Virus record (IMG/VR): IMGVR_UViG_3300045451_000008
Span: 32,001-96,000 of that record
Length of the DNA stretch: 64,000 bases
Reading direction: 5' to 3' (one strand)
Source of the DNA: a virus
Shown: piece by piece, positions 1 to 64,000 of the stretch
Numbering within the stretch: the stretch's first letter is position 1
Layout: every line of letters begins with the position of its first letter
The notes under the pieces: model-generated
Told to the model about the DNA's origin: nothing
Database searches by the model: none
Seen by the model: only the letters and a program-made list of their open reading frames with translations
Position numbers and translations under genes: made by a program

Positions 1-60
1 ACATCGAGTACGACAGCGAGGAGCTGGAAGCAGCCGCTCGCGCAGCCAGGAAGGCCTGAC

Positions 61-2249
61 ATGGGCATCCGCAAGAACGTCTACCCCACTGCCACGATCT
101 ACACCGTGGTGTCTCCGCACGAGGTCAACATCCGTCAGTCCCCGCAGTGGGGATGGTCCCTCCGAGTGGACGGGGAGCTGAGTGGCTTCTACAAGACCCG
201 GGACGAGGCCGAGGACGTCGGCTTCAGCATCCTTCGAGACGCACTGATGGAGGAACTGGCATGAGCGACGACCTCCTCTGGAAGGTCCCCGCAGCAGACG
301 TGCGGGAGTACGACATCATGCTCGCGAACGAGGGTGACACCAAGGGCGCCTGGCGGGTCACCAAGACTGCGCGCCACGGCAAGACCAGCTACATCAACGC
401 GGAGAGCGCAACGGGCGTGCGGCGCCTGTTCTTCATCGACGTCGAGGACGTCATCACCATCGTGAGAAGGGACATCTGATGCGCACCAAGGGCAAGAACG
501 TGACCACCGACGCACTGGTGGTCGGGGACATCATCATCCTGGGCGTCAAGGAAAAGCGCTGGGAAGTGAGGTCCGTCACTCCCGCCCGTTTCATGCAGGA
601 GGCACTCCGTGTCCATGTCAGGGAAATCGGGACGGGGTACGGAGAGATCTTCTTCTTCGACCGCAAGGCACTGATGACGCTCGCGCCCTCCGTGACCACC
701 AAGGAGATGGCGGAGGCACAGCCCTTCGCAGAGTCGGCCATCAAGGAGACGGACCGCTTCTCTGGTCGGACCGAGTACAACCTGGGAATGCACAACGCTT
801 CGGTGCAGCTCGACTCGGATGGGCGCTGGGTGAGCTTCCTGGACGGGGAGCCACTGGCCGACCACCTGGACCGGGCGCCCGCAGAAGACCTCGCCAAGGA
901 AGCCCTGCGCTACCACCGGACCATCTACCTGGAGAAGCCCAAGGCGCCGAAGATCCCGGCTTCGGTCCAGCTCGACAAGCTGAACAAGATTCTGGGCGAA
1001 ACCTTCGCGCTCCTGGAGGCTGCCGAGGGAGACCTCACTCAGCGGGAGCAGGGTGCACGCACGCTTGCCCGGCGCATCGTCCGGGAGCTGGGCATCACTG
1101 CGCTGGAGGGCAAGTAGCCGTGGAGTGGTTCTTCATCGGCCCCATCATCCTCATTGCCGTCGTGTGCCTGGGCGCTTTCTTCCTGGACAACGATCTCTAA
1201 TCAGGAGTTGACATCTGACAACCACCTAGGGCACACTGAAGCCAACGACAGCGAGGAGCTACCCACCATGAGCCAGACCCGCACCACCCTCCGCCTCCCG
1301 AACATGACCTACATCAGCAGCGCGAGCGCCGACCACTTCGCCGTGGTCATGCAGAACGGCAGCGACTGGGACGTCTACCAGGACGGCAAGATCGTCAACC
1401 CGAGCGTCATCTTCCGCATCCGCTCGGACGCTGAGGACTGCGCCAACATGGCCCTGGACATGTTCGAGGTCGTCTGGGACGAGGTGAAGAGCTGATGTAC
1501 CCGGCTACCGCCACCACTCAGGTGAACCCTCAGAAGTCCACGGTCCAGTCCGAGCACTACCTCGCAGAGATCACGGAAGAGTTCCGAGGCTGGGCCATCC
1601 ACGTCAACAAGCAGTACCTGGGCACCTTCTGGAGCCGCACCCGTGCCGAGGAGTCCGCGCGTCGTCTTCTCCAGAAGTGGGAGGCGTCGCGTCTGCCGGA
1701 GAAGATTCCGGTCACCCTCCACAAGGGACTCACGTGCAGCATCCTGACCGCCAAGACCGGGACCCTCGTCGTCAAGGAGCCGCGGTTCAACATCGACACG
1801 ATCTGGAACGTCCACGACGGCGCCGAGCTGGTGTCGTGGGCATGGACCCGCCAGGAGGCCGAGGACAAGGCCCGCGTCCTGCTTCAGGAGAGGAAGAGCT
1901 AGTGTCCGCCGCAGCCGACAGCCACCGCAACCTGGCCAAGATCTACAAGGGCAAGGCCGATCAGTTCCGCAAGCAGGCCGCTGAGCAGGACGAGATCGTG
2001 AAGCACCACCTCGCCATGGCCGACAAGATCGACGGGGTCGAGAACCTCGGTCACCTCACCTCCATCAGCACCAACCCCAACGGGACGATCTACTACACCA
2101 AGAACCACGAGGCAGCCGTGCGGCGCTCGCAGGGAAGCTCCGGTGACTCGTGGGAGGTCTACCTGGACCACCACTACACCGAGACGCACACGGACCGCTT
2201 GCTGGCCGAGGTCGTCGCCCTGGGCTTCATCGAGAAGGCGGAAGCCTAA
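61..2249 (+). other. Cluster of small early genes (61-264, 261-479, 479-1117, 1268-1495, 1495-1902, 1902-2249), most sharing a W-x-V-x-x-D-G...R-x-x-A-E module
   Basis: Tightly coupled ORFs (ATGA/TGATG/TAGTG overlaps) with phage-like codon usage; the shared motif is visible in the translations. Confidence 0.75.
1205..1237 (+). promoter_or_regulatory. Palindromic box/promoter copy 1 (GAGTTGACATCTGACAAC; -35 TTGACA, -10 CACACT)
   Basis: TTGACA 1208-1213, 18-nt spacer, CACACT 1232-1237. Confidence 0.8.
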
Positions 2250-2317
2250 ACAAGAATTCCGGACCTACCTGGCACCGGATCAAGCGCCACCAGGCGCCGT
2301 ACCGAAAGGACGCCCTC

Positions 2318-2569
2318 ATGGGTAAGAACAAGAGCGAGACCAAGAACGTCAACCTGAAGAAGCTCGCGCGCGTCAACGCGAACGAGGACCGCAAGCAGGC
2401 CAACGTCGTCGCGCTCCGGGAGCTGGGCCTCACCGCCTACTCGGAGCGCCCGTCCAAGGCCCTGCGCCGCTCCAAGCGCGCGAACCTCACCCAGAACACG
2501 AGCGTGCGCTGGGACACCCCGAAGAAGCTCACGGCGCGGGAGCGCGCTCAGCTCCAGAGCAAGAAGTGA
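2318..2569 (+). CDS. Small basic hypothetical protein
   Basis: AAAGGA RBS; K/R-rich 83-aa ORF. Confidence 0.7.
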   Translation: MGKNKSETKNVNLKKLARVNANEDRKQANVVALRELGLTAYSERPSKALRRSKRANLTQNTSVRWDTPKKLTARERAQLQSKK

Positions 2570-2677
2570 GCGACGCGGCGGTAGACACCCTCGTGCAGGG
2601 GGCCGTCCTCATCACGTTCCTCGTGCTCTTCTACCTCGCCTTCTTCCGAAACTGAGGTTCGTGCTACGTTCTCCTCA

Positions 2678-2720
2678 AAGCCCCGTCAGGATTCTCCAGG
2701 TCCTGACGGGGCTTCTTCGT
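2678..2720 (+). terminator. Intrinsic terminator hairpin
   Basis: AAGCCCCGTCAGGA / TCCTGACGGGGCTT stem followed by CTTCGTT. Confidence 0.8.
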
Positions 2721-2733
2721 TCCCTGAACTCAG

Positions 2734-2766
2734 GAGTTGACATATGACAACTCCCCATGAGAGGCT
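2734..2766 (+). promoter_or_regulatory. Palindromic box/promoter copy 2
   Basis: GAGTTGACATATGACAACTC; TTGACA 2737-2742, candidate -10 GAGGCT 2761-2766. Confidence 0.75.
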
Positions 2767-2912
2767 GTACTCAGCAGGGAGAGAGAAGCTCTCCCACTCG
2801 AAAGGACACAGCTCATGCTCGCTCTCGCCATCTACTCGGCCCCCGGTATCGCCATCCTCGCCTGGTCGGTCGCGGACAAGATCCGCTTCAACCTCCGCAA
2901 GAGCGCCTGAGC

Positions 2913-4873
2913 ATGGACATCAAGAGCATCCGCGACGACCTCGTCACCACCAACGAGCTGGGCGATGGGTCGCGGGAGTACTACATCGACAGCCAGGACC
3001 GGCTCTGCGTGGACCTCTACGAGGATCCCAACGACGGTCAGAAGCTCACCGGGTCCTTCGTCATCAACATCACCTTCGAGAAGAACTGACATGGTCCTGC
3101 GCAACATCGTCACCCACCACCTCTGGAGTGGAGGCAGCTATCTCGACCAGGACGGCAAGCAGACCCTCGTCTCGCCCTGGTGCTTCGAGTCTGTTCACAA
3201 GCTCTGCTCCGGGCGCATCATCCTCGGAGCCGGAGCCTTCCAGAAGTCCACGCGCCCCAAGTGCGACTGCCAGTGCCACAACAAGAATCCGGAGAAGTGA
3301 CCATGAACCGCCTCGCCACCGCCGAAGAGATGCGGAAGGAAGTCCGAGCCGCTGAGGAGATCGTCACCCGCGCCGAAGCGACGTTGGAGCGCACGCGGAA
3401 GTACCTCACGCGCCAGAAGGAGGCTCTCCGCCTCGCAGAGAACCGCGAGCGCCTGGAGCGGGGCAACGTCTGCGGTGCCACTTGGAGGGGCCACACTTGC
3501 ATCCGGGAGTTCGAGCACGGGATTCGACACGACGGCTGGGCTCACCACGACACCCAGACCATGTGGGCCGCTGACGCGAGCTGATGGACTTCACCGAGAC
3601 CGCTCGGTCAATGGTCGAGCAAGGGCAGATCTCCGCGCGGGCCTACAGCGAGGTGCTGACTGCCTACGAGAAGAAAGAGCTACAGCAGCAACACATCCCG
3701 CGGGGTCAGTGGTACACCGTCGTAGACGGCAATCTGAGCTACCAGATCTTCGAGGAGTGGCCGAGACCTCAGGACGAGCCCTACGTCGCTCCCTGGGGCA
3801 CCTGGGACCCTGCCAGACCCGCTCTGAGCGTGGTGGTCTCGGAAGCTCGCAAGGGCACCCGCGGCGGAGAGATGAAACTGCTCTACCGGCACTACGCCCG
3901 GATGCACAGTGTGCAGGACGCTGTCCCTCGCAAGCCCTCGCTCCTGAAGCGGCTGGCAAACAAGATTCGACAGGAAGTAGAAGAATGACCCGCAACGCAG
4001 CAGACCTCGCCGCCACCGTCGCTGAGCTGGAGGAGGTCGCGCGCCTTCTCGGTGAGCTGGGCGTCACCGACCAGGGTCCTCGCTCTCTCGGAGGGCTCAT
4101 CGGTCGTGCCACCAAGGCGCTGAAGGACACCATCCCGCAGGAGTGGGTGATCGGCTGGGTTGGTCGCTACCCCAACGGGGACAAGTACGAGGGTCTCATC
4201 CAGGACGACCTGGAGCAGGCCGAGGACAACGTCCGCATGTGGAACGAGATGGACCGCTACGACGATGACGTAGACCCTGAGGACCGGGTCACCTACGCCG
4301 TCGAGCGGCGCCGTCCTGAGATCCCGGCTGGACCTTGGGAGCCCTACCCTGTCTGCGGGACCGATGTCCCTGGCACCGTTCCGTCCTGGGCCGGTGAAGA
4401 CCAGATCGACCCCTGCCGGTGCATTCGACCGCAGGGTCACGCCGGACAGCATCAGTGCAGCCACTACAAGGAGAAGAAGTGACCGAGAACAAGAATCTCA
4501 TCGAACCCGGCATGCGGGTCACCTGGAACGAGACCGGGGAGAAGCTCTTCGGCAAGACGGACAACTCCGCCCTCGTGACGGGCATCGACGCCGTCAGCCC
4601 GGGCCACACCGGTCCGGCAGCTCACCTCCTCTGGGAGAGCGGCCAGGAGACCTGGGCCTCGCTGTCCTGCCTCAAGCAGGTCGAGGAGTGACCCGCAAGC
4701 GTCGCGGAGAGATGACGGCGGAAGAGCGCGTCTGGGACAACGAGCGCAACAAGCGCCGCAAGGCCCGCAAGCTCTACCGCGGGTGCCCCTGCCTGTGCCA
4801 CGAGTTCGTCGGCGGCTCCGTCCATCGAGGACAGACCTGCGTCTGCAACGGAGGAGAGGGAGTTGTCAGATGA
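2913..4873 (+). other. Run of small hypothetical genes (2913-3089, 3091-3300, 3303-3584, 3584-3988, 3985-4482, 4479-4691, 4688-4873), several Cys/His-rich
   Basis: Coupled ORFs; CxCxCH and C-x-R-x-x-(G/E)-H-x-(G/x)-x-H motifs. Confidence 0.7.
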
Positions 4874-4891
4874 CAACTCCTGTGGCAGACT
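4860..4891 (+). promoter_or_regulatory. Palindromic box/promoter copy 3 (perfect inverted repeat)
   Basis: GAGTTGTCA-GA-TGACAACTC; -10 CAGACT 4886-4891, ATG 4898 (leaderless). Confidence 0.8.
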
Positions 4892-4897
4892 GAACCC

Positions 4898-5257
4898 ATG
4901 AGCATCCCCAACAGCATCAAGGTCACCAGCGAGAACGCGAACTACGTGGACCTCACCCACACCGACGCCATCGAGCCCGTCACCGCGGGCATCTACCGCA
5001 GCCGACTGTCCAACCTGTGGGCCGTCTTCCTGGACGGCGACCGGCTGACCGAGTACACCATGCCCAAGGAAGAGGCCTTGCAGTTCGCGTCCGACGAGCT
5101 GGTGCGGCGCCGCACCCTGGACTACAACGACATCTACCGCCTGGCAGTGGAGACCTTCCCCGCTGGTGAGTACACCAGCACCGGGACCCTCCTCGTCCTG
5201 CGCGAGGCGTTCACCAAGGGCTACATCGCCGCCAAGCAGGGAAAGCGAGCTGAGTGA
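4898..5257 (+). CDS. Hypothetical early protein (W-x-V-x-x-D-G module)
   Basis: LWAVFLDGDRLTEYTMPKEEALQFA; directly follows a promoter. Confidence 0.75.
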   Translation: MSIPNSIKVTSENANYVDLTHTDAIEPVTAGIYRSRLSNLWAVFLDGDRLTEYTMPKEEALQFASDELVRRRTLDYNDIYRLAVETFPAGEYTSTGTLLVLREAFTKGYIAAKQGKRAE

Positions 5258-5626
5258 CATGGCACGAGGACTGACCCGCAGGGAGCGCGAGGAAGAAGAA
5301 CGTCGCCTGGCCGAGATCGAGCGCCAGAAGGACCCCGACATCATCGACACTCCGAAGGAGATGGCCGAGTTCGAGGACTTCTCCAAGCGCTGGACGGCCA
5401 TCCTCAAAGAGGGGTGGGACCGGCAGTGGCTCGTCTCCTACGGCTATGACCCGCCTCCGAATCTGTACTCCCCGCACGCTCGTGAGAGTGACCGAGTGCG
5501 CCACCTCGAACACCAGAAGTGGGCGCAGGAGCAGGAAGCCAAGCGCCAGAAGGAGCAGCGTGCTCGTGACCTGTCCGAGAAGGCAGCGGAGCGTGCTCGT
5601 CAAGAGACCTACAGAAGGGCGATGCA

Positions 5627-5947
5627 GTGATCGGCCTGGAGGGGTGCCCCTTCTGCAAGCGCATCGAGGCGAAGGAGTACGACCGGCGCTGGGGCGACGC
5701 GGTCACGTTCGAGCCTCTGAACCCTGTGACGCCTGGGCATCGCCTGTTCCTCCCGGTGACACACATCGACCCGAGGAACGCCGCGCCCTTCCTCGAAGAC
5801 GTGTTCAAGCTCGCCTACCAGTGGGCGTGGGGGGACTTCAATTTCATCCTCAACGCGGGCGCCGACGCGTCACAGTCCATCGAGCACACTCATCTTCACC
5901 TCGTGCCCCGGCGCAAGGACGACGGCCTCATGCTTCCGTGGAGTTGA
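5627..5947 (+). CDS. HIT-family nucleotide hydrolase
   Basis: N-terminal CPFC, PVTPGHRLFLP, histidine triad QSIEHTHLHLVPR. Confidence 0.92.
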   Translation: MIGLEGCPFCKRIEAKEYDRRWGDAVTFEPLNPVTPGHRLFLPVTHIDPRNAAPFLEDVFKLAYQWAWGDFNFILNAGADASQSIEHTHLHLVPRRKDDGLMLPWS

Positions 5948-5972
5948 CATCTGACAACTCCCATGGTTAGCT
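5941..5972 (+). promoter_or_regulatory. Palindromic box/promoter copy 4
   Basis: GAGTTGACATCTGACAACTC 5941-5960. Confidence 0.75.
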
Positions 5973-6004
5973 CTACTCAGGTCAACAAGCACAAGGAGCA
6001 CACC

Positions 6005-6688
6005 ATGAACAGGGACTACGAGACGCACCCGTCCTTCGGCGCCATCACCATCGGACGCGCGCAGGCTTCGCCCGGCGTCCCGCTCTTCCAGAGCGACCTG
6101 AAGCACCACGACATCATCCGCCTGACCGTGCACACGGCGGTGCGCAAGCGGGACCTGAACCACGACTACGTCCACCCGGAGAAGCCCATCATCGAGGTGG
6201 AGATGTCGCTGGCGCAGTGGGCCGCGGTCATCAGCTCGCAGGGCATCGGCTCGGGCACGCCGGTCACGCTCTCGTACATCCAGGGCCAGGGCCGCATCGA
6301 GGAGCCCCCGTTCGAGCCGCGCATCGAGGAGTCCATCAAGGAGGTCGAGAACAGCACGGCCAAGCTCGTGGAGGGCATCGCTCGTGCACTCGCCGTCCTG
6401 GAGGACGCCATCGAGACCAAGCGTGGCGTCAAGGCCACCCGCGACGCTCTGCGCACTCTGAAGCTGAAGGTGGACCAGGCCAAGGGCAACCAGAGCTTCG
6501 CCGTCCGGTCGATGGCCAACGCCGCTGAGAAGCTGGTCGGCAACGCCAAGGCCGACATCGAGATGGCCGTGCTGAACGCTCAGCGCCTCACGGGTGGGCA
6601 GGCTTCCATCGAGGCGCCCGAGGTCCGCCAGCAGGAGCTGACGGCCGCTGAGGTCATCGAGAACGACGGTCACGGGTGGGACGACTGA
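6005..6688 (+). CDS. Hypothetical phage protein (N-terminal beta domain + coiled coil)
   Basis: AAGGAG RBS, strong codon bias; HPSFG...LFQSD...IIEVEMSLAQWA. Confidence 0.8.
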   Translation: MNRDYETHPSFGAITIGRAQASPGVPLFQSDLKHHDIIRLTVHTAVRKRDLNHDYVHPEKPIIEVEMSLAQWAAVISSQGIGSGTPVTLSYIQGQGRIEEPPFEPRIEESIKEVENSTAKLVEGIARALAVLEDAIETKRGVKATRDALRTLKLKVDQAKGNQSFAVRSMANAAEKLVGNAKADIEMAVLNAQRLTGGQASIEAPEVRQQELTAAEVIENDGHGWDD

Positions 6689-6918
6689 TGCCCACCAAGC
6701 TCGTCCAGTCCCAGGCTGAGGTCATCGCGCTTCAGCCTGGGACCCTCCTCCGCGACAGCGAGGGCAACGCCTACCGAGCCGTGCCGTGGCGCCCCGAGTA
6801 CCTCCGCAAGGAGCTGGGCTTCCTCATCGTCATGGAGACCGAAGGCGACCGGAGCGCTGTCGCCGCCAACCAGATCCCCTTCCCCCTCTTCATCCTCTGG
6901 GAGCCCGACGCATCATGA
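6688..6918 (+). CDS. Small protein with an L-x-x-G-x-L module
   Basis: IALQPGTLLRDSEGNAY...FPLFILWEP; resembles the N-terminus of the 9324 ORF. Confidence 0.7.
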   Translation: MPTKLVQSQAEVIALQPGTLLRDSEGNAYRAVPWRPEYLRKELGFLIVMETEGDRSAVAANQIPFPLFILWEPDAS

Positions 6919-7710
6919 GCAACTTCAGCCGAGCCGAAGAACTCGAACCGAGCATGGACAACGAGGAGTGGCAGTACGGCGTAGCCGAGGACAAGATCGC
7001 CGTTGAGCGTGGCACCGCGGTCTGGTTCGAGTCCGGCTGGGACGCCCTCAACTGGATGAAGGAGTTCGGAGGGCCTGAGTCGGAAGTCCGGCGCCGCCTT
7101 CGTCCTCGTGGTGTCGGCCCTTCGCAGCCGATGGAGCGTCGCATCCCCGAGGGCTGGGTCTACAAGCGCATCCAGGTCACGGTGGAGATCGAGGTGCCTC
7201 GTCCGCCCGACGACACCGGGGAGAACCTGGAGTTCTACTACAACGAGGGCACGTGGTGCGCAGAGAACCTCCCCGACCTCATCGAGGAGCATCAGTACCG
7301 CGTGGGTCACCGCGACTCGTGCATGACCCGTCGTCCGGTCATCAAGGCGCTGGACTAACAAGAATCCAGGAAGCCATCTAGCTCAGTGTCGCAGGACGTA
7401 CAATGCCGTACATGTCCTCCACTGACGATCTTCCTCCGTGCCCTGCACCGTGGATCCCCCCTCAGGGGTACGAGCCCACGGCTCCCGAGCGCATCGCTGT
7501 GGTTCTCGGCCATGCGGTCGAGTCCTTCAACAAGAATCACAAGATGCCCGTCTCGGACATCCTCGACGCGCTCGACGGTGAGACCGCCCGCGTCTGGACC
7601 ACCAAGACCCACGCCCTCGTGCTCACGCGCGGAAGCCAGAAGTTCGAGTTCACCGATCCCGACCTGAACGTCACCCTCGAAGCAGGGGACGTTTTCGAGG
7701 CGGTGGCCCT

Positions 7711-8754
7711 GTGAAGACTCTCGAACAGCTCACGACGCGCACCTTCCGCTCGTACCAGAGCAGCTCGCGCAACGGCGTCAAGGTCAAGCGCGCGCAGCTC
7801 CACCACGGAGCCACCACCAGCGCCATCAACATGCGCGACATGATGGTCTCCGGCTCCCGCCAGGTGTCGGCCAACCGCATCTGCACGGTGGACGGTGAGT
7901 TCTGGGACATCGTAGATGCCTCTCTGCGCGCCTGGACTTCCGCCGACGCCGCCTACGACCGCGAGTCCTTCACCGTCGAGACGCAGAACCTCTCTACCAA
8001 CGGGTGGACCATCTCCCGCGCCTCGCACGAGGCTCTCGCGCAGCTCTGTGCCGCGCTGTCCGTCAAGTACGGCTGGGGGCGCCTGAACCGCTCCGGGCCG
8101 TTCTCCACCTGGAACGTGGTCGGTCACCGCGAGATCTTCCAGTTCCTCGGTCGGTCCTACGCGACGGCGTGCCCCGGAGGCATGGACCTCGAATGGATCG
8201 TCAAGCGCGGCAACGAGATCCTCGATGGCCGCGACAGCATCGACACCCCTCCCGTCGTCATCATCAAGAAGGAAGACATCGACATCATGGACGCTGAGAC
8301 CCGCTCGTACTTCGACAACCGGTTCGGTCGCATCGAAGGCCGCATCGACACCCTGGAGGAGAAGGCGAACGACGGCCTCCAGGACCACGACAACATCGGG
8401 AACCACGTCACCCGCATCTCGAACGAGGCCGAGGCTCGCATCATCGACGTGACCACGCGCGAGGGCAAGGGTGCGCGCGCGTACCAGTGCATCATCACGC
8501 GCCGCACCGTGGTCATCAGCGAGAAGGGTCAGTGGTGGCGCGACTTCACCAACGCCGCCAACCCGGTGGCCGAGGTGGATCAGCTCGCAGCTCAGGGCTG
8601 GTGCCAGAAGGACATTCAGATGCGCACCAAGGAGGACTTCGAGTACCTCGCTCGCAACGCCAACCGGACCTTCCTTCAGGCCAACCCCCTGCCCTACACC
8701 CTGACGGGCGAGAAGCCCCCGGCGCCGCCGACCGCGGGCGGCGTGCTGTCCTAG
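7711..8754 (+). CDS. N-acetylmuramoyl-L-alanine amidase (Amidase_2-type endolysin-like)
   Basis: LHHGAT, VSAN, RAWTS, SFTVE, VVGHRE and TACPG motifs of Zn amidases. Confidence 0.85.
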   Translation: MKTLEQLTTRTFRSYQSSSRNGVKVKRAQLHHGATTSAINMRDMMVSGSRQVSANRICTVDGEFWDIVDASLRAWTSADAAYDRESFTVETQNLSTNGWTISRASHEALAQLCAALSVKYGWGRLNRSGPFSTWNVVGHREIFQFLGRSYATACPGGMDLEWIVKRGNEILDGRDSIDTPPVVIIKKEDIDIMDAETRSYFDNRFGRIEGRIDTLEEKANDGLQDHDNIGNHVTRISNEAEARIIDVTTREGKGARAYQCIITRRTVVISEKGQWWRDFTNAANPVAEVDQLAAQGWCQKDIQMRTKEDFEYLARNANRTFLQANPLPYTLTGEKPPAPPTAGGVLS

Positions 8755-8765
8755 AAATTCTTCTT

Positions 8766-8803
8766 TGAAGGCCCCCTCTGGATTCGTCTGGAGGGGGCCT
8801 TCA
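8766..8803 (+). terminator. Terminator hairpin
   Basis: TGAAGGCCCCCTC / GAGGGGGCCTTCA. Confidence 0.8.
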
Positions 8804-8814
8804 GTGTTGCATAC

Positions 8815-8846
8815 GAGTTGACATCTGACAACCACTGAGGCATGCT
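8815..8846 (+). promoter_or_regulatory. Palindromic box/promoter copy 5
   Basis: TTGACA 8818-8823, 17 nt, CATGCT 8841-8846, ATG 8853. Confidence 0.85.
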
Positions 8847-8852
8847 GGCGAC

Positions 8853-10812
8853 ATGACCGACAACGAGAACATCGACCAGATCCTCAACCCGGGCGCCGTC
8901 ATGGAGGCGTTCGAGCACCTGGAGAAGAACGAGCACGTGGACGAGGCCTCCGCCGTCATCCTGATGGCCGCTCGCGCGTACGCGGACATGGCCGTGGAGT
9001 TCGGCTACGAGTCCTCTGTGCCCAACGTCTTCCTCGCCACCTCGAACCTGATCGCCGTGGACCTCATGGAGAAGGCGCGGCCCACCAAGCAGCTCTACTA
9101 CCGGATCGCCCCGCAGTGGACCGTCATGCCGGAGAAGCCCAGTGCCTGAGGTCATCTTCCTTCCGGGAGCAGGGCCTCAGACCGAGGAAGAGATTCTCCA
9201 GGAACTCATCGACAAGCTGGACCGCGCGGCGCTCATGTCGTGCTCGGACCCTAGCCGCGTCCTCATGACGCTCTACGGCCAGGCATCCGCCGCGCTGAAG
9301 CACCTTCGAGAGAAGAGCAACTGATGACCCGTTCCATCACGAGTGCCGCAGAGCTGAAGGCTCTCCCCGAGGGGGCCGTCGTCCTCGACGCCCAAGAAGA
9401 CGTGTGGCAGCGTCGGGGAGGTGAATGGTGCTCCTACGAATCCGCGCCCGAGATCTCAGAAGTCCTGGCCAAGCGCTACTCCCCCTTCGAGGTCCTGTCC
9501 CCTTCTGGCGAAGACGAGATCCCGGACATCGTCACTCCTTCCGTCATCGAGCTGGCCAGGTGGCTCACTGAGCACAACTACAGCCCGGGTGAGCCCGACG
9601 TAGCCCAGAAGGCTCTCAACGCGCTGAAGGCCCTTCAGAAGGCCGTAGACGAGCCCGTGGTAGCGGAGCTGGATGAGACGTCCGACATCGGCTTTGAACT
9701 GGCCCTGCGCATCGCCGCGGTGACCAATGCCGCGCGCGCCTGGGGCGTTCTCGCCGGAGCCGGGGGTGCTGAGCGAGGGGTCGAGATCCTGACGCAGTCC
9801 CTCAACACCCGCGCGGAGTGGCTCAACGAGTACCTGGAGGCTACCTTCGGCGTCTCCCTTCCGGAGCTGTAGCCATGATGTCGTTCGATGAAACCATGGA
9901 CAGCGTCAGGCAGCAGCACGGGCGTGACCAGGACGCCGTGGGCCTGTGCGACCACTGTGGGGAAGAGCTTCCCTGCCTCGCACTCCAGGCAGTCTCTTGG
10001 GCTGAGTACGAGCACCACCGTGCACGGCGCTTCCTGAAGACAAATCGGGAGGGCTGGACCCTGGCCAACAACCTCAGGCGTCAGCGGCTCGCGCTCCTGG
10101 AGATCATCACGGGCTTCATCGAGCCGAGCGACCTTCCCCTCTGGAAGCGCATCGGCAACCAGCGGCTCGCCATCCGTGACGAGATCCGCACGCGCGGGAT
10201 GTACGAGCGCATCACCACCTCGACTCGCGAGGAGAACAAGAATCTGCGCAAGCGGATCGAAGAGCTGGAGGCTCAGAAGAGTGAATGACACCGAGAAGAT
10301 CGAGCGCTCTATCGAGCAGCTCGCCATCTACTCCTTCCTGCACGACCAGCACGTCTGGGGTCGGCGCGGTGAGGTCCAGGAGGACGGCAAGGTCCGAGAC
10401 CTGCCCTGGGAGGACGCGGGCATCATGGCGCAGGAGCAGTACCGGCAGGACGCCACCATGACCGTGGGTGTCATGCTGAAGCTCGGCTGGAACCCGCCCG
10501 CATGAGGCTCCTCATCGTGCTGGCGGTCGCAGCCATCGCCGCCTTCGTCTGGTTCAAGCCCGGACGCTGACCGAAAGAAGAATCATGGCTCTCGAACACA
10601 TCTACCGGATGCGCCCCGACGGCTCCGAGGGCAACCTCGTGGCTCGCATCGACCCGCTGGACGTTGACTACCTCATCACCATCCAGGCAGCTCGGGACGA
10701 CAACTGGGTCATCATCGCCAACCCGTCTTTCGCCGCTCCGGACTTCACTCTGGAGGAGTGGAAGGACGCCACCCCCTTCGACAATCGCTACTACCGCAAC
10801 GAACGCGGCTAA
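8853..10812 (+). other. Run of hypothetical genes (8853-9149, 9142-9324, 9324-9872, 9875-10288, ~10281-10505, 10585-10812)
   Basis: Coupled ORFs with phage-like codon usage. Confidence 0.7.
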
Positions 10813-10827
10813 CCGAAAGGAGCCCTC

Positions 10828-11952
10828 ATGGGCTTGAAGAAGTTCCTCGACCAGCACGGGATCGAGGTCATCGAGACGGATGCCGGAATCCATCTGCGCT
10901 CCAAGCAGGTGCCGTTGGTGACCAAGGTCCGGACCGTGGATGAGGTGATTCAGGAGAAGCAGGACCGCGCCCAGGCAATTCGGCAGAGCCTTCACTACGG
11001 CGCCGAGGCATCCCGCCTCTTCGACGGCGTGCCCAAGAGCTTCCCGGGTGACGGTGTGCCCGAGGGCAAGATCGACTGGGGCACTGAGACCATCCCGCAG
11101 GAGGACTCCGTGGCGCCTCCGGTCAAGCGCGGCATCCTCATCGGCCTGGGAGGTCGTCTCCGCCACGGCAAGGACGAGGTGGCTGACGCCCTGGTGGGTC
11201 AGTACGAGTTCCAGAAGTACGGCATGAGCGACCCGCTCAACGAGGCGCTCCTGACCCTCAACCCCATCGTGGTCGCCACCACCAAGCTCGACCAGGGCGG
11301 GGAGAGCGACCGGGTCGTCTCGGAGAAGGTCTACTACCGCGACCTGCACGCCAGGGTCGGCTACGTCGAGGCGAAGAAGAATCCGGAGGTGCGGCGCCTG
11401 CTTCAGATGCTGGGCACGGATGTGGGCCGCAAGATGATCGACCCGGACATCTGGGTCAAGATCGCTCGCGAGCGCATCGAGAAGTCGCTGTCCGAGGGCA
11501 AGAACGTCGTCATCACGGCCATCCGGTTCCCCAACGAGGTGAGCATGGTCGAGAAGCTGGGCGGGGCGCTGGTCTGGGTCCACCGGCCTGGCAAGGAGTT
11601 CGAGCCGTCCAAGGACGCACACGCCAGTGAGACGAGCGTGAACATCCAGAACTTCCCCATCACGCTCCACAACGACGGGGAGCTGAACCAGATCCCCTTC
11701 CTGGCGGAGACGGCCTTCAAGTTCATCAAGGACAACATCCGTCCCGAGGGCTACACGGGAGGTTTCGGCTACTCCTTCTCGGCCAAGAAGCTCTTCGATG
11801 ACATCCAGAAGGTGGCCAAGAAGCTCAACGGCGCGGCGGTGGGCATCGACCTCGAAGGCAAGGTCACGCTCGCGGTGCCGAAGGGGACCCTCTACGGCAA
11901 GTCGAGTGACACCCGGAGGATGCCCCGGGGCTTCAGCATCATCGGGGACTAG
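10828..11952 (+). CDS. Deoxynucleoside monophosphate kinase with N- and C-terminal extensions
   Basis: LIGLGGRLRHGKD P-loop, RRLLQMLGTDVGR, VVITAIRFPNE, HASE: T4 gp1-like dNMP kinase motifs. Confidence 0.88.
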   Translation: MGLKKFLDQHGIEVIETDAGIHLRSKQVPLVTKVRTVDEVIQEKQDRAQAIRQSLHYGAEASRLFDGVPKSFPGDGVPEGKIDWGTETIPQEDSVAPPVKRGILIGLGGRLRHGKDEVADALVGQYEFQKYGMSDPLNEALLTLNPIVVATTKLDQGGESDRVVSEKVYYRDLHARVGYVEAKKNPEVRRLLQMLGTDVGRKMIDPDIWVKIARERIEKSLSEGKNVVITAIRFPNEVSMVEKLGGALVWVHRPGKEFEPSKDAHASETSVNIQNFPITLHNDGELNQIPFLAETAFKFIKDNIRPEGYTGGFGYSFSAKKLFDDIQKVAKKLNGAAVGIDLEGKVTLAVPKGTLYGKSSDTRRMPRGFSIIGD

Positions 11953-11962
11953 CTCACCCTCT

Positions 11963-11999
11963 CGAAGGCCCTCTGTCGTGTGGCAGGGGGCCTTCGTTG
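11963..11999 (+). terminator. Terminator hairpin
   Basis: CGAAGGCCCTCTG / CAGGGGGCCTTCG followed by TTGT. Confidence 0.75.
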
Positions 12000-12000
12000 T

Positions 12001-12032
12001 GAGTTGACATATGACAACCCCCATGGGAAGCT
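12001..12032 (+). promoter_or_regulatory. Palindromic box/promoter copy 6
   Basis: TTGACA 12004-12009, 17 nt, GAAGCT 12027-12032, ATG 12039. Confidence 0.8.
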
Positions 12033-12038
12033 GGAGCC

Positions 12039-12254
12039 ATGGACACGATCAACAAGAAGCTCACGGAGGCTCTGGAGGGCGTTCTGTGCAGGCACTGCGG
12101 CGGTGGCCCCATCGTGGTCGAGAACCGCTTCGAGGCCAAGGACATCGGAGAGTTCTCTCTCGCAGGCGTTCAGATGAAGTTCTCGGGAGGCTTCTGGCCC
12201 TGGGCCAAGTGCCTGAACTGCGGCCACCAGTCGAGGGGTCAGGTCGAAGCATGA
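12039..12254 (+). CDS. Small zinc-ribbon protein
   Basis: CRHCGG...CLNCG. Confidence 0.75.
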   Translation: MDTINKKLTEALEGVLCRHCGGGPIVVENRFEAKDIGEFSLAGVQMKFSGGFWPWAKCLNCGHQSRGQVEA

Positions 12255-12644
12255 GCGGCGCGTTCTGGCTGGGCTACTTCACCGTCCCCCTCCTGCTCCT
12301 CGGGATCTGCCTGGTGTGGGGCGCCTACTCCATCGCCTCCAACCTCTGGAACAAGATTCACGTCGCCTGGTGCGTCAAGGTGCCGCTGGCCAAGGACAAG
12401 GCTCGCGTGGACATCGTTGACGGCAAGCTGGAGATCGACTCGTCCGACAGCTACGTCACCTCGGCCAACCTCATCCGAGACGCACTCCTGGAGAGCCCCA
12501 AGCTCTACTCGATGCACGGGCTCGGATGGCGCATCATGCTGGTGCGCGACATCCGGGACAAGAAGTGACCTCCATCGTCTACGTCCACGGTCAGCCCATC
12601 ATCATCGGCGCTACCGACCAGACCCTCATCTTCAAGGACTCCTC

Positions 12645-13130
12645 ATGGCAACGCACGCGGTCATCTTTGACGTCGATGGCACCCTGGCTGACGTCAGTGG
12701 TGTCCGCCATTACGTCATCCCTCGATTCATCGAGCGAGACGGACGCCTTCGGCCTGCGGGGAAGAACTTCGAGAAGTTCCACGCCGGGGCCTCTCTGGTC
12801 CACCCCGTCCCTGGAGTAGTCGAGGCAGCTCAGGCCCTGCACAAGGCGGGCTTCGTCATCGTCGTCATGACCTCGCGCAAGCAGCGCTGGGAGTTCCAGA
12901 CCATCCAGTGGCTCAACAAGTGGCAGGTGCCGTGGCACCTCTTGGCCATGCGGGACGACGCCGACGAGCGCAAGGACAACCTCGTGAAAGAGGACCTCCT
13001 GAACAAGATTCACGAGCGCTTCCCCGAGCTGAAGGTCCACCTGGCCTTCGATGACAACCCGACCGTCATCGCTCTCTGGCGCCGTCTGGGCATCCCCGTG
13101 GTGCGCGTGCCCGGCTGGATCGAGGACTGA
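12645..13130 (+). CDS. HAD-family phosphatase (polynucleotide kinase 3'-phosphatase-like domain)
   Basis: IFDVDGTL, MTSR, LAMRDDADERKDNLVK, AFDDNP motifs. Confidence 0.88.
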   Translation: MATHAVIFDVDGTLADVSGVRHYVIPRFIERDGRLRPAGKNFEKFHAGASLVHPVPGVVEAAQALHKAGFVIVVMTSRKQRWEFQTIQWLNKWQVPWHLLAMRDDADERKDNLVKEDLLNKIHERFPELKVHLAFDDNPTVIALWRRLGIPVVRVPGWIED

Positions 13131-13975
13131 TGCTGGAACTTCTGGCCCAGTCGGTTGTCTTCTCGGGGATTATTGCGGCGGGGTTGACTGGCTTTGTAAT
13201 TCATCAAAAAGCCAGTCAACCCCGAGCAAGAAATAAAGCAATAGCCGAGGCAGAACATGAGCAGTTGAAATCCACCATGACTGCCATGTTTCACGAGAAG
13301 CAGAAGAGTCAAGCCGACCTATACGAGATGCACACTCAGCTTGCGCGAAACACGGAGAACCGGAAAAAGGTTCAAGTAGCGCTTCAAGAGCTAGATGACA
13401 AGCTCGCTCAGGAACGCGTGGAGAAGTACCGACTGGAAGCAGAGCTGGCTGAGCTTCGTTTGAAGGCTCGCAGGGAGAACAAGACCTACGTCTCTCCCGT
13501 GGGTCACTTCGACATCCCGGAAGGTACTCCCCCAGGGCTTGTATCTCGGGACGAAACCGGTCGCATCACCAACTTCGCTCCCGAGGTGCCCGCCCTCCGT
13601 GTCAACGACGGGATTCACCCGAACAAGCCGACCTACCAGCTCATCGCGGACGAGGACGCTCTCTTCTACACGCTCCAGAACGAACTCCTGGCGCTGAAGA
13701 CTCCTCCGAGCAAGAAGCCCGCCCCTCCCATCTACGGCTCCAAGCCGGACACCACTCCCGCACACACCGTGCTGGACGAACCTCAGAAGGACGACATGAA
13801 CCCCGACATCATCTCCAAGGAGGACCTCTGCATGGCGCTGGGCATCTCCCTCCACGGTGACCCTCAGCTCTCCGTGGAGCACCAGAAGGACGGCTCGTCC
13901 ATCCTCACCTTCGTGCAGACCAAGGGCGCGGCGCCGGTCCGCGCTCGCATCAACCTGGAGATCCTCGATGCCTAA
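13130..13975 (+). CDS. Membrane-anchored coiled-coil protein
   Basis: Hydrophobic N-terminus, heptad-rich segment; the 5' part is AT-rich. Confidence 0.65.
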   Translation: MLELLAQSVVFSGIIAAGLTGFVIHQKASQPRARNKAIAEAEHEQLKSTMTAMFHEKQKSQADLYEMHTQLARNTENRKKVQVALQELDDKLAQERVEKYRLEAELAELRLKARRENKTYVSPVGHFDIPEGTPPGLVSRDETGRITNFAPEVPALRVNDGIHPNKPTYQLIADEDALFYTLQNELLALKTPPSKKPAPPIYGSKPDTTPAHTVLDEPQKDDMNPDIISKEDLCMALGISLHGDPQLSVEHQKDGSSILTFVQTKGAAPVRARINLEILDA

Positions 13976-14197
13976 GGCGCGCGTCTCCCACTGGCTCACG
14001 GAGGTCCGCACGGTGCACTCCCGTGCTATTAGCGCTCTGCGGGCCATGGACTACCTGGAGAAACCAGGTGTGGTCGAGCAGATGTCCAAGTACTACCCCG
14101 ACGAGCAGTGGCCAGACGAGCTGGCTCAGGACATGCGGGCCGACCTCGAACAGGTGGTCTTCCTCCTGGAGCCCTACAGCAAGGAAGCGATGAAGGG

Positions 14198-14229
14198 GAG
14201 TTGACATCTGACAACTCTTCCCGTAACGT
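14198..14229 (+). promoter_or_regulatory. Palindromic box/promoter copy 7
   Basis: TTGACA 14201-14206, 17 nt, TAACGT 14224-14229, ATG 14237. Confidence 0.85.
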
Positions 14230-14612
14230 CTCTCTCATGAGCGACTTCAAGGCCCGGCTGAGGCTGGCCAAGCACCTTCTCCGCGGCAATGCCGTCCTGT
14301 ACGGCGTGCACTTCTCTCAGCACGTGGAGCTGGCCGGGAAGATCTCGGGCGCTCCCATCGAAACCGAGGAGTGCTTCTTCGAGGAGGGCGTCAGCTCTCT
14401 GGAAGATGGTCACTACGACCTCTCCTCGGGAGCCGTTCGAGTCAGGAAGGAAGAAGCATGACCCCCGAAGAGAAGCTCGCGGAGATCCTCCGCATGCTCG
14501 ACCAGCACGACTCCCTGGAGCGCGACGAGGTCGAGATCTCCACCCATGGCGGGTGGGTCTCGCTCCGAGACTTCATCCAGGACAACTGACCACCCACAAC
14601 GAAAGAAGAATC

Positions 14613-15068
14613 ATGGGCAACGACTCCTGGCGCGATGAGCGCCGAGAACTGAACCGCGTCGGTCGCTGGGGCATCGGGTGGTGGATCGTCATCGTCGTGG
14701 TGGGGCTCCTCATCAGCGGCGCCGTCTGGGGCCTGACCGTCGCTCTCTCCGGCCCCCGGGGTCAGGGTGACGCGATCATCGAGAAGAACTCGGCCGAGAA
14801 CTGGGTCGCGGCTCAGGCTGGCTTCGAGCGCGACTACCAGGAGATCCTCACCACCGACCTGAAGATCACGAACGCCTACCAGGCGTGGCAGGCCGACACG
14901 GAGGACAAGACCCTTCAGACGAACTACGAGGGTCTGAAGAGCTACTGCCTCAGCAAGGTCTCCAGCTACAACGCCGACGCTCGGTCCTTCCTCTCGCAGG
15001 ACTTCCGCTCGGCCGACCTCCCGTCCGAGATCCCCCTCACCAACTCCACCACCGACTGCAAGGAATGA
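14613..15068 (+). CDS. Single-pass membrane protein
   Basis: TM segment WWIVIVVVGLLISGAVWGLTV followed by a helical domain. Confidence 0.8.
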   Translation: MGNDSWRDERRELNRVGRWGIGWWIVIVVVGLLISGAVWGLTVALSGPRGQGDAIIEKNSAENWVAAQAGFERDYQEILTTDLKITNAYQAWQADTEDKTLQTNYEGLKSYCLSKVSSYNADARSFLSQDFRSADLPSEIPLTNSTTDCKE

Positions 15069-15070
15069 CT

Positions 15071-15559
15071 ATGAAGCTGAACCGCATCGGAATGCTCACC
15101 GCGGGAGCCATCGTGGCCTCGCTCGCCCTCTCGGGGTGCGTGACCGACCCGGACGCCACCGCGGCGTACGACAAGCGCCAGGAGCAGCAGAAGGAGACCA
15201 CGCTGAACGACTCCATCGCGCTGGACAACCTGAAGAAGAAGCGCGATCTGGAGAACGACCCGAACAAGGTCCGGTACATCTACCTGATGAACTTCGGCCA
15301 GATCGTCGGCTACTACGTCTCGGTCGGCAACATCACGTCGAACGCGTCGCAGATGGCGCCTGAGCAGGAGATCGTGCGCCGGACCGAGGCTTCCGACGCC
15401 CTCGTGGTCGATTCGGCCTCCGACGACGGCACGTTCGGTGCGGGGGACCCCGGAATCTTCTTCTTCACCTCGGACGGAACCATGGTGGTCACCTCTCTCG
15501 ACTACATCCAGTCGGACCAGCCGCTCGCCATCGACGTTCCCCGCCTCGATCCCCAGTAG
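15071..15559 (+). CDS. Lipoprotein
   Basis: Signal peptide with lipobox LALSG|C; YIYL...DDGTFG...IFFFTSDG. Confidence 0.82.
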   Translation: MKLNRIGMLTAGAIVASLALSGCVTDPDATAAYDKRQEQQKETTLNDSIALDNLKKKRDLENDPNKVRYIYLMNFGQIVGYYVSVGNITSNASQMAPEQEIVRRTEASDALVVDSASDDGTFGAGDPGIFFFTSDGTMVVTSLDYIQSDQPLAIDVPRLDPQ

Positions 15560-18077
15560 TGAACGCTGAATCAATCGTGCGGGACCTCGTTATGTGGCAG
15601 CTCAGGCTTCGTAAGCCTCAGGCCGTCATCAACAACGGGGTCCCGTACCCGGAGCTTCGTGCTCTGGAGCCCATCCCCGAATTCGGACAGGGTCGCCTCG
15701 TCGTCATGTCCGAACTGACCTGGAACATGCTCGTGGAGAAAGTAGGACTGGAAGAGATGCTCAAGCGAATGACGGTCCCTGAGGGGGAGTACGGCCTGGT
15801 GCCGGAAGACGTCAAGGACGACCTGGACTGGAAGCTCTTCAGTGCCGGGACCACCATCTACATCGGCACTGACGGCGTCCGAGTGACCCGGGCTCGCTCC
15901 ATCCAGGAGGCCAAGGACCTTCTCTGGAGCTACCTCCTGGTCCGTGAGGGCTCCTACGAGGCCGCACGCGCCGCTCTGCCGACCGATGAGCAGTGGGCAG
16001 GAGCACGGCGTCGCTGGACCCGTGCCAGCCGCTTGTACGACCGCTGGGCGCCGGGGCGAATCCGCGTCATCATCCTCGACCCGAAGAAGGCATCGTGACC
16101 ATCCAGATCTACGAACTCTCCTACCTCCAGGTCCAGAACATCGGGGAGTACCTCGCCGCGCTGAACTCGGTGGACTCCGAGGACGTGACCCCCTTCGATG
16201 ACAAGAAGGCCTTCGGCAGTGGCTACTACGCCGCCATCGTCGGAGTCATCCCGGTCCAGTCCGACGCTTCCGGCGCCGACGAGCTTCTCGGCTGGCTGGT
16301 GCGTGGTGACCACGAGTGGGGTTTCACCCAGGACCCCGCCCGAGCGAGCCAGGATCCTTCGCTCTACAGCATCAGCACGCCGCTGAAGCCTCCGTTCGCG
16401 TCCCAGCCTCTGCCGTCGCCGTGAGCAGGCCTGACGCTGACGGCATCCTCGTCAAGGAGATCCTGATTGCCCCGAGGCTTCTCGTGGAGCAGGAGAACTG
16501 GGGCGAGATGCAGAACTTCGCACTGGTCATCACGTGGCGGGGTGTCCAGGAAGACGAGGGTGACCGAGCCCGAGGAGGCTACGGCGTCCAGGGTGGGCAG
16601 TTCAAGTGGCTCTCGCGTACGGGCAAGTGGGCTTCGTACGTCGAGCCTTACCAGCAGTGGCAGTACCGCTGGGCCACCATCGAGGAGGCCATGAAGGTGG
16701 CGCTCGAACACCGCGACGACATCAGGGTCAACGGCAAGACGTACTCCGAGTGGTACGGCAACATGAATCAGGAGCAGAGCAATGGCTAAGCACGACGGCA
16801 CCGAGTTCGAGAACGGCGATCAGGTCCGCGTCAAGAAGACGCGGGAGGTCCTCTTCCTCTTCGACATCAACGACAAGAGCGCGAAGGAGCGCGAAGAGGC
16901 GGACGAGTACTGGAGTGAGGCGGCGCGCGACCTCGACACCTACGAGGGCATGCGGGACATCGACAGCCCCGACGATGTCGAGCTGGTCACCAAGGCCAAG
17001 GACGTCATCCCGGCCAAGGTCCCCACGCTGGCGGAGCTGTCCGAGTACGTCTCCAGCGCCCTGCACAGCGGCTTCGGCCCGCTCACCGTGGACGAGTCCG
17101 ACATCGGAACGAACCCCAACGGCAAGGTCGAGTTCTACGGGCGCAGCGCCACGGGCAAGCGCTTCGGTGCGCTCATCACCATCTCCGAGGTTGTGGCTAC
17201 AGACTTCTGAGATGACCGAAGCTACACACTCTTCAAGAGCTGTCCTCGTCCAGAGGCTGGAAGTCCTCAACCGCTATCTCGGCTCGCCTCTCATCGCAGA
17301 AGCGATTGCTGAGCTTCAGGTCAGAGACGCTGGTTTCCAGCGCGGGGCCACTCAGGCACTCCAGTCTGTGTGGGCCAGTGGACAACCTCTTGGAAACGTT
17401 CCTAAGACCGTGGGCGTCCGTATCTCTAGCAGCAAGATTCGCCGGATTGCGGACGCCCTTGGTGCGCATCCCTCCGCTGTCAGCGACCTCAATCGAGGCA
17501 GCGCTTACCAGAAGAGTCAACAGTGATAGTCGTCACCTACCTGCGCGAGGGCAACGTAGACCCCGTGCTCGCGTTCTGCCCCACCACCGAAGGGCTCAGG
17601 GTTACTCTCGACTACATCGAGGCCAAGCCTGGGCTCACCCTCCTCAACCTGAAGGAAGCATCATGACCAAGAAGAAGCCCGTCAAGATCATCGACACCGC
17701 GCTCTCCACCAAGGACTCGCCGTACTTCCCCAAGACCCTGGAGGGCGCCGAGCAGCCCGAGGAGGGCTTCGAGACGGAGCAGGAGGCGGCGGAGTGGTTC
17801 GATGAGGCGAACATCCAGCACGTCTCCTTCGGCAAGCTCAACGCCGAGGGCTCCCGGTTCATCTTCCTCAAGGTCTGACGTGATCGAGGCCGATGAGCAG
17901 ATTCTTCTTGGGACGCTGACGAGGCACGACCTCATGATCGCGTCCCAAGAGAACCTCAATTTCATCAGCTTGCTGGAGCGGCTCGGTCGCATCGAGGTCT
18001 GGGAGCGGAACAACTTCCCCAGCGGTGAGGAATACCGCATCCTGACCAAGACCCCGTGCATCACCGGCCTCAGGTAG
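15559..18077 (+). other. Run of hypothetical genes (15559-16098, 16095-16424, 16421-16789, 16782-17210, 17212-17526, 17663-17878, ~17880-18077)
   Basis: Coupled ORFs. Confidence 0.65.
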
Positions 18078-18106
18078 TTGACATCTGACAACTCTGGACC
18101 TAGCCT
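18075..18106 (+). promoter_or_regulatory. Palindromic box/promoter copy 8
   Basis: TTGACA 18078-18083, 17 nt, TAGCCT 18101-18106, ATG 18113. Confidence 0.85.
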
Positions 18107-18666
18107 GGCACCATGTCGAAGAGGAAAGCGCAGCGTCACCTGGAGAGCAAGTTCCGTGTCTCTCCCATGGACGAGAACGCCATCAAGCAGAAGCTCGCGC
18201 ATCAGGCCAAGGAGGCAGAGCGCGAGCGAGAACTACAGGGCTACGCGATGCTCCTCGCGCGCCAAGCAGCCGCCCGCATGGGCACCGCATCCTGGGAGGT
18301 ATTCCGATGAAGGCCAAGGCCACCGCCGACTACGCCAAGTACCGCGCCGAGCTGAAGGCGGCAACCGACGCCCTTGGTGTCCGGCCCGTCTCGGACGTCC
18401 GTCAGGAGCTGCACGACCAGCTCATCACCCGGCTCACCAGCAATGTCGATCCCGCGTTCTCCGACGAGGAGGCAGAGAAGATTCTGGCCTACTACGTCGC
18501 TCTCTCCCGCCAGGACTCCAAGGAGTCCCCGTGACCTGGGAGCTAGTCGGCGCCGCTATCGCGGTGTTCTACATCCTCGTGCTCGTCCCCTTCGCCCTCA
18601 TCGTGGCCACAGTGAGCTTCATGCGCTACTTCCTCCCCACCACCACAACAAGAATCGAGGCTCCGC

Positions 18667-19272
18667 GTGAGCAGTTCTACTCCGACCGGCGCTAAGTCGA
18701 TCAGCGCCAACAAGTACGCCCGCGTCATCGAGCGCGTGACCGGCGTGACCCAGTACGGGCGCGGGTGCATCATGCTCGACATCGAAGGTCCCCTCGTGAC
18801 GGAGAAGGAGATCCGCGGCTTCGGCCTGGAGCCCTACTTCTCCGAGAACCCCAAGCTCTCGTACATCAAGGGCGTCGTCGGGGAGAAGAACGCGCACGTG
18901 ACCCTCCTCTACGGGCTCCTGGACACTGGTGAGGACTGGAAGGAGGCGGTGGACGCTGTGCTGGAGGAGTGGATCACCCCGCTCACCATCCAGATCGATG
19001 AGATCTCGACCTTCCCGTCCACGAACGAGGGGGAGGACTACACCGTCCTCATCGGCAAGGTCCAGGTCACGGACGATCTCCTGGAGGGCCGGGCTCTCCT
19101 GAGCTTCCTGCCGCACATCAACACCTTCACCGACTACTCCCCGCACGTCACCCTCGCGTACATCAAGGGCAAGGAGGAGGACGTGCGCGCGTCCGAGGCC
19201 TTCAAGGAGGCTCAGATCTTCCTTCTCTCCGAGACCGAGCTGAACGTCATCGGCCTGAACTACGGGCGCTGA
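18667..19272 (+). CDS. 2H phosphoesterase, Acb1-like (candidate anti-CBASS cyclic-nucleotide nuclease)
   Basis: Two HxT motifs: NAHVTLLYG and YSPHVTLAY. Confidence 0.8.
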   Translation: MSSSTPTGAKSISANKYARVIERVTGVTQYGRGCIMLDIEGPLVTEKEIRGFGLEPYFSENPKLSYIKGVVGEKNAHVTLLYGLLDTGEDWKEAVDAVLEEWITPLTIQIDEISTFPSTNEGEDYTVLIGKVQVTDDLLEGRALLSFLPHINTFTDYSPHVTLAYIKGKEEDVRASEAFKEAQIFLLSETELNVIGLNYGR

Positions 19273-19288
19273 CTCCACCTCGTTCGAC

Positions 19289-19329
19289 CAAACGCCCATC
19301 GGCTGGCCCTGTGCCCCGGTGGGCGTTTG
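19289..19329 (+). terminator. Terminator hairpin
   Basis: CAAACGCCCATCGG / CCGGTGGGCGTTTG. Confidence 0.7.
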
Positions 19330-19339
19330 CCGTATCCGG

Positions 19340-19371
19340 GAGTTGACATATGACAACCACCCAGGCAGACT
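19340..19371 (+). promoter_or_regulatory. Palindromic box/promoter copy 9
   Basis: TTGACA 19343-19348, 17 nt, CAGACT 19366-19371, ATG 19378. Confidence 0.85.
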
Positions 19372-19377
19372 GTAGGC

Positions 19378-20311
19378 ATGAGCACACAGAAGGTATGGGT
19401 CGTCATCGAGACGATTGGAGAGTACGACTACCTGGACACCGCGGTAGTCGGCGCCGCCGCCTCCGAAGAGCTGGCGGAAGAGTTCGCGCAGAAGCACCGG
19501 AGGGCCTCGTTCATCAAGGACGTGGGTGAGGCGTACCAGAACTGGAACCGCTTCCGGCAGAGCGTCCGAGACAACGTCGTCTCTTCCAAGCGCGCGGCGG
19601 AGGTCTATGCCATCCGCGGGTTGGACTGGAACAACTTCTTCACCTTCCATGCGGAAGTGTTCCGCCCCGAAGAGAGCGAAATCGTGGTCCAAGAGCTGGA
19701 CCTCATCACGACAGGAGGCCACTGATGGCTAAGAAGCAGTTCACCCCGACCGAAGAGTTGATCCTGGAGGTCCTCGTCGCTCGCACCCGTCTCGGAGAAG
19801 GTCTCTGGACCTTCGAGGGTAGGAACGCCGTCGCCCTCAGCTCCCTGGAGGAGAAGGGTTACATCCGCACGATGCACGGCGTGACCGAGAACACGATTCG
19901 CGCCGTTCTGACCAAGATGGCCACCGCCGAGTTCCTCTCTCCGAATTACCGCCCGCCCATCATCAAGCAGGTCAAGAGCAGCCTCCTCTCGCAGCTCGAA
20001 GAGATGTGCCTCGATGGAGGCAACTTCATCACCCACCGCCAGATCGTGAAGCTCCGCAAGGCGGTGGAGGAGTCGTGACCCACTACAGCGACAACCCCGG
20101 CCACGTCCGCGCCGACTTCTTCAAGGAGTCCGGCAAGTGGTACATGACCGAGACCATCAACATGGAGCCCTACTACAACGAGCTGGACATCTTCGTCGCC
20201 GTGAAGAAGGCCCTCGTTGACTCCGGTCGAGGAGATACGACCCTCATGGTCGTCGTCCTGGAGCCCTACCACCGCAACGCCTACCCCGTCTGCATCCCCG
20301 CGCGGGACTGA
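19378..20311 (+). other. Three hypothetical genes (19378-19725, 19725-20078, 20075-20311)
   Basis: Coupled ORFs after a promoter. Confidence 0.7.
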
Positions 20312-20336
20312 CCACAACAAGAATCTGGAGAACCAC

Positions 20337-20906
20337 ATGATCGTTCTGTCCGACATGGACGGCGTCCTCGCCAACTGGGACAAGCACTACGGCGAGATGC
20401 TCGCCTTCCACTTCCCTGACGCGGTGCAGGTCCCCTACGAGGAGCGCCCCTTCATGGACCCCAACAGGAGCCACTCCGAGCAGGAGGAACTCATCCGCAC
20501 CCTTCCTGGCTACTACCTGGCACTGGAGCCCATCCCGGGCGGCCTGGAAGCTCTGGAGGAGCTGGAGGCGAACGGCCACGAGGTCTTCATCTGCTCCGTG
20601 CCCTCCCTCGGGAACATCTCCTGCGCCAGCGACAAGTACGTCTGGCTGGCCGAGCACTTCGGTGAGAAGTGGGCCAAGAAGCTCATCCTCACCAAGGACA
20701 AGACCCTGGTTCTGGGCGACATCCTCGTGGACGACAAGCCGGGTCACCTCATCACCGGCGCCAACCCGCACCCGACGTGGACCCACGTGCTCTTCGACCA
20801 GCCCTACAACCACGCCTTCGACGCCGAGTTCCGCATGCGCGGCTGGGACGAGCAGGGCGTCATCTACGAGGCGCTGGCGGTGCGGAACCAGCCCGTGGAC
20901 TTCTGA
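20337..20906 (+). CDS. 5'(3')-deoxyribonucleotidase (NT5C-like HAD)
   Basis: DMDGVLANW, LEPIPG, DKYVWLAEHF, LILTKDKTLVLGDILVDDKP, LFDQPYN. Confidence 0.92.
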   Translation: MIVLSDMDGVLANWDKHYGEMLAFHFPDAVQVPYEERPFMDPNRSHSEQEELIRTLPGYYLALEPIPGGLEALEELEANGHEVFICSVPSLGNISCASDKYVWLAEHFGEKWAKKLILTKDKTLVLGDILVDDKPGHLITGANPHPTWTHVLFDQPYNHAFDAEFRMRGWDEQGVIYEALAVRNQPVDF

Positions 20907-21262
20907 TGGCCCGTCCTCACACCTACGACCTCGCAACCGTCGTGAGACTGACGAAGCGGGGCCTGTCGGCCAGTGAGATCGGACGGCGTCTCGATGTCTC
21001 TGCTCGGACCATCGAGCGAGCACGAGACGCCGCGGGGCTGGCTCAGACCCGGAACCTACCGCCCTTCGAGGAGAGGCTGGCCATCGCTCAGCGCATCTAC
21101 GAGGACGGCGGGGCACTCAAGCATGCGCAGGAACTGGCTCACATCGGAGCGAAGCACCTGCGGAAGCTCTTCCCTGACTGGGAGCCTTGGGATCAGAAGC
21201 AGGTCAGCGACATCGGCAACATCGCCCGGTCAGTGGCGCAGCTCCCCAACCGCCTCTACTGA
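20906..21262 (+). CDS. Helix-turn-helix DNA-binding protein
   Basis: RLTKRGLSASEIGRRLDVSARTIERAR. Confidence 0.8.
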   Translation: MARPHTYDLATVVRLTKRGLSASEIGRRLDVSARTIERARDAAGLAQTRNLPPFEERLAIAQRIYEDGGALKHAQELAHIGAKHLRKLFPDWEPWDQKQVSDIGNIARSVAQLPNRLY

Positions 21263-21264
21263 CA

Positions 21265-21310
21265 AACAAGAATCGCCCCTCTGGCCGAAGCTGGAGGGGC
21301 GATTCTTGTT
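21265..21310. terminator. Bidirectional terminator at converging transcription units
   Basis: AACAAGAATCGCCCCTC / GAGGGGCGATTCTTGTT between converging stop codons. Confidence 0.85.
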
Positions 21311-21317
21311 GTGCGGG

Positions 21318-21701
21318 CTAGAAGCCGTTGAGTGCTTCTTCCAGGGCTTCGTCCATCTCGCTGGGACGAGCCTGCTCCGCCTCGTAGTTGAGGCGCTCCT
21401 GCTCGTAGTCGCGCTCAGGCGTCACCTCCTGGTCCTCGACAGCCACCTCGGTGACCTCGACGGGGATGCTGTGAGTCTCGACCGGCGCCGACTCGGTGTA
21501 CGGCGTCATCGCGACCTGAGCGGCCACCTTGCGGAAGGTGACCATGTGGTCGATGAGCTGGATGAGCGCGCCCTGGTCCACCGTGAGGATGGGCTGGTTG
21601 TCGCGGTAGAGCGAGATGCGGCGCTCGCCCTTGATGTCGATGATGGCCAGGGCGTGGTCGGGCAGGACCTCGTCCTGGAAGACGATGGTGGGCTCAGACA
21701 T
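21318..21701 (-). CDS. Acidic hypothetical protein
   Basis: ORF with RBS-like GAAAGAAG. Confidence 0.7.
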   Translation of the reverse strand: MSEPTIVFQDEVLPDHALAIIDIKGERRISLYRDNQPILTVDQGALIQLIDHMVTFRKVAAQVAMTPYTESAPVETHSIPVEVTEVAVEDQEVTPERDYEQERLNYEAEQARPSEMDEALEEALNGF

Positions 21702-21714
21702 GATTCTTCTTTCT

Positions 21715-22950
21715 CTAGCTTCGGAAGGGGTTGTCGGGACTCATCTGCTGGCAGATGCCGATGAAGACGTCGCTGTGCACGAGCACGGACATCCTCTTGG
21801 TCTTGGTGTCGGTGCCCAGGCGGAAGACGACCTCCTCGCCCTGTACGGCCACCAGAAGCTCCAGGAGGTGCCGGTGATTCAGACACACGTTCTTGGAGCC
21901 TGAGCCGCTGTACTGGACGTCCAGGGTCTCGTAGGCACTGTTGCCGACTGCACGGTCACTAGCGCTTGTCGCCAGCGACCACTCTCCCTCTGCGTCCTTG
22001 GTGACGTCGAGGAAGAAGCTGGCGTAGTCGGGATCGGCGTTGACCCTGATGCGCTTGATGGCCTGGATGAGTTCGAGGCGGTTCACCAGGAGCTGGTCCT
22101 TGTTCTGGAAGGCAGGTCCCAGAAGGATCGCCTCCAGGTCCGGGAAGCCGACCATGAGCCGCTGAGCGATGATGCGGTCCTCCCCGATCTCGAAGAGGAG
22201 GTGCATGTCGTTGGAGCCGAGCTGGAAAAACTCGGCGTCCGCGGCCTCCAGCCCTCGGATCAGCTCGTCCACCACCTTGATGGGGATCTCCACGTCGAGA
22301 GCCTCGTCCAGCTCCTCCACGCGGACCTGATGCACGCGCGAGCCATCGCAGCCGGTGACCTTCTGGTTGCGCACCTGAATCTGCATCAGGGAGAACCGAG
22401 ACGAGTTCGTAGCCGCAGCGAGCTTGGCCACCTTCAGGGCACGCAGGAAGGGCTTCAGAGGCACTCCGGAGGTCTTGATGTCCGAGACGTCGGGGAAGGG
22501 CGGGAGATCGACTCCTGCGGGCGCCTGGACGGTCCAGACCGCTCTGCCCGAGCGGATGGTGACGGTGTGGCCGATGACGTCCAGCCGGAGCGTCTTCTCC
22601 TTGGTCAGGATGAGCTTGAGGATGTCGAGGATCTTCCGACCGGGCAGGAGCACCTCGCCGGGCTTGGTGATCTTGAAGCCAGCGACGACGGCAGAGAGGG
22701 CCTTCTCCGAGTCCAGCGCTGTGACCTCGACGTACGAGGAGGTCGTCGCCGTGCTCGCCACCGCGGACAGCTTGGTGTAGATGGTGCCCGGGATGACCTC
22801 CTTCTGAGGAGCGATGGCCACCGCGCGCTCGAAGGCCTGCGCGAGAGTCTCAGCCGAACCCGAGATGGACAGCCGGGAGTCAATGGGGACGATCTCCGGG
22901 ATGAGTTCCGGGTCGCCCTCCTCCACCAGGAGGTCGGAGTAGTCGTTCAA
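21715..22950 (-). CDS. dnaN: DNA polymerase III beta sliding clamp-like protein
   Basis: Size and clamp motifs (GEVLLPGRKILDILK, VTGCDGSRV, QRLMVGFPD, LNHRHLLELL, QMSP). Confidence 0.85.
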   Translation of the reverse strand: MNDYSDLLVEEGDPELIPEIVPIDSRLSISGSAETLAQAFERAVAIAPQKEVIPGTIYTKLSAVASTATTSSYVEVTALDSEKALSAVVAGFKITKPGEVLLPGRKILDILKLILTKEKTLRLDVIGHTVTIRSGRAVWTVQAPAGVDLPPFPDVSDIKTSGVPLKPFLRALKVAKLAAATNSSRFSLMQIQVRNQKVTGCDGSRVHQVRVEELDEALDVEIPIKVVDELIRGLEAADAEFFQLGSNDMHLLFEIGEDRIIAQRLMVGFPDLEAILLGPAFQNKDQLLVNRLELIQAIKRIRVNADPDYASFFLDVTKDAEGEWSLATSASDRAVGNSAYETLDVQYSGSGSKNVCLNHRHLLELLVAVQGEEVVFRLGTDTKTKRMSVLVHSDVFIGICQQMSPDNPFRS

Positions 22951-23189
22951 GAGGCGTCCTCCAGGTAGCGCTCGGCGTCGGCCAGCGCTCCTTCCAGAGC
23001 CTTCTCCAGCTCTGCGCGCTTGGCCCGGATCTCGTCCGCCGTGGTGACGCCGAACTGGTCGAGAAGCTCAGCCCGAGCCTTCTCCAGACTCTCGCTGGCG
23101 TTCTCCTTGCGGAGCTGTGCCCGACCCTGGAGGGTGTTCTGCTGGCTGATGCGCGACTTGATGTCGGCCAGTTGCTCTTGGATGCCCAT
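22947..23189 (-). CDS. Small coiled-coil protein
   Basis: Heptad pattern; preceded by the CGTAGAACAGCC motif. Confidence 0.75.
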   Translation of the reverse strand: MGIQEQLADIKSRISQQNTLQGRAQLRKENASESLEKARAELLDQFGVTTADEIRAKRAELEKALEGALADAERYLEDAS

Positions 23190-23213
23190 GGCTGTTCTAC
23201 GCACGAGGCCTGG

Positions 23214-24038
23214 TCAGAGCAAGGAGACTCGACCCCGACCGATGGAGCCCTGAGGGGAAAACTTCGAGCACGCGTGCTTGACGTTGCAGAAGCCGCACTC
23301 AGCGTTGTCCGAGCGCGGGGCGTTGTCGCCACTCCAGATCCCGTTGGCCATCCGGACGATGCGCTGGAGCATGCCGGAGCGCTCCTCGTCCGTGACCTCG
23401 TGCGGGAAGAATTCTTGTTTGACGAGGGGCTGCATCAGACCGGTCAGCGTGGTCTTCTTCTGGTTCATCGAGAGGTTGACGAGGTCGTAGAAGATGAGCT
23501 GGCCGAGCGTCTTGCGCCAGTAGTTCGCGTCCCGGGTCACCTTCAGGTCGTAGATCTGCCAGGTGTCGTCCTCGGGCCGGTGCACGATGAAGTCCATGGC
23601 GCCGTTGAGGATGATGGTGCCGAAGCCACCCCTGCCGTCCGGGATGGACAGCGGCACGCGGAAGCGCATGTCGGCCTGGTACTCGTACGGGAGGAGCTTG
23701 TGCACCAGCTCGCCTTCGAGCTTGGTGGCTGCCTCGATGCACGTGGCCGTGACGGTCGCCTTGTCGGCCTTGTCTCGCCAGCGGAGGAGCCCGCCGCTCT
23801 CGATGATCTTCTTCTCTTCGCGGTCGATGTACTCGCGGACCATGTCCGGCATCCGACCGAGATTCTTCTCCGGCTCGTTCTGGAGCCAGTCCCGGGAGAT
23901 GCGGTCAACGACCGTGCCGGGGAAGTAGTTGCGCTGGTCTTCGAGCGAGGCTCGCTTGCCGGAGCGCTGGAGGAAAGCCTTCTGATGGCACGTCTCCCAG
24001 GTCTTCAGAGAGGACCACGAGATCCGTAGGGGCTCCAA
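23214..24038 (-). CDS. PD-(D/E)xK RecB/Cas4-like exonuclease
   Basis: ISWSSLKTWETC, GAMDFI, IYDLK, QLIFY, C-terminal CGFCNVKHAC; TTG start after AAGGAG. Confidence 0.88.
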   Translation of the reverse strand: MEPLRISWSSLKTWETCHQKAFLQRSGKRASLEDQRNYFPGTVVDRISRDWLQNEPEKNLGRMPDMVREYIDREEKKIIESGGLLRWRDKADKATVTATCIEAATKLEGELVHKLLPYEYQADMRFRVPLSIPDGRGGFGTIILNGAMDFIVHRPEDDTWQIYDLKVTRDANYWRKTLGQLIFYDLVNLSMNQKKTTLTGLMQPLVKQEFFPHEVTDEERSGMLQRIVRMANGIWSGDNAPRSDNAECGFCNVKHACSKFSPQGSIGRGRVSLL

Positions 24039-24360
24039 GCGACCGCACTCCTTGCATAGTGCCCGTGCTGCCATGCGCACGAGTCTATGTGTTCTACGCC
24101 GCTGAACGGCGGGAGGCAACCTGGCCGGTGAGACGGTCCAGTTCACGCTGGGAGCAGACCTGATTCTGCTCCTGAGCGGCGACGTACTCGAAGAGGGACT
24201 GGACGAGCAACTCGACGTCCTCGCGCTTCTTCGGAATCTTGGGCACCGGGATGGTGCCGGTATCTGCCCGGTGCTTGCCAAGTCCCATGCGGTCCTCCAG
24301 AGTTCAGGACCCGGTCTATCGGGTTTGCTCGGCAAGCACCAGGGCAGATGCCTAGAACTT

Positions 24361-25029
24361 CTAGCGGAACATCTTCTTGATGCGGTCCGCGTGCTCCTTG
24401 ATGTAGTCCAGAGACACCGTGGCTCGCTCGCGCCCATTCCAGCCGTACTCGGACTTGATGGAGTCGATGAAGCCGGACAGGTCGCCCTCGGTGGGCTGAA
24501 GGTCCAGCGTCGGCTTCTGGTGGGCGACCTTGCCGTCCTTGACGATGAACTCGACGGCGGCAGGAGCGGCCCCCTCCTCCGGGAAGAGCTGAGCCTGGAG
24601 GTTCAGGTACGGGAAGGCATCAGCGATGACCTCCCAGTCCGACAGGACCTCGGTGACACTCGGCCACTTGCCGATGTTGTCCCTGGAGCTGCCGACCGTG
24701 CCGTCCCAGTTGATCCAGCCAGCCGGGCCGTAGATGTAGGCGGAACCGAGCCGGGAATTGCTGAGGTACGAAAGGCCGATTCGACCCAGGGAGTCCCAGA
24801 CCGCCAGCTCTGCGTGGTACGAGTCCAGTCCGTGGGAGTCGTCGGGCAGACCCAGGACCACGCGAAGCGCGGCGTCCCACTCCCGGTCGTTGGTGCCGTA
24901 GTAGAAGCCGTTCGTGCGGATGATGATCTCCGCGGCCTGGTCAGGAGTCACGGACTCCCCGGCCACGACGAGGCGGGGCCACTTCCCCAGGTCGGGGTAG
25001 GGGTACAGCTCTTCGATGTCTTCGGTCAT
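24361..25029 (-). CDS. Hypothetical protein in the NAD operon
   Basis: 222-aa ORF with good codon usage. Confidence 0.75.
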   Translation of the reverse strand: MTEDIEELYPYPDLGKWPRLVVAGESVTPDQAAEIIIRTNGFYYGTNDREWDAALRVVLGLPDDSHGLDSYHAELAVWDSLGRIGLSYLSNSRLGSAYIYGPAGWINWDGTVGSSRDNIGKWPSVTEVLSDWEVIADAFPYLNLQAQLFPEEGAAPAAVEFIVKDGKVAHQKPTLDLQPTEGDLSGFIDSIKSEYGWNGRERATVSLDYIKEHADRIKKMFR

Positions 25030-25098
25030 GATTCTTCTTTTCTGTTAGGGGCGGCTGACACCTGTCAAGATGCCAGCCGCCCAAGGGGGTGGAACTAC

Positions 25099-26655
25099 CT
25101 ACTTGACGAGGCCGACGTTCGCACGGATCTGGCGGAGGTTGAGGTGCTGGTCCTCCAGGTAGTACCCGTCCTCCCAGACCGTCCGCAGCTCGTTGCGGTC
25201 GGACAGCTCGTCCTCGGTCGCCCGGGTGAGGCCGTCCACCAGCTCGTACTCACCCTCGCTGTTGATGACGACGGCCACGCGCGAACGGGCGCTCCGCTTC
25301 AGACCGCTGTCCGTGATCGGGTCCTTGTAGATGGCCTGCTCGACACCGTTGATGTCCTGGGTCCACGTGCTCTTCATCGCGAAGCCGAACGTGTCCCGGG
25401 TGTTGTACTGGTAGGTGTAGCTGCCCACGCCCGCGACCCAGTTGATGCTGGCGAAGCCCTTGGCCTTCAGGCGGGCGTTGATCTGCTCGGCCCGCTCGTA
25501 GGTGATCGCGTCGCCGTAGATGGCACCGATGTGCTCGTCCAGGACCTTGTAGCCCTGCTCGGACTTGGTGCCTCCGAAGACCTCCCAGAGAAGCTCGATG
25601 ACACCCTTCTCCTCCGGCGTGCGGTAGTCCTCCACGACCTCGCCCGTGCGCAGGTCCGTCTTGTAGCCGAAGCCCGCGGTGAGCGTGCCGCAGAGGATGT
25701 CCACCGGGTCGCCCGAGTCCGGACGGATGACCAGCTTGCCCTCACGGGCCAGGATCTTCTCCTTCAGGTTCGGGAGGATGACCGTGAGCACGTTCCAGAG
25801 GTCCCAGGTGTCCGAGACAGCCGAGAAGATGCCCGTGGGGTACAGCTCCAGGAGGCGCTCGAAGGTGGCCTGCTCGTCGCCCTCGTCGTTGCCACCGGCG
25901 CACATGACACTGTGCTCGGTCGCCGGGACCGAACCGCCGATCATGTAGTCGTCGCCCTCCGGACCCCAGACCGTGTAGTACTGGTCCAGCCAGTCGATGC
26001 TGGGCATGGAGTCCGTGCCGAGGAACGACAGGAGGTGCCCGGCGCCGACGCGCTCAGCGGCCTCGATTCCCGCGTCACCACGGAACGAGAAGTCGTGGCC
26101 CTGGAAGTCCACGGTCGCCGTCTGGCCGGTCGTCTCCAGCGCGTCCCGGTCCAGGAGCTTGCGGAAGCGGCGCGCGAGGGTGGCAGCGGTCATGCCCTGC
26201 CAGATCTCCGACGACATCGGGGTCTCGATGTAGTTCACGAGCCAGTAGAACTCGGCCACCGTGTTCTCGACGGTGAACATCGGCACCCGCAGCGGGACCT
26301 CCTTGCCCTCCGGCAGGGCGTTGAAGCGCAGCGGGAGGTAGCCCAGCTCCCAGAGGGCGGCGATGTGATCCACACCGATGCTGTTGGGTCCCACGTAGGC
26401 GTCGATGAACTCCTGGTAGCGCTTGGTCACGACCTCCTTGGGGGAGCGGAAGAACACGTCCCACTGCTCGGTGAGGTAGTTCTGGAGGAAGGCCTGGAGC
26501 CCGAAGAAGGTCACGTGCGTGACGTCGTCCAGGCGGCTGCCGCGGGGCGTCCAGTTCGCCTGGATGAAGGCGGTGCCCTCGGGGTACTGGCGGCGGTGAT
26601 CGAGCTTGTAGCCGTCCGTGCGGATGAGGGGGCGGATGGGGGCGTAGCGGTTCAT
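25099..26655 (-). CDS. Nicotinamide phosphoribosyltransferase-like protein (Namat-type)
   Basis: TDGYKLDH, HDFSFRG, SVPATEHSVMC, SAVSDTWD, LVIRPDSGDP, IYGDAIT, RDTFGFAMK. Confidence 0.95.
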   Translation of the reverse strand: MNRYAPIRPLIRTDGYKLDHRRQYPEGTAFIQANWTPRGSRLDDVTHVTFFGLQAFLQNYLTEQWDVFFRSPKEVVTKRYQEFIDAYVGPNSIGVDHIAALWELGYLPLRFNALPEGKEVPLRVPMFTVENTVAEFYWLVNYIETPMSSEIWQGMTAATLARRFRKLLDRDALETTGQTATVDFQGHDFSFRGDAGIEAAERVGAGHLLSFLGTDSMPSIDWLDQYYTVWGPEGDDYMIGGSVPATEHSVMCAGGNDEGDEQATFERLLELYPTGIFSAVSDTWDLWNVLTVILPNLKEKILAREGKLVIRPDSGDPVDILCGTLTAGFGYKTDLRTGEVVEDYRTPEEKGVIELLWEVFGGTKSEQGYKVLDEHIGAIYGDAITYERAEQINARLKAKGFASINWVAGVGSYTYQYNTRDTFGFAMKSTWTQDINGVEQAIYKDPITDSGLKRSARSRVAVVINSEGEYELVDGLTRATEDELSDRNELRTVWEDGYYLEDQHLNLRQIRANVGLVK

Positions 26656-27533
26656 TAGTTGTGTCCTTCGTTCATGAGGTACTGGTTGAAGATGGGGAGG
26701 GTCTCGCGCACGATGACGTCGTGCGGGTTGGGGAGGTACCAGCTCTTGTCCACTCCGGGGTGGCTGTCGGTCGTGTAGATCGTGCCGAAGCTGTTCCTGA
26801 GGTCGTCGTAGCCCCTGGAGAAGATTCCGTGGGTCACCCAGAGATCGAGACGCTCAGGAGCGAGACGCAGCACGGAGGCCAGGCCGATGAAGGTCCCCCC
26901 GCCGTCGCAGATGTCGTCCACGATGAGAAAGCGACCGTCACCCTCACGCAGTGCGTTCCAGCCCTCAGGAGCCTCGAAGCCGGAGAGCTTGCCGGTGGCG
27001 AAGTCACGGGACTTGCCCGCGTAGAACACCTCCAGCTCCAGCTCAGCGCCAGCGGCCTCAGCACGTGCGTGCGAGCCCTTGTCCGGGGCGATGATGCCGC
27101 GGTAGGGGAGGACACCGTCCTGGTGCGGGAGGAGCTTCCGCATGTACTTCTGGATGGGCAGGACCTTCAGGTTGTAGAGGTGGCTCGGCATCCGCTCGGA
27201 GTGCGGATCCAGCGTCACGATCTCGTCCAGGTCCATCTCGTTGAAGAGCTTGGCGTAGACCCAGGCACCCTCGGGGCGTCCTCGGTCAGAACGGGCTCCG
27301 GGGAGGTAGGGCAGAAGAAGAATCTTCTGGAACCCGCCGTCGAAGTAGTTGTCCCAGACAGCGAGGTCGATGATGTCCTGCGGGTCGGCACCTCGGAGAA
27401 GAGCGACCTGAGGGCCGCCCACCTCGATGCCGTTCGTCGCCACCATGTAGCGCTCGCCGCCCGGGTAGGACTTGGACTCGACGTTCTGCGGGACCAGGCC
27501 CGCTTCGGTCAGTGCGAAGTAGTTGATCGTCAT
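26655..27533 (-). CDS. Ribose-phosphate pyrophosphokinase-like protein (Adps-type)
   Basis: PYLPGARSDR, TLDPHS, IIAPDKGS, LIVDDICDGGGTF, VTHGIFS; TAATG-coupled to the NAMPT-like gene. Confidence 0.93.
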   Translation of the reverse strand: MTINYFALTEAGLVPQNVESKSYPGGERYMVATNGIEVGGPQVALLRGADPQDIIDLAVWDNYFDGGFQKILLLPYLPGARSDRGRPEGAWVYAKLFNEMDLDEIVTLDPHSERMPSHLYNLKVLPIQKYMRKLLPHQDGVLPYRGIIAPDKGSHARAEAAGAELELEVFYAGKSRDFATGKLSGFEAPEGWNALREGDGRFLIVDDICDGGGTFIGLASVLRLAPERLDLWVTHGIFSRGYDDLRNSFGTIYTTDSHPGVDKSWYLPNPHDVIVRETLPIFNQYLMNEGHN

Positions 27534-27539
27534 GTGCCG

Positions 27540-27571
27540 AGCTTGGCATGGGAGTTGTCATATGTCAACTA
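27540..27571 (-). promoter_or_regulatory. Palindromic box/promoter copy 10 (upstream of the NAD operon)
   Basis: Minus strand TAGTTGACATATGACAACTC, 17 nt, CAAGCT, ATG 6 nt downstream. Confidence 0.85.
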
Positions 27572-27583
27572 CATCCAGGCACA

Positions 27584-27605
27584 GAAAAAGCCCCCGTAGG
27601 GGCTA
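27584..27605 (-). terminator. Terminator hairpin
   Basis: Minus strand AGCCCC-TACG-GGGGCT followed by TTTTCT. Confidence 0.75.
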
Positions 27606-27611
27606 GTTCTG

Positions 27612-28427
27612 TCAGGCGAAGGAGATCGAGAGGCCATAGTCCTTCCGGTTGACCACGTACCTCCCACTGTTCTCCAGGAGGTCCTTCGTCTTCTGAGGCA
27701 GGTCGTCGTAGTACTTGGAGGGGAAGTAGATGGACCCGTGAGCGGTCAGAAGCCGGTCGAGGCTGTACTGCTGAGGGTCCGGCTTGTCACTGTCCATGCG
27801 AGGTACTCCAGAGATTGATGCAAGCGCATCGTAACCCGATTGGGGGTCACTATGTAGCGGGTTGTGCGACAAGCGTCGGATTGTCCCGCTTCCACTTGTC
27901 GTACTCGCAGTCGAGATCCAGAGCGAGCTGGGTCTTGCCCTCCTTCTGGGCACGGCGGATGAGGAACTGGTACTCGTTCTCGATGGCGGTCATGCTCACG
28001 CCGCCGCCTCGCAGTGGTCCGTGCCCGGAACCAGGGGACTGCGGTCGTGGGTCAGGCACCCGGCGAAGTAGCCCGGGTGGTCGGACTGAGCGAGAGTGAC
28101 GATGTTGCATTCGGACACAGAGGTCTCCTAGTTCGGTGCGGAGGGGTGAAGAAGAATCTACTCCACCGGCCAGAACTCACCCCGGTCGATGTCGAAGTCC
28201 TGGTGCCAGCTCTTGACGTCGTCCAGGGTGTTGCTGAGGTCCACCGCCATCGCTGCCTGCTCGATGAAGCTCTTGGCTTCGAGGAGCCCATCGGTCTCGG
28301 AGACGAGCTGCTCGAAGAGGTCCTGCGGGATGGCGATGTAACGCCCCGGAGCCGTGCCGAACTTGCTCGCGTTGACGATGGTGGCATGAAAGGAGATCGG
28401 GACAGGGTTGATCGGTGCCAGGGTCAT
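27612..28427 (-). other. Four small hypothetical genes (28158-28427, 27996-28118, 27850-27993, 27612-27797)
   Basis: Short, closely spaced ORFs. Confidence 0.6.
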
Positions 28428-29437
28428 GAGACGTCCTCCAGGACCTCGATGGCTCGCTCGCGGACGGGCTTGTCCACGTGTTCGAGCTTCTTGATGTGGT
28501 TCACAACAGACTCGGTGCTGCTGATGGCCAGCGTGGTGCTGCCGACCTCCGAGAGGAACTGGTCCAGGCTGAGCTTCTCGTGCTTGGCCTCAGCGATCTC
28601 GGTCTTCTTGAAGACCTCCGAGCCCGGGCGGTGTGGCACCGGCAGGGACTTGAAGCCCTTGCCCTCGGTCCAGAGGGTGACCTGGATCTTGCGCTCGAAG
28701 TTGTACTCGTGCGCGGACCCGCGGCTGAGCGCTCCGACGTTGGCGTACTGCACTCCGTCCGAGAAGAAGAATCCGTGGTCCTCGTGGATGTGGCCGTACG
28801 CGAGCGAGCCCGTGTTGCCCATGGCGGCGGAGATGCCGTCCTCACCCTTGGTCGGGATGTGGTCGAACTCGTTCTCCTGCCCCGGAGGGTAGAGCGGCGC
28901 GTGCGTGATCGCCAGGCTGTCGGTGAGGTTGCGCTCCGCGTCCACCCAGTCCTCCTCACCGATGGTGGGGTTGCCGAGCGTGGTACCGCCCTCGCGCCAG
29001 CCCTTGAAGGCGTCCATGCGCACGTCGGGGTGGTGCCAGCGCTGCTGCCAGGAGACACCGAAGATGGGCAGGGTCTCGTGCCAGCCGTCGAGGAAGGTCG
29101 CGGCGCCGGACGCCAGGAGCACACCGAGCGGCTGCTGGTCGAACAGGGTGTCCATCCGGTCCTGCGTGAGGTCGTGGTTGCCCGCGATCACAAGAAGATT
29201 CTTGTAGAGCTTGGCCACCTCGATGGTGCGCAGCACGAGCTTGTGCGACGAGCGCAGGGGCTGCTTGTGGTGGAACACGTCACCCGCCCACACCACGGCG
29301 TCCGCACTGAGGTCCTTCTCCAGCTTGGCGACGTACGCCAGCATCTCGAACAACTCCTCGACGTAGCCCTCGTGCACGCTCGACGGAGGACGGTCGGTGA
29401 GGTGGATGTCGTTGACGACGATGATCCTGGCGGTCAT
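28424..29437 (-). CDS. sbcD: SbcD/Mre11-like metallophosphoesterase nuclease
   Basis: NDIHL, AGDVFH, AGNHD, ITHA, YGHIH, NVGALSR. Confidence 0.9.
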   Translation of the reverse strand: MTARIIVVNDIHLTDRPPSSVHEGYVEELFEMLAYVAKLEKDLSADAVVWAGDVFHHKQPLRSSHKLVLRTIEVAKLYKNLLVIAGNHDLTQDRMDTLFDQQPLGVLLASGAATFLDGWHETLPIFGVSWQQRWHHPDVRMDAFKGWREGGTTLGNPTIGEEDWVDAERNLTDSLAITHAPLYPPGQENEFDHIPTKGEDGISAAMGNTGSLAYGHIHEDHGFFFSDGVQYANVGALSRGSAHEYNFERKIQVTLWTEGKGFKSLPVPHRPGSEVFKKTEIAEAKHEKLSLDQFLSEVGSTTLAISSTESVVNHIKKLEHVDKPVRERAIEVLEDVS

Positions 29438-29445
29438 GGCTGCTC

Positions 29446-29952
29446 TCAGTCGTAGTTCGGGAAGGACGGTGACCCGGGATGCGTCTCGGGCTCTTCCTCG
29501 GGAGGTGGAGGCTCGAACTTCAGAAGTGGGTTGGGGACGTACCTGGAGACGAACTCTTCCTTGACCGGAGGCGCCTTCGACGTGAAGTCCCACGGAGGGG
29601 CGTTCTTCGGCTCGGTCCTGGCCTTCGGTTTCTTGTTCCTCTTGGCGGGCTGCCCCAGCGACTTGAACTGAGGGTCAGCGTCCTTGGGCTTCACCCGGCT
29701 GAGGCCACCGATGCTCTCCCAGTAGTTGACCGCCGTCCGGCAGAAGGCGCACTGGCACGTCGGCATGTCGTCGCCCTTGGCCTGATTACAGAACGCACAG
29801 GACGTGATGAGGTTCAGCATGGAGTCCGTGCCACCGAGCGCCTTGGGGACGATGTGGTCCCAGGTGCGATTCTTGTCAGCGAAAACCGGGATGCCACAGT
29901 AGTGGCACGTGAAACCGTGGCGGGAGGGTGCCTTCGCCCTCTTGATGCTCAT
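29446..29952 (-). CDS. HNH endonuclease
   Basis: CHYCG...TWDHIVPKALGGTDSMLNLITSCAFCNQAKGD. Confidence 0.92.
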   Translation of the reverse strand: MSIKRAKAPSRHGFTCHYCGIPVFADKNRTWDHIVPKALGGTDSMLNLITSCAFCNQAKGDDMPTCQCAFCRTAVNYWESIGGLSRVKPKDADPQFKSLGQPAKRNKKPKARTEPKNAPPWDFTSKAPPVKEEFVSRYVPNPLLKFEPPPPEEEPETHPGSPSFPNYD

Positions 29953-29959
29953 GACTGTT

Positions 29960-30658
29960 CTACGAGGAAGAGTCCTGCTCACGCAGGATCGTTTCCGCGA
30001 TCTCCTGGCCATGGAACTTCTGCTCGTTGTTGACCACTTCCAGGAGCTTGTAGAGGAGCACCGCAGCGCCGTCGCTGTACAGGTGCTGCACCACGTGCAT
30101 CGTCACGTTGCCGGTATTGAAGTCCTGGTACGTGATCTTGTAGCGGTGCGTCTCCTCGTAGCCCTTCAGGCTCTCCAGCCTCCTGGCCACCCAGTGGGCG
30201 ATGACGTGGTCGTTGACCTTCAGGTCTCCGCTGAGCATGGTCGGTTCTCCTACCTGAGCCGGTTCAGCTCGGTCTCGATGAGGTCACGTTCTGCGTTGGA
30301 CAGCCCCGCGGCGATGGTCCGGATGGAGTCGAACACCTCCTGGGACCGAGCGAGCTGCTGCTTGTACGGCTTGGAGATGGTCTCGATGATGGTCGTCATG
30401 CGAGAGGCAACGGCCTCCGCGACGCCTTCGTCTACGAGGCGGTCGAATTCTTCTTGGGTCAGCTCCGTCATGCAGACGAACCTAACGGACGATCACCAAG
30501 GTGTGCTCGTCCTCGTACGAGTAGCTGTAGTCGTTCCAGGCCACGTATGCCGAGCCCTCCTTGTGACCGACGACGAGACCGTTGAGGCCTGCGCGATCAG
30601 CCCGGAGGCTGGTGACCTTGGCGTGGAGGGGGACGGGGAATGCGGTGAGAGTGCTCAT
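29960..30658 (-). other. Three small genes (29960-30238, 30250-30471, 30482-30658)
   Basis: ORFs; 30482-30658 (58 aa, absent from the ORF track) starts 6 nt after a -10 element. Confidence 0.7.
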
Positions 30659-30664
30659 GAATTG

Positions 30665-30696
30665 AGCTTCTCATGGGAGTTGTCAGATGTCAACTC
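30665..30696 (-). promoter_or_regulatory. Palindromic box/promoter copy 11
   Basis: Minus strand GAGTTGACATCTGACAACTC, 17 nt, GAAGCT, ATG at 30658. Confidence 0.85.
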
Positions 30697-30893
30697 CACG
30701 GGCCTCGCTGCACTGCGGGTCTTGGCGGCACTGCCTGAGAGGGCCTGACGCAGCGCGTAGTAGAACCTCACGAGGTCCCGAGTCTCGACGTTGAATTCAA
30801 ACGGCGAAGCGCCCTGAGACGTCATGGTGATCTTCCAACCGTGCCGGGTGACGGCCAGGGTCGGGATCCACGTCTCAGGGCGCTTCTGGGGGC

Positions 30894-31250
30894 TCACAGG
30901 CTACCGTTCTCGACCTTCTTCAGGGAGAGGGTCTTGCTCGTCTTGAAGAACTTCTCCGCCGTGGTGGCGCCGAGCTGCTTGCGGATGGCCGCGGCGTCCG
31001 GCGCCGACTTGTACAGCTCGGGGAAGTCCTCCACACCGTACGCCGCCTGGAACTCCTTCGCATCCAGACGCGAGGTGAGGCCGATGGTGACCGAGACCTC
31101 CTCGTAGACGTAGGTCTTCTTCTCCGCCTCGAAGGCCTCCTTGATGCGGTCGGTCAGCTCCTTGTGCTCGGCCTCCAGCTTGTCGAGGCCGACCTTCAGC
31201 TTCAGCGCTCGGTCGAGGTCCGCCTGGGTGATGCCCTGGGGAAGTGCCAT
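30894..31250 (-). CDS. Hypothetical protein (coiled-coil N-terminus, Gam/gp157-like architecture)
   Basis: AGGAG RBS; KLEAEHKELTDRIKEAF; the family assignment is weak. Confidence 0.6.
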   Translation of the reverse strand: MALPQGITQADLDRALKLKVGLDKLEAEHKELTDRIKEAFEAEKKTYVYEEVSVTIGLTSRLDAKEFQAAYGVEDFPELYKSAPDAAAIRKQLGATTAEKFFKTSKTLSLKKVENGSL

Positions 31251-31288
31251 GGTGTGCTCCTGTGTGCTCGTGGTGACTTGGTACCTCC

Positions 31289-31333
31289 AAGGTATCAGAA
31301 GAGTTGACAGATGACAACTCCATCGGTCATGGT
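31289..31333. promoter_or_regulatory. Divergent promoter pair sharing palindromic box copy 12
   Basis: GAGTTGACAGATGACAACTC 31301-31320; plus strand TTGACA-18-CATGGT-ATG 31340; minus strand TTGTCA-17-TACCTT. Confidence 0.8.
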
Positions 31334-31339
31334 GACGGC

Positions 31340-31513
31340 ATGACCTTCATCGACTTCCTCACCATCTGCTTCATCGCAGCCTTCCTCCTCAGCGCGCTCA
31401 TCCTGGGCCTCGGCATCCGGGAGATGGTCCGTGGGAACCGGCCCCTGCCCGCCCTCCACGAGCAGATCGACTGGACCTCGCGTGCGGAGGTGACATCTGA
31501 CCACTCCCAGTGA
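31340..31513 (+). CDS. Small membrane protein
   Basis: Hydrophobic N-terminal half; leaderless start. Confidence 0.65.
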   Translation: MTFIDFLTICFIAAFLLSALILGLGIREMVRGNRPLPALHEQIDWTSRAEVTSDHSQ

Positions 31514-31519
31514 TACCCT
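31487..31519 (+). promoter_or_regulatory. Degenerate box/promoter copy 13 upstream of a non-coding structured region
   Basis: GAGGTGACATCTGACCACTC, 18 nt, TACCCT. Confidence 0.55.
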
Positions 31520-32058
31520 GGGCTAGAAGCCCCCTGGATGATCTGTGCCCCCACACTTCTGTGCAAACCAGGGGGCTTCTTCATGCCCGCTTGCGTTTCG
31601 CGGATGCTCCGGGTTAGCCTGCTCGCGCACAGATGTGTGGGGGGCGACAGCTCAGCCACTCCAAGCTCGATTCCCAGTCAGACTCCCGGACCAAGTTCCC
31701 GGAGGACACGGACGAAGAGGTTGGACAGGCCTCTCCTACCTCGTGAAGACGATGGCGTCTCACGTTGTCCCCAGGAAGCGAAAGCTGGCCTGGGGGGTAG
31801 GGGGGCTCTGCCCAACATCCAGCTCTTCAAACCCGTCTCCTCCACGAACCAAGTTCTTTCAAGATCAAGAACAAGATCTTGAATCAAGAGGCCAGAGCTA
31901 TGCCCTAAGCTGGCGGAGCTGGGTCACCTTCCTGCTCAGCGAAGATGTGGGTCCGAGTGGCTTGTCCTGCCTTGCTGCTAACAGGGATCGAGGACCCACA
32001 TCTTGGCCACGACTTAGAGTCACCGGACCCTGACTCGAACTACCCGAGGGGGCTCAAG

Positions 32059-32202
32059 ATGGCCGACAACACTTGCCGCAAGTCCGGAGGTGCTCCGCGT
32101 GGCTGGTACTGCACCCGTCTCCTCGGACACCCGGGACCGTGCGCCGCTCGACCCACTCGCTGGAAGAAGCTCCAGCTCTGGTTCAAGGGCACGCCCATCT
32201 GA
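32059..32202 (+). CDS. Small Cys/His (zinc-finger-like) protein
   Basis: C...CTRLLGHPGPC. Confidence 0.55.
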   Translation: MADNTCRKSGGAPRGWYCTRLLGHPGPCAARPTRWKKLQLWFKGTPI

Positions 32203-32425
32203 GGTGCTACCGTGTGAGCGTTCCGCCACAGAACTCGCCCCCCGTTACGACGGACCGGGAAGAAGGCCCTCAGAACTCAGCCGGACGGTTGGACTGGGGG
32301 CCTTCGCCTTGCTACGTTGAGTGCTCCGAGAGCGGATGGCGATCTTCTCCCGGCCACCGGCTAGACCACGCGAAGGCCCTCGTTCACTCAGGTGTTCGGG
32401 GGCCTTCTTCATGCGTAGAACAGTC

Positions 32426-33082
32426 ATGACCCAAGACCTCGCCGCCCTGACCCGGGCCATCAGCTCTCGCTCCCGCGTGCTGGACCAGCGTGCCGGTGAA
32501 GCCCGTGCCACCATCAACCGCGTGAAGGCTGTCCGAGCAGAGATCACTCAGCTCAGTGCTGACATCGAGATTCTGGACCGCACCACCGTGCTCCTGACCT
32601 CCCTCGGTGAAGAGCAGCAGGTCAAGGCACAGCAGACCATCGAGGAGCTGGTCACCCGTGGGCTCCAGAAGATCTTCGATGAGACGCTGAGCTTCCACAT
32701 CCTCCAGACCACTCGTGCCAAGGCTGCCTCGGTCGAGTTCGTCGTGCGCTCCACCTACGACAACGGCACCGTCGTGGACACTCCCGCGCTGGACGCCCGG
32801 GGCGGTGGCCTGGCCGTCGTGATCGGCTTCCTCCTGCGCCTGGTGGTCATGCTCCTTCGCGGAGGCACCTCACAGGACAACATCCTCGTGCTGGACGAGA
32901 CCTTCGCCATGGTCAGTGCCGAGTACCTGGAGACGCTGGGGGAGTTCCTGCGGGAGATCGTGGACAAGACCGGGGTGCAGATCGTCATGGTCACGCACCA
33001 GAACGAGTTCTTGGACTACGCCGACAAGGCGTACCGCTTCAGCAAGACCGATGGACAGACCCAGGTGGCAGAGGTTGCTTAG
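32426..33082 (+). CDS. C-terminal half of an SbcC/Rad50-like ATPase
   Basis: Coiled coil, ARGGG signature-like motif, Walker B LVLDE, H-loop VTHQ; no Walker A. Confidence 0.85.
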   Translation: MTQDLAALTRAISSRSRVLDQRAGEARATINRVKAVRAEITQLSADIEILDRTTVLLTSLGEEQQVKAQQTIEELVTRGLQKIFDETLSFHILQTTRAKAASVEFVVRSTYDNGTVVDTPALDARGGGLAVVIGFLLRLVVMLLRGGTSQDNILVLDETFAMVSAEYLETLGEFLREIVDKTGVQIVMVTHQNEFLDYADKAYRFSKTDGQTQVAEVA

Positions 33083-33440
33083 CTCGATGACGACTACCGG
33101 CACTCCCAGCAAGGTCCTTCGACTCGCCGCTGAGCGGGGGGCGCACCCCGACTGCATCGCAGCCGACTACGAGGGTGCCTGTGTCTTCTGCCGGGCTACG
33201 ATGCACCAGGCCCTGGCCGACACGTACGGCCACCTCGGCTTCATGGACTCGGTCCTGGCCATCATGGAAGACCTGGAAGAAGATTCACGTGGCTGAGGCG
33301 AAGATCAGGTACCGGACCCGCGAAGGGTACTTCAGCACTGCCTACGTGGTCATCACGGGCAACAAGGCTGTCGGCACCAACAAGTACACGGACCTCCCCG
33401 TCGAGGTCGTCTGGGATTTCGTAGAGGATGCGTGGCAGGA

Positions 33441-34535
33441 GTGAGTGAGTCTCTCGCACTGAAGTACCGGCCTCGGGAGTTCACCGACATGATCGGCCAG
33501 CGCCTCACCGCCGTCGTGCTGGAGCAGATGGTCAAGGTCAACAAGATTCCTACCGGGCTCCTCTTCTCCGGCATCCACGGCTCCGGCAAGACCAGCGCCG
33601 CGCGCATCCTCGCTGCCAAGGTCACCCAGGGCACGGGCGCTGAAGTCGGTCTCCGCGTGCTGGAGCTGGACGCCGCGTCCAACGGCACCGTGGGCGACAT
33701 CCGCAACCTCATCGAGACCCTGCGCTACGACGTCGGCTCCGAGCACCGGGTGGTCATCTTGGACGAGGCGCACTCCATGACGAGGGAGGCGTTCAACGCG
33801 CTCCTCAAGACGCTGGAGGAGCCCCCTGCGGGCACCATCTTCATCCTGAACACCACGGAGCCGGAGAAAATCCCCGACACCGTCAAGAGCCGCCTGATGG
33901 AGTTCGAGTTCAGCCGGGTGGCACCCGCCGAGATCCTCGACCGGCTCGCTCTCATCGCCAAGCGCGAGGGCATCGCGGTGGAGCTGGACCTCTTGGAGAT
34001 CCTCTCGGATCGCGCGGGCGGCTCGGTGCGCAACGCCATCGTGCTCCTGGACCAGATCTCCATGGCGGGCATCAGCACGAAAGAAGAATTCCAGGAGCTG
34101 GCCGGGGACAAGGACACCGCTCCCCCACTCCTGTTCGCCTTCCTCACGGGCGACATCGGCGCCGCCTACCAGGCGCTGGAGGTGCAGATGCGGCTGACGG
34201 GTGACCCCTCTCGCATCTCCTCCGCACTGGTGACCTGCCTCCGGGACCTCCTCGTGCTTCGCTCAGGAGGGTCGCTGAAGGCGCGAGGGCTCGCGCTCCA
34301 GTACCGGGTCCAGCTCTCCCACAAGCTCTCTTCGGAGCAGATTTTGGAGGCGCTGAAGCTCCTGTGGGACCTGAAGACTAAGACGAGGCCTTCGGATGAC
34401 GCGCTGGAGAATCTCGAACTCGTAGTCGGACTTCTCACTAAGGTTCTGGCCAGTCGAATCAAGGAAAAAGAGCCGGTCACGGTCTATTCCACTCATACCT
34501 CGGAAAAGCAGCTCTCTCTTTCCGACCTCCAGTAG
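33441..34535 (+). CDS. dnaX: DNA polymerase III gamma/tau (clamp loader) subunit
   Basis: LALKYRP, GIHGSGKTS, ELDAASN, ILDEAH, AFNALLKTLEEPP, TVKSR, GGSVRNA. Confidence 0.95.
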   Translation: MSESLALKYRPREFTDMIGQRLTAVVLEQMVKVNKIPTGLLFSGIHGSGKTSAARILAAKVTQGTGAEVGLRVLELDAASNGTVGDIRNLIETLRYDVGSEHRVVILDEAHSMTREAFNALLKTLEEPPAGTIFILNTTEPEKIPDTVKSRLMEFEFSRVAPAEILDRLALIAKREGIAVELDLLEILSDRAGGSVRNAIVLLDQISMAGISTKEEFQELAGDKDTAPPLLFAFLTGDIGAAYQALEVQMRLTGDPSRISSALVTCLRDLLVLRSGGSLKARGLALQYRVQLSHKLSSEQILEALKLLWDLKTKTRPSDDALENLELVVGLLTKVLASRIKEKEPVTVYSTHTSEKQLSLSDLQ

Positions 34536-34538
34536 TGC

Positions 34539-34553
34539 TTGCTAGTAAGGGGT
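34539..34553 (+). promoter_or_regulatory. Putative late promoter motif TTGCTAGTA
   Basis: Starts 15 nt before ATG 34554; repeated at 50763 and 58040. Confidence 0.65.
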
Positions 34554-35003
34554 ATGACTGCTCGCGATCCTGATGGACCTCCCCAGGACGAACTGGCATT
34601 CCTGTATCAGTACGACACTGAGCTGCCTCAGGAAGTCGATGAGTGGAACGCCATCTACGACGGTCTCATCGCGCAGATGAAGCGGGAGGCCTCCGGGACT
34701 CCGATGACGACGGTGCAGAACCTCCTCATCGAGCGCATCGCTCGCTCCTACGTGGACCTGCGCCGCGGTGAAGTCGGTGGCATGACCATCCGCGACCGCA
34801 AGGAGCTGACCGCTCTCTGGATCTCGATGACGACGGAGTTCAACAAGCTCCTGAAGCTCACCGAGGATCAGCGCCTCGAAGACTTCAAGTCCGCCAGCGT
34901 GGACATCTTCTTCGGCGTGCTGGACAGCATCGAGGACCCCGTCACTCGACGGTCGCTGTTGCTCTCCACCAAGGAGAAGTTCGCAGCCCTGGAAAACAAC
35001 TAA
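34554..35003 (+). CDS. Helical protein, candidate terminase small subunit
   Basis: First gene of the late operon, upstream of TerL; function from position only. Confidence 0.5.
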   Translation: MTARDPDGPPQDELAFLYQYDTELPQEVDEWNAIYDGLIAQMKREASGTPMTTVQNLLIERIARSYVDLRRGEVGGMTIRDRKELTALWISMTTEFNKLLKLTEDQRLEDFKSASVDIFFGVLDSIEDPVTRRSLLLSTKEKFAALENN

Positions 35004-35012
35004 GGAGACATC

Positions 35013-35345
35013 ATGACCATCAGCTTCGATTCCGGCATCGTCAAGGTCCTGAAGGACGGCACCCAGGTGCTGAGCCACTACCTCGACAAGGGCGAGAAGA
35101 TGCTCGACGGGCGTACCTACGCCGAGGTCGAGAAGGACCTGGGCAAGCAGGCGCAGGGCGAGGTCTCCAGCGTCGAGCAGCGTCCGGGCGAGGGCGCCGA
35201 CGCCACCGAGACCAAGGACGAGCAGGGCGCCGCTTCCGAGAAGGAGCAGCAGGACGCCGCCGCCAAGGCGAAGGCCGACGCGGACGCCGCAGCCGCTGCC
35301 AAGGCCAAGGCGGACGCCGACAAGGCCAAGCAGGGCACCAAGTAA
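35013..35345 (+). CDS. Hypothetical protein with an Ala/Lys/Asp low-complexity tail
   Basis: AAGGAG RBS; strong codon bias. Confidence 0.75.
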   Translation: MTISFDSGIVKVLKDGTQVLSHYLDKGEKMLDGRTYAEVEKDLGKQAQGEVSSVEQRPGEGADATETKDEQGAASEKEQQDAAAKAKADADAAAAAKAKADADKAKQGTK

Positions 35346-35347
35346 CC

Positions 35348-36079
35348 ATGTCTGACCGCGAGGACATGGGCCTCGTCCTTCTTCTGGCCGGGGGTGGGGG
35401 TTGTTCACTCGACTCCTCCCCCGGCAAGAACTGGGTCGAGAATTCGGGCGGACTTCCCGACTACATCTGCCGGATCGCCAAGTCGATCTCCAAGGGTGGG
35501 AAGTCCAAATCCGCTGCCATCGCCATCGCTGTCTCTCGTGTCAAGGCATGGGCGGCGGGTGGCGACGACGTGGACGCGGACACTCGCGCGAAGGCTGGAA
35601 AGGCCGTCGCGGAGTGGGAAGCGCTCAAGGCCAAGAACAAGGCCCGCAAGGTGGTCAAGGCCTCTCGCATCGACGGGTCCGGCTACCTCCAGCTCTCGAA
35701 CACCGACGACTCGTTCAACACCGAGATCGTCAAGACGGCCTGGCGACAGGCCACCGACGAGGCGCGCAAGTACGCCCGTGCTCAGGCCAAGGCTCAGGGC
35801 CTGGGTTACGACTCCTACGAGTCGGTCCCCTACAGCTACATCCGTGAGCTGTGGACGGACTACATCATCGTGGAGGTCGAGGGCAACCAGTCGAACTTCC
35901 TGAAGGTGCCGTTCACCGTCAGTGGCAACGCGGTCTCCTTCGGGGACCCGACCGCCGTCAAGGTCGCCTACGTGCCCGTCGAGTCCATCGCGCTGTCCTC
36001 CAATGAGCGGCAGCTCCTGGGGTCGCTCCTGACCCCGCCCTCCGTCGCGGATCAGGTTCGCGCACTGATGCAGAAGTAG
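35348..36079 (+). CDS. Probable head-associated protein
   Basis: Located in the head module; carries x-L-[SA] motifs like the scaffold. Confidence 0.6.
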   Translation: MSDREDMGLVLLLAGGGGCSLDSSPGKNWVENSGGLPDYICRIAKSISKGGKSKSAAIAIAVSRVKAWAAGGDDVDADTRAKAGKAVAEWEALKAKNKARKVVKASRIDGSGYLQLSNTDDSFNTEIVKTAWRQATDEARKYARAQAKAQGLGYDSYESVPYSYIRELWTDYIIVEVEGNQSNFLKVPFTVSGNAVSFGDPTAVKVAYVPVESIALSSNERQLLGSLLTPPSVADQVRALMQK

Positions 36080-36085
36080 GACTAC

Positions 36086-37945
36086 GTGGCTCGGTCATTC
36101 GATGACCTGTTCGCAGAGAGGGAAGCGGTTCGCACCACTTCCCTCTCTGACGTGTTCTCGGAAGAGCCCGTCCGACTGGAGGTCTTCGTCAGCGACAAGA
36201 AGTTCCTGGCGCAGCCCAAGCTCTCCGAGATCCAGTACGCGGCCCTGCGCAACATCGAGCGCGTCTACATGCCGGACCTCTACCCGCGCATGGCCGAGGC
36301 CTTCGACCCCTACTGGGGCGAGATCCGGCGCCTGACGAACCTCATCACGCTCCAGTGGGGGAAGGGCTCCGGCAAGGACCACATCTGCCGTCTGGCGTCC
36401 CTGCGCATCGCCTACCTCCTCATGTGCCTGAAGTCCCCGCAGTCCTACTTCGGGACGCCTGAGCAGGACTCCATCCACATGCTTAACATCGCATCGAGCG
36501 CGTCGCAGGCCGACACCGCCTTCTTCCGCCCCATGATCCGTGCGGTCAACAACAGTCCGTGGTTCCGGGACAAGGCCGAGCCCAAGCAGGGCTTCATCGC
36601 CTACGACAAGAACATCGAAGCCATCTCCGGCCACTCCGACTCGGAGACCCAGGAGGGTGGAAACCTCATCCTCGCGGTGCTCGATGAGATCGATGCGTTC
36701 AAGACCAAGGAAGAGCTGTCGCGCCACAACCCCAAGGCCGTGCGTGACTCTCCTCGCTCCGCTGAGTCCATCCTCAAGATGACTCGTACGTCGAGCACCA
36801 CGCGATTCCCTGTCGTCTACAAGAACGTGCGCATCTCCTACCCGCGCTACCAGGGCTCCACCATCCAGAAGCTCACGGCTGAGGGCCAGCGCGACGTGGA
36901 CGCCTACGGTGACACCTCGCGCCACTTCGTCTCCGGTCCCTTCGCCACGTGGGAGGTCAACCCCCTCCGCAAGAAGGAGGACTTCGACACCGAGTTCCGT
37001 GAGGACCCGGTCATGTCCAAGGCCATGTACATGTGCCAGCCCTCCCGGGCCACGGACGCCTACTTCCGCAACATGCCCGCCATCCGTTCGTGCGTCATCG
37101 AGGGGGAGCAGCCCATCACGGTGGAGTACAAGCTCCGCACCCTGCGCAGCGACCTGACCGGGAATCTTGTTCAGACCTGGCAGGCCGAGTTCACCATCGC
37201 TCCGTGGTTCAAGCCCATCGCAGGGGCTCAGTACGCCATGCACGGTGACCTCGCGCTTCGCGGTGACCGTGCAGGCATCTCCATGTCTCACATCAAGCGC
37301 TGGGAGGATCGTCCGGAGACAGTCACTCTCGATGACGGCTCGGAGATCCAGGAGTACAACTCGGTCCCCATCGTGGAGAACGACTTCGTTCTCGCGCTGG
37401 AGTCCAAGCTCAACGAGACCCCTTCTCGCGAGATTCAGATTCGATGGGCGCGAGAGCTGGCTTACGAGCTGTACAAGCTCGGATTCCACATCGCCATGTT
37501 CTCCTTCGACGGCTTCCAGTCCGCTGACTCGATGCAGATTCTGAATCAGCGTGGCATCGAGACCAAGAAGATTTCCGCCGACGTCAACGACGACGTCTGG
37601 AAGGCACTGCGGGATGTCGGCTACGACGACCGCCTCGTGCTCAAGTTCAATCAGCTCCTCTTCGATGAGCTGGAAGCCCTCTCCAAGATTCCCGGTGGCA
37701 AGGTTGACCACCCGCCTTCGGGATCCAAGGACCTGGCGGATGCACTCGCGTGCTCTATCCTGGGGGCTATCGAGGTTGGTGGACAGGAAGACCCGACAGG
37801 GGAAGCCTTCTCCAGCGGCGAGAAGATCTTTGAAGTCGGAGACGCGCTCTCCATGCCTGATGGCTTCGATGATTGGTCCATGGCTTCGAGTGACCATCTC
37901 GGACTTCCAGTAGGCATGAAGGGATCTGGTTTCGGTGGCTACTGA
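36086..37945 (+). CDS. terL: Terminase large subunit
   Basis: QY/Walker A WGKGSGKD, Walker B VLDEID, nuclease HGDLA...SFDGFQ...DHPPSGSKDLADA. Confidence 0.92.
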   Translation: MARSFDDLFAEREAVRTTSLSDVFSEEPVRLEVFVSDKKFLAQPKLSEIQYAALRNIERVYMPDLYPRMAEAFDPYWGEIRRLTNLITLQWGKGSGKDHICRLASLRIAYLLMCLKSPQSYFGTPEQDSIHMLNIASSASQADTAFFRPMIRAVNNSPWFRDKAEPKQGFIAYDKNIEAISGHSDSETQEGGNLILAVLDEIDAFKTKEELSRHNPKAVRDSPRSAESILKMTRTSSTTRFPVVYKNVRISYPRYQGSTIQKLTAEGQRDVDAYGDTSRHFVSGPFATWEVNPLRKKEDFDTEFREDPVMSKAMYMCQPSRATDAYFRNMPAIRSCVIEGEQPITVEYKLRTLRSDLTGNLVQTWQAEFTIAPWFKPIAGAQYAMHGDLALRGDRAGISMSHIKRWEDRPETVTLDDGSEIQEYNSVPIVENDFVLALESKLNETPSREIQIRWARELAYELYKLGFHIAMFSFDGFQSADSMQILNQRGIETKKISADVNDDVWKALRDVGYDDRLVLKFNQLLFDELEALSKIPGGKVDHPPSGSKDLADALACSILGAIEVGGQEDPTGEAFSSGEKIFEVGDALSMPDGFDDWSMASSDHLGLPVGMKGSGFGGY

Positions 37946-39794
37946 CGACGTCAAGAAGAAGAATGAGCTGGCAGTCGTAGACCAGGAGGAAGCGACTGAG
38001 TCTCCCGAGGTGGCCGAGCGTCCCCTGCCCGTAGAGCTGGGTATCGAGATCGGTGTCGAGAGCAATCTCCCCTTCTCGACCCACTACACCCCTCCGATGG
38101 GCTCGCGCCGCAACATCCGGGACGACCTCTACGAGACCATCCGGGAGACCTACGGCCAGGACTTCGGCCCGACTCCTCGTGACCTCGTCTCCATGCGGCG
38201 CCAGGACGGCCAGGCACGTGCCCTGTACCGCCTCCTGACGCTGCCTGTGAAGGCCGCGCTGGCGTCCTCGACCTTCCTCCCCGCCGAGGGTGGAGAGGCC
38301 GAGCAGGAGTACATCGAGCAGGTCTTCAACCTCCCGCCCGAGCACGGCGGCATGAGTGTCACCTTCTCGCACTTCATGAGCCAGCTCCTCATGGGTCTCT
38401 TCGACGGCTTTGCAGCCTTCGAGCAGGTCTACTGGATGCCGACCTTCGGCCCGCTGTCCGGCAAGTACACCCTCAAGAAGCTCGCGTACCGGCCCTCCGA
38501 GACCATCACCTTCGTTACGGACCAGGGCGGCTCCTTCGCAGGCTTCCGCCAGCGTGCTTTCCAGCACGGCAAGCAGATCGACGCGTTCATCCCGGTCGAG
38601 AACTGCTTCTACTACGCGGCGCAGGAGGAGGAGCGCAAGTTCTATGGTGTGAGCTTCTTCCAGTCGGCGTACTACCACTACGACAAGAAGATGAAGATCT
38701 ACTTCACCGCGCACCTCGCAGCCCAGCGCGCCGCGGTCGGTACTCGCATCGGCACCTATCCGGCTGCCGCAGGACCCACGTCCAAGGCCGTCTTCAAGCA
38801 GGCCCTCTCCGAGGTCGCCTTCGCGCAGTTCATGATGATGCCCGAGGGCTACAAGGTCGAGTCGCTCAAGGAGAGCGGGTCTTTCGACTTCCTGAACTAC
38901 ATCAACCACCACAACTCGCAGATGTCCAAGTCGGTGCTCGCGAACTTCTTCGACTCGGACACGGGTGGTGGCTCTGCCGACGCTTCTCTCGTCAACTTCG
39001 GTCAGCCCGGTGACGAGATGTTCACCCTGATGCTTCGTGGCGTCATGGACGACATCGCGAACTCCATCAACCACTACATCATCCCGCGGCTCATCGACTG
39101 GAACTTCGAGGGCGGCAAGTACCCGACCTTCACGTGGGCCAGCTTCACCGACGAGCAGCGCTCGATCATCGCGGATACCTTCAAGACGCTCTCCACGGCA
39201 GGCCAGTCCATGACGGTCACGCCGGAGTTCATGCGTGCTCTGGAGATCCACATGGCCGACGAGATGGGCCTGGAGGTGGACTACGAGGCCGTCGAGGAGC
39301 GCGAGGCCGAGGAGAAGGCTCAGCAGGAAGAGATGATGGCGCAGCAGCAGGCTGCCATGGACGCGCAGAACCAGCCCGTGGACGAGGAAGAGCCGGTGGA
39401 CCCCGCCGACCAGTTCGAGACCTCCGCAGGCTTCTCGAACACCGAGTCCTCCGACGAGATGGTCAAGCTCGCTCGCGGCATGCTGGACGAGGCCGAGCTG
39501 GAGCTGTCGCGCCGGGTGGCCACCAAGGAGGGCTCCGATAAGTTCGGTGCTCCCATCGGCACGCTCATCACCGAGGACAACATCGCGAAGGCGGAGAAGA
39601 ACACCAAGCGCAAGGTCACCCTCGTGCGCCTCATCTCCCTCCAGGCTCAGATCGACGCGGCCAACGAACTCGGCAACGAGCTTGCGGCCAAGGCGGCGCA
39701 GGACTCCTTCAACGAGGCCATGACGGAGTACACGGGTGGTCGCAACGTCGAGTACGTCAAGGAGCAGCTTCGCGCTCTGACCGGCAAGAAGTAG
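37935..39794 (+). CDS. Portal protein (DUF935/Mu gp29-like) with C-terminal extension
   Basis: Follows TerL; GFAAFEQVY, YGVSFFQSAY, IIPRLIDWNF motifs. Confidence 0.88.
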   Translation: MATDDVKKKNELAVVDQEEATESPEVAERPLPVELGIEIGVESNLPFSTHYTPPMGSRRNIRDDLYETIRETYGQDFGPTPRDLVSMRRQDGQARALYRLLTLPVKAALASSTFLPAEGGEAEQEYIEQVFNLPPEHGGMSVTFSHFMSQLLMGLFDGFAAFEQVYWMPTFGPLSGKYTLKKLAYRPSETITFVTDQGGSFAGFRQRAFQHGKQIDAFIPVENCFYYAAQEEERKFYGVSFFQSAYYHYDKKMKIYFTAHLAAQRAAVGTRIGTYPAAAGPTSKAVFKQALSEVAFAQFMMMPEGYKVESLKESGSFDFLNYINHHNSQMSKSVLANFFDSDTGGGSADASLVNFGQPGDEMFTLMLRGVMDDIANSINHYIIPRLIDWNFEGGKYPTFTWASFTDEQRSIIADTFKTLSTAGQSMTVTPEFMRALEIHMADEMGLEVDYEAVEEREAEEKAQQEEMMAQQQAAMDAQNQPVDEEEPVDPADQFETSAGFSNTESSDEMVKLARGMLDEAELELSRRVATKEGSDKFGAPIGTLITEDNIAKAEKNTKRKVTLVRLISLQAQIDAANELGNELAAKAAQDSFNEAMTEYTGGRNVEYVKEQLRALTGKK

Positions 39795-39797
39795 ATC

Positions 39798-40598
39798 GTG
39801 GTGTCCTTCAGTCAGCAGATGGAGGACTCCAGGACGGCACACCTCGCGGTGACCGCTCTGGACGAGGCCGCGCGCCTTCAGATTGCCGCCGCCTACCTGG
39901 CGTGGGATGCCGGGGAGCTGAACGCTCAGACGGTCCGTCACCGGCTTGAGGCCATCGTCCGCATGTCGTACCGCGCAGCCTCTCAAGTGGGCGCAGAGGC
40001 GGCACAGAGGGCCGCAGGAGACATCCCAGGCTGGAAGCCCAAGGCCGTCTTCAACAACGACTACCTCCAGGACCTCCTCAAGGACGTCCGGCGCAACCTC
40101 CGGGAGTACAAGGCCTCCAAGCGCACGGACGCGGACCGGCGCCGAGCAGTGCTCTACACGCAGCACAGCGCCGGGGTGGCGGCACAGCGAGCGTTCACGG
40201 ACTCCACCATCGAGAGCTACGCCAACGTCGAGGCCCTGGGCTACGAGGTCATCAAGATCTGGCTGGCCAACTTCGTGGACAACACTCCCTGCCAGCACTG
40301 CCGTGACCTGCATGGCACTCGTGTGGGTCTCCGTGAGCCCTTCAAGGTGCCGACCAAGACCCTCAAGATCTACCGGGACCTCCAGGGTCCGCCCCGTCAC
40401 CCTCGCTGCCACTGCTATCTCTGCGTCCTCGTGGTCAACCTGGAGAACGCGTTCGAGGAGATCGAGCCGCTCAAGCCGCCGACTACAGCTCCCGTGACGA
40501 TGACTACTCAAGAGGTCAAGAAGATTCCTGCCAAGGTCTTCTCGTCCATCGTCGGAGTGCTCAAGAAGATTCAGAAGACTCTCAAGGGAGCACCGTGA
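39798..40598 (+). CDS. MuF/gp7-like minor head morphogenesis protein
   Basis: KIW...PCQHCRDLHG...PPRHPRCHC. Confidence 0.85.
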   Translation: MVSFSQQMEDSRTAHLAVTALDEAARLQIAAAYLAWDAGELNAQTVRHRLEAIVRMSYRAASQVGAEAAQRAAGDIPGWKPKAVFNNDYLQDLLKDVRRNLREYKASKRTDADRRRAVLYTQHSAGVAAQRAFTDSTIESYANVEALGYEVIKIWLANFVDNTPCQHCRDLHGTRVGLREPFKVPTKTLKIYRDLQGPPRHPRCHCYLCVLVVNLENAFEEIEPLKPPTTAPVTMTTQEVKKIPAKVFSSIVGVLKKIQKTLKGAP

Positions 40599-40819
40599 TC
40601 CAGACGTACTCGCTTCGATTCTTCTTCGACAGTGTTCAGTCAGCAGCTCAGGCCTTGGAGATAGTTCTTCTTGATGCCCGCTCCACGCCTAGGAACTACC
40701 GGATCACAGGCCTGTCCGCACAGCAGATTCTTCAGTCAGGAATTCTTCTTGCTGGGGAACTGGATGAGGTAGCCGCTAAGCTGAAGACCGTGCCAGGAGC
40801 CGTCTGGTACAACGAGTAG
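40595..40819 (+). CDS. Small hypothetical protein
   Basis: Coupled ORF with atypical codon usage. Confidence 0.55.
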   Translation: MIQTYSLRFFFDSVQSAAQALEIVLLDARSTPRNYRITGLSAQQILQSGILLAGELDEVAAKLKTVPGAVWYNE

Positions 40820-40827
40820 GGACCATC

Positions 40828-43800
40828 GTGAATCTTTCTCCGGTTGAGCTGGCTCAGCTCCAGGACCTGGACATCATCGAGCTGGCGAACAAGATTCGCA
40901 AGGTTCGTACTCCGGAGGGCGCCAAGAAGTACGGCGTCCCCATCGGCACCGTCATCACCAAGGACATGGAGGACAAGCTCCAGGGCAAGTCCGGGTCGGG
41001 CGCCCCGGCTTCCACCATCCAGTCTGGCGCCAACAACTTCGGCTCCAACTCGGGCTCGTCGGCCACCCCCAAGGGTGCTGCCCCTGCTCCGGCCAACTCC
41101 CTCAACGCGCAGGGCCAGACCAAGAACAGCCGACCCAAGGTCGAGAAGGAGCAGCAGCAGCTCAAGGGCCAGGGCGGACAGCCCGCAGGCTCCAGCGCTG
41201 CCCAGCAGACCGCCGTGGCTGACGCCGTGCAGGCCAACCTGACGGTGACCGACTCCACCATCTCCGGCCCGCTCAAGTTCTCGGTCGGTTCGGCCCAGTA
41301 CTCCGCGCCCTCGGGCTCTGTGCTCATCAAGTCGAAGAAGGGCACGGGCGGTGGCGCCTACGTCCGCACTCCGGACGGCACCATCCACGCCTTCAACCAG
41401 GAGGGTGAGATCACTCTCCCCGACAACCTGGGCGACATCCTCTCGCTGAAGTTCACCAAGAACTTCAAGAGCGACGCCAAGTACGCCAAGGCGGAGTTCG
41501 ACAACGACGACACCGAGACCTTCCCGGAGCTGGCCGCAGGCGCGGTGCTCCAGTCGGACGGCCAGGACATGTTCACCAAGGGTGAGGATGGCTTCTGGAC
41601 CCACAAGGACATCGACATCAGCCTCACTGACGAGGACCTGGCGCCGATGTTCGAGAGCGGTGAGCTGACGCTCAAGGAGACGCCGGTCGGCTTCAACGAG
41701 GCAGGCAAGGCCGACTTCAAGAACATGTCCAAGGACGAGTTCAAGGACTACCTCTACTCGAAGAAGGAGGGCGACAAGCTCTACCTCAACGGGACCGAGG
41801 TCGTCTTCAACGGAGAGAGCTGGCTGAGCGAGAACGGTGCGGACTTCTCCGAGGATGAGATGGTCGTCTTCCGCAGCAAGGTCACTGAGGAGCCCAACAC
41901 CGAGGAAGCTGGTGCTCCGAGTGCCACTCCTGAGGCCAACAAGAACACGCTCAAGGTGGGCGACCTCGTCAGCACGCCCGAGGAAGAGAAGAATCTTCCG
42001 GTCGGCGCTGTCATGGACGTCCGCCTCGGTGGCGGGAAGAAGAAGACTCCGCACACCAAGACCTCCGAGGGAAAGTGGACGGAGCCTGGAGGCAGTGCTG
42101 TAGAGACCCTGGGGTACAACCTCTCCATGGGGCACGTCACGGTCAAGAGCCTTCCGGAGGACTCGAACAGCTCTGCTCCCGACCCCACTACTGCCGTGGA
42201 CCTTCCGGCGCCGGGCTCTCCTCTGGCTGAGGAGACGAAGGTCAAGTCGCTGGACAACATCGCTGGCTACCCCGTGGGCACCAAGCTCCAGTTCACGCTG
42301 CCTTCGGTCGGTGGTTCGGAAGGCTTCTCCGACACTTACACCAAGATCGGGGACAACCAGTGGGCCAGTGCTGACCCCACGTTCAAGGACACTCCGGTCT
42401 CCGATTCTTCTTTCAAGAGCGCGATTGACCAGGGTCTCCTGACTGAGGTCTCTGTCCCAGAAGCCCCTGACCCGGACTACACCCTCACTCCTCAGGACCT
42501 GATGGAGATGAAGGACGGCGACGGCATCGACGTCGGCGGAGAGTTCTACGTCAAGAGCAACGGTGTGTGGCTCGACTCGTCTGGCTCGGACAACGACGAC
42601 GAGGCGTTCGCTGAAGACCTCGAAGAGGGCAACGTCGAGAAGATCAACGACGTGCTCGCGGCGGAGGCGCTGGAGATCGCTCTGGAGGCCAAGGCTCAGT
42701 TCGAGGAGAACGAGCGTCAGATCAAGAAGCAGCAGCAGGCCGAGAAGAAGGCCGCTGAGGAGGAGTACCAGACCCAGGCACAGCTCCAGGCGAACATCGA
42801 GAAGCAGCAGGCTGAGGCCGCCGCCAAGAAGAAGGCTGACCAGGAGAAGGCTGCCGCCGACGCCGCCAAGGCCGCAGCAGAAGCCGAGGTCGCGGCTCAG
42901 GCTGCCAAGACGGCCAAGTACCAGCAGGACCTCGCCAAGGCCAATGCCGAGCAGCCCAAGGTGGGCAAGATTCTCGTCACCGTGGAGGAGATGGACTCGC
43001 TCTCCACGGGCACCAAGGTCAAGTACACCTCTATCGCAGGCGCTTCCACGGAGTACGTGCACCAGTCGGATGGTTCCTGGCTCTCTGACTCCGGCACCGT
43101 CGCCTACACCAATTCCTTCTACGCCGCGGTCAACACCGATCTGGTCTCCATCTCGGCACTGCCGGACACGAGCCCGGCGCCGGAGCCGCAGAAGAGCGGC
43201 GACGACGGAACCTTCCTGATTGGTGGCAAGCCGTACTCCGCCAAGGAGGTCAAGCGGCTTCACGCAGTGCTGTCGATGCACCACGGTCCCGTTTCGCTCG
43301 GAATGAAGATCCTTCCGGACAGTCCGTTCGCTGACAAGAACGCGATGGACGAGCTGAAGGCACTGGCTCTCGCGGACTTCCCCAAGCTGGGGATCAAGCC
43401 CGGTATCGTCGCGTACCTCAAGAACATCATGGACAACCAGAAGTCCGAGAAGTCGGTGCCGACTCCCTCTTCGGATGGCGACTTCCAGGTCAACGGGAAG
43501 GTTTTCAGCTCGGACGACTTCCAGGAGGCTCTGACCTCTCTGGAAGACCACCCCGGCTTCCAGATCTCCTACGGTCTCAAGGCCGTGCCCAACAACCCTT
43601 TCGTGGACAAGGACAACCAGGGTGCGCTGAAGCAGCTCGCTCAGGATGCGTTCCCCAACCTCAAGCCCAAGCCCGCGGTCGTGGCCTACCTCAAGAAGCA
43701 GCTCGGCTACCAGGACGAGGAGGAGAGCGCCCAGGAGAGCGAGGGTGCCTCGACGGGTACTTCCATCTACTTCGGCTCCCGCACGCCCAAGAGCGGCGTC

Positions 43801-46800
43801 CAGGGAGTGGACGGTGGAGAGTTCGACCAGGCCGACGTGGAGTCCGCCATCGCCATCCTCCAGAACTACCCGGGCAAGCTCTACAAGAACGAGCTGAACA
43901 AGCAGGGCAACCCGCTGGGTGCTCTCGACCCCAACGCCATCGTCGGCTTCCACAAGGACAAGCTGGAGGGCAAGGCCGCGTACATCAAGCTCCTCCAGAC
44001 CAAGCTCGACAAGTCCAAGACCAAGACGCCGATGGTCGCGCCCGAGGTCCCGGACGTCAACGCTGACTGGGTGGACCCGAACGCACCGGAGGAGAACAAG
44101 AATCTTGTTCCTCCGGGAGGCTTCAAGGACCTCGCCGTGGGATCCGAGGTCTCGCTCAACTTCCCGGCCAGTCCCGAGATGGATCCGCAGCCCTACCTCA
44201 AGGTCTCGGACAACGAGTGGAAGAACACTCTCTACAACACCGTCCACTCTGAGGACGACCTCGTGGTCGCTCAGGAGTACGCCAACGGCTCTGAGTTCTC
44301 CATCACCAAGGTCGGTGCGCCCGCGGCGCCCGAGAAGATCGGTACCGTGGACGACCCGATGTCGGTCGAGGACGTCAAGAACCAGGGCATCGGTGCTCAG
44401 GTCCAGACCGTGAGCAAGAGCGGAAAGACCATCACCTTCACCAAGGTCAGTGAAGTTTCCTGGGACGGTGACAACCCCGATTACCTGGACATGGATTCGG
44501 CGGCTATCGAGATTCTCGCCAAGAAGAATCAGGTCCAGCTCATCAAGCCCGCGGAAGAGTCTTCGGGTGAGAAGTCCGACGAGGAGAAGGCCACTGACCT
44601 CAAGGCTGAGCTTTTCGCCTACCCCGCGGGCACCAAGGCCAAGCTCAATCTCCTCAGCGAGACGGTCACCAAGCAGGAGGACGGCTCCTGGAAGTCCGAC
44701 AAGGGCACCACGTACCCCGAGGGTGCCCTTGAGAACGGCTGGGATGGTCTGGGCGGGGAGTTCATCAGCTCGCCCACTCCCGAGCCTTCTCAGGCTTCCA
44801 AGGACACCGGCAAGGCTCTGGAGCTGGATGGCTACCCGGTCGGGCACAAGGTCTTTTCTCAATTCGGAGATATCACCCTCACCAAGGAGTCGGATGATTC
44901 CTGGAAGCACAGCGATGGCACGATGCTTACCTCGTTCCAGCTCGCTGGTCTCTGGGATGCTTACCAGTTCGAGCACATCGGTTCCGACACGGCTTCCCCG
45001 AACGAGAAGCCTCTCGCGGAGGACATCAACTTCTGGACCTCCAGCATCGACTACTCCAGTGACTGGATGGAGCTTGAGGGGACCATTGACGAGCTGCCGG
45101 TGGGCACCATTCTCAAGAACGAACTGGGGTCTTCGATGCAGAAGAAGTCTGAGTTCGAGTGGGTGTTCGAGGGAGGCACTCCGACCAACATCGCGCACAA
45201 CTCGACCACCATCGCGCAGGACTGGGAAGTGGACCCCTGGACTGTCGAGAAGGTCGGAGACGGTCTCTACGTCGAGCCGCTGCCGAAGAACAACGTCACG
45301 GACTTCTTCGCGAGCCTTCAGGGCCTCAACACCCCTAACGCGGCTACGGCTACTCCCGAGACTCCTGCCGCCAAGAAGCCGACCGAGTTCGGTGAGCCCA
45401 TGACGGCGGACGACTTCCTCACGCAGCCGGTGGGCTCGGTCATGCAGCTCGCTGACGACAGTGGCTTCTACACCAAGGCGATCAACGGCACGTGGGAGGA
45501 CCTGGACGACGGACACGTCCTCACGACGGCCAACGTCGCCACGCTCGTCTCCAACGAGGGTGCTCTCCTCTTCGAGGTGGGCAAGCCGGACGTGCCGGAC
45601 TACGCCGCAGCTCCCGGTGCTGTCCAGAGCAAGCAGACCGGTGACCCTGACACCAGCCCCAACATCAACGAGTCCGGTCTCACGCCGGGCAAGTACTCGA
45701 CGGAGAACGGCAAGGCCTACATGGTCGTCTCCGCCAACGGCTCCGGTGTCTACGTGACCTCCAAGGGTGAAGTCACTGCCATCAACGCGGCCAAGGTCAA
45801 GGCGAACCACAAGGCGGGAATGACCACCTACGGTGGCGTCGTGGAGAACCCCCCGGTGCCTTCTTCGGAGAGCACTGTCGAGGCGACCAAGAAGAAGGTC
45901 GTCAACGACGTCATCCCGAGCGGTACCTACTACAACGGTCCGTCGAACGACCCCAAGTCCACGGTCTACATCGTGGATGGGGACGCGGTGAAGATCTACA
46001 AGAACGGCGCCGAGCCCAAGGTCGGCAAGCAGTCTTCGATCCAGTCGGTCTTCAAGAAGGGCCAGCTCCTCGACCAGCAGGGCAACTCCATCTTCCCGAA
46101 GGATTACACCGGCTCTGTCTCGCTCCTGGGACAGGAGACCACGATTCCGGCCCTCATCCTCGCGCAGAAGGCCATCGACAACCACACGGGCTCCGCATTC
46201 GATTCCAAGCTCCAGTACAGCATCAAGCAAGCCGGTGTCTTCTACGAGGGCCAGGTCGATCTGGAGACCTTCAAGGCCAACATCGACTCCATGCTCAAGG
46301 ACGTGGACAAGAGCGACCCGGACACGGGCGCTGCCAACCTCTTCGAGTGGGATGGTCTCGGCAACGCGACCTTCCCTGAGTCCATGGTCGGAGTCAACAA
46401 GGGCTACAAGATCTCTGAGTACAACGCCTTCATCAAGCAGGCGTCGCTCTCCATCGGCGGTGGCAACATCATCGGTCAGCACACGAACGCGATGTCCAAG
46501 ACCCAGAAGGGTCAGTGGATCAACGCGTTCAACAACGGTGATTTCAAGGCCATGTATCAGATCGAGGTCGCCGCGGCTGCCTCGAAGAATCTTCCTCACG
46601 CTGCCGGTTACCTTCACCCGGGCTATGAGGGAAGTCCCTCGACCAACAAGGTGCAGTGGGGCGCCGCTGTTCCCGGTGAGATTCCTGCCGGTGTCAAGGT
46701 GGACAAGTTCAAGCTGCCGGAGACCCTGAGCTGGTCGAACCCCAATGAAATTCCCAAGGAGGTAGTCGATAACTACCTCGTCGCGGCTCAGATGCAGAAC

Positions 46801-49800
46801 CCCGAGTACCTGACTCTCGCTGAGCGTCGTCAGTGGGCAACTAGCCACTACAACGCCTCGATTGCCTACAACCCGGCTTCTCCCACGAACACCGTGAACA
46901 AGCTCTCGCTCCAGGCTCAGTCGCTGAAGGCATCCGGCGCCGCTCCTCTCACCGACTCTCCCAAGTGGACTGAGATCGAGACGATGGAGAAGCCCAAGCT
47001 CTACGTGAACCTCTTCGAGCAGAGCAAGTTCCCCACCGAAGGCTGGACGGCTACTGCCGCGGAGCAGTGGTACGAGGACAACAAGGCGGAGCTGGACGAC
47101 TACGTCACGAACAACTCGACGGCCAAGGAACAGGGCATCACCACCAAGTCGCTCAGCCTCAACAAGTACGTGACGCAGCAGTACGTCAAGATGTACTTCG
47201 AGGACAAGGAGAGCGCTGCCGCCGCTGAGGCGCTCATCCCCGTCTACACCAAGGACCCCACCCAGACGGTCAAGGGTTCGACCAACCCGGTGCACCAGTA
47301 CACCGACCAGTTCGGTAACAAGTACTTCTTCAAGCCGCGCGCCGACACCAAGCTGGACAAGTACCGCTCCGAGGTCGAGCACATGGGCAACGAGATGTCC
47401 CGTGCTCTGGGCTTCAACGCATCCAAGTCCAGCCTCCAGACCCTCAACGGTCAGTACGGCCAGCTCCAGTCCGACGCTGGTGGCGTCGGTGACCTTATGA
47501 ACGCCGACTACTCCAAGCAGTCGCTGACGACCCTGAAGGACGTCGCCGCGGAGCACATCCTGGACTGGTTCCTGGACAACGACGACACCAAGGGCGACAA
47601 CGTCCGGGTCATGGCCAACGGTCATGTCGTCGGTATCGACAAGGGTCGCGCCTTCAAGAGCTACGGCGCATGGAAGGGTCTCTCCGGAGACGCTGCCATG
47701 AACTCGAACGCCAACACCGTCTACAGCCAGATGTACGCAGCGATCAAGTCCGGGAAGATTTCCAAGGCGGACGCCGACGAGATCTACAAGGCGACGCACG
47801 CTCGCGCCCTGAAGATGCAGAAGTTCAGCGACGCCCGCCTCGATGCACTTCTCGACCAGGGCATGGCCAACCGCACGAGCTACGACGTGCCCTACAAGCT
47901 CTCGGACGGCACCTACGCTTCGGACTCGCTGGATGGCCTGAAGATGGCTGTCAAGGACCGCAGGGACCGTCTGGCGGAGGACTTCGACTCCATGTGGTCG
48001 AAGATCTACCAGCAGGCCGGGTACGGAGATCTTCCGGAGCCCGAGGTGTCCCCGCTGGGAGACGTCATCTCCGGACTCGGTCACGAGAAGCTCCACACGG
48101 AGGTCTTCGAGGCGAACACCCACGGCAAGTCCACGCTCATCAACAGCTCCAGCGTCGTCGGCGGCACCGTGCACCTCTGGGTGGAGAAGAACAAGAAGGC
48201 CGACAAGCTCCAGGTCAAGGGAGAGATGTACGTCGGTGACCTGAAGCAGCAGGAGCTTCTGGGATTCTTCTCCAAGCACACCGAAGGTCTTTCCGACGAG
48301 AAGATGCAGAGCGGATTCAACTCCGACGAGTTCGGTGAAGGAATCGTCAACGCGGCCAAGACGATCAATCACCACGCGCTCGATCAGAAGTACAACATGT
48401 CCACGGTCAACAACTTCTTCGGCATCGAGAAGAACATCGACAAGGACCTGGATGCCTGGACTCCGAACCTGGAGGCCAACTCCACGTTCATGAACGAGCC
48501 CGCCTACAAGTTCCCCTCGGGCACCCTTGTGCCCATGGTTCACGTGGACCAGTACAAGCTCATGCTGGACTACTACAAGCCGAAGGCTGCCTCTGTCTCG
48601 GCTGCCTACGACAGCCAGGGCAAGGTTGCGATCATCGAGCCTTACTCTCCGCTGAGCCTTCCCGTGAAGGACATGGAGGAGCAGTACGGCAAGACCGATG
48701 GTTCTTCTCTCGTCAAGCTCTCGAACAACTCGTTCCTCTACAAGGACTCCGCCAACAGCTCCGTCTCCACGGTCTCGGAGAAGGAAGCCATGGCCCTCAT
48801 GGACAACGGGGCCGACCCGGGATGGTCTTCCGTCTCGGCTCCCAAGGTGGTCACTCCCAACCTGCCGTACACCGTCAAGCTCAACGAGAAGACTCACGAG
48901 AAGGTTGCTGCCTACGACAGCCGACTCAACCTGAAGGTCGAGATGGAAGCGAGCGTCGGACAGAACGGCGCCCGTGGCAAGGAGTTCGAGATCACTCTCG
49001 ACACGGGTGAGAAGATCTACTGGCGCAACGCGGGCCAGACCGGTACGGCGATGGGCCAGCACGGCAAGCTCACGTTCGTCATGCCGGATGCCGGGGACTC
49101 CCAGTCGTCGCAGGCCTCGATGGCGCGTATCCAGAACGTGCTCAGCGACCTGGGCATCGACAACGAGCCCGCCGACGACACCACCGCTCGCAACATCTAC
49201 TGGCGCGAGATGTACGGCGTCATGATGAACCGCAAGCACAAGCCGAACTCCCCCAACGAGCGGGCTCAGAAGGCCATCCAGGCGAAGATCGCTGAGATCA
49301 AGAGCACCGAGAGGAAGTTCATCGAGGAGTTCGGTCGTCTCGTCTCTCCTGAGGAGGAGAACGAGTTCTGGACCAAGGTCTACTCGGATGAGTGGCCTAA
49401 GGAGGTTGCCAACCTCTTGCAGACCGAGGGCTACCTTCCCAAGTACGACCACCTCAACATTCAGAACTCTGAGCTGGAGTCGGGTAAGCCGTACTGGGAT
49501 CGCTTCGACGTCTCGGATGACGAGTACGAGGACGCGGTGCTCTACCACGAGAGTTCCAGCACCACTGAGACCATCATCGAAAGCGGTGGGCTCTTCTCGG
49601 GTGAGGAGCGCGTGCGTCAGCTCGGCTTCATCGCGACGCCTAGTGGGCTGTACGGTTCGACTTCCCCTCTCCAGGACCAGAGCAACGGTTCGTCTCATGT
49701 CATCTACACCCGGGTCCGCAAGGTGGGCACCGCTGTTCCGTCCAACGTGCCCTACGTCGTGGACCCCAAGCTCATGAAGCGCACGCGCATGTATGCGCTT

Positions 49801-50100
49801 CCCACTGACCTGTACGGCATCCTCTCGGCTCGAAAGGGCAAGTCGCTCTCCGGCGTCAAGGATGTGGTGGAGGAGTTCAATGGCAACTCCAAGAACGAGG
49901 TCATGCCTCCCAACGCTGTGTCGGTCCTCGACGGGATGATGGTGATTCTCTTCGACAACGCCGCGGAACGGAACGCCATGATTCAGCGCCTGAAGGAGCT
50001 GAGCATCGAGCAGATTCGCGGAGTGCCTGTCGAAGATAGACTCGTCATGCGGGTGGATGCCCAGAAGGCAATCAAGAAGATCAAGGAGTCGGGCAACTGA
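40828..50100 (+). CDS. Giant (3090 aa) multidomain head-module protein: repeat arrays, HipA/PI3-4-kinase-like domain, probable ADP-ribosyltransferase domain
   Basis: Uninterrupted ORF with phage-like codon usage; YFFKP...E...LDWFLDNDDTKGDN...VGIDKGRAF; LYH...IIESGGLFSGEER...IYTR...NEV. Confidence 0.85.
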   Translation: MNLSPVELAQLQDLDIIELANKIRKVRTPEGAKKYGVPIGTVITKDMEDKLQGKSGSGAPASTIQSGANNFGSNSGSSATPKGAAPAPANSLNAQGQTKNSRPKVEKEQQQLKGQGGQPAGSSAAQQTAVADAVQANLTVTDSTISGPLKFSVGSAQYSAPSGSVLIKSKKGTGGGAYVRTPDGTIHAFNQEGEITLPDNLGDILSLKFTKNFKSDAKYAKAEFDNDDTETFPELAAGAVLQSDGQDMFTKGEDGFWTHKDIDISLTDEDLAPMFESGELTLKETPVGFNEAGKADFKNMSKDEFKDYLYSKKEGDKLYLNGTEVVFNGESWLSENGADFSEDEMVVFRSKVTEEPNTEEAGAPSATPEANKNTLKVGDLVSTPEEEKNLPVGAVMDVRLGGGKKKTPHTKTSEGKWTEPGGSAVETLGYNLSMGHVTVKSLPEDSNSSAPDPTTAVDLPAPGSPLAEETKVKSLDNIAGYPVGTKLQFTLPSVGGSEGFSDTYTKIGDNQWASADPTFKDTPVSDSSFKSAIDQGLLTEVSVPEAPDPDYTLTPQDLMEMKDGDGIDVGGEFYVKSNGVWLDSSGSDNDDEAFAEDLEEGNVEKINDVLAAEALEIALEAKAQFEENERQIKKQQQAEKKAAEEEYQTQAQLQANIEKQQAEAAAKKKADQEKAAADAAKAAAEAEVAAQAAKTAKYQQDLAKANAEQPKVGKILVTVEEMDSLSTGTKVKYTSIAGASTEYVHQSDGSWLSDSGTVAYTNSFYAAVNTDLVSISALPDTSPAPEPQKSGDDGTFLIGGKPYSAKEVKRLHAVLSMHHGPVSLGMKILPDSPFADKNAMDELKALALADFPKLGIKPGIVAYLKNIMDNQKSEKSVPTPSSDGDFQVNGKVFSSDDFQEALTSLEDHPGFQISYGLKAVPNNPFVDKDNQGALKQLAQDAFPNLKPKPAVVAYLKKQLGYQDEEESAQESEGASTGTSIYFGSRTPKSGVQGVDGGEFDQADVESAIAILQNYPGKLYKNELNKQGNPLGALDPNAIVGFHKDKLEGKAAYIKLLQTKLDKSKTKTPMVAPEVPDVNADWVDPNAPEENKNLVPPGGFKDLAVGSEVSLNFPASPEMDPQPYLKVSDNEWKNTLYNTVHSEDDLVVAQEYANGSEFSITKVGAPAAPEKIGTVDDPMSVEDVKNQGIGAQVQTVSKSGKTITFTKVSEVSWDGDNPDYLDMDSAAIEILAKKNQVQLIKPAEESSGEKSDEEKATDLKAELFAYPAGTKAKLNLLSETVTKQEDGSWKSDKGTTYPEGALENGWDGLGGEFISSPTPEPSQASKDTGKALELDGYPVGHKVFSQFGDITLTKESDDSWKHSDGTMLTSFQLAGLWDAYQFEHIGSDTASPNEKPLAEDINFWTSSIDYSSDWMELEGTIDELPVGTILKNELGSSMQKKSEFEWVFEGGTPTNIAHNSTTIAQDWEVDPWTVEKVGDGLYVEPLPKNNVTDFFASLQGLNTPNAATATPETPAAKKPTEFGEPMTADDFLTQPVGSVMQLADDSGFYTKAINGTWEDLDDGHVLTTANVATLVSNEGALLFEVGKPDVPDYAAAPGAVQSKQTGDPDTSPNINESGLTPGKYSTENGKAYMVVSANGSGVYVTSKGEVTAINAAKVKANHKAGMTTYGGVVENPPVPSSESTVEATKKKVVNDVIPSGTYYNGPSNDPKSTVYIVDGDAVKIYKNGAEPKVGKQSSIQSVFKKGQLLDQQGNSIFPKDYTGSVSLLGQETTIPALILAQKAIDNHTGSAFDSKLQYSIKQAGVFYEGQVDLETFKANIDSMLKDVDKSDPDTGAANLFEWDGLGNATFPESMVGVNKGYKISEYNAFIKQASLSIGGGNIIGQHTNAMSKTQKGQWINAFNNGDFKAMYQIEVAAAASKNLPHAAGYLHPGYEGSPSTNKVQWGAAVPGEIPAGVKVDKFKLPETLSWSNPNEIPKEVVDNYLVAAQMQNPEYLTLAERRQWATSHYNASIAYNPASPTNTVNKLSLQAQSLKASGAAPLTDSPKWTEIETMEKPKLYVNLFEQSKFPTEGWTATAAEQWYEDNKAELDDYVTNNSTAKEQGITTKSLSLNKYVTQQYVKMYFEDKESAAAAEALIPVYTKDPTQTVKGSTNPVHQYTDQFGNKYFFKPRADTKLDKYRSEVEHMGNEMSRALGFNASKSSLQTLNGQYGQLQSDAGGVGDLMNADYSKQSLTTLKDVAAEHILDWFLDNDDTKGDNVRVMANGHVVGIDKGRAFKSYGAWKGLSGDAAMNSNANTVYSQMYAAIKSGKISKADADEIYKATHARALKMQKFSDARLDALLDQGMANRTSYDVPYKLSDGTYASDSLDGLKMAVKDRRDRLAEDFDSMWSKIYQQAGYGDLPEPEVSPLGDVISGLGHEKLHTEVFEANTHGKSTLINSSSVVGGTVHLWVEKNKKADKLQVKGEMYVGDLKQQELLGFFSKHTEGLSDEKMQSGFNSDEFGEGIVNAAKTINHHALDQKYNMSTVNNFFGIEKNIDKDLDAWTPNLEANSTFMNEPAYKFPSGTLVPMVHVDQYKLMLDYYKPKAASVSAAYDSQGKVAIIEPYSPLSLPVKDMEEQYGKTDGSSLVKLSNNSFLYKDSANSSVSTVSEKEAMALMDNGADPGWSSVSAPKVVTPNLPYTVKLNEKTHEKVAAYDSRLNLKVEMEASVGQNGARGKEFEITLDTGEKIYWRNAGQTGTAMGQHGKLTFVMPDAGDSQSSQASMARIQNVLSDLGIDNEPADDTTARNIYWREMYGVMMNRKHKPNSPNERAQKAIQAKIAEIKSTERKFIEEFGRLVSPEEENEFWTKVYSDEWPKEVANLLQTEGYLPKYDHLNIQNSELESGKPYWDRFDVSDDEYEDAVLYHESSSTTETIIESGGLFSGEERVRQLGFIATPSGLYGSTSPLQDQSNGSSHVIYTRVRKVGTAVPSNVPYVVDPKLMKRTRMYALPTDLYGILSARKGKSLSGVKDVVEEFNGNSKNEVMPPNAVSVLDGMMVILFDNAAERNAMIQRLKELSIEQIRGVPVEDRLVMRVDAQKAIKKIKESGN

Positions 50101-50399
50101 TGAACGTCACTGAAAAGAAGATTTCAGACTTCTTCGGACCGGCTCTTCGAGTCCTCTCCGACCGGAGCAACCTGGACGCCATCGTCGTCTGGAAGCTCCG
50201 TGAGGATGAGGGGGAGGTCTTCCTGGACCTCTGGCCTCACCCCTCTCAGGTCATCTCGCTGGTCCTTCCCGACGACATCGAGGAGACCGAGGGTCGCTGG
50301 ACCTTCTCGGCTGAGGGCACTCGCTGGCAGTTCCGGGCCTTCCCTGGCGCCAAGGAGTTCGCGCACGCGTTCAAGAAGGCGCAGCGCAACCGTGGCTAA
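50100..50399 (+). CDS. Small protein coupled to the giant gene (candidate immunity/partner)
   Basis: TGATG overlap. Confidence 0.65.
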   Translation: MNVTEKKISDFFGPALRVLSDRSNLDAIVVWKLREDEGEVFLDLWPHPSQVISLVLPDDIEETEGRWTFSAEGTRWQFRAFPGAKEFAHAFKKAQRNRG

Positions 50400-50691
50400 G
50401 TACCTTCTGCACCAGGCCCGCAGTGGCGAAGTCCTCGGTGTGTGGTTCGAGAACGATTCGGCCTACGTGCCCACCCTCCAGGGAGACCGTGCTCAGACCT
50501 ACGGTCAGGCAGTCATGGACTCGCGGGGTCCGGCCACGGAGTGGGACGACTACGCCGAGCAGCTCGCCAACAAGTCCCCGGCGCCGAACTACATGTGGGA
50601 CCAGTTCAGCCACTACTCCACAGTCCTCTCAGAAGTTCTCGCTGGCGCACGACAGGCCACCGAGAAGCCTGAAACGGGAGAAGACGAATAG
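50392..50691 (+). CDS. Small protein (candidate immunity/partner)
   Basis: Overlapping start; followed by a terminator. Confidence 0.65.
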   Translation: MAKYLLHQARSGEVLGVWFENDSAYVPTLQGDRAQTYGQAVMDSRGPATEWDDYAEQLANKSPAPNYMWDQFSHYSTVLSEVLAGARQATEKPETGEDE

Positions 50692-50708
50692 CCGCCTATC
50701 GTCACCAT

Positions 50709-50747
50709 GAAGCCCGCCCCTCTATCCACTAGAGAGGCGGGCTTCGC
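50709..50747 (+). terminator. Terminator hairpin
   Basis: GAAGCCCGCC / GGCGGGCTTC. Confidence 0.75.
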
Positions 50748-50777
50748 TCGTTAGAAAGTTGGTTGCTAGTAGTGAGT

Positions 50778-51848
50778 ATGAACGGCCTTGCGATTCTCCC
50801 GACTTCAGGGGAGAGCTTTGTGAAGCTGTCGCGCTCCAAGTCGGGCACGACCTTCAAGAAGCACATCCTGACGAAGGGCGACCTCCTCTACCCCGACGTG
50901 GTCGGTGGCAAGGTCGTGATTGACGACGCGTTCTTCGCGCAGCTCACGGCGAACTTCAACTCCAAGGTCTGCTCTCACGTGCAGATCCCGGTGGCTGGCG
51001 CGAACAATGAGCACACGGAAGACCCTGACCGGAATGTCGGTGAGGTCATCGGGCTCTCTGTCGATGGCGACAAGATGTACGCCATTCTCGACGTCCGCGA
51101 CGAGAAGGCTGCACCCAAGTTCGGCAAGACGTACCTCGGTGCTTCGGCCATGCTGCACCTCAACTACACCGATACTCGCGACGGGAAGAAGAAGGGTCCG
51201 ACCCTCCTCCACGTCGCCGTAACCAACCGGCCCCACATCGTGGACCTGGAGGATTACGAACTGCTCGCGGCATCCGCTGGGGGCAAGGAACAGGCCGTTT
51301 TTCTGACTGCCGCTCGAAAGGAAACTTCCATGGACCTGGATGCCCTCATCGCCGCCCTCAAGGACGAGCACGGGATCGACGTTCCCGCCCTCCAGCTCTC
51401 CGCCGCTGAGGCCGAGGGTGCCGTGAAGCTCTCCAACGGCCTCCGCGACGCGCTGGTCAACAACGGCTTCGTCAAGCTCTCCGCCGACCAGGAGGTGGGC
51501 GCCGACGAGATCCTCGGTGCCGTCGCGGACCTCGCCACCAGCAAGGTCGAGCTGTCCAACCGTCTCGACGTGCTGGAGCGCACCTCGAAGGAGGACGCCG
51601 CCAAGGCGCACGTCGAGGACCTCGTCTCCAAGGGCTTCATCGCCCCGGTCCAGCGGGACGCCATGGTCGAGCTTCGCCTCTCCAACACGGACCTCTTCGA
51701 CAAGCTCATCCCGGAGAAGCCCCTCGTCAAGCTCTCGGGCGGGGAGTCGGGCTTCAACTTCCCGGGTGAGACCCGCGACGAGGCGAACGACGCGGAGATC
51801 GCGCGGCTCTCGAACATGGCCAAGGACCTCGGCATCGTCATCGCCTGA
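50778..51848 (+). CDS. Prohead maturation protease fused to scaffold
   Basis: H(TED)...VGEV, GASA, GPTLLHVAVTNRPHI (Mu gpI-like); helical C-terminal scaffold. Confidence 0.85.
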   Translation: MNGLAILPTSGESFVKLSRSKSGTTFKKHILTKGDLLYPDVVGGKVVIDDAFFAQLTANFNSKVCSHVQIPVAGANNEHTEDPDRNVGEVIGLSVDGDKMYAILDVRDEKAAPKFGKTYLGASAMLHLNYTDTRDGKKKGPTLLHVAVTNRPHIVDLEDYELLAASAGGKEQAVFLTAARKETSMDLDALIAALKDEHGIDVPALQLSAAEAEGAVKLSNGLRDALVNNGFVKLSADQEVGADEILGAVADLATSKVELSNRLDVLERTSKEDAAKAHVEDLVSKGFIAPVQRDAMVELRLSNTDLFDKLIPEKPLVKLSGGESGFNFPGETRDEANDAEIARLSNMAKDLGIVIA

Positions 51849-51896
51849 GCCTCGGCTTCCCAAGACAACATCAGCTAGGTAGAAGGAGACAGAGAA

Positions 51897-52313
51897 ATGG
51901 CCATCGAGTACCCCGGGAACGCGATTCCCAACGCAGGCTTCCGCACCGGCAACCGGGTGGTGGACGACGAGCTTCTCGTCTCGACCAACGGCGGCTTCAC
52001 CCAGAAGGGTGTGACGCTCAAGGCCGGTCAGGGCATCCTGCCGCTGGGCACGATCCTGGCGCGCGAGACCGCCTCGAAGAAGTACGTCAAGTACGCCGCG
52101 ACCGGTGGCGCCGCGGGTGCCAACGTCGCTCGTGGCATCCTCCGCTCCACGGTGGACACCGGCTCCGACGCCGCTGGCCAGGAGTACCTCAACAACATCG
52201 TCATCCGCGGCATCCTGAACCTCACCAAGGTCAAGACCGCGAACTCGGGCGTGGACCTCGCGACCATCCTCGGTGCTCGCACCGACGACGTGTGGAACAC
52301 CTTCACGTTCTAG
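51897..52313 (+). CDS. Head decoration protein (lambda gpD-like)
   Basis: VTLKAGQGILPLGTILA...GIL...VDT; immediately precedes the capsid gene. Confidence 0.82.
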   Translation: MAIEYPGNAIPNAGFRTGNRVVDDELLVSTNGGFTQKGVTLKAGQGILPLGTILARETASKKYVKYAATGGAAGANVARGILRSTVDTGSDAAGQEYLNNIVIRGILNLTKVKTANSGVDLATILGARTDDVWNTFTF

Positions 52314-52492
52314 TACGTCCCTCTACCTTGGGATGCTGAGGGTGCGGTTCTCGCTTAGAAGCAGTGAGAACCAATCCCTGGGTCGCTCAAGGCTCTTAGG
52401 TCAGCCAAGTGAATCCTCTCGAAGGATTGGTGCAGACCGGGCTCACAAGAGTCGCTGATTCCTAGCAGTAGGCAACGATAAGGAGAACTCCG

Positions 52493-53548
52493 GTGCCTGA
52501 CATTCCCCTCCTCCAGCCCCTGGCATTCCGCTCGGTGGTCGAGAAGTTCACCGCCCCGGAGAGCCTGGAGATGCTGTCCCGCATCCCCAAGACTCCGTGG
52601 CCCTTCCCCACCATCCAGTGGGAGATCATCCGCGGTTCGCGTGCCATCGCGCGCCCGAACGTGCCCAACAGCGAGGCGCACATCGTCCCGCGCCTCGGTC
52701 GCGAGACCGTGTCGGGTAGCTTCCTCTACCTGCGCGAGAAGAAGGTCTTCCAGCCGACGACCCTCTACTGGATCCGCCAGGCTGCCAGCAACGTGGGCGA
52801 CCTGACCATCCAGAACCGCGCCGAGCAGATGATCCTGCGCGAGGTCAACGACCTCAACGTCCGGTTCGACAACTTCGCGGAGTACTCCATCTGGCAGGCC
52901 CTCCAGGGGCGCCTCGTCGTGGACTCCGCGGACGTGCAGGTCGATGTGGACTACAAGTTCCTCAACTCGCACAAGCCGGTCACGGGTACCCCGTGGGCTC
53001 AGGCCACGCCGGAGCAGATCATCGGTGACGTGATCTCCTTCAAGCGCCTCATCCAGAAGGATGGCCGCGTCGCCGCGGTGGATGCCTACACCTCGGAGAA
53101 GGCCATCCAGGACATCTTCAACTCGTTCGCGTTCCGCTCGTCGGGCACCGCGGGCTCCCTCCCCGCCGCGGGTCTCCTGTCGGACCGTGCCAAGGACGAG
53201 TACTACCGCTCCGGTACGCTCCCCGGCTTCATGGGCCTCAACTGGAAGCCGCAGGAGGCCGTCTACGACGCCACCGGCGCGGCCTACACGGCGAACCCGA
53301 CCGACCCCAACCAGGAGGCCAAGTTCCTCCCGGAGAACAAGCTCATCCTCGCGAACCTGACGGACAACCGTCCGTTCGAGATGTTCGTCGGCCCGACCGC
53401 CGACACCGAGAACACCCAGGGCTCGACGGGCAAGTTCGCCAAGAACTGGGAGGAGAAGGACCCGTCCGGCCGGGTTTATCTCCTTGAGTGGAACTTCATC
53501 CCTGCCATCACGGCACCCGAGCAGATCGTCTCCGCGACCATCGGCTAG
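52493..53548 (+). CDS. Major capsid protein (lambda gpE-like)
   Basis: AAGGAG RBS; EYSIWQALQG, VDYK, WEEKDPSG...IP; gene order. Confidence 0.9.
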   Translation: MPDIPLLQPLAFRSVVEKFTAPESLEMLSRIPKTPWPFPTIQWEIIRGSRAIARPNVPNSEAHIVPRLGRETVSGSFLYLREKKVFQPTTLYWIRQAASNVGDLTIQNRAEQMILREVNDLNVRFDNFAEYSIWQALQGRLVVDSADVQVDVDYKFLNSHKPVTGTPWAQATPEQIIGDVISFKRLIQKDGRVAAVDAYTSEKAIQDIFNSFAFRSSGTAGSLPAAGLLSDRAKDEYYRSGTLPGFMGLNWKPQEAVYDATGAAYTANPTDPNQEAKFLPENKLILANLTDNRPFEMFVGPTADTENTQGSTGKFAKNWEEKDPSGRVYLLEWNFIPAITAPEQIVSATIG

Positions 53549-53564
53549 GTTCCACACCTCCACT

Positions 53565-53602
53565 GAAGAGGCCACGATTCGCAGTTGGATCGTGGCCTCT
53601 TC
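53565..53602 (+). terminator. Terminator hairpin after the capsid gene
   Basis: GAAGAGGCCACGATTC / GGATCGTGGCCTCTTC. Confidence 0.8.
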
Positions 53603-53616
53603 GGCGTAGTACAGGT

Positions 53617-54045
53617 ATGAAAACCTGCACCAAGTGTTTGATTCCCAAGGAACCCACCGAGTTCTACCCCACTACTGGCGGGCGCAGCAGAACGCTAAGG
53701 CTGATGGCCCAGTGCAAGGAATGCACCAAGGCTCTGACGTCAGCTAGGCAGAAGACCGAGCAAGGCAAGGTCAACGCTCGCCGCGCCAAGCTCCGCCACC
53801 TCTACAACATCTCTTTGGAGCAGTACGACGAGATGTTGGAAGCGCAGGGAGGGTGCTGCAAGCTCTGTGGAATCGACACTCCTGCCCCTCGACAGAACTT
53901 CTCGGTGGACCATGACCACACGTGCTGCCCGGGTGGAACTAGGAGCTGTGGCAAGTGCGTGCGAGGACTTCTCTGCCTTCGGTGCAACAACGCCCTGGGT
54001 TGGTTCGAGACGCACAAGAAGGCGGTCACGGAGTACACGCTGTAA
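53617..54045 (+). CDS. Endonuclease VII-family (homing-type) endonuclease
   Basis: CTKC...CKEC; YNISLEQYDEMLEAQGGCCKLC; VDHDH...VRGLLCLRCNNALG. Confidence 0.92.
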   Translation: MKTCTKCLIPKEPTEFYPTTGGRSRTLRLMAQCKECTKALTSARQKTEQGKVNARRAKLRHLYNISLEQYDEMLEAQGGCCKLCGIDTPAPRQNFSVDHDHTCCPGGTRSCGKCVRGLLCLRCNNALGWFETHKKAVTEYTL

Positions 54046-54098
54046 CCTAGACCTTGGCTTCATCTCTGGGTCACACAGGTACAAGATTGGAATGCACC

Positions 54099-54800
54099 AT
54101 GGCTGACGACTTCACTCAGGATCTCGATTCCCTCCTGGACAACTCCCCCGCTCCTGCCGCGCCGGTCAAGCGTGGCCCGGGGCGTCCGCCCAAGTCACGC
54201 GAGACCAACCCCACCGAGCCGGTTCCGGTCCCGACCATCGAGGCGGCTCAGGCGGAGGCGGACAAGCGCTACACGTCTCCCCCCACCACGCCGGACGGTC
54301 AGGTCGTGGAGGTCGAGGACCCGGAGGACGCTCGTCTGCGCCAGCTCCAGGAGGCTCTCTCGCTCGCTCCGGTGACCTCCCCCGCCGTCCGCCCCGTGCC
54401 GGTGGAGCAGCTCACCCCCAAGCAGCGTCAGATCCGGGAGATGGAGGACCAGCTCGCCGCTCGGACCTCCAACGCTCTCGCCAGCGCCGAGCCGGTCTAC
54501 GACACCGCGGACGGTGAGAACAAGATTCTCATCCACTTCCTCGCGGACGGCTTCACCGCTCAGGGTCAGACCTGGCTCACCGGCCAGGAGATCGAGTTCG
54601 TCGTGGGCTCGGTGGCCTACGAGCAGACCAAGGACCGCTTCGGCAACTCCTGGCTCGACGCCGCCGACGACGAGGGTGAGCAGTACCGCAAGTACGGCAA
54701 GGTCATGTTCCGCCGCGGCCCGTGGCGTGGCGCCCGCTACGACGACATCATCGCGACCGAGGACCAGCGCCGCGGGCGCGCGGCTCCGGTCCTGCGCTAA
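54099..54800 (+). CDS. Pro-rich protein with an AT-hook motif
   Basis: KRGPGRPPK. Confidence 0.75.
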   Translation: MADDFTQDLDSLLDNSPAPAAPVKRGPGRPPKSRETNPTEPVPVPTIEAAQAEADKRYTSPPTTPDGQVVEVEDPEDARLRQLQEALSLAPVTSPAVRPVPVEQLTPKQRQIREMEDQLAARTSNALASAEPVYDTADGENKILIHFLADGFTAQGQTWLTGQEIEFVVGSVAYEQTKDRFGNSWLDAADDEGEQYRKYGKVMFRRGPWRGARYDDIIATEDQRRGRAAPVLR

Positions 54801-54821
54801 CACCCAGAGGAGAGTGGCCTG

Positions 54822-55349
54822 ATGGCCGATTACCCCACCCTTGCCGCCAAGGATGTCGCTGACTACTCAGGCCGTGAAGCAGACACGTACCTGGACTTCA
54901 TCGAGCAGGCGGTCAAGCAGGCCACTCTCCTCTTCAAGATCGGCACGTGCCTGAAGTCCTTCCCGGACGACCCCGGCCATGCCGAGCTGGCGACCTACGG
55001 CATCCTCGCCATGGCCGACGCCATCTACCTCGCACAGCCCTACCAGGCCGTGCTCTCGAACCCGTTCAACAACGAGACCATCGGCTCGTACTCCTACAGC
55101 AAGCTCACGTCGGCCATCTCGAACAGCCTCCCCACGGGGATCACGTTCTTCGACATGGCCCTCCAGCTCCTGGGTCAGTGCGACATCGAGGTCTCGGAGA
55201 TCGAGTCGGGCGGCATCTACATCTTCAACGCGGGCAACGCCGTGCTCGGGACCAACCGGGTCGGCTACTCCGAGTACCTGACTCCGGTCGAGATCCAGAA
55301 TCTTGTTTCGTGGTCCGGTCAGGATCCGGTGGAGGGCTACCGCGCATGA
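54822..55349 (+). CDS. Head-tail connector/adaptor
   Basis: ETIGSYSYSK motif; gene order. Confidence 0.75.
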   Translation: MADYPTLAAKDVADYSGREADTYLDFIEQAVKQATLLFKIGTCLKSFPDDPGHAELATYGILAMADAIYLAQPYQAVLSNPFNNETIGSYSYSKLTSAISNSLPTGITFFDMALQLLGQCDIEVSEIESGGIYIFNAGNAVLGTNRVGYSEYLTPVEIQNLVSWSGQDPVEGYRA

Positions 55350-55804
55350 TGCACCTCTTCGCCTCGAAGGTCCGTGCCGAGGAACTCGTCATTACTCCTC
55401 AGGAGGGCCGGGCGGAGTACTCCTGGAAGAAGGTCGGTCCGTCCTTCATGTGCCGCATCGACCCCAACTTCATCCGCCCTGGCAAGGACGTGCAGGCCGT
55501 TGTGGAGGCAGGACGGGCGCCGGACCGGGTAGCGCTCATGTTCTGTGCTCAGACGGCTCCTGTGGGCGCTGGGCGCCGCATCGTGACCGAAGGCGGACCC
55601 ATCCAGGGCGTCTTCGAGATCCGAGCCATCCCGGACATCGCTGTCGGCTACTCCACGGGCCACCACATCGAGGTCCAGCTCATCGAGACCAACCAGGAGC
55701 TGGACGGCTTCTTCCCCGCCGCTGACGGTCAGCCCTCTGCCGCGGTGCCCCAGAACGCTGACGACGACGGCGTGAGCCCCGAGGACCTCTACGGAGACGT
55801 CTAG
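55346..55804 (+). CDS. Head closure/stopper-like protein
   Basis: C-terminal HHIEV; gene order. Confidence 0.7.
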   Translation: MMHLFASKVRAEELVITPQEGRAEYSWKKVGPSFMCRIDPNFIRPGKDVQAVVEAGRAPDRVALMFCAQTAPVGAGRRIVTEGGPIQGVFEIRAIPDIAVGYSTGHHIEVQLIETNQELDGFFPAADGQPSAAVPQNADDDGVSPEDLYGDV

Positions 55805-56166
55805 TGATCCGGGTCGAGTCCGACTGGTCAGAGGTGGACCGGGAGCTGGACCGAGTCGAGATGCTGCCAGGGCCTGGAGGCACCGCCAAGCTCGACGGTG
55901 TGCTCAAGATGCACGAGACTCTCGTCAAGCTCAGCGTGCACGTGGACACCGGCTCGCTCAAGGCCTCCGTCAAGAGCAAGTCCGAGACCTTCATCGACAA
56001 GTGGATCGGTGAGGTCGAGGCTGGTGGAGTTTCCACAGGTGTGAACAACCCTGTGGACTACGCCATCTACGAGAAGCGCCGCGGAGGCGGTCACGACTTC
56101 TTCGGGAACCTTCACATGATGCAGAGCGTCATGGTCGATGCAATCAAGGAGATCCTGCACCCATGA
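55804..56166 (+). CDS. HK97 gp10-like neck protein
   Basis: VHVDTGSLKAS...VDYAIYE. Confidence 0.78.
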   Translation: MIRVESDWSEVDRELDRVEMLPGPGGTAKLDGVLKMHETLVKLSVHVDTGSLKASVKSKSETFIDKWIGEVEAGGVSTGVNNPVDYAIYEKRRGGGHDFFGNLHMMQSVMVDAIKEILHP

Positions 56167-56708
56167 CCGACATCCTCACGGCATGCCGCCGCATGATGCT
56201 CAGTGACCAGCCGCTCATGACTCTTCTGGGCACTGGTGCTCAGTCCGCTCAGAACACCACCTCGTGGGACCACTGGCTCTTCAACGACACCCCCAAGATC
56301 CGCATCGAGAACACCGAGCAGTCGATGATCGTCCTCACCAATGCGGGTGGCTGGGCTTCTCCCAATCAGCACAACACCATGCGATTCCCTCGCCTGTGCG
56401 TCGATGCCTGGTCGGACCCCACTCGCGCCATTGACGGCTCTCCCAAGCTCGATGACGCCAAGGACAAGATCGAGGCCATCTTCAACGAGGTCAATCGACT
56501 TCTGCATCGGACCAAGAATTCGATTCCCGATCCGGCCAATCCCGGTCAGTCCATGCCGCTGATGTGGGGAACTCCCGCAGAGCTTCTCGCACACACCGGA
56601 CTTCGGCTCAGCGGGTCACAGGCTCTCGACTCGGAACCGGCACTCAGTCCTGTCTCGGGCGGCAATGGTGCTTGGATGGGTCGCAAGTACTTCGGCATCA
56701 CGCTCTAA
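56163..56708 (+). CDS. Tail terminator-like protein
   Basis: Gene order and size. Confidence 0.6.
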   Translation: MTDILTACRRMMLSDQPLMTLLGTGAQSAQNTTSWDHWLFNDTPKIRIENTEQSMIVLTNAGGWASPNQHNTMRFPRLCVDAWSDPTRAIDGSPKLDDAKDKIEAIFNEVNRLLHRTKNSIPDPANPGQSMPLMWGTPAELLAHTGLRLSGSQALDSEPALSPVSGGNGAWMGRKYFGITL

Positions 56709-56741
56709 CTCAAGAACAAGAATTAGGAGGGCTCTGACCCC

Positions 56742-57797
56742 ATGCGCATTCTTCTCCGCTCCCCCTTCAGCCCGTACTCCGGCTACGGCAACGACGGCAT
56801 CGGGATGGCTCAGGCTCTCATCCGGGCTGGCCATGACGTCTTCGTGCAGGGCACCAGTGTCCAGGCGCCGCTGCCCAAGGACGTGGCTGACCTCTTCACC
56901 AAGCCGCTGGAGCCTCCGTTCGATCTCGCCATCATCCACGAGAACCCCAAGGGCCTCTCGATCCCTCCTGAGGTGCGAGCGAACACCACGACCGTCATCG
57001 GTTGGACCATGTGGGAGTACTCCAACATGCGCAACGCGGAGGGTCGCTCCACCTTCCGGGAGAAGTTCAAGGACTTCGACATCCTCTTCGGCTACGACCA
57101 GCCCTCCGTGGACGGCCTGGCAGAGTTCGCAGGAGACGTCCCCACCCGGGTGCTCCAGGGTGGCTTCATGGCGGAGCAGTGGGAGCCCATCGAGCGGGAC
57201 TGGCACGAGGGGCGCTTCGGCTTCTGCATGAACGGGATGCTGGCCGACCGCAAGAATCCCTTCGTCGCCATCCAGGCCTTCGGGGAGCTGAAGGACGAGC
57301 ACCCGGACTTCGAGCTGGCAGAGCTGCACCTGAAGACTCAGACCAACTTCCTGCACCCGCTCCTGGAGGAGCGCTACGACCGACTGCGCATCCACCTCGC
57401 CACGTGGCCCCAGGACGTCCTGAAGGGCTTCTACGGCAAGCAGCACGTCCTCCTCGCCCCGTCGCGCGGAGAGGGTCTCAACGTGCCCGCTCTGGAGTTC
57501 CAGGCCACAGGTGGCGTCGTCATCGGTACGAACTGGGGAGGGCAGTCGCAGTGGCTCCACCCGAGCTACTCCTACCCGCTGAACTACCAGCTCATCGCAC
57601 AGGACCCCAAGTTCCCCACGTCCCTCAACGCCGAAGCCGACATCTCGCACTTGAAGCAGCTCATGCTCCACGCGTTCCGCAACCGCTTCGAGGTCGAGAA
57701 CAAGGGCGCCGTCGCCTCGCAGATCATCCCGAGTTCGCTCTCCTGGGACGCCGTCATGCGTCGCTTCTTCGACAAGATGAAGGACACCCTCAAGTGA
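56742..57797 (+). CDS. GT-B (family 4-like) glycosyltransferase
   Basis: SGYG, TMWE, DRKN, LLAPSRGEGLNVPALEFQATG...TNWGG (EX7E motif). Confidence 0.9.
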   Translation: MRILLRSPFSPYSGYGNDGIGMAQALIRAGHDVFVQGTSVQAPLPKDVADLFTKPLEPPFDLAIIHENPKGLSIPPEVRANTTTVIGWTMWEYSNMRNAEGRSTFREKFKDFDILFGYDQPSVDGLAEFAGDVPTRVLQGGFMAEQWEPIERDWHEGRFGFCMNGMLADRKNPFVAIQAFGELKDEHPDFELAELHLKTQTNFLHPLLEERYDRLRIHLATWPQDVLKGFYGKQHVLLAPSRGEGLNVPALEFQATGGVVIGTNWGGQSQWLHPSYSYPLNYQLIAQDPKFPTSLNAEADISHLKQLMLHAFRNRFEVENKGAVASQIIPSSLSWDAVMRRFFDKMKDTLK

Positions 57798-58027
57798 ACT
57801 CCGTAGACGTGCGCTGTCCGTACAACCACGCGAGGCTCTTCGGAAAGCTCATGCTCTCCGATAATCGGCCTCGTATCGACTCCGAGAGCAATCTCATGGA
57901 GTACGCCTGTGCGGATTGCAAGAAGCACTACGTCCGCAATGGAAGGACTATTCGGCTTGTCCTCCACCGCTACAACTTCCTCGGTGAGTTGATCGAAACG
58001 GTCGATGAAGAGGGCAACCTTCTCTGA
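57794..58027 (+). CDS. Small zinc-ribbon protein (Mu Com-like)
   Basis: VRCP...RLFGK...EYACADC. Confidence 0.6.
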   Translation: MNSVDVRCPYNHARLFGKLMLSDNRPRIDSESNLMEYACADCKKHYVRNGRTIRLVLHRYNFLGELIETVDEEGNLL

Positions 58028-58115
58028 GACCCCTACTGCTTGCTAGTAAGGGGGACAGAAGGTTGCTGCCTAGGCGGCTACGAGTCACCACGGACTTACA
58101 GAAGGAGTAGCTGCC

Positions 58116-58694
58116 ATGGCAAGCACGATCACCGAGGGATTCAGCCTCTCTCACGCCGCGATCCTGAACGGCACCACGGGTGCGGAGGAGGCTGTCGGCG
58201 ACATCTACGGCATCCGCTCCGGCTCGATGGAGCTGGACACGGACTCGTACGACAACACGGGTGACGACAGCATCCTGTCCACGTGGTACTGGTTCAACCG
58301 GGCCACCCTGACCATCCAGTCGGGCTACGTGCCGTTCGAGACCATCGCGCTCCTCTCGGGCTCGAAGGTGACCAGCTCGGGGGCCGCCCCGAACGACGTC
58401 ATCTCGATGCCGCTGTGGGAGACCCGTCAGAACAACACGACCCCGCGCCCGGTGCTCGTGCGCGTCCCGGCCAAGGACCACAACGGCGTCCTGCGCACGC
58501 TGGACTTCGTCCTCTTCAAGGTCCAGTTCCAGCCGTTCTCGTTCGACGGCCCTTCCTACAAGGAAGGCCTCCTCCTGAACTACACGGGCACCGCGCTCAG
58601 CTCGGCCACGGACGAGAAGGGCCAGCCGGTCCTCGACTCCCAGACGGGCCAGCCGACCAAGGCCATCGGTCGCATGCTCTCGCGACCGGCCTGA
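58116..58694 (+). CDS. Major tail (tube) protein
   Basis: AAGGAG RBS, strong codon bias, located upstream of chaperones and tape measure. Confidence 0.85.
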   Translation: MASTITEGFSLSHAAILNGTTGAEEAVGDIYGIRSGSMELDTDSYDNTGDDSILSTWYWFNRATLTIQSGYVPFETIALLSGSKVTSSGAAPNDVISMPLWETRQNNTTPRPVLVRVPAKDHNGVLRTLDFVLFKVQFQPFSFDGPSYKEGLLLNYTGTALSSATDEKGQPVLDSQTGQPTKAIGRMLSRPA

Positions 58695-58755
58695 GCCGAG
58701 CAGGTAAGCTGAGCAATCAGCAAGCCCCTGTCATCTAGTCAAGGAGACGAGTCGC

Positions 58756-59292
58756 GTGACGACCAAGAGCACCAAGCAGACCCAGACCGACATCGAGGCT
58801 CTCGTCCCGGAGCCGGAAGTGTTCACCCTCACTTCCGGCTCCGTGGTGCGTATCAAGCCCCTTCGCACTCTGGAGCTGCTCAAGCTCCTCAAGGTGCTCA
58901 CCCGCGGCATCGGTCCGAACCTCGACCTCGTCAACTTCGATGAGGACTCGGATTCGGCTGCCTTCGCTCAGCAGCTCATCCTCGTCATCACCTCCGCCAT
59001 CCCCGAGGCGCCTGAGGAGATGTTCGACTTCATCCGCTCCATGGTTCGCCCGGAGACGGACTGGATCGAGCGCCCTCTCACCAAGGAGCAGCGTGCTTCC
59101 AACGCGCAGCTCCAGGAGGATCTCGACTTCGAGCTTCAGAACCCGGAGATCGAGGACACCATCGACATCGTGTCCAAGATCATCGAGAACGAGGCGGAGG
59201 ACTTGCAGGGCCTGGGAAAAAAGGTAGTCGCCGTCTACAAGACGACGGCGGGCCGTCTCGGAGCGAAGAACTCCTCCTCCAAGACCTCGTAG
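58756..59292 (+). CDS. Tail assembly chaperone (gpG-like)
   Basis: Position; slippery site near the 3' end. Confidence 0.85.
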   Translation: MTTKSTKQTQTDIEALVPEPEVFTLTSGSVVRIKPLRTLELLKLLKVLTRGIGPNLDLVNFDEDSDSAAFAQQLILVITSAIPEAPEEMFDFIRSMVRPETDWIERPLTKEQRASNAQLQEDLDFELQNPEIEDTIDIVSKIIENEAEDLQGLGKKVVAVYKTTAGRLGAKNSSSKTS

Positions 59293-59705
59293 CTCTCGAC
59301 CCCGGGAATCTTCTTGGTTCCTACAGCGAGATGTTCGACCTCATCTCCAGCGAGTACGGCTGGTCAGATAAGAAGATTCTGAAGCTCCGCATCCGCAGGC
59401 TTCGCCAGATCATCGCAGCCATCTCCCGTAGACGGTACTTCGAGGATCGCAAGGTCAAGTCCCTCGCCTCATGGCAGACCCGCATGACTGCGCAGTACAT
59501 CGCAGCGGGCTACATGATCGCAGAGGGCAAGGAGAACGAGGGCCTGGCTATGGCTCAGGTCCTCGCCTTCGATGAGATCGAGAAGCAACAACTGGAAGAA
59601 CTGTCCCGAGCAGCTAAGGACATTCCTCTGGAAGACTCTGTCAAGGCCGGGTCGTTCGAGCGAATGATGGGCCTCATGTCTACCCGAGGCGGATTCCAGA
59701 AGTAG
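59214..59705 (+). CDS. Tail assembly chaperone -1 frameshift extension (gpGT-like)
   Basis: G GGA AAA slippery heptamer at 59214-59220; the -1 frame is open through to 59705. Confidence 0.85.
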   Translation, partial: GKKGSRRLQDDGGPSRSEELLLQDLVALDPGNLLGSYSEMFDLISSEYGWSDKKILKLRIRRLRQIIAAISRRRYFEDRKVKSLASWQTRMTAQYIAAGYMIAEGKENEGLAMAQVLAFDEIEKQQLEELSRAAKDIPLEDSVKAGSFERMMGLMSTRGGFQK

Positions 59706-59717
59706 GAGAAGTCAGCA

Positions 59718-62700
59718 ATGGCCGACAACGAGACGCGAGTGCTCTATAAGGCCATTGCTGACTTCTCTGCGCTGAAGCGCGCTGCCGCCGCGGCGAAGGC
59801 TGACCTTGCTGCCCTCAGGGCCGAGGAAGCCGCCACCAACACCGCGTCCGTCGATGGCGCGAAGAAGGCCGACTCCGCGCGCTCCAACTCCGCCAAGCGG
59901 ATCAAGGAGGTCACGCAGGCCAACAAGGAGAGCAAGGAGGTCGCTGAAGAAGCGGCCGAGGCTTTCGACCACCAGACCGACGCGGTCATGGACGTGGCCA
60001 AGTCCATCCTCAAGGCGGTAGACGCCAAGCGGAAGGACGGCCAGGCCACCGCCACGGCCACCCGTGCAGCTCGTGACTTCACCAAGGCCTCCGAGAAGGC
60101 GGCGCAGGCCTCTTCCAAGTACGCGACCTCTCAGAACAAGAGTTCGGGTGGGCTCAAGAAGTTCATCGCGGACACCATCAAGGCCCGAACATCCATGGGC
60201 CAGGCAAGCGCGTCCTCCAGCGCGCTCCTGAAGAACCTGAACAAGTTCGCGAACTGGCGCCCCAAGCTGGTGCCGCCCTTCGTGGCGCTCGTGCCGATCA
60301 TTGGTGCGGTCCTCGCTGCCGTGAACCCCCTCATCGGCCTTCTGGGGGCCGCAGGCGCCGCAGCCATCGGTTTCGCATCTTCCCTGGGCTCCCTTGCTGG
60401 AGCCGCTCTGGCGGTCCCTGGTGCCCTCGCAGCGGTGGCTACGGGTATCTCGTCGGTGATCGGAGCCTTCGGAGGCGTCGGCACGGTCTTCAAGGCCTTC
60501 GGTGCCATGAAGAAGGCTGGTGGCGGAGGCGGTGGTGGCGGCGGAGGCGGCGCTCCCAAGGACGACCGTGACCCCATCGAGGAAGCTCGCAAGCGCAAGC
60601 GTGCAGCCGAAGACATCATCAACGCTCAGATCGATCTGGGTCGCGCCTACGAGGACGCCGCCGAGGAGATCTCGGACGCACAGACCCGAGTGGACAAGGC
60701 CAACCGGGACGCCACCAAGGCACAGAAGGCCATCAACGACGCGCGCAAGGCCGCGCTCAAGAATCTTGTTGACCTCCGCGAAGAGGTCTCCCGCAACGCG
60801 CTCAACGAGGAGCGTGCTCTGGCGAACCTCCAGCAGGCTCGCGAGGAGTACAACAACGTCATGGCGGACCCCGCGTCCACCCGTGGCGACAAGATGGACG
60901 CCGCCGTCCGTGTCAAGGAAGCAGAAGCCGACCTCGCGGACACCCGCAAGGAGGGCATCGAGAACGTCGAAGCTCTGGCTGAGGCTGAGAAGAAGGGCGT
61001 GGACGGCGCCGACGATGTCGTAGACGCTCAGGAGTCCCTCACCGATGCTCTCGAAGAGCAGTCGGATGCCTACCGCGACCTCAAGCGTGCGCAGGAGGAC
61101 CAGTCCCGCACTATCCAGTCGGCTCAGCGCAACCTGGAGGACGCCGAGCAGGCTCTCAAGGACCTGAACAAGGCCGCACAGGACGTCGGCGGCGGCGGAG
61201 GCGGAGGCGGCGCAGGAGCCATCGACGCGTTCAACGAGGCTCTCAACAAGCTCTCGCCGTCCGCGCGCAAGGTCGTGCTCGCGCTTCTGGCCATGGCACC
61301 CGCGTGGGAGGCCATGCGCAAGGGCGTCCAGGAGGCATTCTTCTCCGAGCTGGTGGACAGCATGGACGAGGTCGCGAGCCTCATTCCTGTGCTGGGCAAC
61401 CTCTGGGGCAAGGCCGCAGGCGCCATGGGCCGCTTCATGGCCAAGGGCATCGAGATGATCGCCTCCGGTCCGTGGACCGATGACTTCGCCACCATTGCAG
61501 ACCGCAACGTCGGGGTCATCGAGGGCCTGGGCGACATGGTGCTCTATCTCCTCGACGCCATGCGCAACGTCGTCATCGCGGCTGGTCCGTTCCTCCAGTG
61601 GATGGTGGACGGCCTCGCTGAGGGCGCCAAGAACTTCCGAGACCTGACCCAGGCGGGTCGAGACTCGGGCTCCATGGCGGACTACCTGGAGCGCGTCGCT
61701 GACCGTCTCTCGCAGTGGTGGCGCATCCTCAAGAACATCGTCATGACGGTGGTGAACTTCGGCTCCGCAGCGAGCGAGTTCGCAAGCTGGATGACTGACG
61801 GCTTCGAGAAGATGACCGCGGGCTGGCGTGAAGCCTCCGAGGCTGCCAAGGAGGAGGGCTCGCCCTTCAAGCAGTGGCTGGAGGATACCAAGCCGGTCAT
61901 CACGGCGCTGAAGGAGATGTTCGGCACCTTCTTCGGTTGGTTCGCCCGGGAGGCCTCTGACAAGGGCAACCTGAAGCAGATCGAAGACATCATCACCAAG
62001 GTCACCACGGAGCTGGGACCTGCCGTTGGTGAGCTTCTAGACACCCTCTCCAAGACTGGTGTCGCTCCGGCTCTCGTGGATGCCATCACGGCCATCATCG
62101 AGTCGCTGAACAGCATCATGGGCAACGGTGGCGCCGAGGGCCTGAAGAACTTCTTCAAGGTCGTCGTCGGCTTCTTCGAGGCGCTCGCCAAGATCTCTGC
62201 GGCGCCCGGCGTCGGTGAGTTCATGGGCTTCCTCGTGGCCATGCTCGGACCCATCGCGGCTCTCTCCTTCATCGGCAAGTTCACGGGCCTCTTCAACCTC
62301 TTCGGCTGGCTCCTGCGCATGGGCGGCAGTGCTGGCGTGCTCAAGTTCCTGGGTGCTCTTGGAGGGCTCGCGGGCGGCGGCATCAAGTCGCTGGGCAACA
62401 TGGTCTTCGGCGGCGGGGGCGGCGGTGGGAAGCCGGGAGCTGGAGCTGGTGGCAAGCCGGGTGGCGGTGCGGGCTTCGGCTCTGACTCGTACCTCTCGGG
62501 CGGCTACGACGGCAAGGGTGGCGACACCAAGAGCAGCCCCAAGTGGGTCCAGAACCTCAAGACGAACCTCAACAAGTCCCCCTCCTGGGTGGGCAAGCTG
62601 GGCGACAACATCAAGACCACGCCCAAGTGGGTCTCGGGTCTTGGTAGCGGGCTCAAGACCGTAGGAGGCGGTCTCCTCAAGGGTGGTGGCGTCGGTGCCA

Positions 62701-64000
62701 TCGCCTCCATCGGTGGCGCCATCGCCGGAGACGCCATCAAGGGTGACGGTCAGGACGCCTCTCGCAACATCATGGGAGACCTCCTCGCGAACGTCGCCGC
62801 GGGTGCCGGAGCTGGAGCCTTCGTGGGCTCGGTCGTCCCGGGTGCCGGAACGGTGGCCGGTGGTGTCGTCGGTGGTGCTGCCGCGGGTGTCGCCACCGTG
62901 CTGGGTGCTGACCAGGATGACGTTGCCGAGGTCAACAAGAACCTGAACAACTTCCTGGAGGACGCGCAGTCCAACACCGGAAGCATGCAGTGGCTGGGCG
63001 ACTTCAACGACAGCACTAACGGCATGATGGCCGACTTCTGGGACAACACCACTGGAATGATGGGGGACTTCCAGACCAATACCGATGGCATGTTCGATGA
63101 CTTCGAGTCGAACACCACCGGCATGATGGACGACTTCTGGTCCAACACGGGAGGCATGCTCGATGACTTCGGTAGCAATACCGGAGGCATGATTGACGAC
63201 TTCAATTCCAATACCGCTGGAATGATGGACGACTTCTGGTCGAACACCGGTGGCATGATGGACGACTTCAACTCGAACACCGCTGGGATGTTCGATGACT
63301 TCTTCGGCACCAACCTTCCCAACTTCCTGGACGATGCCGGAGCGAACTTCGAGAAGGCCGGAACCTGGATTCAGGACCGATTCTCTGATGTCGGCAGCTT
63401 TGCCAACGACCGTTTCACCGACGTCAAGAATGGCTTCGAGAACGCGAAGGACTGGGCGAAGGACAAGTTCACTGACGTCAAGGCTGGTTGGGACACCGCG
63501 AAGGACTGGGCGAAGGAGCGCTTCACTGACGTCAAGGCGGGCTGGGACAACGCGAAGGACTGGGCGAAGGAGCGCTTCACCGACGTCAAGGCTGGATTCG
63601 AGGACGCCAAGGAGTTTGCTAAGGAGCGCTTCACTGACGTCAAGGCGGGCTTCGAGAACGCGAAGGAGTGGGCTAAGGAGAAGTTCAGCGACGTCAAGGC
63701 TGGCTGGGATAACGCCAAGGACTTTGCCAAGGACCGCTTCACCGACGTCAAGAACGGGTGGGATAACGCTAAGAACTGGGCTCGGGACAAGTTCTCCGAG
63801 GTCAAGGCTGGCTGGGATAACGCCAAGGAGTTTGCTAAGGAGCGCTTCACCGATGTCAAGAATCAGTTCAACGACGCAAAGCAGTGGGCCAAGGACCGCT
63901 TCCAGGACGTCAAGAACGGCTTCGATGACGCCAAGCAGTACGCGAAGGATCGCTTCCAGGATGTGAAGGCTGGCTTCGATGACGCGAAGACCTACGCCAA
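59718..64000 (+). CDS. Tape measure protein (truncated by the window end)
   Basis: AGGAG RBS, ATG 59718, long Ala/Gly-rich helical frame, LNKLSPSARK...W...VQEAFF motif, aromatic repeats. Confidence 0.92.
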   Translation, partial: MADNETRVLYKAIADFSALKRAAAAAKADLAALRAEEAATNTASVDGAKKADSARSNSAKRIKEVTQANKESKEVAEEAAEAFDHQTDAVMDVAKSILKAVDAKRKDGQATATATRAARDFTKASEKAAQASSKYATSQNKSSGGLKKFIADTIKARTSMGQASASSSALLKNLNKFANWRPKLVPPFVALVPIIGAVLAAVNPLIGLLGAAGAAAIGFASSLGSLAGAALAVPGALAAVATGISSVIGAFGGVGTVFKAFGAMKKAGGGGGGGGGGGAPKDDRDPIEEARKRKRAAEDIINAQIDLGRAYEDAAEEISDAQTRVDKANRDATKAQKAINDARKAALKNLVDLREEVSRNALNEERALANLQQAREEYNNVMADPASTRGDKMDAAVRVKEAEADLADTRKEGIENVEALAEAEKKGVDGADDVVDAQESLTDALEEQSDAYRDLKRAQEDQSRTIQSAQRNLEDAEQALKDLNKAAQDVGGGGGGGGAGAIDAFNEALNKLSPSARKVVLALLAMAPAWEAMRKGVQEAFFSELVDSMDEVASLIPVLGNLWGKAAGAMGRFMAKGIEMIASGPWTDDFATIADRNVGVIEGLGDMVLYLLDAMRNVVIAAGPFLQWMVDGLAEGAKNFRDLTQAGRDSGSMADYLERVADRLSQWWRILKNIVMTVVNFGSAASEFASWMTDGFEKMTAGWREASEAAKEEGSPFKQWLEDTKPVITALKEMFGTFFGWFAREASDKGNLKQIEDIITKVTTELGPAVGELLDTLSKTGVAPALVDAITAIIESLNSIMGNGGAEGLKNFFKVVVGFFEALAKISAAPGVGEFMGFLVAMLGPIAALSFIGKFTGLFNLFGWLLRMGGSAGVLKFLGALGGLAGGGIKSLGNMVFGGGGGGGKPGAGAGGKPGGGAGFGSDSYLSGGYDGKGGDTKSSPKWVQNLKTNLNKSPSWVGKLGDNIKTTPKWVSGLGSGLKTVGGGLLKGGGVGAIASIGGAIAGDAIKGDGQDASRNIMGDLLANVAAGAGAGAFVGSVVPGAGTVAGGVVGGAAAGVATVLGADQDDVAEVNKNLNNFLEDAQSNTGSMQWLGDFNDSTNGMMADFWDNTTGMMGDFQTNTDGMFDDFESNTTGMMDDFWSNTGGMLDDFGSNTGGMIDDFNSNTAGMMDDFWSNTGGMMDDFNSNTAGMFDDFFGTNLPNFLDDAGANFEKAGTWIQDRFSDVGSFANDRFTDVKNGFENAKDWAKDKFTDVKAGWDTAKDWAKERFTDVKAGWDNAKDWAKERFTDVKAGFEDAKEFAKERFTDVKAGFENAKEWAKEKFSDVKAGWDNAKDFAKDRFTDVKNGWDNAKNWARDKFSEVKAGWDNAKEFAKERFTDVKNQFNDAKQWAKDRFQDVKNGFDDAKQYAKDRFQDVKAGFDDAKTYA
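63000..63315 (+). repeat. About 9-10 tandem 33-bp (11-aa DFxSNTxGMxD) repeats in the tape measure gene
   Basis: DFNDSTNGMMA/DFWDNTTGMMG/DFWSNTGGMLD... Confidence 0.85.
63370..64000 (+). repeat. Tandem 54-bp (18-aa FTDVKAGWDNAKDWAKER) repeats in the tape measure gene
   Basis: About 11 copies visible up to the window end. Confidence 0.9.

Follow-up and report, generated by a model that had tools for sequence, protein, structure and literature searches.

A 3090-residue protein in the head module of an uncultured phage with a kinase-like fold and a candidate DarT-like ADP-ribosyltransferase fold

The window analysed here, a 64,000-nucleotide stretch of a 132.8-kb genome of an uncultured phage (rated 100% complete by CheckV), contains a giant gene (ORF 40828-50100, + strand, GTG start) that encodes a 3090-aa product of 330 kDa and is flanked by a Mu-type portal gene and a MuF-like gene on one side and by a prohead protease gene on the other. 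The C-terminal part of this protein holds a protein-kinase-like fold of the HipA / CtkA / PI3-PI4-kinase branch (residues ~2136-2401), which is strongly supported by structural modelling, followed by a domain (residues ~2895-3081) whose modelled ADP-ribosyltransferase (ART) fold, nearest to DarT, is supported at fold level only. We consider it reasonably probable that this is a polyvalent head-module protein that is packed with both enzymes and ejected with the DNA, and that two small downstream genes encode its cognate partners. What happens in the first minutes of an infection is settled by the proteins that the phage injects, of which, to our knowledge, few have been studied beyond T4 Alt, the N4 vRNAP and a small number of MuF toxins. 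A preliminary description of the same sequence had noted a 9.3-kb ORF between a MuF-like gene and a prohead protease and had interpreted its product as a virion-delivered multi-effector. The ORF and both neighbours were found, which confirms the observation, and the interpretation is partly supported: ‘multi-effector’ applies to the last ~1200 aa but not to the first ~1890 aa, which consist of repeats and coiled coil and in which Pfam, PADLOC and NCBIfam scans recognised no enzyme family.

With matches to its last 1200 aa in 614 representative proteins (E<=1e-3), the + strand frame of the giant gene is not open by chance; a 2988-aa antisense ORF opposite it was rejected as a gene and is a codon-usage shadow. 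The coordinates of all features are collected in Table 1. The MuF-like gene matched eight PHROG head-morphogenesis or minor-head families (best E 1.2e-8), scored just below the cut-off of Pfam Phage_Mu_F (28.7 bits against 29.6, E 2.5e-6) and also below that of NCBIfam phageSPP1_gp7 (E 0.02), and the giant protein itself had no Phage_Mu_F match. The 74-aa ORF between these two genes gave no Pfam, PHROG, PADLOC or NCBIfam match, and tblastn found it at the same position in the relatives L002-L004, L006-L008, L010, L011 and L014/L015 (E 1e-12 to 4e-22). AF2 models of the two conserved modules of the giant protein reached a mean pLDDT of 90.7 and a pTM of 0.65 (module A) and a mean pLDDT of 87.0 and a pTM of 0.78 (module B).

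Table 1. Features of the giant gene and its surroundings (positions in the window)
Feature	Coordinates	Strand	Remarks
Portal gene	37935..39794	+	619 aa; phrog_113 E 2.8e-40; Pfam Portal_Mu E 1e-34
MuF-like minor head gene	39798..40598	+	266 aa; separate from giant gene; PHROG and Pfam
Conserved 74-aa ORF	40595..40819	+	between MuF-like and giant gene; tblastn
Giant gene	40828..50100	+	3090 aa; 614 representative relatives of last 1200 aa
Portal-like 23-aa peptide	40897..40965	+	giant-protein residues 24-46; candidate capsid/portal docking tag
Ala/Lys/Glu/Gln-rich coiled-coil-like stretch	42664..42954	+	residues 613-709; composition and weak NCBIfam match
Three tandem ~95-aa repeats	43180..44052	+	about residues 785-1075; local alignments against shuffles
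Conserved module A	46498..48627	+	residues 1891-2600; helical N-part, kinase domain, alpha/beta C-part; conserved in relatives
Protein-kinase-like domain, HipA / CtkA / PI3-PI4-kinase type	47233..48030	+	residues 2136-2401; fold match and invariant residues
Conserved module B	48628..50097	+	residues 2601-3090; beta-rich domain, helical domain, ART-like domain
ADP-ribosyltransferase-fold domain, DarT closest	49510..50070	+	residues 2895-3081; VIA fold match
First small ORF	50100..50399	+	99 aa; candidate ART-module partner; coupled to giant gene
Second small ORF	50392..50691	+	99 aa from GTG 50392; candidate kinase-module partner
Stem-loop	50708..50746	+	after second small ORF; no U-tract
Prohead protease gene	50763..51848	+	361 aa; phrog_328 E 1.2e-7; Pfam Mu-like_Pro E 5e-6

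Structure prediction followed by Foldseek, a check that the preliminary description had proposed for both candidate enzymes, bore out the kinase. By VIA, residues 2136-2401 of the module A model matched PI4K-II alpha best (Z 15.0, 223 residues aligned, rmsd 3.8), with CtkA (14.2), MavQ (13.1) and HipA (11.4) among the further matches and kinases in all of the best 50 rows listed; Foldseek returned 21 matches at E<=1e-3, with kinases only among the 50 rows listed. The fold match covers the segment (~47260-48020) that had been put forward from the letters, and the motifs read there (a YFFKP lysine, a helix-C-like Glu, a catalytic loop and a DFG-like element) are present and are conserved residues of the family. 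All of 67 sequences have K2169, D2246, D2253, N2258, D2271 and K2272, and at least 90% of them keep E2184; a wider 51-row set has K2169, D2246, N2251, D2253, G2269, D2271 and K2272 invariant, and N2258 varies there. From the order of the motifs (K2169 in YFFKP, D2253 and N2258 in DDTKGDN, D2271 in GIDKG) we take K2169, E2184, D2253(-x4-N2258) and D2271 to be the ATP-binding Lys, the helix-C Glu, the catalytic-loop Asp(-x4-Asn) and the metal-binding Asp of D-x-G, respectively. The giant protein's own kinase segment matched 0 Pfam families at E<=0.01 and the whole protein none at E<=1, and PHROG, NCBIfam and PADLOC gave no family for the segment either; among the relatives, HipA_C (PF07804) was matched by 28 of 51 (best 3.7e-8), PI3_PI4_kinase (PF00454) by 5/51 and Fam20C by 2/51, and L021 scored 27.2 bits against a cut-off of 27.1 in the HipA_C / PI3_PI4_kinase test. 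In this last relative, a 124-kb phage, a kinase of this family (271 aa) is encoded on its own, away from the head protein, so the kinase can work outside it. The phage domain shares the fold of PI4K-II alpha, CtkA, MavQ and HipA (PDB 4pla, 3akj, 7m7a, 4pu3), and its family conserves their Lys / Glu / D-x4-N / D-x-G residues, but it is only 10-14% identical to them and is embedded in a 3090-aa protein. We infer that it would transfer phosphate to a protein or lipid substrate.

For residues 2895-3081, the four best chains by VIA were all DarT (Z 9.5, 9.3, 9.2 and 8.8; 152-160 residues aligned, rmsd 3.6-4.3, 10-12% identity), SopF was the next family at 6.5, later rows included Tpt1 (5.8), CopC (5.7), OspC3 (5.6) and CteC (5.1), and the top eight rows belonged to the ART superfamily throughout. 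As VIA guidance gives a best Z of 7-8 as typical for models without a clear match, the DarT Z of 9.5 is only moderately above background. The proposed structure check favoured an ART by VIA (DarT, Z 8.8-9.5) but not by Foldseek, which found 0 matches to the module B model at E<=1e-3 in the PDB and in BFVD; its weak rows for this domain were DarT1 and DarT (probability 0.75, TMt 0.48-0.50, E 0.4). Profile searches of the PDB returned nothing relevant for the ART, and an ART-only profile nothing at E<=10; no Pfam ART family was matched by the giant protein or by 29 relatives, and the segment had no PHROG, PADLOC or NCBIfam match. E3024 (the Glu of NEV) is invariant in 23/23 sequences, is kept in 56 of the 57 in a larger alignment and lies at the start of a strand in the AF2 model, and we infer that it is the catalytic Glu; R2892, D2894, G2920, R2930, S2946, D2950, G2954 and R2962 are kept in at least 90% of the 23-sequence set. 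Of the C-terminal H...aromatic...E arrangement described earlier, the Glu stands, as does the aromatic of IYTR (F 38 / Y 18 of 57), but the histidine does not: the column of H2907 (LYH) holds H 18, S 17 and G 10 of 55, and an H-Y-E (ARTD) layout was rejected because His is not conserved. The T4 Alt / R-S-E exotoxin family was likewise rejected, there being no ADPrib_exo_Tox (PF03496) match. The preliminary description had ranked its kinase call above its ART call, and rightly so, since the kinase is strongly supported by Z 15.0, invariant residues and Pfam matches in relatives and the ART at the level of the fold.

The structures nearest to the ART domain are DarT / DarT1 of DarTG toxin-antitoxin systems (PDB 7omu, 8baq, 7omv, 7yk3). 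As in DarT1, for which PMC11543638 describes R35, R52, D54, S63 and E152 as conserved residues (E152 being the catalytic Glu, with E160 as that of DarT2), the phage domain conserves a Glu together with Arg, Ser and Asp. It differs in having no detectable sequence similarity to DarT, in being a domain of a giant head protein rather than the free toxin of a bacterial defence system, and in the absence of a DarG-type macrodomain or NADAR partner on the phage side. No Macro, NADAR or ADP_ribosyl_GH match was found in the 132.8-kb genome, so there is no specific sign of an enzymatically reversed ADP-ribosylation of DNA, and the domain may ADP-ribosylate nucleic acid or protein. A phage protein with a DarT-like fold would be the counterpart of a weapon that bacteria are known to use against phages.

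The N-terminal ~1890 residues are variable; besides repeats and a coiled coil they contain a 23-residue peptide that is also found on the portal protein. This peptide (residues 24-46) is identical at 14 of 23 positions to portal residues 526-548 (nt 39510-39578; pairwise E 7e-7), its strict pattern has only two occurrences in the six frames of the window, and it is found within the first 120 aa of 58/134 family proteins of at least 2000 aa compared to 0/134 shuffled ones. The match of residues 613-709 to NCBIfam tolA_full was weak (E 3.1e-5) and fell far short of the cut-off, the tandem repeats stood out in local alignments against 200 shuffles (z 24.6, 16.1, 14.0 and 9.3), and further copies of a small Trp-containing repeat unit lie at residues ~676-751 and ~1216-1360. 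The N-terminal region most likely forms a spacer and a capsid/portal docking part, in which the portal-like peptide could serve as a simple capsid-loading tag.

Two small coupled ORFs had been reported to follow the giant gene, and both were found and belong to conserved syntenic families, the first present in 9 and the second in 14 of 17 other loci. The TGA of the giant gene overlaps the ATG of the first small ORF (TGATG at 50100), and adjacency alone already links this ORF to module B. The second (start 50392) overlaps the end of the first by 8 nt. In partial Mantel tests on 10-12 related loci, a test that is liberal for related sequences, the first small ORF was correlated with module B given module A (r 0.51, p 0.001; 0.17, not significant, when reversed) and the second with module A given module B (r 0.61, p 0.0002; -0.03 when reversed). 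This pattern of covariation fits the two small ORFs being inhibitor or chaperone partners, the first of the ART module and the second of the kinase module.

The kinase-ART family is large: the search with the last 1200 aa gave 614 representative clusters; most of the proteins are 2400-4200 aa long, and they are labelled ‘hypothetical’ in every source that gives them a name. Across a lineage of ~110-137-kb uncultured phages the giant gene holds a fixed slot, and the gene order around it, from portal / MuF-like to Mu-like protease, is conserved in L002-L020. In at least L020 and L016, MuF was detected neither by tblastn nor within the first 1200 aa of the giant ORF, so it cannot be what loads the protein in every member. 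Short family forms of ~1100-1600 aa lack most of the repeats but still carry the enzymes; in small-phage forms (L023, L025, L027 and L030) the kinase and module B are fused to Phage_Mu_F, above the Pfam cut-off in 4/4 tested, and MuF-fused shorter relatives occur as apparent prophages in bacterial chromosomes of many phyla. Among cultured phages, gp15 of the cyanophage Pan1 consists of Phage_Mu_F and module B (hhalign 98.9%, E 1.3e-17), and McProf gp54 joins a minor-capsid domain and a homologous kinase (hhalign 99.6%, E 1e-23) to an ART of the unrelated ADPrib_exo_Tox family, PF03496 being present in both McProf gp54 and Aikoy gp15.

Several known systems resemble the giant protein in part. 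Packaging in the head and injection have been proposed for MuF effectors and for polyvalent proteins (PMC5512222, PMC5576092, PMC9503650). Like the polyvalent proteins and MuF-fused effectors described in PMC5512222 and PMC9503650, the giant protein is large and multidomain, is encoded in a head-gene locus beside portal and MuF and has predicted macromolecule-modifying domains including an ART; two effector-type folds lie in one polypeptide within the portal-MuF-protease-capsid module. It differs in its kinase, which has a full HipA / PI3-PI4-kinase-type fold, whereas PMC5512222 describes for polyvalent proteins a truncated Ser/Thr/Tyr kinase without a C-lobe, and in MuF, which is part of the same polypeptide in MuF-fused effectors and a separate gene (39798-40598) in this phage. 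According to PMC11699363, immunity proteins encoded next to each of the MuF toxins Bxa and Apk2 neutralise the toxin in question; for Bxa, two such proteins were shown experimentally, one of them an ADP-ribosyl hydrolase. These toxins share with the giant gene the head-morphogenesis locus and a C-terminal enzyme followed by small adjacent ORFs; as described there, however, they are single-enzyme MuF fusions of ~300-1000 aa from temperate phages, compared to two enzymes, 3090 aa and a probably virulent phage here, and no counterpart of the ADP-ribosyl hydrolase of Bxa immunity was found in this genome. Closest in arrangement are McProf gp54 (BK061309) and Aikoy gp15 (OR159654), annotated as ‘minor capsid and ADP-ribosyltransferase fusion’, in which a homologous kinase precedes a C-terminal ART and a small ORF lies directly downstream; they differ in the family of the ART and in length (1185-1340 aa), and their depositors annotate the ART but not the kinase. 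T4 Alt, described in PMC5512222 as a head-packaged ART that is injected together with the phage DNA, is alike in concept and differs in being an R-S-E exotoxin-type ART, far smaller and without a kinase.

The giant protein is probably a cargo of enzymes that the capsid carries and that enters the host along with the DNA, a view strengthened by the MuF fusions of the enzyme pair in relatives. Synthesised late, at the same time as the head proteins, it would be taken up into the prohead close to the portal and would pass with the DNA into the next host, where the kinase would phosphorylate and the ART would ADP-ribosylate host targets (nucleic acid or protein in the latter case), resulting in host takeover or in host defences being disarmed. 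In the producing cell, the first small protein, paired with the ART module, and the second, paired with the kinase module, would probably silence the enzymes or aid loading. That the pairing of kinase and ART recurs even with an unrelated ART family, as in McProf gp54, suggests that the two activities cooperate in one process. A more specific and unlikely version is an offensive use of a DarT-like enzyme, in which the capsid-delivered ART would modify host nucleic acid, not protein, at entry together with the co-delivered atypical kinase, each enzyme would be silenced by its own ~99-aa inhibitor (the ART by the first small ORF product, the kinase by the second), and the 330-kDa cargo would be loaded via the peptide mimicking the portal C-terminal segment, not via a MuF fusion. 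Since the cultured relatives Pan1, Aikoy and McProf exist, predictions on this family are open to bench testing.

Position in the head module could also reflect co-expression only. The late-expressed kinase and ART would then act undelivered in the producing cell, modifying proteins or nucleic acids of the host or the phage while particles are being assembled, whether to control head maturation, to block late-acting defences or for some similar purpose. This would agree with MuF being unfused here and not detected in some relatives, and with the free-standing kinase of L021; we nevertheless regard it as rather unlikely, since the enzyme pair is fused to MuF in all four small-phage forms, Pan1 gp15 and McProf gp54 carry fusions to MuF and to a minor-capsid domain, respectively, the slot between portal/MuF and protease is strictly conserved, and so is the N-terminal portal-like peptide.

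Delivery might alternatively serve bacterial or phage competition, the protein being a MuF-type polymorphic toxin and the small ORFs classical immunity proteins for lysogens or the producing cell. The covariation of the first small ORF with the ART module, as in cassette exchange, and the apparent prophages with MuF-fused relatives speak for such a toxin, which we still consider quite improbable: no Phage_integrase or Resolvase match (tyrosine integrase / serine recombinase) was found in the 132.8-kb genome, so that there is probably no lysogen to protect and the phage, judged by its gene content, is probably virulent, whereas MuF toxins are reported only in temperate phages according to PMC5576092. 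In addition, hundreds of relatives share the C-terminal 1200 aa as one conserved block, unlike the hypervariable tips of polymorphic toxins. Least probable of all, and very unlikely in our judgement, is a mainly structural or scaffolding protein of the capsid interior (internal core, ejection conduit or DNA organiser) with the kinase-like and ART-like domains as inactive binding modules. The very large size, the long N-terminal half of repeats and coiled coil, the complete lack of cysteine in 3090 residues, the lack of a separate scaffolding gene among the ORFs scanned from the portal to the major capsid gene and the scores of the protein's own domains below all family thresholds would be consistent with it. 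Pseudoenzymes, however, usually lose catalytic residues, and the invariant residues here are the presumed catalytic set (ATP-binding Lys, catalytic-loop Asp, metal-binding Asp and ART Glu); the ~1100-1600-aa forms, moreover, retain the enzymes and not most of the repeats.

The ‘terminator’ that had been placed after the small ORFs lacks a U-tract, and a consensus scan called no + strand terminator in 40300-51000, but a strong stem-loop is present at this position (50708-50746; -36.3 kcal/mol, z -4.25), as stable as which were 0/200 shuffles.

The genes around the giant, as we call the 3090-residue protein, constitute a Mu-type head module on their sequence matches. The window spans bases 32001-96000 of an IMG/VR virus record of 132,847 bases, rated 100% complete by CheckV. 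In the window the protease gene is followed by those for a decoration protein and for the major capsid protein, and related loci keep the order of 619-aa ORF, portal, MuF, 74-aa ORF, giant, small ORFs, protease, decoration protein and capsid; the 74-aa ORF may be a further component of the head module. The two small coupled ORFs that the preliminary description had placed 3' of the giant gene were seen as stated: the stop codon (TGA) of the giant gene shares bases with the start codon (ATG) of the first small ORF, and the second small ORF overlaps the first by 8 nt. The terminator proposed to follow them survived in part. A strong hairpin is present (z -4.25; as stable in 0 of 200 shuffles), but it lacks a U-tract and no terminator was called on the + strand by the consensus scan, and a canonical intrinsic terminator 3' of the second small ORF was rejected. 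The hairpin may represent a variant form of terminator, or it may serve in RNA stability or mark a processing site. In two of the related loci an extra ORF of one family is inserted after the small ORFs and ahead of the protease gene (411 aa at L008:13606-15532; 512 aa at L014:13558-16243). An antisense ORF of 2988 aa (40732-49698, - strand), in register with the giant gene, was rejected as a gene: TTA, CTA and TCA codons number 0 in the giant and 3 of 2354 in neighbouring genes, whose usage would give about 3.8, and because the giant is free of these codons we regard the antisense ORF as a shadow of codon usage.

Features of the head module around the giant gene (window positions)
Feature	Position	Strand	Description
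619-aa ORF	36086-37945		just 5' of the portal gene, in the large-terminase position; about 46-56% identity in related loci; no PHROG match
Portal	37935-39794	+	phrog_113 (E 2.8e-40); Portal_Mu (E 1e-34)
MuF-like gene	39798-40598	+	matches eight PHROG head-morphogenesis families; Phage_Mu_F 28.7 bits, just below the 29.6 cut-off
74-aa ORF	40595-40819		between the MuF-like and giant genes; 39-53% identity in at least nine related loci; no family match
Giant gene	40828-50100	+	GTG start; 3090 residues
First small ORF	50100-50399		99 aa
Second small ORF	50392-50691		99 aa
Hairpin	50708-50746		39 nt, GC-rich, no U-tract; separates the second small ORF from the protease gene
Prohead protease	50763-51848	+	phrog_328; Mu-like_Pro

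Searches of the giant against named families returned FtsH_ext alone from Pfam (E 0.08), nothing from PHROGs and a weak tolA_full match alone from PADLOC and NCBIfam. Its last 1200 residues gave no match in the PDB with phmmer, PDB profile searches with the family profiles A3, A4 and A7 gave nothing relevant, and neither half of the protein matched any of 50,697 phage records by tblastn. When the last 1200 residues were searched exhaustively with HMMER, 614 representative proteins were recovered at E<=1e-3, 199 of them at E<=1e-30. These relatives are mostly 2400-4200 aa long, are 'hypothetical' wherever the source gives a name, and the longest contigs that encode them are mostly 110-137 kb. 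The matches fall into two separable modules, A at about 1891-2540 (core 2130-2530) and B at about 2710-3087. A feature search of a protein-cluster atlas, the results of which are leads only, pointed to unnamed clusters (0.96) and a LepB_N cluster (0.93), which we take to be a lipid-kinase domain, for the kinase, and to unnamed clusters (0.92) and DUF5846 (0.91) for module B.

Module A (residues 1891-2600) was modelled from a 51-row alignment with a mean pLDDT of 90.7. With Foldseek the model gave 21 PDB matches at E<=1e-3, and all among the matches listed were kinases, led by PI3K, Vps34 and mTOR and followed by PKA, GRK, ROCK, actin-fragmin kinase and ADCK3. VIA-align, in which the models were compared with 48,161 chains, likewise returned kinases in all of the best 50 rows listed: PI4K-II alpha ranked best (Z 15.0, with 223 residues aligned at rmsd 3.8, and 14.6), ahead of CtkA of H. 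pylori (14.2), MavQ of Legionella (13.1), Vps34 (12.2), actin-fragmin kinase (11.9), CotH (11.7), HipA (11.4) and Fam20 (11.0). The matched part (model residues 246-511) corresponds to residues 2136-2401 of the protein; structure prediction and both comparisons bear out the kinase that had been read from the sequence. The residues named in that reading coincide with invariant residues of the family alignments: K2169, D2246, D2253, N2258, D2271 and K2272 are invariant in 67 sequences, in at least 90% of which E2184 is also present, and the wider 51-row set shows no variation at K2169, D2246, N2251, D2253, G2269, D2271 and K2272. No match to HipA_C, PI3_PI4_kinase or Fam20C was obtained in Pfam for the window's own kinase segment; members of the alignment match HipA_C (28 of 51, best E 3.7e-8), PI3_PI4_kinase (5 of 51) and Fam20C (2 of 51), which lends the assignment transitive support. 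On the predicted structure, we consider it almost certain that the giant has a kinase fold with its catalytic residues, and we take the domain to be a genuine kinase, probably active, of the HipA / CtkA / PI3-PI4-kinase branch.

Between lipid and protein, we favour a protein as the putative substrate of the giant, since most bacteria are not known to have phosphoinositides and since HipA and CtkA are protein kinases. The window's genome holds a single copy of the kinase module. A related 124-kb phage encodes a second, free-standing kinase of the same family (271 aa, L021:9962-10774) far from its head module, with 27.2 bits on Pfam PI3_PI4_kinase against a cut-off of 27.1.

The evidence for an ADP-ribosyltransferase (ART) in module B is of a different kind. 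The model of residues 2601-3090 (29 rows; pLDDT 87.0, pTM 0.78) gave no Foldseek match at E<=1e-3 in either the PDB or BFVD, its weak PDB rows including DarT1 and DarT (probability 0.75, TMt 0.48-0.50), SopF and PARP1. Clear ART matches came from VIA-align and not from Foldseek: the best eight rows all belong to the ART superfamily, and the match spans model residues of about 295-481, or 2895-3081 of the protein. Four DarT chains rank at the top (7omu, Z 9.5; 8baq, 9.3; 7omv, 9.2; 7yk3, 8.8; 152-160 residues aligned at rmsd 3.6-4.3), scores that we treat as moderate evidence because best Z values of 7-8 are common in models without a clear match; SopF (6.5), Tpt1 (5.8), CopC (5.7), OspC3 (5.6) and CteC (5.1) come after them. 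In BFVD the weak rows of high probability come from iridoviruses, mimiviruses and baculoviruses and are small proteins without characterisation, such as IIV-6 422L (probability 1.00, TMt 0.57), which fits a passage of PMC9503650 that describes a DarT-related family in arthropod DNA viruses. No sequence family matched the domain in Pfam, PADLOC or NCBIfam, or in the PDB with an ART-only profile, so the ART assignment is made at the level of fold only, and the preliminary ranking of the kinase above the ART is upheld.

An ART-only alignment of 23 rows, which include the MuF-fused small-phage forms and the cultured phage Pan1, has E3024 in 23 of 23, with R2892, D2894, G2920, R2930, S2946, D2950, G2954 and R2962 kept in at least 90%, and this pattern supports a putative enzyme. 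In a wider alignment E3024 and R2928 are each present in 56 of 57 rows, but H2907 in just 18 of 55, so that the H-Y-E layout originally proposed was rejected while the ART fold itself was retained. Loss of the histidine is compatible with a DarT-like enzyme: according to a passage of PMC11543638, DarT2 keeps H-Y-E, whereas in DarT1, with Ser at the Tyr position, the enzyme depends on R35, R52 and D54 together with E152 as the catalytic residue. Judged from the model, residues 2895-3081 likely adopt an ART fold, and within the superfamily we lean slightly towards a DarT-like enzyme rather than another ART branch.

How the two domains might reach a host is suggested by their relatives. In the related loci a single ORF, of 1135 to about 3500 aa, always encodes the kinase together with module B. 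In four small-phage forms (L023, L025, L027 and L030; 1135-1591 aa) this ORF starts with Phage_Mu_F (63.1, 52.4, 65.5 and 29.8 bits, respectively, against the 29.6 cut-off), and three of the four match phrog_6577, whose function is not annotated, at E<=5e-160. Two short forms of the window's lineage (L012 and L022) have the ORF without MuF and a MuF match upstream, two further loci (L020 and L016) gave no MuF match, and in the window's phage MuF is a gene separate from the giant. Among cultured phages, Pan1 gp15 (a 'head morphogenesis protein' of 927 aa) combines Phage_Mu_F with module B (hhalign 98.9%, E 1.3e-17), and McProf gp54 (1185 aa), encoded directly 3' of the portal gene, combines a VG15 minor-capsid domain, a kinase homologous to that of the giant (hhalign 99.6%, E 1e-23) and an ADPrib_exo_Tox ART. 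Aikoy gp15 (1340 aa) joins a weak HipA_C match to ADPrib_exo_Tox. McProf gp54 and Aikoy gp15 indicate that, on head-associated proteins, the family kinase is accompanied by an ART also when that ART comes from an unrelated family. The depositors of both name the ART alone ('ADP-ribosyltransferase' or 'minor capsid and ADP-ribosyltransferase fusion') and leave the kinase unannotated.

MuF, of the SPP1 gp7 family, is a portal-bound head component, and passages of PMC5512222, PMC5576092 and PMC9503650 propose MuF fusions as injected effectors; for these reasons packaging is the most economical reading. From the relatives' head fusions and the gene order, it seems reasonably likely that the giant is packaged and ejected. 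As a composite, the explanation that we judge best, and rather probable, is that the giant would be packaged cargo made up of a kinase and a DarT-like ART, with the small proteins as cognate partners.

Large multi-enzyme proteins whose genes lie with head genes, and for which injection has been proposed, are a kind already described. The polyvalent proteins, in the passages that describe them, carry a truncated Ser/Thr/Tyr kinase, whereas the kinase of the giant is a different domain; neither PMC5576092 nor PMC11699363 uses the word 'kinase'. Our literature searches turned up nothing relevant on a HipA-like kinase of MuF or capsid-injected phage proteins; supplements to the papers may list such architectures. 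Specific to the present analysis are the split MuF arrangement, the statistics of a portal-like peptide, the per-module co-variation of the two small genes and the link to cultured phages with an unannotated kinase domain.

Whereas the MuF-toxin phages in the passages of PMC5576092 are temperate, the phage studied here is probably virulent, since its genome holds neither a tyrosine integrase nor a serine recombinase. Forms of about 25% identity occur in complete Desulfosarcina chromosomes and in assemblies of Desulfocarbo, Ectothiorhodospira, Bryobacterales, Terriglobia and others, and are apparently prophages. The giant form occurs in bacterial assemblies only on phage-sized or short MAG contigs; the nearest matches are a 4.7-kb contig in a Holophagaceae MAG bin and a phage-sized contig in a Cellvibrionaceae MAG bin, assignments that may be binning artefacts.

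The small ORFs were surveyed in 18 loci (the window and 17 others), a set from which L009 and L015 were dropped because they duplicate L010 and L014, L018 because it is truncated, L021 because it is the free-standing kinase on the L010 contig, and L023-L031 because these small-phage forms have a different layout. Of the 17 other loci, 14 have a relative of the second small ORF in the corresponding position and 9 have one of the first, with three further first-position ORFs forming a separate cluster. Neither ORF matched Pfam or PHROGs, PDB profile searches gave nothing relevant, and a single weak PADLOC row (PD-Lambda-5_A, E 0.007) was disregarded. A complex prediction for the helical and ART parts (residues 2781-3090) with the first small protein gave no verdict (score 0.00, without controls) and counts neither for nor against binding.

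We then compared pairwise identities by Mantel tests, which cover 10-12 related loci and are liberal for related sequences. The first ORF correlated with module B (0.81), module A (0.74), the protease (0.58) and the decoration protein (0.55), and the second with module A (0.81), the protease (0.72), module B (0.67) and the decoration protein (0.59). In partial tests the first ORF followed module B given module A (r 0.51, p 0.001; reverse 0.17, p 0.15), a link that adjacency alone would give. The second ORF followed module A given module B (r 0.61, p 0.0002; reverse -0.03), a tie beyond simple linkage because module B and the first ORF intervene; the two ORFs given module B correlated at 0.03. 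Such co-variation fits one putative partner per enzyme, and tentatively the small ORFs can be seen as cognate partners. In the passages of PMC11699363 the MuF toxin Bxa has two adjacent immunity proteins, and the giant likewise has two small adjacent ORFs; in contrast to Bxa, no hydrolase-type partner was found in the window's genome.

The first 1890 or so residues of the giant, which lacks cysteine throughout, have no enzyme that could be recognised; among their features are a 23-residue peptide (24-46), with a G-x-P-I-G core, and a stretch of low complexity. Residues 613-709 are coiled-coil-like, with the weak tolA_full match. Smith-Waterman windows against shuffles detected, around residues 785-1075, three tandem repeats of about 95 aa, whose z values reach 24.6, together with dispersed copies of a small unit that contains Trp and scores z 7-14; BLAST self-comparison found no repeats. 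The 23-residue peptide (40897-40965) is identical in 14 of 23 positions to portal residues 526-548 (39510-39578; pairwise E 7e-7), and a strict pattern made from it occurs in the six frames of the 64-kb window at exactly two places, the C-terminal region of the portal and the N-terminus of the giant. Among family proteins, 58 of the 134 with 2000 aa or more carry the pattern in their first 120 residues, as does 1 of the 33 with lengths of 1000-1999 aa, whereas none of 134 shuffled giants does; in related loci the peptide is borne by the portal, by the giant or by the two together. By these statistics the portal-like peptide of the giant is real, with a putative role in loading. At L002:810-4627, in another related locus, a stretch of about 3.8 kb splits the portal match; it contains a second copy of a giant-type N-terminal region, with the shared peptide at 1040, and may have arisen by rearrangement or by insertion into the portal region.
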